From positions 1-37,562 of IMG/VR virus record IMGVR_UViG_3300048074_000026: a DNA stretch of 37,562 nucleotides. One strand, written 5' to 3'. Below are positions 1 to 37,562 of the stretch, in pieces. A program made the translations under genes and the position numbers. Source of the DNA: a virus (lineage: Duplodnaviria > Caudoviricetes). The notes under the pieces were generated by a model, which was not told where the DNA came from, made no database searches, and saw only the letters and a list, made by a program, of their open reading frames with translations. Each line of letters starts with the position of its first letter. Position 1 is the first letter of the stretch.

Positions 1-426
1 TCAGCGGCAGGCTGGCCAGGGCATCGGAGCGCATGGCGCTCAGGAACATCATGGCCACGGCGGCCTGGGCGCGCTCCTCGCGCAGTGTTTCCGCAGAAAC
101 GGCCAGCAGGGCGCGCACGGCCTCCAGGCTGTAGTATTGGTGGTCGACCAGGCGCGAGGCCAGCGAGGCGCGGCGCGGGGGCTGGAGGTATTCGATCCAG
201 CTCTCGGAAAGGGCCTTGTAGCGCGGCCATTCGGTGCGGGCGAAGGTGAAAAAATCGCGCACGGTTTGCAGGGTCTTGGTGATGGTGACGGGGGAGAGAG
301 TCTGGTCGGGCTGCTTGAGGCTGCGGCGTGTGACCAGGTAGGCGGGCAGGGTGGGGTCGATGCGGCGGGCGTCGCTCAGCAGGGTGGAGTCTGCCCATTC
401 CAGCAGGTGGCGCATTTGGCCGCGGT
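1..426. repeat. Terminal direct repeat, left copy (matches 37137-37562)
   Basis: Base-by-base comparison shows identity except at positions 92, 93, 95, 248 and 299. Confidence 0.97.
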
Positions 427-517
427 ATTTGTGGATGGTCTGTTCGTCGCGCTGTTTGGTGCGTTCCACGTGGCGCAGGTAGGCGCGCATGTCGAGCCAG
501 TTCTGGCGGTTGATCAT
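1..517 (-). CDS. int: Phage tyrosine integrase, N-terminal part (continues across the circular junction to 36601)
   Basis: ATG at 517 overlaps the upstream stop (ATGA). MINRQNWLDMRAYLRH... runs into MRHLLEWADS of ORF 36601-37551. Joined length about 350 aa. Confidence 0.9.
   Translation of the reverse strand, partial: MINRQNWLDMRAYLRHVERTKQRDEQTIHKYRGQMRHLLEWADSTLLSDARRIDPTLPAYLVTRRSLKQPDQTLSPVTITKTLQTVRDFFTFARTEWPRYKALSESWIEYLQPPRRASLASRLVDHQYYSLEAVRALLAVSAETLREERAQAAVAMMFLSAMRSDALASLPL
86..101. promoter_or_regulatory. parS-like palindrome copy 1
   Basis: TGTTTC-CGCA-GAAACG. The duplicate copy at 37222-37237 reads TGTTTC-TACG-GAAACG. Confidence 0.65.
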
Positions 518-924
518 GCTGGCCTCGCATTCTCAGAGCGGCGCACGCGGTTGACGGTGGCGCCGCAGTCTGGGCAGGTTGACTGCATCAGCTCGACGTG
601 GGGGCGGACGAGGCGCACGCTGGGGTCGACGAGCGGGACGGGTTTGCCGCAGCGCAGGCACCAGGCCTGACCGTCTGCGAGGCCAACGCGTTTGGATTTG
701 CGCTGGCTGACGGTTTGCCTGGCCCAGGCCGCGAAGGCAGGGCCGTGTATCCAGAGTTGGCCGGTCTCATCGTGGACGACGGGCAAGCCTGCGGGGATGT
801 AGGAGCGGTAGATCGTGTCGGGGTTGAGGTGGAGTTCTTCGGCCAGCTCGGTGGGTTTGTAGAGCATGTCGAGCAATCGTCCCAGGCGGATGACCTGGGT
901 GTGCCGTAGATGGGGATTGCGCAT
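514..924 (-). CDS. Excisionase-like HTH protein with C-terminal zinc ribbon
   Basis: RBS GGAGG before ATG 924. KPTELAEELHLNPDTIYR HTH, WCLRC...CPDCG. Translationally coupled to int. Confidence 0.6.
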   Translation of the reverse strand: MRNPHLRHTQVIRLGRLLDMLYKPTELAEELHLNPDTIYRSYIPAGLPVVHDETGQLWIHGPAFAAWARQTVSQRKSKRVGLADGQAWCLRCGKPVPLVDPSVRLVRPHVELMQSTCPDCGATVNRVRRSENARPA

Positions 925-1027
925 GGTGACCTCCAAATGAAAAACGAGATGCGAAAACGCACGACCATGCCGTGTGGCAACGCATCTCATCTCTCAGGTG
1001 AGGCCAGACTCGCGCCTGGCAATATGA

Positions 1028-1050
1028 GCGGCACATTAAAAAAGTGCCGT
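1028..1050 (-). terminator. Hairpin just downstream of the attP tRNA fragment
   Basis: GCGGCAC-attaaaaaa-GTGCCGT inverted repeat. Confidence 0.45.
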
Positions 1051-1052
1051 TT

Positions 1053-1090
1053 TAGTCGGGGCGAAGAGATTCGAACTCTTGGCCTCTTGG
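1053..1090 (-). other. attP: attP core: 3' half of a tRNA-Pro gene
   Basis: Minus strand CCAAG AGGCC AAGAG-TTCGAAT-CTCTT CGCCCCG A CTA = 3' anticodon stem, variable loop, T-arm and tRNA-Pro-type acceptor strand. No 5' half. Lies next to xis/int. Confidence 0.85.
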
Positions 1091-1139
1091 AGATGAGGTG
1101 CTATCTGTAAACTCGTCGAATTTTTGTTCTATAAATATA

Positions 1140-1415
1140 TTAGCTATATAGCCTGTGCTTATAGTCTTTTAGATATGTCCGAATGTGGTAATAAACATTA
1201 CCCAGTTCGCGCGCGAGCTTTTCTGTAAAACCCGCCTCTAAAAGGAGTGCGACCAGTTCTTCTTCATCAAGCTTGACGCGAAAGCCATGACATGCATTTA
1301 TAAACCTATAGAACAAATCCCATTCATCCTGATGCAAATGGTCTTTGGGGGCGTGTAAGATAAAGGTGTCGAATATTGTTTTTGTTCTGGGCGGGAGTTT
1401 GGGTCTCTGGGACAT
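1140..1415 (-). CDS. Hypothetical protein (AT-rich accessory gene)
   Basis: 91-aa ORF, RBS AAAGGA, last gene of the leftward operon. Confidence 0.7.
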   Translation of the reverse strand: MSQRPKLPPRTKTIFDTFILHAPKDHLHQDEWDLFYRFINACHGFRVKLDEEELVALLLEAGFTEKLARELGNVYYHIRTYLKDYKHRLYS

Positions 1416-1427
1416 GCGATAATCCTT

Positions 1428-1868
1428 TTACGGAATAGCTGCCTCGTACTGTCGTGCTTTGTCTTCAGAAAGATCGCCATTGATTTGCACAACCACGTCA
1501 CCCTTGACGAATACCCAGGAGAAGAATGCTGCGCTGGCTTTGCCCATTTCGGTGTAGTAATTTGACAGGGCGTCGCGGTCTTCGGATTTATCGCAGACGA
1601 AGATCCTGCCGCCGTTGTCAGGGCCAAGCGATGGAATGAAGAACCTGGTGCCAGAGCAAACATAGGGAGCGAAACCATAGTCATCCTTGGTAAGAGGCCT
1701 GGTGGTCTCAGCTTCGAGGCCCGCGGCTTTGAACGCGGCGGCGACGTCGTCGCTGGTGACCTTGCTGCCGCTACAGGCCGACAATAACGACAAGGATAGG
1801 GCGGCAATGAGAGCGAGCGCCAACACAAAGCGGGGGCTCATAACGCGGATGTGAATTGAGTTTTTCAC
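1428..1868 (-). CDS. Putative lipoprotein (accessory; candidate superinfection exclusion)
   Basis: Hydrophobic signal peptide ending in lipobox LSAC. RBS GGAGG. Confidence 0.75.
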   Translation of the reverse strand: MKNSIHIRVMSPRFVLALALIAALSLSLLSACSGSKVTSDDVAAAFKAAGLEAETTRPLTKDDYGFAPYVCSGTRFFIPSLGPDNGGRIFVCDKSEDRDALSNYYTEMGKASAAFFSWVFVKGDVVVQINGDLSEDKARQYEAAIP

Positions 1869-1880
1869 GTATCCTCCTAT

Positions 1881-2564
1881 CTAATCTCTTTTCAGAGCAT
1901 GGGCTGCTGTTTCATAAAGCCACTTGAACAAGTACCACAAGCCAGCAAATAAAAGAATGTATAGATCAATGATTGCAATAAATGGGAAAATGAAGAACCA
2001 ATAGATTAACCCAGATCCGCCTATCGGTATAAATGCGATTCTGCCGCCGAATTTGATAGGTTTATTGACAGGCTGGTTTTCTGTAAGCGTCGGTTGCGGT
2101 GTAATAACTGGGGTGGGTAATGGTGCTGGCTCATTTATTGGAGGCTCTATCTTTTTGGGGGGCAGAGTTGCATCGAACTCTTTGAGGTCAAGATCAAGGC
2201 GCACGCCAAAGTCTGCCTGTGTCCCATCGCGCTTGTGGAAGCCGCCCTTAATGCTGGCGTAGCATTCGCCGACTACGTCGACCAGGTTGAGTAATTCAAG
2301 CCTAGCGCGGTATCGTTTGGAGTTGGGGCGGGATAGATGTCCTACTACTTTTCCGTCGATTTCCACGCGCACGGCATTGCCTGGGTCGTATGGATTATCG
2401 TCTTCAAGGATCAGGCTTGCGATAAAGTCATCCGAGTCTATACCTTCGTCTTCACCCATATAGTTCGAAACGTCTTCGATGTTCTTGCGATAAAAAGACT
2501 CTCCCTCCACCAAGAGCGGATATGGTTCGGCGTGGCTGGTTTGGAACCTTACTGGGTTTTGCAT
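1881..2564 (-). CDS. HIRAN-like domain protein with Pro-rich linker and C-terminal membrane anchor
   Basis: VEGESFY...LILEDDNPYDPGNAVRVEIDGKVVGHL matches the HIRAN pattern. Hydrophobic C-terminus. Confidence 0.7.
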   Translation of the reverse strand: MQNPVRFQTSHAEPYPLLVEGESFYRKNIEDVSNYMGEDEGIDSDDFIASLILEDDNPYDPGNAVRVEIDGKVVGHLSRPNSKRYRARLELLNLVDVVGECYASIKGGFHKRDGTQADFGVRLDLDLKEFDATLPPKKIEPPINEPAPLPTPVITPQPTLTENQPVNKPIKFGGRIAFIPIGGSGLIYWFFIFPFIAIIDLYILLFAGLWYLFKWLYETAAHALKRD

Positions 2565-2579
2565 TACTCCTCCACTTTT

Positions 2580-2693
2580 TTATAAATTGAGCATCTTGAT
2601 TGCAATCTCCCCCAGGATGGCTGCCAGCGCGGCGAGAGCCACCAGGAGGATCGGGTCGATGGCGTACTCTTGAGGCGGCTGTTTTTTGTCCAT
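2580..2693 (-). CDS. Small hydrophobic peptide (37 aa, not in ORF track)
   Basis: MDKKQPPQEYAIDPILLVALAALAAILGEIAIKMLNL, with a TAATG overlap to the upstream ORF. Confidence 0.5.
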   Translation of the reverse strand: MDKKQPPQEYAIDPILLVALAALAAILGEIAIKMLNL

Positions 2694-2866
2694 TACCGTA
2701 TCCAGTGACATGGGAATGAATATATATCTGCAAGCCGAGTGTAGTGAAGCGCTGCGCGATGGTACGCATATTTAAGAACATCCCGCGCGTCTTCTAGGTC
2801 AAGCTCCTGGATTGTTCGTAGAAGTTCGTCGAGAGTTGTCGTTTTTTCTGTTCTTGGATTTTGCAT
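2693..2866 (-). CDS. Small hypothetical protein
   Basis: MQNPRTEKTTTLDELL..., preceded by AAAGGGGAAG. Overlaps the repressor 3' end. Confidence 0.5.
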   Translation of the reverse strand: MQNPRTEKTTTLDELLRTIQELDLEDARDVLKYAYHRAALHYTRLADIYSFPCHWIR

Positions 2867-3236
2867 TGTGCTTCCCCTTTTCATCTATTAATTTCTTCCT
2901 GAACAAAGCATATTCAAGAATACTTATTTGCTCATCTTCGGGAAGATCAAGGGAAATGTACTTGACTTGCTCAACGATTTGAAGTTGCTCCACCTTGACG
3001 TGCAATCTTGTCGCAGCTCTGAACACCTCTTCAGGCGGACGATGCGTTGCGGTGGCTATTTTTACAACCATATCAATTGTTAGATTACGGTTACCGCTTT
3101 TTAAATGCGAAACGTGAGATGGCTGGACATCTATTCTGCGAGCTAGCTCGGATTGGTTTATCCCCTCTAATTCCATTATTTTATCCATGTACTCGCCAAA
3201 AGTGAAGCCTTCGGGGAGATCGTCTATTGTTTTCAT
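2799..3236 (-). CDS. XRE-family HTH immunity repressor (CI-like)
   Basis: GINQSELARRIDVQPSHVSHLKSGNRNLT HTH, divergent from the early operon. Start codon uncertain. Confidence 0.85.
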   Translation of the reverse strand: MKTIDDLPEGFTFGEYMDKIMELEGINQSELARRIDVQPSHVSHLKSGNRNLTIDMVVKIATATHRPPEEVFRAATRLHVKVEQLQIVEQVKYISLDLPEDEQISILEYALFRKKLIDEKGKHNAKSKNRKNDNSRRTSTNNPGA

Positions 3237-3238
3237 CC

Positions 3239-3352
3239 TGTAACAAAAATGATAACATCCAGACAATTACTGTGGGTAACAAAAACAATTTACCACTTGA
3301 CAACATTTACAATATAACTATAATGTGTCTGTAAGTAACAATAGTTTTTACC
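3239..3352. promoter_or_regulatory. Lysis/lysogeny switch: rightward sigma70-type promoter and candidate operators
   Basis: TTGACA (3297-3302), 16 nt, TATAAT (3319-3324). Three GTAACAA-led repeats at about 3240, 3276 and 3336, each followed by TTAC or TAAC. Confidence 0.75.
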
Positions 3353-3374
3353 GAAAAGAACAAGGATGGCGTAA

Positions 3375-3596
3375 ATGAGCAATTTGACCGCTCGCATTGC
3401 GGTAACACCCCAAAGCAATATCAAGGCCACGATTTTGGCCTCGCGCGCCGTGCGCTGGCAGGGCCACGCGCAGAAGTGCGACCTGGTCGAGGCGTGGATC
3501 AGCGACGCCTGGGAAGAAGCCAAACTGGCGGGCCTGGTGACTGAGGCCATGCTGGGGCCGACCGCTGAGGAAACAAAGCAGGAGGCGCAGGCATGA
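3375..3596 (+). CDS. Small Cro-position DNA-binding protein (possibly ribbon-helix-helix)
   Basis: First gene after the rightward promoter, RBS AAGGA, 73 aa. Function inferred from position. Confidence 0.55.
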   Translation: MSNLTARIAVTPQSNIKATILASRAVRWQGHAQKCDLVEAWISDAWEEAKLAGLVTEAMLGPTAEETKQEAQA

Positions 3597-3685
3597 ACTT
3601 CGCGCGCGGTTGTGCCCGTGTCATTCCTGCTTTGGTTGGTATTTGGCTGGTCGCCTGTCTCGCTCTGCTGTGGTTTGTGAAGTAG
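3593..3685 (+). CDS. Small hydrophobic peptide (30 aa, not in ORF track)
   Basis: GGAGG RBS, ATGA overlap. MNFARGCARVIPALVGIWLVACLALLWFVK. Confidence 0.5.
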   Translation: MNFARGCARVIPALVGIWLVACLALLWFVK

Positions 3686-3687
3686 TC

Positions 3688-4110
3688 ATGCGCACCGTCG
3701 ACCCGAGCAATGCCAACCGTCAGCGCATCCATAGCCTCATCAAGCGGCAGCCTGATATCCATTTGACCACCATCATGAGCATCACAGGCCTCGCCCAGGG
3801 GTCGGTGCGCTACCACGTCAACAACCTGATCAAGGATGGCTTGATCGACAAGAGCCTGCGCCCGAAGCGCGGCCCAGACCCGAAGAACGGGCGCAAGCCT
3901 GCTGCGCCGAAGAGCGAAAAGCGCAAGTACGTGGCCATGCCCAAGGCCAAGCCGACGACAAAGGGCAAGGCCAGGGAACGCGCCCTGCAGCGCCGCATCG
4001 ACAAGATCGTGGAAGCGGCCGAGCAGGCCAAGGCCGCCGCGGGCGTGGACGTGGTCTACGACTTCCGCAGGTCGTTTGGCGCGAGAGTCCGCGCGACGAA
4101 GCTCGGGTAG
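3688..4110 (+). CDS. Winged-HTH DNA-binding protein with basic C-terminus
   Basis: RQRIHSLIKRQPDIHLTTIMSITGLAQGSVRYHVNNLIKDGLI wHTH pattern. Confidence 0.75.
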   Translation: MRTVDPSNANRQRIHSLIKRQPDIHLTTIMSITGLAQGSVRYHVNNLIKDGLIDKSLRPKRGPDPKNGRKPAAPKSEKRKYVAMPKAKPTTKGKARERALQRRIDKIVEAAEQAKAAAGVDVVYDFRRSFGARVRATKLG

Positions 4111-4167
4111 CTGGTGGGTCTCTGGTTTTCATCCTGACCCCATTCTTACACAGGAGAATACTCCCCC

Positions 4168-4632
4168 ATGTATCCCCAGGTTTCCCCCACCTCCATCGCC
4201 GCCGTTTTGCTGGCCGAGTCGCTGTTCGGCGTTGGCTACAACCTGCTGGTCAGTTGGGCGCACAGTCATCGTATCTGGCACGTGTCGGTGTCGGTGGTGA
4301 TCGGCGTGGCGGTGACGGGCCTGCTGCCGACCGCGGCCTGGTTTGGGGCAGACATGCCCTTCTGGCAGGCGGGCCTGCTGTTCCTGGCCTGCTTCGGTTC
4401 GAGCGGCATCTGGATGGTGATCGGCTCGACGAGGCGCACGGTGGCTAAGAGCCACAAGCGCCAAACCATCCCGCCGAGCGCCAGGCGCATCCGTGACGAG
4501 ATCGTGATGGATCTCTCGACGCTGGCGGGCGAGATCGCCGACAGGGCCAAGGCTGGCAAGCTGGTGGCTGGTGACCTACCGCACTACGTCCACCAGCTGC
4601 ACCAGGCCATTGGTGCGCTGAATAACTTGTAG
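4168..4632 (+). CDS. Hypothetical membrane protein
   Basis: RBS AGGAG. Three hydrophobic segments. Confidence 0.75.
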   Translation: MYPQVSPTSIAAVLLAESLFGVGYNLLVSWAHSHRIWHVSVSVVIGVAVTGLLPTAAWFGADMPFWQAGLLFLACFGSSGIWMVIGSTRRTVAKSHKRQTIPPSARRIRDEIVMDLSTLAGEIADRAKAGKLVAGDLPHYVHQLHQAIGALNNL

Positions 4633-4718
4633 CTTTACATCGGGATTTACGCCGCGCTTTATCGGTACTCCACCCGCCGCGGCAATCTCCCCCAGGGCGA
4701 CCTCAACGCCCTGGGCCT

Positions 4719-4785
4719 GCGGAGAGCAACGGTTTGCAGTCGGGATGTCCCGCCCGCCCCCGAGGTTCGAGTCCTCGTCTCCGCC
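4719..4785 (+). ncRNA. tRNA-like structured RNA (acceptor stem plus T-arm, reduced D and anticodon arms)
   Basis: GCGGAGA/TCTCCGC 7-bp stem and CGAGG-TTCGAGT-CCTCG T-arm. Intergenic, flanked by further hairpins. Confidence 0.55.
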
Positions 4786-4874
4786 CTGCCGAAAGGCAAC
4801 GTACCTCTCTCGTGGGCTGTCGGTCGCGCCGTTGGACGCGGCAGGCAGACCCGCCAAGCAAAAGGATGACAGAC

Positions 4875-6632
4875 ATGCAAACGACGATTGTGCTCGACCT
4901 CCTGCACGACAACCCCTACCAGCCGCGCCTGGTGGACGACCCTGCGCACATCGAGGCGCTGGCGCGCAGCATTGCCGCCGATGGCCTCCAGCAGCTTCCC
5001 AAGGCGCGCAAGGTGGAAGTTTGGTATCAGCTGGCCTTCGGTCACAGCCGCCGCAAGGCCTTCGAGTGGCTGGCTGCCAACTACGAGGCTCAGGGCCTGG
5101 CCGACCGCTACGATGGTTATACCTGCATGCCCGTCGAGATCGAGGAGATGGACGAAGAGACCATGTACCGCCTGGCCGTGACCGAGAACGTCCAGCGCAA
5201 AGACCTGGACCCGATCGAGCAGGCCAAGTCGATGAAGGTCTACCGCGACCAGTTCGGCAAGACCTCGACGGAGATCGGCGCGCTGTTCGGCATGTCCGAC
5301 GCGACCGTGCGCGGAATGACCCGCCTGCTGGATCTGCACCCTGACGCGCAGGGTCTCTTGTCCAGGGGGATGATCAGCCAGGGGACGGCGCGCACGTTGC
5401 TGTCCGTGCAGAAGATCCTGGACGAAAAAGCGCTCAGGGGCCTCCTTGCCAAAATGGCGAATACGAGCGCCGACGACCACGAGCAACTCATCGAGAACAT
5501 CATCGAGCGCAGCGACAACACCTTCGAAATGTGGAGCCGATGGGACAGCGAGCGCGGCAACAAGGCTCGCGCGGGAAATGACCTGTGGCTGCTGGACATG
5601 AAGAACTTCCCAAACAAACTGCTGGCTGATATGAGCGTCGTCGAGGCGGCTGAGTTGATCGGCATCCAGAAGGATAAGGCCGACTATGAAATCCTCAAGA
5701 AGTGGATGATCGATTACGACCAGGGCACGGAAACCACCGAGGACGGCTGGAATGCATTGGAGTTCTCGGGCCTGCACCAGGAACATATCGACCGCCTGCG
5801 GCACCTGATCGACCCGCCCGCGTGCAATGCCTGCCCGTTCTACGCGGTGGTGAACAAGGCGCATTACTGCGGGGTGAAGATCTGCCGCCAGCGCAAGACC
5901 GAGGCTTTCAAGGCGCAGAAGCTGGCCGACATGAGCCGCACGTTGAAGATCGCGGTCTACCAGGAGAGCGACGGCGCGTACCTGCTGCTCGATGAGGACA
6001 TCGCGGCGCACAGGAAGGCTTTCGAGGCGCGTCACGCCGACCTGCGCCTGGTGCCCATCGCACTGATCAGGGGCTACGCGTATCAGCATTTCAAGGATGC
6101 CGACAGCTCCACCGCCAAGATCGTGGCGGTCGGGGAATCGGCCAGCAAGCTGGAGGTCAGCCCGCGCATGAAGACCAAGGGCGGCAAGAAATCTGAGAGC
6201 GAAAAGGCCGAGATGCGCGCCAAGCGTCTGTACCGCGCGCGGCGGCTGGAATTGACCTGGGAGTACACCGCCGAGGCGCAGGTCATCTTTGAGGGTGTGC
6301 CGCTCAAGGCTTTGCAGAGGGTGCGCGCGTGGCATTACGTGGGCGTCGTTGACGCTATCCCTGACGAATATAAGCATTCCGATACAGGGGCGGAAGACAG
6401 GCAGCTGGACTTTGCGCGCCGCGCCCTGGTTTGGGGGATGGTCGTCGAGAAGACGTCGTATTACGACCGCTCGAAGCTGGCCAAGGCCCTGGGGGATTTC
6501 GCGGCAGTGACAGGGGCGACGGCTTCGAAGGCGCTGACGGCGCGCGCCGCGGAGTGGGACGCCGAGATCGATGCACTGGCCAAGCCCGTTGCTGCGGAAA
6601 CGCCCGCGAAGAAAACCACCAAAAGGAGCTGA
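4875..6632 (+). CDS. ParB/Spo0J-family protein with long C-terminal extension
   Basis: NPYQPR, LARSIAADGLQQ, LAFGHSRRKA, ENVQRKDLDPIEQA and HTH. RBS AAAGGA before ATG 4875. Confidence 0.88.
   Translation: MQTTIVLDLLHDNPYQPRLVDDPAHIEALARSIAADGLQQLPKARKVEVWYQLAFGHSRRKAFEWLAANYEAQGLADRYDGYTCMPVEIEEMDEETMYRLAVTENVQRKDLDPIEQAKSMKVYRDQFGKTSTEIGALFGMSDATVRGMTRLLDLHPDAQGLLSRGMISQGTARTLLSVQKILDEKALRGLLAKMANTSADDHEQLIENIIERSDNTFEMWSRWDSERGNKARAGNDLWLLDMKNFPNKLLADMSVVEAAELIGIQKDKADYEILKKWMIDYDQGTETTEDGWNALEFSGLHQEHIDRLRHLIDPPACNACPFYAVVNKAHYCGVKICRQRKTEAFKAQKLADMSRTLKIAVYQESDGAYLLLDEDIAAHRKAFEARHADLRLVPIALIRGYAYQHFKDADSSTAKIVAVGESASKLEVSPRMKTKGGKKSESEKAEMRAKRLYRARRLELTWEYTAEAQVIFEGVPLKALQRVRAWHYVGVVDAIPDEYKHSDTGAEDRQLDFARRALVWGMVVEKTSYYDRSKLAKALGDFAAVTGATASKALTARAAEWDAEIDALAKPVAAETPAKKTTKRS
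6587..6602. promoter_or_regulatory. parS-like palindrome copy 2 (3' end of the parB-like gene)
   Basis: CGTTGC-TGCG-GAAACG. Confidence 0.65.
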
Positions 6633-6634
6633 CC

Positions 6635-6841
6635 ATGAATGGATTGATGTGGAGCATTTCATTCGCCGAGCCACACGTCGTCGACCGAATGTACACAGAC
6701 GAGGAACTGGAGACGGCCCTGCAGCGCGGCGACCTGCCGACGGGCGCGATCTTGAGCCACTATCGTCACGGCTCGTTTGTGGTGGAAGGCCAGCCAGGCC
6801 AGCCGCAGGACAAGCGTCCCATGCACGAAGTTGCCAGCTAA
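6635..6841 (+). CDS. Hypothetical protein
   Basis: RBS AAGGAG, 68 aa, in operon. Confidence 0.6.
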   Translation: MNGLMWSISFAEPHVVDRMYTDEELETALQRGDLPTGAILSHYRHGSFVVEGQPGQPQDKRPMHEVAS

Positions 6842-6852
6842 CGGAGGCTGAA

Positions 6853-7275
6853 ATGAACAAATTGGACGAAAAACAATTAGACGCGGAAGTTGAGTTTTAT
6901 CTCAAGCAGCATGTCGGAAAGCGGAACCCAATGGATCGCTGGGAGCTGATCGAGCGCGTGTTCAGGAACGGCGCAAGCTACCCCAGGAACGACAACAACG
7001 TTTATGACCGCCGCATCCGCGATTCTGTCGAGCGGCTGCGCAAGCGCCTGCTGATCTGCGACATGGGCGATGGGCGTGGCAGGTATCTGGCCGCGAACTA
7101 TGGCGAGTTTGTCGAGTTCAACGCGAAATATGTGTCGCGCGCCTACCCGATCATGCAGACCTCGGCCGCTATGGAAAAGCTGGCAGCGGCCGCATTTCCA
7201 GATCAATATCTCGAACATAAGCGTGATCAGCTGCAGCCCAGCCTGTTTGGGACGATGACGGGAGCGCGGTCATGA
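6853..7275 (+). CDS. Hypothetical winged-HTH-like protein
   Basis: RBS GGAGG. YLKQHVGKRNPMDRWELIERVF...DRRIRDSVERLR...GRGRYLA. Confidence 0.65.
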   Translation: MNKLDEKQLDAEVEFYLKQHVGKRNPMDRWELIERVFRNGASYPRNDNNVYDRRIRDSVERLRKRLLICDMGDGRGRYLAANYGEFVEFNAKYVSRAYPIMQTSAAMEKLAAAAFPDQYLEHKRDQLQPSLFGTMTGARS

Positions 7276-7769
7276 AACAGCCAACCTGCACGGTATGCCA
7301 TCGTCCGCTGAGCGACCCGTACAGCGTGGCCGTGGGCATGGGGCCCGAATGCAGGGGCGGGGCTTCGAGGCGCGGCATCCGCTTCCCGAAGGCCAAATAC
7401 AGGGTGCATCATGGGCGCGTCGAGTTTACGGGCGTCGAGGGCTTCGAGGGGCCGCTGGGCGGGGTGCTGCCGCCGTTGAGCAAAAGAAAGGAACTGGACA
7501 TCATGATGACTGGCATGTACTGGCAGAGCAACAAGCCTCTCGAAAAGAGCCTGCCCGAGGCCATCGCGTACTACCGCAAGAAGTACGGTCAGGAGCCGAC
7601 CACGGCACGCGTCAACCCGAGCGTCCTCTCGCACGAGGTGGTGATGCAGGGTGTGACGATCAAGCCCATGCGCGAGGTGCCGCTGCTGATCCTGTGGCTG
7701 GGCGTCGAGGATGCCGCGCGCGGGGTCGAGCAGGCCAGCGCCGACCTGCTGCGGAGGGCGGAAGGATGA
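7272..7769 (+). CDS. DUF6011-like zinc-finger protein
   Basis: CTVCHRPLSDPYSVAVGMGPEC N-terminal motif. Confidence 0.7.
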   Translation: MKQPTCTVCHRPLSDPYSVAVGMGPECRGGASRRGIRFPKAKYRVHHGRVEFTGVEGFEGPLGGVLPPLSKRKELDIMMTGMYWQSNKPLEKSLPEAIAYYRKKYGQEPTTARVNPSVLSHEVVMQGVTIKPMREVPLLILWLGVEDAARGVEQASADLLRRAEG

Positions 7770-7957
7770 AGAGTCTGCTGAGGCAGATCGTCGACCGCGC
7801 CGCGTTGGTCGGGAAGGAGATCCGCTGCCTGGATGGCTGGCGCGTGATCCTGGATGTCGAGGATGGCGGACGCGTGGTCAATTTCTCACTGGACGATGAG
7901 TCCATTTGGACTATCGGATTATGGCAGTCTGTGGAGATACGAGATGTTGAAAAATAA
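7766..7957 (+). CDS. Hypothetical protein
   Basis: ATGA overlap, GGAGG RBS, MKSLLRQ..., 63 aa. Confidence 0.55.
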   Translation: MKSLLRQIVDRAALVGKEIRCLDGWRVILDVEDGGRVVNFSLDDESIWTIGLWQSVEIRDVEK

Positions 7958-8156
7958 TCACTACCTGGGCAGCATCTTTTTGCAGGCCGCGGCCGCCGAC
8001 AAAGACACGGCGACGCAGGCCGCGCCTGTGGAGTACGGGATCGTTGCGTGCACGATGGAGTGCCAGGGCGAATGCGGGCAGATCACACCGCACGAGCATC
8101 TCGGCCGCGGATGGTCGTGCTCGGTGTGCGGTACGTTCACGAAGGATGCCGCCTGA
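7944..8156 (+). CDS. Small zinc-ribbon protein
   Basis: GGAG RBS. CTMECQGECG...H...WSCSVCG. Confidence 0.55.
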   Translation: MLKNNHYLGSIFLQAAAADKDTATQAAPVEYGIVACTMECQGECGQITPHEHLGRGWSCSVCGTFTKDAA

Positions 8157-8181
8157 GATTGTTTTTTGAAAGAAGGATGAA

Positions 8182-8631
8182 ATGAAATCAAACGTTGGTC
8201 TCGTAGTTTACGCAATCTTGTTCCTGGCGCTGATCGCGGCAGTGAACCTGCTCGGCAGCTATGACCCGATCACGCCCGCCGTGCCCCAGGCGCAGACAGC
8301 CATGATGATCGGCGGTCAGGCCACCAGCTGGCTGGGGGCATCGTTAAAGTGGATCTTCGGACTGACCCTGGGCGCGATTGGAACGGGCATCGGCTGGGCA
8401 ATGTTCGGCGAGGCGCGGAAGGCATGCCGATTATGGCAGCGCCAGGCGCAGGCAGGCCGCTGGAATGGCGGGCCGAATGCCAACTGGCAGCGCCAGCCGT
8501 CGACGCCGCGCCTTTCGAAGCAGGACATGCTGCTGCTGGCGCTGAGCGGACGCCTGCCGCAGGGTGAACGTCCCGCTGTCACGTACCAGGCGCCTGCGCA
8601 GGCTGACGACGATCTGTTCATCGAGATGTGA
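8182..8631 (+). CDS. Membrane protein (first gene of the FtsK-associated module)
   Basis: Two hydrophobic helices. RBS GAAGGA. Confidence 0.7.
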   Translation: MKSNVGLVVYAILFLALIAAVNLLGSYDPITPAVPQAQTAMMIGGQATSWLGASLKWIFGLTLGAIGTGIGWAMFGEARKACRLWQRQAQAGRWNGGPNANWQRQPSTPRLSKQDMLLLALSGRLPQGERPAVTYQAPAQADDDLFIEM

Positions 8632-8632
8632 C

Positions 8633-9730
8633 ATGCAGCGCATCCTGATCGTTATCGCAATTGCACTGGCACTCACGGCGTGCGGGTCGGGCATATCCGA
8701 GCGCGAGGCCGCGATCGTGGCCACGGATGCGGCCCTGGGCACGCCTCCGCCCGCCGAGTATCAAACCGCCGCGGCGCTCTACCTGCACGTGACGCTGACG
8801 CCGACTCCCGCCCCGCCCACGGCCACGCAGGTGACTGTGCTCGATTACGCAGCCACGATGGCCGCCAACGAGATGCTGAGCCTGCTGACCAAGCAGGCGG
8901 GAGAGGCGGAAACCGAGCGCCTAAAGGTGGCTGAGGCGCAGGCCCAGGCCGCAGCGGAGCAGTCGCGGCTCAATGCCACGGCGCGCGCCGACTCGTTGAA
9001 TGCCACCATGACCGCCGACGCGCGCACCGCGCAGGCCGCGGTGGCCATGATGACCGCCCAGCGCTCCGACGATATGACACGCGCCGCAGTGGAGACCAAA
9101 GGCGCAATGACCGCCGTTGCTGTGGCAACGCACGGCGCAGAGACGCAGGCGGCGGCGATCACCACGGCCGAGTTCCAGCCGACCGCCAACATGTGGACGT
9201 CGACGGCCATCGCGCAGGAGATCGCCATCAAGCAGGGCCAGGTGGCAGACGTGGAGCTGGCGGTCGCCCGCCAGACGGCAAAAAACTACTTCGACGCCTT
9301 CCTGCCCTGGACGCTGACCATCGTGGCCGCGTACGTGCTGGGGCGAGGCTTCCAGACCTGGGTCAAGACCCGCACGCATCCGCGCGACGAGCACGGCCGC
9401 CCGCAGACCCTGCAACGCGAGCTGGCAGACGGGGGCGTGGTTTTTGTCAGGCCCGAGCAGATGGAGACTGGCATCGTCAAGGTCACGAGCGACGGGAGCG
9501 TGATCCGCTACGCGCCGATGGACAAGGGCGAGCAGTCGGACATCAACCGACGGGCGCAGATAACCGAGGCCATCGCGGCGCTGCCGATGCCGTACGCGCG
9601 CAACGCCCAGGGCATGATGCGCAGCGAGTTCACCGCGCAGGTTGGGGATCCGTCTGTGAACATTATGCAGGAGGCGCGCTCGCTGTCGCCTGTCCTGGAC
9701 GAGGCCGAAGGCAAGCTGGTGGAGGAATGA
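8633..9730 (+). CDS. Ala/Thr-rich lipoprotein with internal membrane helix
   Basis: MQRILIVIAIALALTAC lipobox, Ala/Thr-rich helical region, TM segment FLPWTLTIVAAYVLG. Confidence 0.8.
   Translation: MQRILIVIAIALALTACGSGISEREAAIVATDAALGTPPPAEYQTAAALYLHVTLTPTPAPPTATQVTVLDYAATMAANEMLSLLTKQAGEAETERLKVAEAQAQAAAEQSRLNATARADSLNATMTADARTAQAAVAMMTAQRSDDMTRAAVETKGAMTAVAVATHGAETQAAAITTAEFQPTANMWTSTAIAQEIAIKQGQVADVELAVARQTAKNYFDAFLPWTLTIVAAYVLGRGFQTWVKTRTHPRDEHGRPQTLQRELADGGVVFVRPEQMETGIVKVTSDGSVIRYAPMDKGEQSDINRRAQITEAIAALPMPYARNAQGMMRSEFTAQVGDPSVNIMQEARSLSPVLDEAEGKLVEE
9115..9130. promoter_or_regulatory. parS-like palindrome copy 3
   Basis: CGTTGC-TGTG-GCAACG. Confidence 0.55.
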
Positions 9731-11127
9731 TGAACCTGCAACGATATTCGAAACATGCCACACTGACCGCCCGCGTGATCCAGCGGGTAATGATCAACGA
9801 CCTGCGCCTGGTTCCGCCCGCCTCCTACACCCTGACCGAGCACAACGGGAACGTGTGGCTGGTGGCCGCAATGGACACGCTTTCGCTGGGTGGAAAACTG
9901 GAACCGTACGAACACCCGAACGTGGCGCACCAACTCTCGACCGCCCTGTCTGCGGCCTTTGGCACGCGGACGTCCATTCCCGTCATCACGGCCAACCACA
10001 CAGGCCTGCGCTATTGCGTTCTGTTCGGGACAAAGCCCAGCCTGCCCCGCCGCGTGGATTTCCCTGGCTTTGGTGAGCGGGACATATTCCAGCTGGGTGT
10101 TGGGCTGCGCGGCGCGGTAAACATGCAGGCGCGGATGATGAAGAACGTGATCATCGGAGCGGCCCAGGAGCAGGGCAAGAGCAACATCCTGCGCCTGATC
10201 GCGCACCAGGCGCGGGCGTTCGGCTGGTCGTTGTACCTGGCCGACAGCCAGGCGCACACGTTCAACCCCGACGTGTGGGGCGGGATTGCCAGCCATCCCG
10301 TGGCGACATCGGTCGATGATCTGCACAGGCTGTTGGCCACGCTGAGAGGCACGTTGGAAGATCGCTCAGCGCAGTATCGGGCCGCGGCGAATGGCGGCAT
10401 CCCGCCCGCGGACATCGACGCTTACAACCTGATCGCCACGCCCATGCCGCGCATCCTGCTGGCCATCGACGAGGCCTCGACGCCGCTCCAGGATAAGCGC
10501 ATCTTCCGCGAGATCGCTGCGCTGCTGCGCGAGGGCCGCAAGTGGGGCCTGCACATCGTCATGGCGGGGCACGAATGGCACAAAGAGGTCATCCCTGCCG
10601 AGGTGAACGACATGCTGCAAACCCGCATTGCCCTGCCCATGATCGACGAGGGCAGCGGCTACGTGGTGACACGTTCGCGCACCTGGGGCCGCTGGGTGAT
10701 CGGCAAGCCCGCTGGGCGGGGTGTGCTGCGCACCAACCAGTACACGCCGATGCAGTTCTACCTGGTGACGCCCGAGCAGGAGACGGAGTGGTTGTCGACC
10801 GTCGCGCCGACTTCTGCCTCCCCTTTGACAGACGGCGAAGCCGTGTTGGTGGCGCGCTCTGTAAGCGAGGTTGATGGGCGTATGTCCATCCCATTGCTGA
10901 AATCGTGGGGCATGGAAGAACGCGAAGCGCGCAACCTGGTCGAACGCTGGGAACTGCGCGGATGGCTTTTCAAGGATGCGCGGCAGGGTAATGCCCGCTG
11001 TGTAACGCCGAAATTGCTGGATTTGCTGTCAAGCCGTCAAACCTGTCAAACCGCGTCAAGCCCCCAAATGTGGTGTCAAACCGATGTCAAAGCCTCTCAA
11101 ACCCAAAATATGGAAGGAGCAGAATGA
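9727..11127 (+). CDS. FtsK/SpoIIIE (TraB-like) DNA translocase ATPase
   Basis: NVIIGAAQEQGKS (Walker A), ILLAIDE (Walker B), LLREGRKWGLHIVMAG, TRIAL, GRG. C-terminal wHTH-like segment. Confidence 0.85.
   Translation: MMNLQRYSKHATLTARVIQRVMINDLRLVPPASYTLTEHNGNVWLVAAMDTLSLGGKLEPYEHPNVAHQLSTALSAAFGTRTSIPVITANHTGLRYCVLFGTKPSLPRRVDFPGFGERDIFQLGVGLRGAVNMQARMMKNVIIGAAQEQGKSNILRLIAHQARAFGWSLYLADSQAHTFNPDVWGGIASHPVATSVDDLHRLLATLRGTLEDRSAQYRAAANGGIPPADIDAYNLIATPMPRILLAIDEASTPLQDKRIFREIAALLREGRKWGLHIVMAGHEWHKEVIPAEVNDMLQTRIALPMIDEGSGYVVTRSRTWGRWVIGKPAGRGVLRTNQYTPMQFYLVTPEQETEWLSTVAPTSASPLTDGEAVLVARSVSEVDGRMSIPLLKSWGMEEREARNLVERWELRGWLFKDARQGNARCVTPKLLDLLSSRQTCQTASSPQMWCQTDVKASQTQNMEGAE
11028..11103 (+). 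repeat. Cluster of 8-bp direct repeats GTCAARCC (clt/TRS-like)
   Basis: Exact copies at 11028, 11036, 11045, 11055, 11075. Variants at 11086 and 11096. All in the same orientation. Confidence 0.85.
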
Positions 11128-11372
11128 AAGCGCAGGATTATCTCACTTTGACGGCCGAAGCGCGCAAGGAGCAAAAGGCCTATTACGCAACCAGGGGCAA
11201 ATTCCCGATTGAGGCGCAGCAGCACCTGATGGCAGCGAAGGCGCTGGAGAAGCGCATGGACGCTGTCATCGCTGAGGGGAAGCTGGAGCCTGACGAGGTC
11301 ATCACGACCACGGCCAGCGCGGAAGAGCAGCGTCAACTGCGCCTGCACCTGGAACCAGAGCAGAACGATTAG
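11124..11372 (+). CDS. Hypothetical protein
   Basis: RBS AAGGAG, ATGA overlap, 82 aa. Confidence 0.65.
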   Translation: MKAQDYLTLTAEARKEQKAYYATRGKFPIEAQQHLMAAKALEKRMDAVIAEGKLEPDEVITTTASAEEQRQLRLHLEPEQND

Positions 11373-11382
11373 AGGAGCATCG

Positions 11383-12225
11383 ATGAAACGTATCACAAAC
11401 ACAAATCTTTTCTGGATCGTCTACGTGGCGTTCCTGGCCGTGCTGTGGCCTCAAGCCGCGTGGACAATCGGACAATTCCAGGACGCGGCAGGGATGCAGT
11501 GGTCGGTGTTCGGGGTGTCCGCCTCGCCGCTGGCCTGGGCGCTCTCGGGCGTGTTCGAGGCGACCATCGGCATCGTGACACATCGCCTCAACGAGCATTG
11601 GCAGGAGATGCCGAAGCGGTTCAAGGCCGACGACATGCGCAAGAAGCGGATCGCGTATCGCTGGGGCAATGCCTATGCAGTGGCGCTGGTCATGGCGATG
11701 GTGGTCTCGGCGGTGGCGAATTACACGCACGTCGTCCAGTTCACCAACGCTACGCTGGCTGTGTTCGACGGCGCCGAATGGGCTATTCGGCTGTACCAGG
11801 TGCTGTTCGGTCTGGCTCTGCCTGGCATTTCGTTCGTATTCGCCCGCGTTCTGTCCACCATGCAGGATGCCGAACAGGAGGACGACCCAGCATTCGCCAA
11901 GGCGAAAGCCGACCTTGCGGAAGCGAAAACCACTATTCGGGAAAAGGATGCCGCTATTCGGCAGGCGAATGAGGCTGTTCGGGATGCCGAACGACGACTG
12001 AATGAGAGCGAACAGCGGTATCGGGCGGTTGGTGACGTCGTTCGGTTTCTGTTCGGCACGGATTTGGCCCTGCGAGATCGGATTCGGGGCGTCCGAACGA
12101 GTTGGCCGAACCTGTCTCAGAACGGAATTGCGCAGGTGCTGGGCTGCTCGGTAAGCACCGTCAACGAGGCCTTGCAGGGTTACGTGATCGAGATGCCGCA
12201 GATGGTTGAGAGCGAGACTGTATGA
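11383..12225 (+). CDS. Multi-TM, coiled-coil, C-terminal HTH protein (Spd/DUF2637-like architecture)
   Basis: Four hydrophobic segments, heptad region AKAKADLAEAK...RRLNESEQR, HTH LSQNGIAQVLGCSVSTVNEAL. Confidence 0.7.
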   Translation: MKRITNTNLFWIVYVAFLAVLWPQAAWTIGQFQDAAGMQWSVFGVSASPLAWALSGVFEATIGIVTHRLNEHWQEMPKRFKADDMRKKRIAYRWGNAYAVALVMAMVVSAVANYTHVVQFTNATLAVFDGAEWAIRLYQVLFGLALPGISFVFARVLSTMQDAEQEDDPAFAKAKADLAEAKTTIREKDAAIRQANEAVRDAERRLNESEQRYRAVGDVVRFLFGTDLALRDRIRGVRTSWPNLSQNGIAQVLGCSVSTVNEALQGYVIEMPQMVESETV

Positions 12226-12974
12226 GCACGCTCGTGATGGGTTTGGTCTGGGAACTGCCAGAGGTGCCAGAGTTCGGGCGTCCTGAGAAGTACGTGCTGC
12301 TGGCCTATGCCGACCATGCCGACAGCAACGGCCGAAACGTCTATCCGTCCATTGACCTGATCATGCGCAAAACGTTCTACGAGGAGCGGGCTGTGCAGGT
12401 CATCACGCGCAAGCTGGAGAAAGCTGGATTTCTTGTTCCTGACGGCGTTGGGCCGCGTGGGACGAACCGCTGGCTGATCCCTGTGGCGCGCACAAATGAG
12501 GGGGGTGCAAAAATTGCACCCGTGCAAAATGCAGAATCAAAAAATGCACCCGAAGGGAATGCACCCGAAGGGAATGCACCCGAACCATCAGTAGTAGTTA
12601 ATAAAGATGAGAGATTCGGGAAAATTGCAAACGCGCTTGCGACCGCCACAGGCGGAGGCCTGGGAGCCAACTCCGCGGACATGATCGATGCCTGGATGAG
12701 CGTTCACACGGACGAGTGGATTCTCAAGGCCATCGAGATGGCGAAGGCGAAGCGGGCGCGTTCCGCGAATTATGTCGACTCCATCCTGATCGGGTGGGAG
12801 GCGAACGGATATCCACAAACACGAGACCAGAAGGTCGAAGGAGCGAAACATGCAAACAGCAAGACAGGTAATTCCAGCCGCATCCCAGCGCAGACTTATC
12901 CCGTCCCAACCGATGCCGACCGCGCCGCGGCCGAGCGTGTCAAAGCCCGCCGACAACATGGCCGTGTGTCCTGA
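12222..12974 (+). CDS. Replication initiator (N-terminal wHTH, DnaD-like C-terminus)
   Basis: KYVLLAYADHADSNGRNVYPSI and ILKAIEMA...SANYVDSILIGW. Internal iterons. Followed by a DnaC-like gene. Confidence 0.85.
   Translation: MSTLVMGLVWELPEVPEFGRPEKYVLLAYADHADSNGRNVYPSIDLIMRKTFYEERAVQVITRKLEKAGFLVPDGVGPRGTNRWLIPVARTNEGGAKIAPVQNAESKNAPEGNAPEGNAPEPSVVVNKDERFGKIANALATATGGGLGANSADMIDAWMSVHTDEWILKAIEMAKAKRARSANYVDSILIGWEANGYPQTRDQKVEGAKHANSKTGNSSRIPAQTYPVPTDADRAAAERVKARRQHGRVS
12504..12584. repeat. Iterons, putative replication origin inside the initiator gene
   Basis: GGTGCAAAAATTGCACC inverted repeat, then three AATGCACCCGAA direct repeats at 15-nt spacing. Confidence 0.75.
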
Positions 12975-13638
12975 GTGTGGCGGCGCCCGTCAGGTACGCT
13001 ACGACGTGCCTTTTGGTGATCCGCGTTTCGGCAAGCTGTTCGCGTGCCCTGCCTGTAACTCGGACGCGTTGATCGTGTCCGCTGGCCTGAACGAAGCCGA
13101 GCGCAGCATCCGCCTCGACCAGATCGAGACTGACGGACGGGCGGGCGCGGCCGCCATGCTGAGCGCGTCCAGGGCGTGGATCGCTGGCGGGCGTGTAGGC
13201 TGGCTGTCTGTCCACGGCGGGTATGGATGTGGCAAGTCGACGCTGCTCAAGGCCATCGTCAACGAGTGCATCGCGCACCACGTCGAGGCGCGGTACGTGA
13301 GCATGATCCAGGTCATGGCGTACGCGAAAGAGGCGTTTGCGTCTGGCAGCAGCGAGCCTGGAGACAGTGATTTCTCGCGCATTGCGAAACTGGCGCGCGT
13401 GCAGGTGCTGGTGATCGACGAGGTCGACAAGGCACGTCAGACCGAATACGCGCGTGAGATACAAACGCATCTGTTCGAGGCACGGTACCGCGAGATCGGC
13501 CGCCTGGGGACGGTGCTGGCCTGGAATGGTGATTTCGCTGCGCTGGACCTGCCCTGGGTGCGGTCGCGGTGCAGCGAGGGGATTGTCGTACACAATCAGG
13601 ACGCCGACATGCGTCCGCTATTGGGAGAGCAGGCATGA
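12958..13638 (+). CDS. DnaC/IstB-like AAA+ helicase loader
   Basis: CPEC...CPAC zinc motif, GGYGCGKST Walker A, VLVIDE Walker B. Confidence 0.88.
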   Translation: MAVCPECGGARQVRYDVPFGDPRFGKLFACPACNSDALIVSAGLNEAERSIRLDQIETDGRAGAAAMLSASRAWIAGGRVGWLSVHGGYGCGKSTLLKAIVNECIAHHVEARYVSMIQVMAYAKEAFASGSSEPGDSDFSRIAKLARVQVLVIDEVDKARQTEYAREIQTHLFEARYREIGRLGTVLAWNGDFAALDLPWVRSRCSEGIVVHNQDADMRPLLGEQA

Positions 13639-13856
13639 ATATTTTGCACAACATCGATGACGTCCGCGCGGAGGTCATGGCGCTGGAATACGCGGAGTAT
13701 TTTGACCAGTCCGCGTGGGATCGGGTGCTGGGTGCGCTGGTAGACCGACCGTGCGCGCTGGCCGACGCCATGCGCAGAATGGACACGGCCAGCAGGAATC
13801 AGCCCGTGTGGGTGCCGATAATCGTTTCCGCGGAAACGGTGGAGGTGATGGCATGA
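13635..13856 (+). CDS. Hypothetical protein
   Basis: GGAGAG RBS, ATGA overlaps at both ends. Confidence 0.65.
   Translation: MNILHNIDDVRAEVMALEYAEYFDQSAWDRVLGALVDRPCALADAMRRMDTASRNQPVWVPIIVSAETVEVMA
13823..13838. promoter_or_regulatory. parS-like palindrome copy 4 (perfect)
   Basis: CGTTTC-CGCG-GAAACG. Confidence 0.7.
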
Positions 13857-14752
13857 ATATGCGCGGCACAACAGACGCGCCTGCCAAGTTTAGGCCTAAT
13901 TTGTCCATGACCGTCCTGCGCCGACAGTTATATCAGCGCAGGCAGATCGACGTGTCCATTCACAACCTGGCGTGCTCCATGTTCAAGGTCACGACCGAGG
14001 TCAAGTTTAGGATCGGCGTCCGCGAGTATTTCGGCGCAGTCAGTGAAGTTGTCGGAGAGCCAGGCAGCACGCGGGTGCGCGTCGTCAACCTGGCGACTGG
14101 CAAGGAGCGCGATCTGGCGCTCATCGAATCATCGGGATTGTACAGGAGGCATAGCATGCTTGCATCAGACATCCAAAAACGGATCATGGGATTTATCTAT
14201 GCTCGGAGCGGGTTCGAGCCGCGTCGTCAGTACGTGGGCATGAGCCACATTGCAGACTGTCCGCGCAGGCTGGCCGAGGACATGCGCAAGGGTCAGGCCG
14301 CCGACGACGAGCGTCACCGCATGGCGTTCCTCGGGTACAGCATCGAGCAGATCGAGCGCGACATCCTGATGAGCACGGGCATTATGCGCGCGGCGGGACG
14401 CGAGATCGTCGCCGAGTTCGATGAGCGCGTCCGCGGGCATGTCGACGGGGAGACCGTCGACGGCGACCTGATCGAGATCAAGTCGGTCAGCGTGCTGCGG
14501 TTCGAGAAAGTGCTGGCCGAGGGACGTGCGCTGCGCGCACACTTCGAGCAGGTGCAGGCCTACATGCACTTTGGCGGATACAGGCATGCCGAGATTGTGT
14601 ACGTTTGCCGAGACGATTTCAGGCACAAGGTGATCCACGCCGCGTATAACATGGGCGTGGGCGAGAGGCTCGAAGCCAAGGCGCGCGCGCTGCTGGCTGC
14701 GCTGGACGCGAACGTTAAGCCAAAGTGCGAGTGTGGGCGATGCCAAGCATAA
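13853..14752 (+). CDS. Cas4-like/PD-(D/E)XK exonuclease (domain from about 14156) with N-terminal extra domain
   Basis: SHIADCPR, GHVDG, LIEIKS, QVQAY, C-terminal CECGRC. Internal AGGAGG RBS with in-frame ATG at 14156. Confidence 0.75.
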   Translation: MNMRGTTDAPAKFRPNLSMTVLRRQLYQRRQIDVSIHNLACSMFKVTTEVKFRIGVREYFGAVSEVVGEPGSTRVRVVNLATGKERDLALIESSGLYRRHSMLASDIQKRIMGFIYARSGFEPRRQYVGMSHIADCPRRLAEDMRKGQAADDERHRMAFLGYSIEQIERDILMSTGIMRAAGREIVAEFDERVRGHVDGETVDGDLIEIKSVSVLRFEKVLAEGRALRAHFEQVQAYMHFGGYRHAEIVYVCRDDFRHKVIHAAYNMGVGERLEAKARALLAALDANVKPKCECGRCQA

Positions 14753-15084
14753 CGCAAACTGACCCCTCTCCGCGCAGCGGCTTCGATCTGTCCTACGTTC
14801 CGCGCTTGTGGCGGTGCGATGTCTGTGGTCGGTCGCTGGGTGTCATCCTGCGCACGACCAGCCGAATTCGCCGATTGTACGTGTTCGTCCAGGCCAGGGA
14901 GGCCGAATCTGTGTTTTCCTGGACAGGTACGCTGCCGCGCGGCGAGTTCCGCGCGCCTGGGATGGATGCGGGCGACGTGGAGTGCTCGCACTGCGGCAAC
15001 GTTCAGCCGTGGAGCATGAGCGAGGAGTCCATGCGCAGGCTACAGTCCAGCCTGCGGCGGATGCACGAGAGGGGAGGAGGCTAA
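14740..15084 (+). CDS. Zinc-finger protein, candidate late-gene regulator
   Basis: WRCDVCG...VECSHCG. Last early gene before the late leader. Role inferred from position. Confidence 0.6.
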   Translation: MPSITQTDPSPRSGFDLSYVPRLWRCDVCGRSLGVILRTTSRIRRLYVFVQAREAESVFSWTGTLPRGEFRAPGMDAGDVECSHCGNVQPWSMSEESMRRLQSSLRRMHERGGG

Positions 15085-15104
15085 AACGTAGAAAATAACT
15101 GACG

Positions 15105-15203
15105 TATAATATTTTATAAATCGAGCGACCGCTCTTGTGCGGTCATCGTCGGACTAGCGCCCGACATGCGACAGCGATGTTGCATGTCGGGCGCTTTTAA
15201 TTT
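15105..15203 (+). promoter_or_regulatory. Late leader 1: -10-like element, CCGCTCTTGTGCGG hairpin, intrinsic terminator
   Basis: TATAAT 15105-15110, hairpin 15127-15144, 18-bp stem with GCGA loop 15156-15195 followed by a T-rich tract. Confidence 0.7.
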
Positions 15204-15222
15204 CATCCCAAAAGGAGATCGA

Positions 15223-15681
15223 ATGAAACGCTTTACAACCTTGTTTCTGTTCGTGTTTGTGTTGGCGGCGCTGCCGCTGATGGCCTTCGCGCCCATGCCG
15301 TCCAACGTCCGCCCTGTCGACGGTTCGCCTGATGTGCTGCATGTCATCCTGACCATCTCGTTCGGGTTTGTGTCGCTGGGCGGAGCGTCCGCGCTGGTGG
15401 CGGCTCTTGTCAGCCTGGGCAAGGCCATCGGTATTGTGGCCGATTCCACGTCCGCGCGCTGGGCGGCTGGGCTCAACCTGCTGATGTTTACAGTGTTGGT
15501 GCTGTTCGGCGTGTTCCGTCCTGAGATTGCGCTGGATGTCCTGGACGGTTACGCGGGCCAGATCGCGCAGGCGCTGCTGTTCATCCTCGGGTTTATCGTG
15601 CAAATGATCGGATCGAAACCCGTGTATGACTGGCTGCGGGCCGCCAAAATCCCGCTGCTGGGAAAGTCGTATAGCCAATAG
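15223..15681 (+). CDS. Multi-pass membrane protein (holin candidate)
   Basis: RBS AAAGGAG. Signal-like N-terminus plus three hydrophobic helices. Confidence 0.6.
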   Translation: MKRFTTLFLFVFVLAALPLMAFAPMPSNVRPVDGSPDVLHVILTISFGFVSLGGASALVAALVSLGKAIGIVADSTSARWAAGLNLLMFTVLVLFGVFRPEIALDVLDGYAGQIAQALLFILGFIVQMIGSKPVYDWLRAAKIPLLGKSYSQ

Positions 15682-15689
15682 AGTCACGC

Positions 15690-15719
15690 GCCTGGGCGGC
15701 GGGAAACCGTCGCCCAGGC
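15690..15719 (+). other. Intergenic GC-rich hairpin with GAAA tetraloop
   Basis: GCCTGGGCGGCGG-GAAA-CCGTCGCCCAGGC, no U-tract. Confidence 0.6.
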
Positions 15720-15729
15720 TGGTGGGATT

Positions 15730-16074
15730 ATGCCTCAGCGAGCACTGCACCAATGCGCTTATCCAGGATGCACGACGTTGATCCGTGACGGGTCACGCTG
15801 TCCGCTTCACGCGAACAAGCAAACCGTCGAGCGAGACCCGGACGTGAAGCGGCTGTATAACACAGCCCTCTGGAAAGCCATGCGCATCCGCCAGCTGGCG
15901 GAGTATCCGTGGTGCGCCAAGTGTCTGGAGCAAGGCATCTACACGCCCGCGACAGACGTCCATCACGTTGATCGGCACCGTGGAAACCTTGTAATCTTTT
16001 TCAATAGTCCGCTGCAATCGCTTTGTAAACCGTGTCACTCGGAAGAAACCGCGAGGGAACTTGGCTGGATATAG
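15730..16074 (+). CDS. HNH endonuclease (terminase-associated, HK97 gp74-like)
   Basis: CAKC...ATDVHHVDRH...LQSLCKPCHSEET, directly upstream of TerS. Confidence 0.9.
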   Translation: MPQRALHQCAYPGCTTLIRDGSRCPLHANKQTVERDPDVKRLYNTALWKAMRIRQLAEYPWCAKCLEQGIYTPATDVHHVDRHRGNLVIFFNSPLQSLCKPCHSEETARELGWI

Positions 16075-16075
16075 A

Positions 16076-16170
16076 TACCCCCCCCTCGAAAAAGTTTTGA
16101 TGTGGGGGAAAAGAGCGGCGGGGCTCTCATTTGCGCGAAAGAGTCCCCGATCGCGCGCAGTTTTTTATAG
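16076..16170. other. Putative cos region
   Basis: Non-coding gap between HNH and TerS with the dyad AGAGC-GGCGGG-GCTCT (16112-16127) and A/T tracts. Position typical for cos phages. Confidence 0.5.
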
Positions 16171-16239
16171 CCTGCTGGCGTACGGCGGGGCCTGCTGGCT
16201 GGGCCTGGGCGGCGGCCTGGGGCGGGAGTCGGTGCGCTG

Positions 16240-16701
16240 ATGCCAACTAACGTTGTCGCAGCTGCGACCATGCAGGTCGGAAAAAAGGGCGGGGGGAAGC
16301 ACCACACCAAGGCGGAGGTGGAGGCTCGGCAGAAGGCGGCCGAGGCGTTCGAGCGGACTGAGCCTGCGCCGATCATCAGGCCGCCGCTGTGGCTGTCTAA
16401 GGGTGCTAAGAAGATTTGGAAAAAGAAAATTGCAGAAATCGCCGGGTTGAAAGGCGGCGCAGATCTACTGGATGCGCTCGATGGCGAGATGCTGGCGGTT
16501 TATTGCGATGCGGTATGGAAATACATGCAACTCTCCAACCTGGACGAGCCGTCGCTGGACGATCACAAGATGCTGGCCAGCTACATGAGCAAGATGCTCC
16601 AGTACGCGGACCGTCTCGGGTTCACGCCAGGCTCGCGCGCGCGGTTGATCAAGAAACGCGCGGAAGCGAACGATGATCCGTTTGGGATGAAATACGACTG
16701 A
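16240..16701 (+). CDS. terS: Terminase small subunit (P27-like)
   Basis: PPLWLSKGAKKIW, LAVYCDA, LGFTPGSRARL motifs. Confidence 0.9.
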   Translation: MPTNVVAAATMQVGKKGGGKHHTKAEVEARQKAAEAFERTEPAPIIRPPLWLSKGAKKIWKKKIAEIAGLKGGADLLDALDGEMLAVYCDAVWKYMQLSNLDEPSLDDHKMLASYMSKMLQYADRLGFTPGSRARLIKKRAEANDDPFGMKYD

Positions 16702-18599
16702 TGACAACTTTCCACCCTGCCACCCGCTATGCGTTGGATGCTGTGCTGCAAAAAATAACCGTTGGTCGGTTCGAGCGGCTGGCCTGTTTGCGGCATCTGT
16801 ATGACCTGGCGCGGGCGGGACAGCTCCCGCCGAAGGTTCGGCAGCGCGTCGAGGCGGCGACGGAGATGCCAGTGCCAGCGCATGACCCCAATTTTCCGTG
16901 GATGTACGACGGGGAGCAGGCGTCGTTTGTGGCCATCGAGTGGTTTGCGCACCTGGTCCACGTGGAGGGGGAGTTCGCAGGCAAGCCCATCGAGTTGATC
17001 CCTGCGCACGTGTTCGACCTGTCGATGATCTTCGGATGGGTATCCCGCGCGGAGCAGATCACGCGCACGAACGGACGCGCGGTGGGGGTGCGCAGGTTCA
17101 ACATGGCGTTCATCACCGAGGGCCGCAAGAATGCCAAGACGACGCGCGGCGCGGGCATCGGCCTGTACATGATGATCGGCGACATGGAGGTGGGTCCGTC
17201 GGTGTATTGCACGGCGTACGACAAAAAGCAGGCGGGCGTGCTCTATAACTACTCGCGGCGGATGGCTGAACTTAGCAGGGACATGCGCGCGCGGCTCAAG
17301 ATCGGCGAGTATCGGCTGGTACATCGCACGCGCGGCGGGGAGATGGTGGCGTTTTCGGGCGAGGTCAAGAACAAGGACTCGTTCAACCCGAGCTGTGCGT
17401 TCATCGACGAGTACCACGCGCACCCGACGTCGAAGCTGTTTGACCTGATGGTGACCGCGCAGGGACAGCGGCAGCAGCCGTTGATCCTGACCATCACCAC
17501 GGCGGGCGATGATACCGAAAGTCCCTGCTACAAGGAGTACGAATATTGCAGGATGATCGTGGAGGGTTCGGTTAGCCCGCAGCCAGGCGCGACGCACAAC
17601 GAGCATTATTTCGTGATGATCCGCCAGATGGACGAGAACGACGACGAGCACGATCCCTCGAACTGGGTCAAGAGCAACCCGCTGCGCTGTGCCAACGTCA
17701 AAGGCATCGCCAGGTTGAAACAACAGCACGACACGGCGTTCGACTCTGGTATCCAAAGCAAAATCAGGTCGTTTCGCGTCAAGAACCTAAACATCTGGGT
17801 GCATGGAGATGCGGATAACTCGTACCTGGGCGAGTGGATGGCTGGGGAGGGGGCGAAGCTGTCAAAATGGGATCAGATGGGGGTGGGGCGGGATGAGTTC
17901 CAACGTCTGACCGCGGACGGGCTGTGCCTGGTGGGCGTCGATATGTCCAAGCGCATCGACCTGACGGCACTGGCGTTCGTGTTCGCGCTGCCCGATGGAC
18001 GCGTCGCGGTTTCGGCGCATGGGTTTATTCCATCGCAGGCCGTAAATCAGCACGAGAAAACAGACAAAATCCCCTACCGCGTTTGGGCGGAGGCGGGCTG
18101 GCTGACGATCACGGATGGGGCGGTGACAGATTACGCCAGGCTGGAGGAGATGATCCTGCTGCGCGACGGACGCTGGGCGGACGCGGGACTGCTGGAGGCT
18201 GAGTACCTGGCGCGCATCGAGGCGGATTATCACGGCTGGCACGTGCATGAAATTTGTTATGACCCCTATGAGGCGACCAGCTTCAAGAACAACATGGACG
18301 CGCGCGGATATACGACGGTTGAGGTGCGGCAGATCATGGCCAACATGAACGAACCCACCAAAACATTCCAGGAGCTAGTCGCGGACGGCAAGATCGTGCA
18401 TGACGGTTCGCCGCTGCTGCGCTGGTGCGCGGGGAATGCGCGTTTCATGGTCAACAGCAAGGAAAACATGATGATCACCAAGAAAAACCAGAACGACACG
18501 CGCCGCATCGACCTGCTCGCAGCGACGCTCAACGCCATGAAACGGTACCAGGCGCTGCAGAGCCAGGCCGCCGTAGATCCAAACGACATCGGAGTTTGA
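16701..18599 (+). CDS. terL: Terminase large subunit
   Basis: GRKNAKTT Walker A, FIDEYH Walker B, ITTAG, GVDMSKRIDLTA nuclease motif, RIDLLAA. Confidence 0.96.
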   Translation: MTTFHPATRYALDAVLQKITVGRFERLACLRHLYDLARAGQLPPKVRQRVEAATEMPVPAHDPNFPWMYDGEQASFVAIEWFAHLVHVEGEFAGKPIELIPAHVFDLSMIFGWVSRAEQITRTNGRAVGVRRFNMAFITEGRKNAKTTRGAGIGLYMMIGDMEVGPSVYCTAYDKKQAGVLYNYSRRMAELSRDMRARLKIGEYRLVHRTRGGEMVAFSGEVKNKDSFNPSCAFIDEYHAHPTSKLFDLMVTAQGQRQQPLILTITTAGDDTESPCYKEYEYCRMIVEGSVSPQPGATHNEHYFVMIRQMDENDDEHDPSNWVKSNPLRCANVKGIARLKQQHDTAFDSGIQSKIRSFRVKNLNIWVHGDADNSYLGEWMAGEGAKLSKWDQMGVGRDEFQRLTADGLCLVGVDMSKRIDLTALAFVFALPDGRVAVSAHGFIPSQAVNQHEKTDKIPYRVWAEAGWLTITDGAVTDYARLEEMILLRDGRWADAGLLEAEYLARIEADYHGWHVHEICYDPYEATSFKNNMDARGYTTVEVRQIMANMNEPTKTFQELVADGKIVHDGSPLLRWCAGNARFMVNSKENMMITKKNQNDTRRIDLLAATLNAMKRYQALQSQAAVDPNDIGV

Positions 18600-18600
18600 C

Positions 18601-18933
18601 ATGAACCGAAGCAAATCACGTCTGAAATCAAACGAGCGGGCCGCCCTGCGCGAGATGGGCAGGGATGTGCTGGCTTTGCGCTACGACTGGCATAGGCGTC
18701 TGCGCAATGCGCTGCTGGCGCTGGCCATGATGGACCCGGGCTGGATGGCCTGGGCCGAGGCAGATATCGACGAGCAGCGTATGAGCGTGCAGGCCATTAC
18801 ACGTTTGGTGGAGGGACGCGCGGGAGCTTGCGTTTTGAAACATCACCAATGGCTCGGACGGGCGCGAGCTGGCGCTTTGCTATTCGACAACGGTTTTATG
18901 TTTAATGATCGCGGCGATATGATGCAGGTGTGA
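18601..18933 (+). CDS. Hypothetical protein
   Basis: 110-aa ORF directly after terL, GGAG RBS. Confidence 0.6.
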   Translation: MNRSKSRLKSNERAALREMGRDVLALRYDWHRRLRNALLALAMMDPGWMAWAEADIDEQRMSVQAITRLVEGRAGACVLKHHQWLGRARAGALLFDNGFMFNDRGDMMQV

Positions 18934-18940
18934 GAGGCAA

Positions 18941-18968
18941 TTGACATCATGCGGAAAATGAATATAAT
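18941..18968 (+). promoter_or_regulatory. Consensus sigma70-type promoter for intI
   Basis: TTGACA (18941-18946), 16 nt, TATAAT (18963-18968). Confidence 0.8.
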
Positions 18969-18975
18969 CAATGTA

Positions 18976-19110
18976 TCTCACAGAAACAAAGCGGTTATGT
19001 TTTTTAATCGAATATCTTCGATGGTAAACCACCGTCAATCAGCACCGCTTGTTTCTGTGAGAAGTTTCAAGTCGCTGGTTGGCGGTGTTTTGCGTCGAAA
19101 GGTGTTGACG
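18976..19110 (+). promoter_or_regulatory. Structured 5' leader of intI (two interleaved stems)
   Basis: Stem 18976-18995/19044-19062 and stem 19031-19043/19074-19086. A small hairpin surrounds the RBS. Confidence 0.6.
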
Positions 19111-20100
19111 ATGGCAGATAAAAAGTTACTTGAACAACTGGCTGATGTGATACGGATGAAGCATTACAGCCTCAAGACGGTCGAAGCTTACGTGAATTGG
19201 AATAAGCAATTCATCCTTTTTCATGGCAAGCGGCATCCGCGTGAGATGGGGCTGGAGGAGATTAAGGCTTTTTTGTCTCACCTGGCGAACGTTCGGCGAG
19301 TGTCTGGATCGACGCAGAACCAGGCTTATTACTCAATCCGTTTTATGTATTTGCATGTCCTCAACATGCAGATCGCTGGGATCGATGAGCTGGCGGCAAA
19401 AGCGGCGAAGCATCTCCCGATTGTTTTGACGCTGGAGGAAACCGCCAAGGTGTTGGAGAACATCGAAGGCGAACCGTTCAGCTTGATGGCGCATCTGTTG
19501 TATGGCGCTGGGCTGAGGCTGAAAGAGTGCCAGCAGTTGCGCTTTAAAGACATAGAATTTTCCAGCGGGATTATTGTGGTCAGGGGCGGGAAGGGGGACA
19601 AGGATCGGACTGTGCCGCTGCCCAGAAAGCTGGTCAAGCCGCTGATGGATCAGATGGCAATAGCGCGCCGATTGCATGAGATCGATGTGCAGCGTGGAAT
19701 GCCTGGCGTGCAGGTGCCTGGGGCGCTGGATGTCAAATATAAAAACATTGGGTGTGAGCTTGGTTGGTTCTGGGTTTTCCCTGCGCAGGGGTACAGTGTA
19801 GACCCTGAAAGCGGGATTAGACGACGGCATCACCAACACGAGAGTGAGCTGCAGAGGGCTATTCGCGCGGGTGCGAAACGGGCGGGTGTGCTGAAGCACG
19901 TCACGCCGCACACGTTTCGGCATTGTTTTGCGACGCATCTTCTGTGGGGTGGGTATGATGTGCGCACTGTTCAGGATTTGATGGGGCATCAAAGCATAAA
20001 GACAACGATGATATATCTGCACATTTTGCAGCCTGCTGGCTGGAAAGGCGTGCAAAGTCCGCTGGATAATAATCCTGTGGAGAGTCTTATCTGTCGGTAG
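19111..20100 (+). CDS. intI: Integron integrase (IntI family), about 329 aa
   Basis: IRMKHYSLKTVEAY, FHGKRHP, VSGSTQNQA, LLYGAGLR, GGKGDKDR. Integron-specific insertion LDVKY...WFWVFP...DPESGIRRRHH. HTFRHCFATHLL, LMGH, TTMIY. Confidence 0.95.
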   Translation: MADKKLLEQLADVIRMKHYSLKTVEAYVNWNKQFILFHGKRHPREMGLEEIKAFLSHLANVRRVSGSTQNQAYYSIRFMYLHVLNMQIAGIDELAAKAAKHLPIVLTLEETAKVLENIEGEPFSLMAHLLYGAGLRLKECQQLRFKDIEFSSGIIVVRGGKGDKDRTVPLPRKLVKPLMDQMAIARRLHEIDVQRGMPGVQVPGALDVKYKNIGCELGWFWVFPAQGYSVDPESGIRRRHHQHESELQRAIRAGAKRAGVLKHVTPHTFRHCFATHLLWGGYDVRTVQDLMGHQSIKTTMIYLHILQPAGWKGVQSPLDNNPVESLICR

Positions 20101-20120
20101 ATGGATAAGGATAGTTGGCA
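20101..20120 (+). other. attI: attI-like primary recombination site (left cassette junction, G|TT at 20114/20115)
   Basis: GGATAAGGATAG|TTGGCA immediately after the intI stop. GTTGGCACGCT is the exact reverse complement of the attC inverse core region at 20768-20778. Confidence 0.75.
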
Positions 20121-20152
20121 CGCTCCCTTGCAAACGAGTTTCCTTCCAACCC

Positions 20153-20181
20153 TTGACAGCGTTACAGTAACGCGGTAAGAT
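20153..20181 (+). promoter_or_regulatory. Cassette-internal promoter with operator palindrome
   Basis: TTGACA (20153-20158), 17 nt, TAAGAT (20176-20181). The spacer holds GCGTTAC-A-GTAACGC (20159-20173). Confidence 0.8.
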
Positions 20182-20207
20182 TAGGTCAATCAAACAAGGA
20201 GATTGAC

Positions 20208-20432
20208 ATGAACAAAATCGAACTCGAAACTGGTTTCTCTGAATTTCACGGCAAAGGCATCATCTGGTGCGGCAAGGATACCAAGAAGGTTTCTCTTGAA
20301 AACCTGCTTCATCACATTGACCTGTTCCGCATTGAGTTCACCGACTCAATCCCAGCGGTTGAAGATGGCAAGGTTATCGGTCACGCTCGCAAGGTGATCG
20401 GCGGCAAGGCTTGGGTTATTTATGTCCAGTAA
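20208..20432 (+). CDS. Cassette ORF1, hypothetical (74 aa)
   Basis: RBS AAGGAG. No recognised family. Confidence 0.75.
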   Translation: MNKIELETGFSEFHGKGIIWCGKDTKKVSLENLLHHIDLFRIEFTDSIPAVEDGKVIGHARKVIGGKAWVIYVQ

Positions 20433-20631
20433 ATCAGTGCGAGTTTTCAATCTAGCAACAGGTGAGGAGCGCATGTACTGGTGCGCTCCATTCACCGCTG
20501 TTGTTTGTGCGTATGCTCAGTCTATGCACAAAGATTTCAACACGTGGATGTATGCAAAGTATTTTCCTCTCGTAGATTACACCCGTCACACATATCTGCT
20601 TGGTGATTGGAGCGTGCTACATGGTCAATAA
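20422..20631 (+). CDS. Cassette ORF2, hypothetical (69 aa)
   Basis: Overlaps the ORF1 end. Aromatic-rich. No recognised family. Confidence 0.7.
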   Translation: MSSKSVRVFNLATGEERMYWCAPFTAVVCAYAQSMHKDFNTWMYAKYFPLVDYTRHTYLLGDWSVLHGQ

Positions 20632-20863
20632 AGATAAAACTGGTAGTGATCGTCAATCCCGCTTGCGTGCGTCTCGCGTGAAGTGGCTTGCTGAAAATGC
20701 TTATGGCTTATCGGCAGAAGGTCTAATTGGTGCGCTCATGCGTGGCGAGTGTTCTCTGTCATGGTCAAGCGTGCCAACATCGCGTGCACTGGACGGGGCG
20801 AAGCGCACGGCTCAAAAAGGTTCTATTAGTGGCAAGCGTTCTGGTAGGTCGCCCCGCCAGTAA
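20621..20863 (+). CDS. Cassette ORF3, small basic protein, possible autorepressor (80 aa)
   Basis: GGAG RBS. TGSDRQSRLRASR basic helix. Reads through most of attC and stops in the L' box. Confidence 0.6.
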   Translation: MVNKDKTGSDRQSRLRASRVKWLAENAYGLSAEGLIGALMRGECSLSWSSVPTSRALDGAKRTAQKGSISGKRSGRSPRQ

Positions 20864-20878
20864 CGCAAACCGTTATAG
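20772..20878 (+). other. attC: attC site (107 bp)
   Basis: R'' TGCCAAC and R' GTTATAG. Arms GCGTGCACTGGACGGGGCGA (20782-20801) and TCGCCCCGCCAGTAACGC (20849-20866) pair with two extra bases, C and A (G and T extrahelical on the bottom strand). Confidence 0.9.
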
Positions 20879-20888
20879 AAATTGCCCC

Positions 20889-21053
20889 TTGCAAAAAATA
20901 GAAAATATATGCTACACTAACGACGTGGTTGGGCGACGTGCCCCCCTCACGCCGCCCGCCACAGCCTTATAATCTGAGTCGCCCGCTCTCGTGCGGACAA
21001 AGTTGGAGATGAACGCCCAACAGTCAATTTTGACTGTTGGGCGGTTTTTGTTT
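20889..21053 (+). promoter_or_regulatory. Late leader 2: promoter, CCGCTCTCGTGCGG hairpin, intrinsic terminator
   Basis: TTGCAA (20889), 18 nt, TACACT (20913) with a TGn extension. TTATAA at 20967, hairpin 20983-20996, stem 21014-21043 followed by GTTTTTGTTT. Confidence 0.7.
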
Positions 21054-21060
21054 AACTATC

Positions 21061-21219
21061 ATGCTAAAAACCTTTGCGAAGTACCTCGACGATGTTGCAA
21101 TGATCCTGGGCTGTGTCTGCCTCGTGTATGGCGTCAGCCTGGTCTATGTGCCCGCCGCCTGGATAACTATGGGAATCCTGCTGGTGACTGGCGCCTTTAT
21201 GTACGGGAGGTCCGCGTGA
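21061..21219 (+). CDS. Small membrane protein preceding the portal
   Basis: 52 aa with two hydrophobic helices. Such genes are common before HK97-family portals. Confidence 0.7.
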   Translation: MLKTFAKYLDDVAMILGCVCLVYGVSLVYVPAAWITMGILLVTGAFMYGRSA

Positions 21220-22418
21220 TCGTCGGGAAAATCGCCAAGTCGTTTCGCAACACGGCCACCAGCATGACGCTGTCGCAGTTGGTCGACGGGCTGGGCGCTA
21301 CCAGCTCGGGAGAGGTCGTCACGCCCGACAGCGCCAAAAGCATCGACATTGTTTATCGCGCGGGCAACATCCTGAGCGATGACGTAGCCAAGCTGCCGTT
21401 CCAGCAGATCCAGCGCGTGGGGCGCAGCATCGAGCAGGTCAAGCCTGACGCGTTCCTGCGCAATAACGCCTACCTGCTGGAAGTCACTCCCAACGAGTGG
21501 GGCTGGACGCCGTTCCTGTTCAAAAAGCAGATCATCCTCTGGCAGTTCCACCACGGAAACGCTTATATCTGGTCGCCACCCGTCTGGCCGCCTCAAAAAC
21601 TGATCCTGCCCGCGGACCGTACCAAACCCGTGTTTGATACGGCGGGCAATCTGTGGTATCGGCATACGTTCACCAACGGTCAGACCGAGTACATCCCAGG
21701 CGTGGAGATCCTGCAACTGCTGATCAACCCTGACGAGACAGGCATGGAGGGGCGCGGAGTGATCCAGTACGCGCGCGAGACCATCGGCCGCCAGCTGGCC
21801 GCGTTCAAGACGCAGGGCAAATTTTACGCGCAGGGCCTCAACCCGTCCGCGTACATCACCGTCAACTCTCCGCTGGATGCGACAGGCCGCGCGAAATATC
21901 GGGACTCGTACGGCGAGGCCATGAGCGGCACAAATAACGCCTATCGGCTGGCCGTGTTCGACAGCAAGATCACCAGCTTTCAACCCATCACCATGAAACC
22001 CGCCGATGCCGAGTTCCTGGAAAGCATCGACGCGAACGATGTGCGCCTGGCCACCTTCTGCGGCATCCCGCTGCACATGCTCAACCGCGGCAAGGAAGCC
22101 TACAACTCGAACGAGCAAAAATACATCGAGTATTTGCAGGGCTCGCTGGACGCGTACCTGGTGCCGTTTGAGCAGGGCGCGCGCATCCGCTGGCTGCGGC
22201 AGGACGAGCAGGCCACAAACTATTTCAGGTTCGTGCGCGAGGCTTTGCTCCGCATGGACGCAAAGGGGCGCGCCGAAACCAACGAGATCCGCATCCGCAG
22301 CGGGCAGATGACGCCCAACGAAGCCCGCGAAAAGGACGACGTCAGCGCCTATCCTGGCGGGGATAAATTTTACATGACCAGCAACTACACACCGATCAAC
22401 GGAGATCAAAATGCCTAA
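21216..22418 (+). CDS. Portal protein, HK97 family
   Basis: GGGAGG RBS with GTG at 21216. ILSDDVAKLP, HGNAY, GIPLHML, GQMTPNEAR motifs. Confidence 0.95.
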   Translation: MIVGKIAKSFRNTATSMTLSQLVDGLGATSSGEVVTPDSAKSIDIVYRAGNILSDDVAKLPFQQIQRVGRSIEQVKPDAFLRNNAYLLEVTPNEWGWTPFLFKKQIILWQFHHGNAYIWSPPVWPPQKLILPADRTKPVFDTAGNLWYRHTFTNGQTEYIPGVEILQLLINPDETGMEGRGVIQYARETIGRQLAAFKTQGKFYAQGLNPSAYITVNSPLDATGRAKYRDSYGEAMSGTNNAYRLAVFDSKITSFQPITMKPADAEFLESIDANDVRLATFCGIPLHMLNRGKEAYNSNEQKYIEYLQGSLDAYLVPFEQGARIRWLRQDEQATNYFRFVREALLRMDAKGRAETNEIRIRSGQMTPNEAREKDDVSAYPGGDKFYMTSNYTPINGDQNA

Positions 22419-23172
22419 TCAGCCCATCCGCGTGTTCGAGGGCAATGCCCAACCGTTCGAGCCGTTTTGGACGTTCCGCAACGCGGCCCAGTCTGAAAGC
22501 GGCGAGACCGAGGTCGAGCTGTACGGCCCGATCTCCGAGTTTTCCTGGTTTGATGACGAGGTCACACCGAAAAAGTTCAAAGACCAGTTGTATGCCAACG
22601 GCCATGCGCCTGTGACGGTGCGTCTGAACAGCTACGGCGGCGACCTGATCGCGGCCTCGGTTATCGCGGCCATGCTGCGCGACTATCCAGGCAAAACCAC
22701 GGTCAAGATCGACGGCGTGGCGGCCTCGGCGGCCGTGATGGTGGCCCTGGCGGGTGACAGGATCAAAATCCAGGCCAGCGCCTACATGATGATCCATAAC
22801 CCGATGGTGGGCATCCTCGGGTATTTCGGCGTGGATGAACTCAAGGGGCTGGTCGACGAGCTGAAATCGATCAAGAGCGGCATCGTCGAGGGCTACACCG
22901 CCCGCACGAAACTCGACTCGCTCAAGCTCTCGAAGATGATGGACGACGAAACCTGGATGACCGCCAGCGAGGCCATTGCCAACGGGTTCGCCGACGAGAT
23001 CGTCAGCGGATCGTCCAAGGCCAGTTACGTCAACCTGGCCAGCATGCAAGCCAAATTTGTGAATATCCCGCGCGCGCTGTTGGAACCCCAGCAACCCGCG
23101 GGTAACGAAACCGAGCGCCGCGCGCAGCGTCTGGCCGCTCAAGCCCGATCATACCTAATCAAGGAGAAATAG
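22411..23172 (+). CDS. Prohead protease, ClpP-like
   Basis: LNSYGGD, IDGVAASAA, MMIHNP, ETWMTASEA...GFAD. Confidence 0.95.
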   Translation: MPNQPIRVFEGNAQPFEPFWTFRNAAQSESGETEVELYGPISEFSWFDDEVTPKKFKDQLYANGHAPVTVRLNSYGGDLIAASVIAAMLRDYPGKTTVKIDGVAASAAVMVALAGDRIKIQASAYMMIHNPMVGILGYFGVDELKGLVDELKSIKSGIVEGYTARTKLDSLKLSKMMDDETWMTASEAIANGFADEIVSGSSKASYVNLASMQAKFVNIPRALLEPQQPAGNETERRAQRLAAQARSYLIKEK

Positions 23173-23173
23173 C

Positions 23174-24424
23174 ATGACCATCAAAAATCTGTACGACCGT
23201 GTCATGAAGGCGAACGCTGAGCGCAACCGCATCGCGTCGGATGTCGTCCGCCTGAACGACGAAGGCAAGTACGACGAGGCGCTCGCTCTTCAGGGGAGCC
23301 TCGACGCCGCCAACAGCGAGTACGACCAGTCCAACAAGTTGTACTTGTCCACCCTGGCCGCCACCAGCGACACCCCCAGCCCCCAGCAGCGCTTCGCGCC
23401 GATGGGCAACCAGGAACCGCGCGAGGTCAAGGCCCTGCGCGAGACCAGGGAATACGCCGATCAGTGGTTCGAGGCCTTCCGCGCTGGCGTGAGCCCGAAG
23501 AACCTGCACGCCAACGGCGGCGCACAGCGTTTCCCGCTGTTGATCAATGCCCTCACCGAAACGGGCGGCTCGCCCGCGGGTGAGGATGGCGGTTTCCTGA
23601 ACCCTGTCGAGTTCGACAACAAAATCCGCGAGCTGATGCGCGCGTATGTCGACCTGGGCAACTATGTCAGCATCGAGGACGTCAACACCTACTCGGGCTG
23701 GCGCGTGATCGAACAGTTCGCGGCTTCGAGCGGGCTGACCGAGACCACCACCGAGTTGACCGTCAAGGCCGATGGCGACGAGGGCGAATCGCCCAAGTTC
23801 AACAAGATCGAGTACGCCCTGCGCGAGTTCTCGGACTTCCTGCGCGTGGGTAACTCCCTGATGCAGGACACGCCCGTCAACATCATGGCCTACCTGAGCC
23901 GCTGGTTCGCCAAAAAGCTTGTGCTCACGCACAACAGCCTGGTGCTGACCAAGTTCAACGCCATCACGGGCACCGCCGTCAGCGACTACAAGACCACATT
24001 GAGCGCGATCAAGACCGTGCTCAACAAGACCCTCGATCCCGCGTTCTCCGCCTCGGCCATCATCGCCACCAACCAGAGCGGACTGGATGTGCTCGACCAG
24101 CTTGAGGACGGCACGGGCCGCCCGCTGCTCCAGCCCGATCCCAGCAGCCCGACCGCGTTCCGCGTGAAGGGCCGTCCCGTGGTCTACCTCTCGGATGCCC
24201 ACTGGGCCAACATGACAGGCCCCGCCCGCGCCCGCATCGCCATCGGCGACGCCCGCGAGTTCGTGGCCCTGTTCCGCCGCTCGGGCCTGGAGTTTGCCTC
24301 GACCAACATCGGCGGCAGCGCCTGGCGCTCGAACAGCACCGAGGTGCGCGGCATTGCCCGCCTCGACTGCGAAACCCTCGACAGCGACGCGCTGACCGTT
24401 CTCAAGGTCACCCTGCCGTCGTAA
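23174..24424 (+). CDS. Major capsid protein, HK97 fold
   Basis: N-terminal coiled-coil delta domain, DGGFLNP, LDQLEDGTGRPL, IAIGD. Position after the protease. Confidence 0.95.
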   Translation: MTIKNLYDRVMKANAERNRIASDVVRLNDEGKYDEALALQGSLDAANSEYDQSNKLYLSTLAATSDTPSPQQRFAPMGNQEPREVKALRETREYADQWFEAFRAGVSPKNLHANGGAQRFPLLINALTETGGSPAGEDGGFLNPVEFDNKIRELMRAYVDLGNYVSIEDVNTYSGWRVIEQFAASSGLTETTTELTVKADGDEGESPKFNKIEYALREFSDFLRVGNSLMQDTPVNIMAYLSRWFAKKLVLTHNSLVLTKFNAITGTAVSDYKTTLSAIKTVLNKTLDPAFSASAIIATNQSGLDVLDQLEDGTGRPLLQPDPSSPTAFRVKGRPVVYLSDAHWANMTGPARARIAIGDAREFVALFRRSGLEFASTNIGGSAWRSNSTEVRGIARLDCETLDSDALTVLKVTLPS

Positions 24425-24441
24425 GTTTGCACCGTCCTCTC

Positions 24442-24473
24442 CCTGCTCCAGGTTCGCAAGCGCCTGGAGCAGG
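24442..24473 (+). other. Hairpin after the capsid gene (mRNA stabiliser or partial terminator)
   Basis: CCTGCTCCAGG...CCTGGAGCAGG. Confidence 0.6.
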
Positions 24474-24501
24474 ACGAAAATAATCTCCAAAGGAGAATCC
24501 T

Positions 24502-25155
24502 ATGACGGATTATTCCGTAGCCAAGAACAAACAGATGGACGGCGGCGATCGCTGGCAGATCAACGGCACCCTTGAATTTGGGGCTAAGGCCGTGATCGAG
24601 GGCGGCGCGCTGGTGGTGGCTGGCGTGGGCGCGCTTTCGACAGCGTTCCTGCATCACTACTCCATCGCCCCAGCGGCCAAATCCGCCACGGGCGTCCATG
24701 CCGCTGTCACTCTGGGCGCAGACGCCCAGACCGTGACCACGGACATCACCAACCCCGACGTGCCGCGCACCTGCACCGTCAAGGGCAACGCGTCGGGCAT
24801 CGCTGGCAACGTGGTCATCACGGGCACCAACGTGGACGGCGACGAGATCACCGACACCATCGCGTTGAACGGATCGACCGAGGTCGAAGGCGCGAAGGCT
24901 TTTGCGACCGTCACCTCGATCCTGTTCCCCGCCAAGACCAACGCCTCGGGCGACACCGTCAGCATCGGCAAGGCCAGCTCGTTCGGCCTGCCCGAAATCG
25001 TCGACCACGACGAGCTGATGATCAAGTCGATCTTTGACGGGTCCGCGGACGCTGGCACCACCTACGTGGACGCCGACGAGGTCGAAAAGAACATGTACAC
25101 CCTCGCGGGCACGGCCAACGGCACGAAGGTGCTCGACCTGTACTACATCGCCTGA
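24502..25155 (+). CDS. Putative capsid decoration/head fiber protein
   Basis: RBS AAGGAG. KNKQMDGGDRWQINGTL N-terminus, beta-rich. Follows the capsid gene. Confidence 0.6.
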   Translation: MTDYSVAKNKQMDGGDRWQINGTLEFGAKAVIEGGALVVAGVGALSTAFLHHYSIAPAAKSATGVHAAVTLGADAQTVTTDITNPDVPRTCTVKGNASGIAGNVVITGTNVDGDEITDTIALNGSTEVEGAKAFATVTSILFPAKTNASGDTVSIGKASSFGLPEIVDHDELMIKSIFDGSADAGTTYVDADEVEKNMYTLAGTANGTKVLDLYYIA

Positions 25156-25197
25156 AATTACCCCTCCCCGATGTGAGTCGGGGAGGAGGACGGATTT

Positions 25198-25716
25198 ATG
25201 CCGAACATCCTGACCGCCAGCGAAGCCGCCACAGTCCTGCGCACCGCCAACGATGACGCCAACATGCTGCTGTTACTGCCGCAGATCGACGCGTTCATCC
25301 GTGACGCCACGGGCCGCGACTGGGCCACCGATGCAACCATCCACGTCACAGCCAAGGCCGCGGCGCGGATGCTGCTGGTGATGTGGCACGAGAATCCCGC
25401 GATGATCGGCAACACGGATGTGCTGAACTTCGGCCTGACGTCCGCCCTGGCGCAGCTCGAAGTTGTCGCCCTGCGCAGGCGCACGTACGTGTTTTACGGG
25501 TGCGACGGCGCGGGCGGGTGCGAGTGCCCTGGCTTGCAGGTGGGCGACCAGGTGCTGAGCCTGGTGGGCGTCTATGGCGCGTCTGGCAGCGCTTCGGCCT
25601 CGTTCGAGACCGTCGTTAGCGAGAATGGCGAGATCCAGCAGACCGCCACAGGCGACCTGTCGGAAAGCATCTACCAGGTCGTCGTGATCTCCGCCACGGA
25701 CGCCCTGCTTCCGTAG
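25198..25716 (+). CDS. Head-tail connector (gp6-like) with C-terminal extension
   Basis: LTASEAATVLR...AKAAARMLLVMWHENP. Confidence 0.8.
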   Translation: MPNILTASEAATVLRTANDDANMLLLLPQIDAFIRDATGRDWATDATIHVTAKAAARMLLVMWHENPAMIGNTDVLNFGLTSALAQLEVVALRRRTYVFYGCDGAGGCECPGLQVGDQVLSLVGVYGASGSASASFETVVSENGEIQQTATGDLSESIYQVVVISATDALLP

Positions 25717-25732
25717 CGTTGCTGTGGAAACG
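25717..25732. promoter_or_regulatory. parS-like palindrome copy 5 (intergenic)
   Basis: CGTTGC-TGTG-GAAACG, extended by AG/CT flanks. Confidence 0.65.
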
Positions 25733-25735
25733 CTT

Positions 25736-26098
25736 ATGACGCCAGACCCCTACATGCTCAGCCTGCGCGATTACGGATGGACAGCCGTCCTGCTGTTGTT
25801 CGCCATGCGCGAGGTCTGGCCCTGGGTGCGCGACCGCGTCATCCCCCAGGCGCGCGCCGAACGCACCGCAGAGACCAAACGCAAGCTGGAACAGGAATCA
25901 CGCCAGACGCATGCGATGGAATTAATTGCCCAGGCGACGGACGAGATCAAAAAGCAGAACGTGCTGACCACCGAACGCCTGGCCAACCTGACCGCAGCGC
26001 TTAGCGAACACGACCGCTATACCCGCGAGTCCATGCCCGATATTTACCGCGCCGCAGGCCTGACGCCGCGCCGCAGAAAATCAGACAAACGACAATGA
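25736..26098 (+). CDS. Single-TM coiled-coil protein (holin-like)
   Basis: YGWTAVLLLFAMREVWPWV TM segment followed by a coiled coil and basic tail. Confidence 0.5.
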   Translation: MTPDPYMLSLRDYGWTAVLLLFAMREVWPWVRDRVIPQARAERTAETKRKLEQESRQTHAMELIAQATDEIKKQNVLTTERLANLTAALSEHDRYTRESMPDIYRAAGLTPRRRKSDKRQ

Positions 26099-26442
26099 TC
26101 CTCAACGGAAAAATGTCAAACCCTGGCGAAATGCGCACCTTTGTCACGTTCCAGAATCCGACCCTGTCGGAGGATGCGAGCGGGGCGCAGGTGGCTGCCT
26201 GGGCCGACGCCGCAGCCGTGTGGGTCAAGTGGGTCAACGCGCACGGACAGGAGGCGGCCAACTCGGACGCGCTCAAATCGGTGCAGCGCGCTACGGTCAC
26301 CATGCGTTACCTGTCCAGCATCAGTGCGCTGACCTCCCTGCTGAAAAGCGGCGAGCGCTGGCAAGTGATCAGCCTCGACAATATCCAGGAGCGCAGCGAG
26401 TATCTCGAACTGGTGGTCGAGCGCGCGAAAGGCACGGTGTAA
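26095..26442 (+). CDS. Head closure protein (SPP1 gp16-like)
   Basis: NPGEMRTFVTFQNP...DASG...W...VW pattern. Confidence 0.85.
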   Translation: MILNGKMSNPGEMRTFVTFQNPTLSEDASGAQVAAWADAAAVWVKWVNAHGQEAANSDALKSVQRATVTMRYLSSISALTSLLKSGERWQVISLDNIQERSEYLELVVERAKGTV

Positions 26443-26444
26443 TC

Positions 26445-26843
26445 ATGCCGTCCCGTGGCGTGTTTACGCTCTCCAATTTGGAGGAGTACCTCGAAAAGAT
26501 CGCGGCGGCTGGCCAGGATGTCGACCAGGCCTGCGCCGAAGCGCTCGAAGAGGCCGCGCCGATCGTGACGAAAAAAATGCACGAGGATCTGCGCGCATCG
26601 TCCGAGACCTGGACAGGCGCGACCGATGCGACCATCGAGCAGGCCCAGGCCCAGCGGGAAGGCAATTACACGTTCGTGGAGATCACCGCGGGCGGCGCGC
26701 CTGCTGAACAGGCGTTCTACAAGGAGTTTGGAACAGCGCGCCAGGCTGCCGAGCCGTTCTTTCGCCCGAGCTTTACCAACCGCCGCCACCTGTGGCGCAA
26801 CGCGCTCAAGGCGGCGCTCAAGGCCAGAGGAATGACGGCATGA
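26445..26843 (+). CDS. HK97 gp10-like tail completion protein
   Basis: AFYKEFGTARQAAEPFFRPSF motif. Confidence 0.85.
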   Translation: MPSRGVFTLSNLEEYLEKIAAAGQDVDQACAEALEEAAPIVTKKMHEDLRASSETWTGATDATIEQAQAQREGNYTFVEITAGGAPAEQAFYKEFGTARQAAEPFFRPSFTNRRHLWRNALKAALKARGMTA

Positions 26844-27178
26844 CAACTGTGTTCGAGCACGTCAAGACCGCCCTGGGCACGCTTTCGCCTGCCGTGTCGT
26901 TTGCGCTGGCGCCCTACAAGGGCACCAGCGCAAACGACACTTATATCGTCTACCAACTGATTGGCAGCCCTGATGAGCAGAGCGCGGACAACGCCGAGAC
27001 GCAGCGCTCGTACCTGGTGCAGGTCACCGCGTGGAGCCGCGCGGGGCTGGCCAGCCTGCCCAACGTCGACGCGGCCATGCTGGCCGCTGGATTTTTCAAA
27101 CGCGATCAACGCCAGGTCCCGCAGGACCGCGAGACGGGTCATTACGGCCTGGCGACCGACTATGTCTATCTCGAATAA
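26840..27178 (+). CDS. Tail terminator protein
   Basis: TYIVY...ADN...YLVQVTAWS...MLAAGF. Synteny. Confidence 0.75.
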   Translation: MTTVFEHVKTALGTLSPAVSFALAPYKGTSANDTYIVYQLIGSPDEQSADNAETQRSYLVQVTAWSRAGLASLPNVDAAMLAAGFFKRDQRQVPQDRETGHYGLATDYVYLE

Positions 27179-27189
27179 GGAGCAACATC

Positions 27190-28116
27190 ATGCCTGGAGT
27201 AAATGAGTACAAATCCGTCGTGGGCGTGGACAGCGTTTACTACGCCCTGATCACGCAGGACGACGCCAACGGCTACGTGGCGGGCGCGCCCGCCAGCCTG
27301 GCGCCTGCGATGAACGTCAAGAGCACGCCCAGCACGGCCAGCGAAACGCAGTACGCCGACAACGGCCCGTACGACAACGTCAGCGCCGAGGGCGATACTG
27401 CGCTCGAATGCGAAGTGCCGAACCTGCCCGAGTCGGTGATGGCTGCGCTGGCTGGCGCAGTCTATGACGCGGTCAACGGCCGCGTGTTCGACGATGCCGA
27501 CCCCGCCCAGGCGCCGTACTTTGCGCTGGGCTATCGCTTCAAAAAGAGCAACGGCTCGTATCGGTACCGCTGGTATCTCAAGTGCCGTCTCGAAAAGCCG
27601 TCCGAGGAAGCGCAGAGTCAGAGCGCCGCGGTCAACCTCAAGAGCACCACGCTCAAGATCACCGCGATGAAAACCATTTACAAGTTCGACCTGCTGGGCG
27701 ATGCCTCGCGGATGCAGGGCGCGAAGCGCGTCCACGGCGACACGGACGACAGCGCCTTTGTGGCCACCAGCTGGTTCAGCGCGGTGCAGACGCCCAGCGC
27801 TGGCTCGCCTGCCGCGTTCACGCTTTCCTCGGTGCCCGCGGATGCGGCCACCAGTGTGGCGGTGGATGCCAACATCGTGCTGACCTTCAGCAACGCCCTG
27901 CGCGGCGGCGCCGAGGATGCGATCATCCTCACCTCCGCGGCGGGCGTGCCTGTGGCCTGCGCGCGCACGATCAACAGCGCCCGCAAGGTGGTGACGCTCA
28001 ACCCGTCCTCGAACCTCTCGACCTCCACCGACTACCTGGTGGTCGTGCCTGGCGTCGTGGACGTCCACGGCCAGGCCCTGGCCAACACGGTGATCAACTT
28101 CACCACCGCGTCATAA
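27190..28116 (+). CDS. Major tail protein (phi13-like) with C-terminal Ig-like domain
   Basis: GVDSVYYA, YADN, APYFALGYRFKKSNG. C-terminal PADAATSVAVDANIVLTFS...FTT (Big_5-like). Confidence 0.9.
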   Translation: MPGVNEYKSVVGVDSVYYALITQDDANGYVAGAPASLAPAMNVKSTPSTASETQYADNGPYDNVSAEGDTALECEVPNLPESVMAALAGAVYDAVNGRVFDDADPAQAPYFALGYRFKKSNGSYRYRWYLKCRLEKPSEEAQSQSAAVNLKSTTLKITAMKTIYKFDLLGDASRMQGAKRVHGDTDDSAFVATSWFSAVQTPSAGSPAAFTLSSVPADAATSVAVDANIVLTFSNALRGGAEDAIILTSAAGVPVACARTINSARKVVTLNPSSNLSTSTDYLVVVPGVVDVHGQALANTVINFTTAS

Positions 28117-28205
28117 CATACTCAACCCAGGGCGCCATCCTCGCCCTGTGAGCGGGCCACACGCTGAGTTTAGCCGCCCCGTGGCGCAAGCGGCTGGTGA
28201 GAATT

Positions 28206-28583
28206 ATGCAATCTCTCAAATTGACGCTCTACAACGCGGACGACACCATCCACCGCGAACTGACGCGCTCGATCACCCCCTGGGGCATCCTGGAGCGCGC
28301 GCTCGATCTACAGGATATGTTCGCAAGCCTGGAATCGGACGAGCACGGCCAGCCTGTGGGCGTGACGCGCGAGCACGTGCAGGAGTTGACCGATTTCGTC
28401 GTGTTCGTGTTCGACGATGGCGTCACGGCGGAGGAACTCAAGCGTAAGGCCTCCGTGGCCGATATGCTGGAGCTGTACCAACAGATCTTCGCGATGGTGC
28501 AGCAGACCATGCCCAAAAACCCTACAGCGGCCCTGGCGAAGCAGAAGGCGAACCTGCAGAAGGTGCGCCAGGGCAGGCGGTAA
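28206..28583 (+). CDS. Tail assembly chaperone (gpG-like)
   Basis: Lies between the major tail protein and tape measure genes. PKN slippery region. Confidence 0.75.
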   Translation: MQSLKLTLYNADDTIHRELTRSITPWGILERALDLQDMFASLESDEHGQPVGVTREHVQELTDFVVFVFDDGVTAEELKRKASVADMLELYQQIFAMVQQTMPKNPTAALAKQKANLQKVRQGRR

Positions 28584-28765
28584 GGAACTGGGCGCGCAGG
28601 CTGAAATACACGCTGCTGGAATACGGCAAGCTGGGCAGCCTGCGCGAGATCGAAATGACCGATATGCGCTCGCTGCTGTTGTTTGTGGCCGAATATCCAG
28701 AGCATCAGCGCGCAGTGCAATCCAACGAGCGGCACGTCTACGGTGACCAAACGGACTTTGCCTAA
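28514..28765 (+). CDS. -1 frameshift extension of the tail assembly chaperone (gpGT-like)
   Basis: C AAA AAC at 28514-28520. The -1 frame is open to TAA 28763-28765, which overlaps the tape measure ATG. Confidence 0.65.
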   Translation, partial: QKPYSGPGEAEGEPAEGAPGQAVRNWARRLKYTLLEYGKLGSLREIEMTDMRSLLLFVAEYPEHQRAVQSNERHVYGDQTDFA

Positions 28766-31032
28766 TGGCCGAAGCGATTGAAGCACTCTCAGGAAAACTA
28801 GGTCTCGACACGACCGATTTCAAGGCGGGCATCTCCGCGGCCAACCGCGAGCTGCGCGTGCTGGAGTCGGGTTTTCGCGCGTCCGCGTCGAGCCTGGGAG
28901 ACTGGACGAAATCGGCCGACGGGCTGGAGATGCGCGTCAAGAGCCTGACCGGGCAGATCGATATTCAGAAGGCCAAGGTAGGAGCGCTGCGCGAAGAGTA
29001 CGAACGCGTCAAGGCCGAGAAGGGCGAGAACAGCCGGGCGGCGCAGGATCTCGAAATTAAGCTCAACAAGGAAACCGAGACGCTCGGCAAAATGGAGAAT
29101 GAACTCCAACAGTCCGAGCAGGCGCTCCAGGAGATGGGCCAGGCCGAAGATGAGACAGGCCAAAAGGCCGAGGAAGCGGGCGGTAAAGTAAGCGGATTTA
29201 AGCAGGTAATCGGCGGCATCGGCGGAATCGTCAAGGGCGCGATCACGGTCGTGGCCGGGCTGGCTGTCGCCGTTGTTGCGGTAACTACCGCGATCGGCGG
29301 GTTGGTGTTTTCGACTGCCGACGCCTCTGCCCAGCTGGTGGATATGTCTGCCAAGACGGGCATCAGCACCACGCGCCTGCAAGAGCTGGCCTACGTGGGC
29401 GAGCAGGTAGGCACGTCGCAGGATACGATCACGGGGTCGCTGGCGCGCCTCACGCGCTCGATGTTTACGGCACAGACGCAGTACGCCGACTACGTTGCTG
29501 CCCAGGCCGATGCGGCCGCAAAGGGTGAGGAGTTCGACGGTCAGCTGGGCGACAGCGCCGCCGCATTTGACCGGCTGGGCGTAAGTGTCACCGATGGCAG
29601 CGGCAACCTGCGCGACAGTGAAGCTGTCTTTAACGATCTGCTGACCGCCCTGGGCAACGTCCCCAATGAGGCGGAGCGCGATGCGCTGTCCATGTCGCTT
29701 TTTGGCAAATCGGCGATGGAGCTAAACCCGCTGATCAAGGCGGGATCTGAAGAACTGGCGCGGCTCAGCCAGGAGGCGCACGACGTGGGCGCGGTCATGT
29801 CCGAGGAGGACGTGTCTGCCTTCGAGGAGTTCGACGACACGCTGAGCAGCCTGCAAATGGGCCTCAAGGGCACAGTGGGCACACTGATGTCTGCGTTCCT
29901 GCCTGGGTTCCAAAGTGTGTTCAACCAGGCGGGCGGCTACCTGCGCACGTTCTCGGATATCGTCAAAAATTCAGACGGCGACATCGGTCATATTGCGCAG
30001 GGGCTGGGCGGGCTGATCGGGCAGATCATCGGCGACCTGGCCACCCAGGCGCCGCAAATGCTGACCGCGGGCCTGGGCATCCTGCAATCGATCATCGACG
30101 CGATCGTGACCAACCTGCCCGTGATGATTCCAGCGGCCATTGGCATGATCACCAGCCTGCTGCAGTTCCTGATCGACAACCTGCCGACCATCATCGAAGC
30201 GGGGCTGTTGATACTGATCGCGCTGGTGGATGGCATCGCCGACGCGCTGCCGACGCTCATCCCGGCCGTGGTGCAGGCGGTGATCACCATCGTCCAGACA
30301 TTGGCCAATAACCTGCCGATGTTGATCGATGCGGCCATGCGCCTGATCATGGCGCTGGCTGAGGGCCTGATCGTGGCCCTGCCCATCCTGATCGCAGCCC
30401 TGCCGCAAATTATTTACACCATCCTCAATGCGCTGGTCGACGCCCTGCCGATGATCTTCGAATCGGCGGGAAAACTGATCGGTATGCTGGCCACGGGCAT
30501 CGTGGCGGCCATCCCTGTGCTGCTGGTGGCGGCGGGCGAGCTGATCGTCAGCCTGGCGCGCGTGCTGGCCGATTTCTGGACGGAGCTTCCCGAGTTGGGC
30601 AAAAACTTTGTGCGCGGCCTGGTGGACGGTATCCAATCGGCGGCGGGCTGGTTGTGGGATGCGGTGACGGGTCTCATTCAGGGGATGCTCGACCGCATGT
30701 ACGAGATGCTCGACATGCATTCGCCCTCCGGCGTCGGGAAACGAGTGGGACGCAATCTGTTCTCCAGCATCGGGATCGGCGGAGAAGAGGAGCAGGCGAA
30801 TCTACAGCGCAAGGTGACGCGCATCCTGGGCAATCTGACCGCCAACATGCAGGCCAACCTATCCCCGCTGACGGGCGGAGGTCTACAGCCCGCGCTGGCC
30901 ACGGCGGGCGGCGGCTCGATCTCGCTGGGCAATATCTACATCGACGCGCGCGGCGCGCAGGAGCCTGAGAAGATCGGCCAGGCTGTGCGCAATGGCGTAC
31001 TTTCCGTACTGCGCTCGAAAGGAGTGCGCTGA
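28765..31032 (+). CDS. Tape measure protein
   Basis: 755 aa, LGLDTTDFK N-terminus, coiled coil, amphipathic helical repeats, HSPS motif. Confidence 0.93.
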   Translation: MAEAIEALSGKLGLDTTDFKAGISAANRELRVLESGFRASASSLGDWTKSADGLEMRVKSLTGQIDIQKAKVGALREEYERVKAEKGENSRAAQDLEIKLNKETETLGKMENELQQSEQALQEMGQAEDETGQKAEEAGGKVSGFKQVIGGIGGIVKGAITVVAGLAVAVVAVTTAIGGLVFSTADASAQLVDMSAKTGISTTRLQELAYVGEQVGTSQDTITGSLARLTRSMFTAQTQYADYVAAQADAAAKGEEFDGQLGDSAAAFDRLGVSVTDGSGNLRDSEAVFNDLLTALGNVPNEAERDALSMSLFGKSAMELNPLIKAGSEELARLSQEAHDVGAVMSEEDVSAFEEFDDTLSSLQMGLKGTVGTLMSAFLPGFQSVFNQAGGYLRTFSDIVKNSDGDIGHIAQGLGGLIGQIIGDLATQAPQMLTAGLGILQSIIDAIVTNLPVMIPAAIGMITSLLQFLIDNLPTIIEAGLLILIALVDGIADALPTLIPAVVQAVITIVQTLANNLPMLIDAAMRLIMALAEGLIVALPILIAALPQIIYTILNALVDALPMIFESAGKLIGMLATGIVAAIPVLLVAAGELIVSLARVLADFWTELPELGKNFVRGLVDGIQSAAGWLWDAVTGLIQGMLDRMYEMLDMHSPSGVGKRVGRNLFSSIGIGGEEEQANLQRKVTRILGNLTANMQANLSPLTGGGLQPALATAGGGSISLGNIYIDARGAQEPEKIGQAVRNGVLSVLRSKGVR

Positions 31033-31895
31033 TGTATCGGCTCATCCGTTTCGGCCAGCAGTCGCTGGAGTTCTACAACCAGATCGACTCCGCGATCGGC
31101 AGCGGGGCCGCTCCGACCGCGTACAGCTCCCTGCCTGAGGGCGGCGCGTTCGATCTGTTCGGGTCGCAGCAAAAACACCCCGGCGCGGTGGAACGCTCGA
31201 TCTCGCGCAGGTTGCAGCGTGCCACGGCTCCAGAGTTGACCGACCTATACATGACCCTGTTGAGCCTGCGCGGCACGCGAGACCAGCTCTATCGACGCAC
31301 TGCCAGCGGCGATATCCACTGGCAGTATGCGCGTCTGGCGGAAGTAACCGCCGTCCGCGACTACCAGCTTGCGCAGTATCAGTTGATCCAGGACGTGGAT
31401 TTGCGTTTCGTCTGTCCCGAGCTGTTCTGGCACGGCGACTATGGCGGCACCTGGTACCTGGACGCAGGGTTCGCACTGGATGCTGGCCTGGCGCTGGATA
31501 GCGCGCGCGAGTACCCGCTGACCAGCAGCCCGACCACGTTCACGATCACAATCGGGACAGCAGCCGACGCGGGCCGCGCGCCTGTGCGAGCGATGCGCAT
31601 CATCGTCCGCGCTGGGGATGCGTCGATGACGTCTGTCACGATGGCCCGCAGAGGCGGCGAGACGCTGACGTACCACGGAGTCATCTCCGCCAACCAGGTG
31701 CTGCTGATTGACACCGGCACCATGCAGGTCACGGTCAACGGATCGGATGCGTACGATGACCTGGCTTTCGAGCCGACCGCAGACATGGCGGCCTGGTTCG
31801 CGCTCGCGCCAGGCGCGAACGAAATCACGGTAAGTTTCACCGGCGGAGGAACCGGCCGTCAGATCGAATTTTCATATTACGAGAGTTGGTACTAA
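31032..31895 (+). CDS. Distal tail protein (Dit-like)
   Basis: Follows the tape measure gene. LRFVCPELFW and WFALAPGANEI motifs. Confidence 0.75.
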   Translation: MYRLIRFGQQSLEFYNQIDSAIGSGAAPTAYSSLPEGGAFDLFGSQQKHPGAVERSISRRLQRATAPELTDLYMTLLSLRGTRDQLYRRTASGDIHWQYARLAEVTAVRDYQLAQYQLIQDVDLRFVCPELFWHGDYGGTWYLDAGFALDAGLALDSAREYPLTSSPTTFTITIGTAADAGRAPVRAMRIIVRAGDASMTSVTMARRGGETLTYHGVISANQVLLIDTGTMQVTVNGSDAYDDLAFEPTADMAAWFALAPGANEITVSFTGGGTGRQIEFSYYESWY

Positions 31896-33923
31896 GTGGA
31901 GATCCGCTCGTATTGGGTAGACGTTGAGAATGCCGCTGGCCAGCGCGTTGGCCGCGGGCCTATCCGCGCGCTCAATTTCGAGACGACCTCCGTTTTGTCT
32001 GCCAGCGGGGAATTTGGGTTCGACGTGTCCGCCGCTGACCCAAATCTATCTGCGCTGGCGATAAAACGTTCCGTGGTTTGCCGCTACGTGGACCGCGACG
32101 GACAGGTGCGCGTATTCGGCCGCGGGGTCATCGACAAAGTCATAAAGAGCCTGCTGGCGGATGGCAGCATGGGTCTGCGCGTCTCGGGCAATGACCAGGG
32201 CCGTGAGCTGACCTATCGCGCAGTTGGACAGCTTGATCTCTCGGGCGTGTCTGCCGCAGGCGTGCTGGACGCTCCGACGCGCATCATGGCGCTGGCGCCT
32301 GCTGGCTGGAGCATCCTCAACGGCACGACCAGTACATCTGTCTATGCCGGTTATGACGGCGAATCGGTGCTGTACGCGCTGAACGCTGTCACCGAAAAAA
32401 TCGGGGAACACTGGCGGATGGACGGCGACCGCGTCGTGCGCTGGCTGGGGCCGGTCAGCGCGTGGTCAGCCTCTGGCATGCGCGGCGTGCAGCAGGTCAA
32501 CGATCCTGTTTCCGCAGAAACGGCCCTCGACATCGCGGTGATCAGCCATCTCGAAGAGGAATCCGATGCGGCCGACCTGGTGACGCGCATCCTCCCGCGC
32601 GGCACCGGCAATGGTTCGGTGGCGCTGACGCTCAGTGGCGTGACGGCTGCCGCGCCCGCGGGCTACACGGTGGATGTGCCGAATAACTACGTCCGCCGCA
32701 ACGATGCCGAAATTGACTATGGACGCATCGAGCGGTCGCTGGAGTTCGCGGATATCGGCCCGCTCAGCAACACCCGCGCCGATATCCAGGCCGCGGCCAA
32801 CGCGTTGATGCTGGCATCGGTCGAGCACCTGCGCCGCTATGGTGCGCCGCAGAAATTCTATCGTGTGGAGTTCGGGCGGGTTGGACAACTGCTTCAGGTC
32901 GGGACGACCCTGCGCGTGGTGTATCGCAAGATCATCGATGGCGCGGTCGTGTATGACCTAGACGGGACGTATAACATTGTCGAGGCGCGCGCGCGCATCA
33001 GCGCCGAGGGCATCAGCACCGTGGAGGCGACCATCTCCACTATTGACCGGCTGCCGCAGTCTGACGATGGCGCGCTCGCCAGCCAGGTGGCCTCGGCGCG
33101 TGTGCTGGCCACGCATCAACAACTCGGGCCATCGGTCGATACGCTGACCTGGCGTGAGGAAATGGACGACGGTCACGGCGCCACCATGCGATTTTGGGCA
33201 GGCGACGAGTACACCAGCATCCAGCGCGCGCTGCTGCGCTTCCGCATTCAGCCGCTGCGGAGCACGGTAAAGTCGGTGGCAGATACGTCACGCACGACCA
33301 GCGCGGGCGGCGGTTCGAGCGCATCCAGCTCCTCGGGCGGCGGTTCGAGCCCGACCAGCTCTGCGGGTGGATCGTCCAGCCCGACCAGCTCCTCGGGCGG
33401 CGGCGGGACGCAGACCGCCAGCGACTCGATCAGCTGGAGCCATTCCGACTCGTCGATCCAAATTCCATCGGGCGCCAACCACTACCACGGCATCGGCGCG
33501 ACCATGCACACGCATCCGGTGTCGATCCCAAATCACACGCACACGGTATCAATCTCTAACCATACGCACGGCGTCGACGTGCCTGACCACACGCACAGCG
33601 TGGACGTGCCTGCACACACGCACGAGATCACGCCCGAGATCGAGATGCAATACGGACTTTTCGAGGAGTCGTCCGCCAACACGCTGGGGCTGGGCGACCT
33701 GGCCATCCGCCTAAACTATGGCGCAGATCTGCTGTCGACCGTCCAGACTCTCAGCGGGGGATGGTACGAGGTCGACATCACGGATGAGCTGCTCGACGAT
33801 GTGTTCCGCCCGCGCGCCGAGAGCAACGAGATCCAAATCACGACATCCACCGCTGATAAAACCGCACGCATCGAGGCGCAGCTGACCATCCGCGGCGTGG
33901 TGCAGGCCGTAAATTACGAGTAG
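31896..33923 (+). CDS. Baseplate hub/Tal-like tail protein with Ser/Gly repeats and HxH repeat extension
   Basis: Follows Dit. LVTRILPRG and YGRIE motifs. C-terminal HTH tripeptide (His-Thr-His) repeats. Confidence 0.75.
   Translation: MEIRSYWVDVENAAGQRVGRGPIRALNFETTSVLSASGEFGFDVSAADPNLSALAIKRSVVCRYVDRDGQVRVFGRGVIDKVIKSLLADGSMGLRVSGNDQGRELTYRAVGQLDLSGVSAAGVLDAPTRIMALAPAGWSILNGTTSTSVYAGYDGESVLYALNAVTEKIGEHWRMDGDRVVRWLGPVSAWSASGMRGVQQVNDPVSAETALDIAVISHLEEESDAADLVTRILPRGTGNGSVALTLSGVTAAAPAGYTVDVPNNYVRRNDAEIDYGRIERSLEFADIGPLSNTRADIQAAANALMLASVEHLRRYGAPQKFYRVEFGRVGQLLQVGTTLRVVYRKIIDGAVVYDLDGTYNIVEARARISAEGISTVEATISTIDRLPQSDDGALASQVASARVLATHQQLGPSVDTLTWREEMDDGHGATMRFWAGDEYTSIQRALLRFRIQPLRSTVKSVADTSRTTSAGGGSSASSSSGGGSSPTSSAGGSSSPTSSSGGGGTQTASDSISWSHSDSSIQIPSGANHYHGIGATMHTHPVSIPNHTHTVSISNHTHGVDVPDHTHSVDVPAHTHEITPEIEMQYGLFEESSANTLGLGDLAIRLNYGADLLSTVQTLSGGWYEVDITDELLDDVFRPRAESNEIQITTSTADKTARIEAQLTIRGVVQAVNYE
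32507..32522. promoter_or_regulatory. parS-like palindrome copy 6
   Basis: TGTTTC-CGCA-GAAACG, identical to copy 1. Confidence 0.65.
33297..33408 (+). repeat. Imperfect 30-bp tandem repeats encoding S-S/A-G-G-G-S-S units
   Basis: ccagctcctcgggcggcggttcgagc-like unit repeated about four times. Confidence 0.7.
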
Positions 33924-33931
33924 GAGAGATC

Positions 33932-35464
33932 ATGACGACAAATCACCATACCCCCATCACGTCTGGAGCCGCGGCGAATGCGTCCACGTTCAACGCGCCG
34001 CTGTCTGAGTTGGACACTGAAGTTACCGCCCAGGCGGCGCGTGTTTCCGACCTGGAGGCAGAGTCCATCGAATATAGCGGCATCGCGGCTGAATTTATGA
34101 ACGGGCAGGGCGACTTTGCGGTACCGGCTGGCACAGGCTCGACCAACGGCCACGTGATCCAGGAAGACGGCGTCGACAAAACGCAGCGCGCCAAGCTGAA
34201 TTTCACGGGCACGGGTGTGGCCGTGGTCGACGGGGCCAGCGCGACCGAAGTGCAGATCAACACGGGCGGGCACACGATCCAGGATGAGGGTGTCAACGTG
34301 ACCGACCGCGCCATCCTGAACTTTGCAGGCGCAGGCGTGACGGTGACCGACAGCGGCGGGGCCAAAACTCTGGTGACCATCCCGGGCGGCATTACAGATC
34401 ACGGCGCCCTGGCCGGTCTTGCGGACGACGATCACCCGCAATATCTGAAGGTCGCAGATTACGTGCCGACGCAGACGCCAAACATCCTGATCAATGGCGG
34501 CTTTGATTTTTACCAGCGCCAGGTTCCGACCACGTCGACGAATAATGCCAGCGGCACCTACCAGGCCGACCGCTGGAAAATGCAATTTGACACCTACTCG
34601 ATCTACACGCGGCGCTACGATGGCCTGGCAGAGTCCGCGCTGACCTGCGCAAACTACGGAGCGTACACGCACCAGGCAGGCGGTGGCAAAAAGTTCATTC
34701 TCTACCAGACGGTCGAGTCCATCAACTCAGTCCCGTTGCGCGGGAAAACCGTGATATTCCAGATCAAGGCCAAAGTCTCGGTTGCAAAATCGCTGCGCAT
34801 TGGCATCCTGGAGCTTCAAAACAGCGGAGCGATCGATACCATCCCGTCGACACTGGTCACGGCTTGGAACGCTGCGGGCACCGATCCGACGTTCGGCGCA
34901 AATGTCGCAAAGGTGAATGCGGTAACGGCATCTGTAACCACGAGCTGGCAGACGTTTTCGGTCAGTGTGACGATTCCGGCTACTTCCAAAAATGTTATCT
35001 GCGCGGTGTGGGCCTATAACGATCCGGGCGCCAACGTGGCCTGGTCGTTTGCAGAAGCAGGCCTTTACCTGGGCAGCAGCGTAGTATCCTGGCGGCCTGG
35101 ACCGATCCAGGACGAGTTGATGCGCTGCCTGCGCTATTACGAAAAGACCTACGATAACGACGACGCGCCCGGCACGGCCACCGCGGATGGCGCCATCATC
35201 GCGTACGTGGCTGCGACAGGGAACAAATCCGTTGTGCCTATGTGCCAGTATTTTGCACCAAAACGGACGACGCCCACCGTCGTCTGTTACACAATCGAGG
35301 GTACCGCTAATAATATCGGCGAGTACAACGCAGCTGGAACACTCGTCTCCAACCGGGCACAGGGCATCGTGGCGAGCCAGAAAAACATATTCTATTACAC
35401 TGCCACAAACTGCACCGCAGGAAACACCATGCGGTTCCAGTTCACCATTGATTGTGAGTTGTAA
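33932..35464 (+). CDS. Tail fiber/receptor-binding protein
   Basis: Duplicated GHxIQxxGV...LNFxGxGV module, NILINGGFDFYQR...ADRW carbohydrate-binding-like domain, ELMRCLRYYEK motif. Confidence 0.8.
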   Translation: MTTNHHTPITSGAAANASTFNAPLSELDTEVTAQAARVSDLEAESIEYSGIAAEFMNGQGDFAVPAGTGSTNGHVIQEDGVDKTQRAKLNFTGTGVAVVDGASATEVQINTGGHTIQDEGVNVTDRAILNFAGAGVTVTDSGGAKTLVTIPGGITDHGALAGLADDDHPQYLKVADYVPTQTPNILINGGFDFYQRQVPTTSTNNASGTYQADRWKMQFDTYSIYTRRYDGLAESALTCANYGAYTHQAGGGKKFILYQTVESINSVPLRGKTVIFQIKAKVSVAKSLRIGILELQNSGAIDTIPSTLVTAWNAAGTDPTFGANVAKVNAVTASVTTSWQTFSVSVTIPATSKNVICAVWAYNDPGANVAWSFAEAGLYLGSSVVSWRPGPIQDELMRCLRYYEKTYDNDDAPGTATADGAIIAYVAATGNKSVVPMCQYFAPKRTTPTVVCYTIEGTANNIGEYNAAGTLVSNRAQGIVASQKNIFYYTATNCTAGNTMRFQFTIDCEL

Positions 35465-35472
35465 GGAGAACC

Positions 35473-35796
35473 ATGCCAACACTAACCGGAAAAGTAATCG
35501 CTTCCAGTGGGCTGCCCATCCGGCGCTCTTATCCCAGCGGGACGGAAATCGGGAGGTTGAAATATAACGACCGGGTCGAGGCTTCGGTCGTCGAAGAGGG
35601 CTGGTGGAAGTTGAGCAAGATCACGCGCGGAACCACCAATATCCCGCTGCCTGGTCCCGTGTGCTGGGCTAACGGGAAATCCATTGCTCAGGTGACCACG
35701 CCTCCCCCGCCTCCGCCTGACACTGAACCGAAGATCGTCATTATTCTGGCGACATACGACGACGGTACCGAACAGGTCTTCGAGCCGCAGGCCTGA
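35473..35796 (+). CDS. SH3b-like domain protein with poly-Pro linker
   Basis: GLPIRRSYPSGTEIGRLKYNDRVEA...GWWKL...WA pattern. RBS AAGGAG. Confidence 0.6.
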   Translation: MPTLTGKVIASSGLPIRRSYPSGTEIGRLKYNDRVEASVVEEGWWKLSKITRGTTNIPLPGPVCWANGKSIAQVTTPPPPPPDTEPKIVIILATYDDGTEQVFEPQA

Positions 35797-35798
35797 CC

Positions 35799-36632
35799 AT
35801 GCAGAGCGATTTATCCTGCCTGATCAGCCGTGATGTAAACGGCGGCCACGATTGCAGACACCGTACGGACCAGGTCCACGACTGGTGCGCGCGCTGTCAA
35901 ATTAGATATCTGGTTCATGCCGAGCTTTTGACGATACGTTATCCGAACGGCGAAAGTGAGATCTTCGCGCCGAAAGTCACTCCGCCCCCACCTCCTCCAA
36001 CGACTGGAGTTTTCCGCAAGCTCCTGCGGCTGTGGGATGTGGAAGGCCCCAACCCGCAGGGCGATACCGACCAGGAAGGCGTGTGCTGGACGCGGCAGGC
36101 GGGGAACTGCTCGGGCGTGCAGAACTTCTATTGGTTGGACGATCCACGGGAACGTGAGCTGATCCGCCGCGTTAACACAGGCATCGACGATATACCCTGG
36201 GATGAAAAACTACACTGGGCCGTCTGGGACGTGGCAGGCGGGCTTTATCGGGCAGAACAGCGCATGCGGATGGATATCCCCTGGAAGGATACCAGCCTGG
36301 TCATGGGGTCAAAATCTGCGCTGGCTGGCGAGTACAACCAGGTGCGTGTGTTGAGCGACATCGATGGATATACCGATATCGAGACCATCCCCGTTCTGAA
36401 CAGCTACGATCACCTCTCGGTGGCCACGCATCCGCATTTATTCCATCGCGTCTACGTGACCAATCTCAAAGGCGTAACCTACGACACTCCGCATGGGATA
36501 TTTTACAAGCCGCTCTTCGACCCAAGAGGCCGCCGCCGCGCCGCAGGTAACATCACTGGATTTTATGTGCGCAACCGCTTTCTGGGCGATACGTGGACGG
36601 TCATATCAGGCCTTGTGTCTTCGCGGACATGA
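35799..36632 (+). CDS. Hypothetical protein with poly-Pro linker
   Basis: 277-aa ORF converging on int. No recognised catalytic motif. Confidence 0.6.
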   Translation: MQSDLSCLISRDVNGGHDCRHRTDQVHDWCARCQIRYLVHAELLTIRYPNGESEIFAPKVTPPPPPPTTGVFRKLLRLWDVEGPNPQGDTDQEGVCWTRQAGNCSGVQNFYWLDDPRERELIRRVNTGIDDIPWDEKLHWAVWDVAGGLYRAEQRMRMDIPWKDTSLVMGSKSALAGEYNQVRVLSDIDGYTDIETIPVLNSYDHLSVATHPHLFHRVYVTNLKGVTYDTPHGIFYKPLFDPRGRRRAAGNITGFYVRNRFLGDTWTVISGLVSSRT

Positions 36633-37562
36633 GCAGTTCCAGTAGTTTGGATAAATCGCCAGTCTCTGCGTGCCCGAGGCTGGCGATCCTTGATTTAACA
36701 TCGCCGCTGACGTAACGTCCATAGAGGGCGTCGGTGATGACGACAGAGTCGTGCATCATGTTCTGCGAAATGGCTTTGACATCTGCGATGGTGGCGGCTT
36801 GCTGAATGGCGTAGACGGCGTGGCCGTGCCTGAGTTTGTGCGGGGAGAGGTAGGGCAGGCCCGCGCGGTCGCACAGGGCGCGCAGATCGTCGCTGATGAC
36901 GTGGCCGCGGCCGACGACGGCGATGGGGGTGTCGACCAGGCGCAGGCCGTCGCGGGCGATGTTGGCGTACCACATCGAGTCGGGAGAGTCGCCGCGCACG
37001 CGGGCGTCCCAGGCGGCGACGACGTCGTACAGGTCGGGGATGTCGAGCAGGTAGGTCAGCGCGGCTTTGTGGTTCTTGGTGCGCACGCCCAACTCGGGCA
37101 GCTGGCGGATGGTGCGCTCAGCGAGATCCACGCATTTCAGCGGCAGGCTGGCCAGGGCATCGGAGCGCATGGCGCTCAGGAACATCATGGCCACGGCGGC
37201 CTGGGCGCGCTCCTCGCGCAGTGTTTCTACGGAAACGGCCAGCAGGGCGCGCACGGCCTCCAGGCTGTAGTATTGGTGGTCGACCAGGCGCGAGGCCAGC
37301 GAGGCGCGGCGCGGGGGCTGGAGGTATTCGATCCAGCTCTCGGAAAGGGCCTTGTAGCGCGGCCATTCGGTGCGGGCGAAGGTAAAAAAATCGCGCACGG
37401 TTTGCAGGGTCTTGGTGATGGTGACGGGGGAGAGTGTCTGGTCGGGCTGCTTGAGGCTGCGGCGTGTGACCAGGTAGGCGGGCAGGGTGGGGTCGATGCG
37501 GCGGGCGTCGCTCAGCAGGGTGGAGTCTGCCCATTCCAGCAGGTGGCGCATTTGGCCGCGGT
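36601..37562 (-). CDS. int: Phage tyrosine integrase, catalytic part
   Basis: Tyrosine recombinase residues: SAMR (R), RTK (K), HKLRH (HxxR), MMH (H), ALY (Y). Confidence 0.9.
   Translation of the reverse strand, partial: RGQMRHLLEWADSTLLSDARRIDPTLPAYLVTRRSLKQPDQTLSPVTITKTLQTVRDFFTFARTEWPRYKALSESWIEYLQPPRRASLASRLVDHQYYSLEAVRALLAVSVETLREERAQAAVAMMFLSAMRSDALASLPLKCVDLAERTIRQLPELGVRTKNHKAALTYLLDIPDLYDVVAAWDARVRGDSPDSMWYANIARDGLRLVDTPIAVVGRGHVISDDLRALCDRAGLPYLSPHKLRHGHAVYAIQQAATIADVKAISQNMMHDSVVITDALYGRYVSGDVKSRIASLGHAETGDLSKLLELLMSAKTQGLI
37137..37562. repeat. Terminal direct repeat, right copy (matches 1-426)
   Basis: Starts tcagcggcaggctggccagg and ends tttggccgcggt, as in 1-426. Confidence 0.97.

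Follow-up and report, generated by a model that had tools for sequence, protein, structure and literature searches.

An intact reverse-layout integron of a phage-context integrase clade in a phage likely infecting Anaerolineae

The stretch of DNA analyzed here (the window; 37,562 nt) represents a bioreactor phage whose genome is complete and circular (terminal repeat of 426 bp, 98.8%), and which is temperate, with a likely host among the Anaerolineae. A phage integrase separate from the integron had been claimed before and is present, its gene running across the circular join. An integron had also been placed between the terminase and portal genes, and intI and a cassette do lie there, with the addition that a phage gene for 110 aa (18601..18933, + strand) separates intI from the terminase large subunit gene (16701..18599, +; Pfam TerL_ATPase and TerL_nuclease, phrog_9). 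This gene is outside the integron, its homologs following terL in related phages that have no intI at that place (L008-L010, L012, L015). On the right flank, a 60-aa phrog_502 gene (21037-21219, +) precedes the HK97-type portal gene recognized by profile matches (21216..22418, +), and the terminator scan placed a 13-bp terminator-like hairpin (21014..21043, +) ahead of the membrane and portal genes. As the earlier note had seen, none of the 61 open reading frames (ORFs) belongs to a transposase catalytic family. Terminal inverted repeats or a target duplication were not found, the longest flank-to-flank repeat being 8 bp, and the window contains no detectable tRNA genes. In Rfam searches nothing in the window reached the gathering score, and 18880-21100 held no credible match. 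The family search of the 61 ORFs returned one sub-threshold zinc-ribbon match, far from the integron site.

The promoter of intI is a consensus one, as previously read: TTGACA-16-TATAAT at 18941-18968 (+ strand) matches at 12 of 12 positions, would be of the sigma70 type, and could read through into the cassettes. The leader (18976..19087, +) folds into two mutually exclusive predicted hairpins, one of them terminator-like with matches at 19071-19087, and these are a possible attenuator; by blastn the hairpins are not conserved among relatives, and no Rfam family matched the leader. No LexA box of the GAAC-N4-GTTC type was found in 18701-19140, a motif from which the host's own box may differ. 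A separate strong Pc promoter was not seen, a weak 9/12 site at 20041-20070 being at chance level. The likely start of intI is the ATG at 19111, giving an intact protein of 329 aa (19111..20100, +), the same length as most homologs. Its assignment to the IntI family is sound: the region 19132-20100 reaches 383.8 bits against the TIGR02249 cut-off of 265 and, on the question of Xer-like recombinases that had been raised, falls below the XerC and XerD cut-offs. All of the residues R136, K161, H267, R270, H293, and Y302, which we take to be catalytic from IntI1, were found as claimed, and these positions are invariant in 44 aligned phage-clade IntIs. The integron-specific insertion (WFWVFP) to which attention had been drawn is conserved in the clade alignment.

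The attI site (20065..20120, +) overlaps the 3' end of intI and was delimited by its boxes and by the divergence of phage pairs, with the crossover between G20114 and T20115 (G/TT). The previously proposed core site is located here, G20114 sitting 14 nt past the intI stop. The boxes, GATAA (20065), TTAT (20087), and GATA (20104), are the same in all 22 aligned members; the attI pattern is present in 47 of 52 clade loci and variant in three, the contig edge being reached in two, and L003 has a G/TA crossover instead of G/TT. A longer attI pattern recovered 61 loci from viral contigs, 12 with IntI, one of these 12 being new. A 13-nt attI motif was tried as a marker in 401 genomes and is uninformative because its frequency matches that of the reversed control (50 genomes).

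A single cassette follows, of 758 bp as reported before (20114-20871, +), closed by a 107-bp attC (20772..20878, +) with R'' at 20772-20778, L'' at 20784-20791, L' at 20858-20864, and R' at 20872-20878. Two bases are extrahelical, C20787 and A20793 as read on the top strand, which correspond to G and T on the bottom one. The geometry scan, which in calibration returned three sites at 16.2-20 from a class 1 array and one site each from Vibrio and Shewanella arrays, scored this attC at 19.5 against a maximum of 16.4 over 12 window shuffles. With a custom covariance model, trained on 34 non-clade attCs that the geometry scan had chosen and differing from that of IntegronFinder, the site scores 22.3 bits (E=0.0019) and is the sole window match below E 0.7. 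Folded as a whole, the attC is not significantly more stable than its shuffles (z=-1.58, with 16 out of 200 folding equally well). The signature of an integrated circular cassette also holds, 20114-20124 complementing 20768-20778 exactly over 11 bp, such that the cassette opens with 7 bases reverse-complementary to its own R''. The GC content of the cassette is 0.49, and that of the integron region 0.49-0.53, versus 0.60 for the genome.

Judging from its sequence features, the cassette is probably an operon of three genes that represses itself. Its promoter (20153..20181, +) carries between the -35 and -10 elements a palindrome with 7-bp arms (20159-20173), a predicted operator that co-occurs with c3-family genes in three families. 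The first gene, c1 (20208..20432, +; 74 aa), has three homologs and zero matches in Pfam, PHROGs, NCBIfam, PADLOC, and Atlas. The second, c2 (20422..20631, +; 69 aa), encodes a widespread small alpha/beta protein (175 homolog clusters; AF2 model pLDDT 93) whose top fold matches are uncharacterised phage proteins; Foldseek found no PDB fold match, and a Pfam search of 112 c2 homologs was empty. The third, c3 (20621..20863, +; 80 aa), is a predicted autorepressor based on operator co-occurrence and modeled as two helices (pLDDT 66). Its frame runs across attC to end at the TAA within the L' box, and its family (58 homologs) has a conserved core and a variable, attC-encoded tail. Functional searches of c1-c3 in Atlas, PDB sequences, Foldseek PDB, and PADLOC were all empty; no anti-CRISPR or Aca family matched, and no helix-turn-helix was recognized in c3. 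In anti-CRISPR (Acr) operons with Aca regulators, small genes stand behind a strong promoter that has a palindromic operator, and a small regulator comes last. The cassette, with its predicted operator and predicted autorepressor, resembles them in layout only.

A chimeric join between phage and host integron, a danger named in the earlier note, is contradicted because a second assembly (L001) is 99.5% identical to the window across 9,259 nt and overlapping contigs span each join (run X5: 18061-19652, 19636-20648, and 20760-23500; run X6: 20111-20794). The window is metagenome-derived, attC-type repeats are known to cause misassembly, and no single contig among the four runs spans the whole region, but the identical layout recurs in dozens of contigs, in prophages of metagenome-assembled genomes, and in one GenBank virus record, which makes an assembly artefact extremely improbable. 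Neither an empty junction nor a circular cassette of the window phage was seen across the four sequencing runs used as evidence, a set that takes in neither the RNA runs nor runs with just a small part of the window. An X6 unitig break at attI was considered as a branch, but the overlap is just 9 nt and we read it as a coverage gap. A CRISPR-repeat-like loose end of 29 nt before 20760 (X5, X9) had no match in 401 genomes of the phylum.

The integron has a reverse layout, with attI past the intI stop and the cassettes on the same strand. This arrangement is general among its relatives: the attC model gave 74 matches in 44 clade loci, all on the + strand, and zero in nine related terL loci lacking intI, whereas the 32 sites found close to non-clade integrases all lie upstream, on the opposite strand. 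The window IntI falls in one clade, with 30 of 30 selected rows on one side of a branch in a quick IQ-TREE search without bootstrap (SH-aLRT 99) and a FastTree support of 0.998 (126 rows), in trees that did not include published reverse-integron IntIs. Rooting is unreliable because two Xer-like outgroups have very long branches and one was placed inside the ingroup. Clade members are 50-97% identical yet, in the material examined, keep to phage contexts. Where flanks were informative, 26 of 27 distinct members adjoin phage structural or replication genes, 16 having terminase, portal, or tail neighbors or being a GenBank virus and 10 having a phage replication, ParB, or FtsK module nearby, while phage-type neighbor matches are weaker in the last (L023); this association is partly owed to the use of a viral collection for the search, and many contigs of the clade do not extend far enough for a verdict. 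The terminase-portal slot is true of the window and only one of several slots in the clade. One member, KX853513.1, is annotated as xerD. We found no description of the clade in the literature searched, mostly outside subscription journals. The earlier note has neither the reverse arrangement nor the wider clade of phages.

That note had proposed a programmable slot for accessory genes, and this is supported, on stronger grounds than the note had, by near-identical phages that differ at the attI crossover and by one cassette family found in unrelated backbones. Four near-identical phage pairs diverge exactly at G/TT: L024 is L052 with a single 287-bp cassette added, each form being represented by three contigs, and L004/L006, L033/L032, and L091/L161 match to at least 99.97% as far as the crossover and then differ. 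L003 and L005 share a 2.1-kb cassette at 87% identity and otherwise match only in intI and in the promoter of that cassette. By sequence comparison, then, cassette families are reused across different phage backbones. Over all loci, 68 of 85 cassettes start with a core exactly complementary to their own R''; the other 17 cores mismatch, some probably through missed attCs. Sixteen of the 132 cassette genes are DNA methyltransferases, most ORFs have no family match or a weak one, and one has a weak Acb2/Tad1-like match below the Pfam cut-off; resistance-gene families were absent from the matches for these 132 ORFs. A counter-defence role for the cargo is thus an extrapolation from the methyltransferases and the Acb2/Tad1-like match, since most ORFs lack a strong family match. 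Genes read into attC at 63 of 80 phage sites versus 10 of 50 host-array sites (p=4e-11), with the frame at R'' split 33/17/13 over the three frames, which does not bear out one common frame at that box, and 37 of the 63 genes ending on the L' TAA. A DnaJ-domain cassette gene was considered as a converted core phage gene, but the similarity (28-30% identity over ~50 aa) is too weak.

IntI is also common in the host class, being encoded in 111 of 401 Anaerolineae-class genomes, and the attC types of some host arrays overlap with those of the phages (the L248/L233 repeat family), one phage site sharing 92% identity with a repeat of a host array. The window integron could in principle be a piece of host chromosomal integron recently picked up by chance and carried passively, as its lower GC content and the precedent of Vibrio anguillarum phages in Qi et al. 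2023 (PMC9892861) might suggest. However, the Anaerolineae chromosomal integrases examined lie outside the clade, with identities of only 31-54%, the host arrays have the canonical divergent layout, the unit has no flanking host genes, the clade stays in phage contexts, and arrays vary among otherwise identical phages. Chance pickup is largely contradicted already, and we consider it very unlikely.

The phage could instead own the platform while turnover is mainly due to host IntI acting in trans, or it could mainly ferry host cassettes. A host IntI could make the same junctions, foreign IntI1 recombines phage attCs according to PMC9892861, and two c3-related loci (L162, L163) have attC without intI in the DNA examined. 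Against this, the catalytic positions are kept invariant in the phage IntIs, attI is specific to the clade, c3 was not found in the 401 Anaerolineae-class genomes in a search with a positive control, and just 2 of 80 phage attCs are at least 80% identical to a host site. The exchange of cassettes with host arrays, in either direction, that was suggested earlier is not shown: the attC types overlap, but none of the 132 phage cassette genes closely resembles a gene of the 63 host integron loci (452 kb). We regard this second reading as improbable, if less so than chance pickup.

We therefore favor, with considerable confidence, an intact reverse-layout integron of a phage-context clade, which a temperate phage of likely Anaerolineae hosts would use to insert, excise, and reorder accessory cassettes. 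IntI recombines the folded bottom-strand attC of a circular cassette with a double-stranded attI, and in excision it recombines attC with attC or attI. The phage IntI would accordingly insert circular cassettes by bottom-strand attC x attI and excise them through attC x attC or attI. With intI and cassettes co-oriented, phage transcription or the intI promoter would express intI and the first cassettes together, and cassettes would be compacted through attC doubling as coding sequence. The cargo, comprising orphan DNA methyltransferases, small proteins, and self-repressing mini-operons such as c1-c2-c3, may mainly serve the phage against host restriction and other defences, and the intI-attI unit was likely moved among phage backbones by ordinary phage mosaic recombination. 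Phages that differ by whole cassettes at attI suggest that the integron is likely used for swapping small accessory genes and methyltransferases.

A bolder proposal, to which we give an even chance, is that Chloroflexota phages have fully domesticated this lineage as a means of diversifying their counter-defence, with a 1-kb fused intI-attI module in phage operons, a phage-private cassette pool circulating among unrelated phages, and phage-type genes on host-type, coding attCs. Integrons are viewed as bacterial devices and lately as stores of anti-phage systems. Domestication, if true, would mirror such banks, and the arrays would supply new anti-defence genes directly and make the creation of cassettes visible. 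An IntI clade with filled and empty attI pairs suggests that phages run integrons for their own ends. The arrays offer a bounded set of about a hundred small uncharacterised genes as anti-defence candidates, the compact attI in the intI tail and the coding attCs are new substrates for integron biochemistry, and host-type attCs on phage-type genes bear on the question of cassette origin.

Compared with known systems, canonical integrons (class 1, Vibrio type, Anaerolineae) have a divergent intI with attI at its 5' side, whereas attI and attC of the window are downstream on the same strand. The Anaerolineae chromosomal integrons resemble it in IntI family and overlapping attC type, but differ in their divergent layout, separate IntI branch, genes mostly ending before attC, and lack of shared cargo in the loci examined. 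Reverse, or inverted-integrase, integrons with intI co-oriented with the array are known from Treponema denticola; those described (PMC4909258, PMC4889954) are chromosomal, plus one class 1 element, whereas that of the window is phage-borne. Cury et al. found the inverted group to be paraphyletic, and shared orientation therefore does not imply kinship. Integrons in phages are already published: Qi et al. 2023 (PMC9892861) give three complete ones among 10,705 phage genomes, largely host-derived (a captured Vibrio chromosomal integron piece, class 1 fragments on a P1 phage-plasmid, and a cryptic Shewanella prophage), from a screen that left out "partial" records such as KX853513.1. The window shares with these systems a complete integron in a temperate phage and orphan DNA methyltransferase cassettes, proposed there as anti-restriction cargo. 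It differs from them in its separate IntI clade, reverse layout, own attI, and natural filled and empty pairs.

The element in the window is a real, intact integron, and every feature listed in the earlier note was found in it. Its intI gene (19111..20100, + strand) encodes a protein scoring 383.8 bits against an IntI-family cut-off of 265 and, read from the ATG at 19111, containing all catalytic residues (R136, K161, H267, R270, H293 and Y302), behind a consensus promoter with a 12/12 match, as the earlier note had claimed. The attC it placed at 20772-20878 was likewise the best match in a geometry scan (19.5 vs a maximum of 16.4 over 12 shuffles), which found three sites in a class 1 control array but only one each in Vibrio and Shewanella arrays. 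Our own covariance model, not fully independent as its 34 training attCs from non-clade integrons were picked by the geometry scan, gave a single significant match within the window, to this site and with both ends exact (22.3 bits, E=0.0019). The folding energy of the attC by itself is unremarkable. A chimeric join is unlikely because a second assembly (L001), possibly from the same sampling campaign, is 99.5% identical over 9.3 kb and contigs of sequencing runs X5 and X6 overlap across the joins. The integron is probably active.

The intI leader (18976-19087) contains two mutually exclusive hairpins, one terminator-like, that are absent in related loci and form a possible attenuator. In contigs of runs X5 and X9, 29 identical foreign bases resembling the end of a CRISPR repeat precede position 20760. 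The beginning of the attC may be the target of a host CRISPR spacer; the 29 bases had no match in 401 genomes of the phylum.

In the window, intI has attI at its 3' end (crossover G20114|T20115) and the cassette (20114..20871) comes next, both on one strand, an arrangement that the earlier note overlooked. Relatives of the IntI, gathered by scanning viral, metagenome and genome collections, divide cleanly by layout. Loci on the window's branch of the tree (the clade) have attCs downstream on the same strand and the motif GATAAGGATAG|TT right after the intI stop, matched by 47 of 52 loci, with variants in three and two cut by a contig edge. For non-clade integrases, all nearby attC sites (32/32) lie upstream on the opposite strand. 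Three attI boxes, two of them within the intI coding tail, are invariant in 22/22 aligned clade members. The clade, with 30 selected rows, forms one side of a branch with an SH-aLRT of 99 in a quick IQ-TREE search (77 rows) and a support of 0.998 in FastTree (126 rows). IntIs from host loci are 31-54% identical where measured, and all those put into trees fell outside it. A motif resembling the phage attI also precedes a distant IntI of a host (G225:C790:5453-5465, L280), there in the canonical orientation, which may be chance.

Sixteen distinct clade members adjoin terminase, portal or tail genes or sit in a GenBank virus (window/L001, L002, L003, L004/L006, L005, L020, L021, L022, L024/L052, L027, L028, L032, L048, L068, L172 and L161/L091), and ten adjoin phage replication, ParB or FtsK modules (L019, L030, L031, L067, L076, L078, L081, L083/L084, L088 and L094), counts that leave out other clade contigs as too short to judge. 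The flanks of L023 have weaker phage-type matches. No clear housekeeping gene was found in 60 further flank ORFs; two cases are ambiguous, one SIS domain and one radical SAM gene. The insertion slot varies between phages: intI is 3' of terL in the window, L003, L021, L028 and L068 (terL identities 24-52%), but the closest integrases lie upstream of HNH-terS (L002) or downstream of replication genes (L019). No attC was present in nine related loci where terL has no intI beside it.

IntI matches were present in nine records of 50,697 GenBank phages. Virus Rctr41k (KX853513.1; L161:4680-10101) belongs to the clade and holds a complete reverse integron that had gone unrecognised, with cassettes co-oriented with intI, six attCs/cassettes and an IntI annotated as xerD; the searched text of its source, a bioreactor viral metagenome (PMC5099504), makes no mention of integrons. 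Phage contigs L162:474-732 and L163:5450-6548 hold attC sites and cassettes of the type of c3, the third gene of the window cassette, one directly before terL, and show no intI in the DNA collected. A second, non-IntI tyrosine recombinase directly follows the array of L024/L052 (L052:11619-12488).

The window, a whole virus record, has a 426-bp terminal repeat at its ends and is therefore a circular genome of ~37.1 kb, the phage's own tyrosine integrase gene crossing the join. Besides replication genes it carries HNH, terS, terL and genes for an HK97-type portal, protease, capsid and tail, and the runs containing it are for the most part bioreactor metagenomes. The host is likely an Anaerolineae bacterium, since the nearest named relatives of the IntI are labelled Anaerolineales and Chloroflexota MAGs contain six related loci, four with direct homologs of window phage genes. 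The early region includes a Cas4-like exonuclease (13715-14752), a long ParB-domain protein (4734-6632) and an FtsK-like gene (9193-11127), the latter two recurring across many phages with this integron. A promoter-like, GC-rich leader segment is conserved 5' of membrane/portal genes (window 20905-20963, L020:16591-16650, L012:3876-3913); in the window a strong hairpin of terminator-like type comes after it.

Near-identical contigs point to cassette recombination at attI, which may be the work of the phage's own IntI. Upstream, L024 and L052 do not differ at all, and the 9.7 kb downstream agree at 99.8% identity, L024 having one additional 287-bp cassette spanning attI G|TT to attC G|TT; the forms with and without it were each seen in three contigs. 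Three further pairs (L004/L006, L033/L032 and L091/L161) share at least 99.97% identity as far as the crossover, with different first cassettes beyond it; the first cassette is the same in a fifth pair (L028/L060). Across 31 arrays, the opening bases of 68 of 85 cassettes exactly complement the cassette's own R'' box, as expected of integrated circles. L003 and L005 share a 2.1-kb cassette at 87% identity and, apart from it, only intI and that cassette's promoter. The L003 array (11000-13600) has irregular attC-like sites with very long or degenerate hairpins, most missed by both scans and followed by repeated short GC-rich hairpins, and its attI crossover reads G|TA.

Most of the 132 cassette ORFs match no family, and none matched toxin-antitoxin, restriction nuclease or resistance families, with 27 of the proteins compared against PADLOC as well. 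DNA methyltransferases of several types account for 16, and other cargo includes a PAPS-reductase/DUF3440 and ParB pair, phage VG64 protein, and HTH and zinc-ribbon proteins. The product of L024:3636-3830 (also in L052) is a candidate signal-sponge anti-defence protein, by a weak Acb2/Tad1 hairpin match (E 1.5e-5, under the Pfam cut-off). The upstream gene runs into the attC at 63/80 phage vs 10/50 host sites (p=4e-11), in frames divided 33/17/13; 37 of these phage genes end on the L' box TAA, like c3 of the window.

The window cassette opens with a promoter of its own, in which a palindrome lies between -35 and -10; c1, c2 and c3 follow. In 2.65 Mb of collected DNA, five distinct loci (window, L068, L161, L163 and L166) have the exact palindrome upstream of a c3-family gene, and it also occurs in contig L079, which ends ~190 nt further on; it is missing at three c3 loci, L162 and L165, with little upstream DNA, and L164, with a near match 5.4 kb upstream. 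Two other terminal-gene families are each paired with their own palindrome, one having weak HTH_3 matches under or just over the Pfam cut-off. We infer that c3 is a putative autorepressor of a small operon with variable upstream genes. For c3 the structure model shows a pair of helices at low confidence; c2 is a widespread domain with a confident fold, and the only proteins it resembles are uncharacterised ones from phages. c1 has three homologs.

IntI exceeded the cut-off in 111/401 Anaerolineae-class genomes (G351 and G394 counted in denominators only), and host-locus arrays have the canonical layout. Cassette exchange with host arrays, as the earlier note suggested, may occur: some host arrays are of the same attC type, but the 63 host loci compared (some overlapping, and not all 111 genomes) share no cargo gene bar distant methyltransferases and attC-translation artefacts, MAGs often breaking at arrays. 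One phage attC matches a host repeat at 92% identity, only 2/80 reach 80%, and the window attC reaches 59%; phage and host sites look compatible. c3 was not found among the 401 genomes. The host array L235:14263-16670 (G224) has several near-identical 86-bp attC sites only ~180 bp apart, probably gene-less cassettes.

No reverse IntI clade that resides in phages and has an attI of its own, filled/empty pairs and coding attCs turned up in the literature searched, nor do the searched passages of PMC8618304 and PMC13323075 describe such a clade. The main text of Qi et al. (2023; PMC9892861), whose supplements may list more phages, counts three complete integrons among 10,705 genomes of phages, so phage integrons as such are already known, and puts forward methyltransferase cassettes as anti-restriction cargo. 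The window has the same layout as the reverse, or inverted-integrase, integrons known from Treponema (PMC4909258, PMC4889954).
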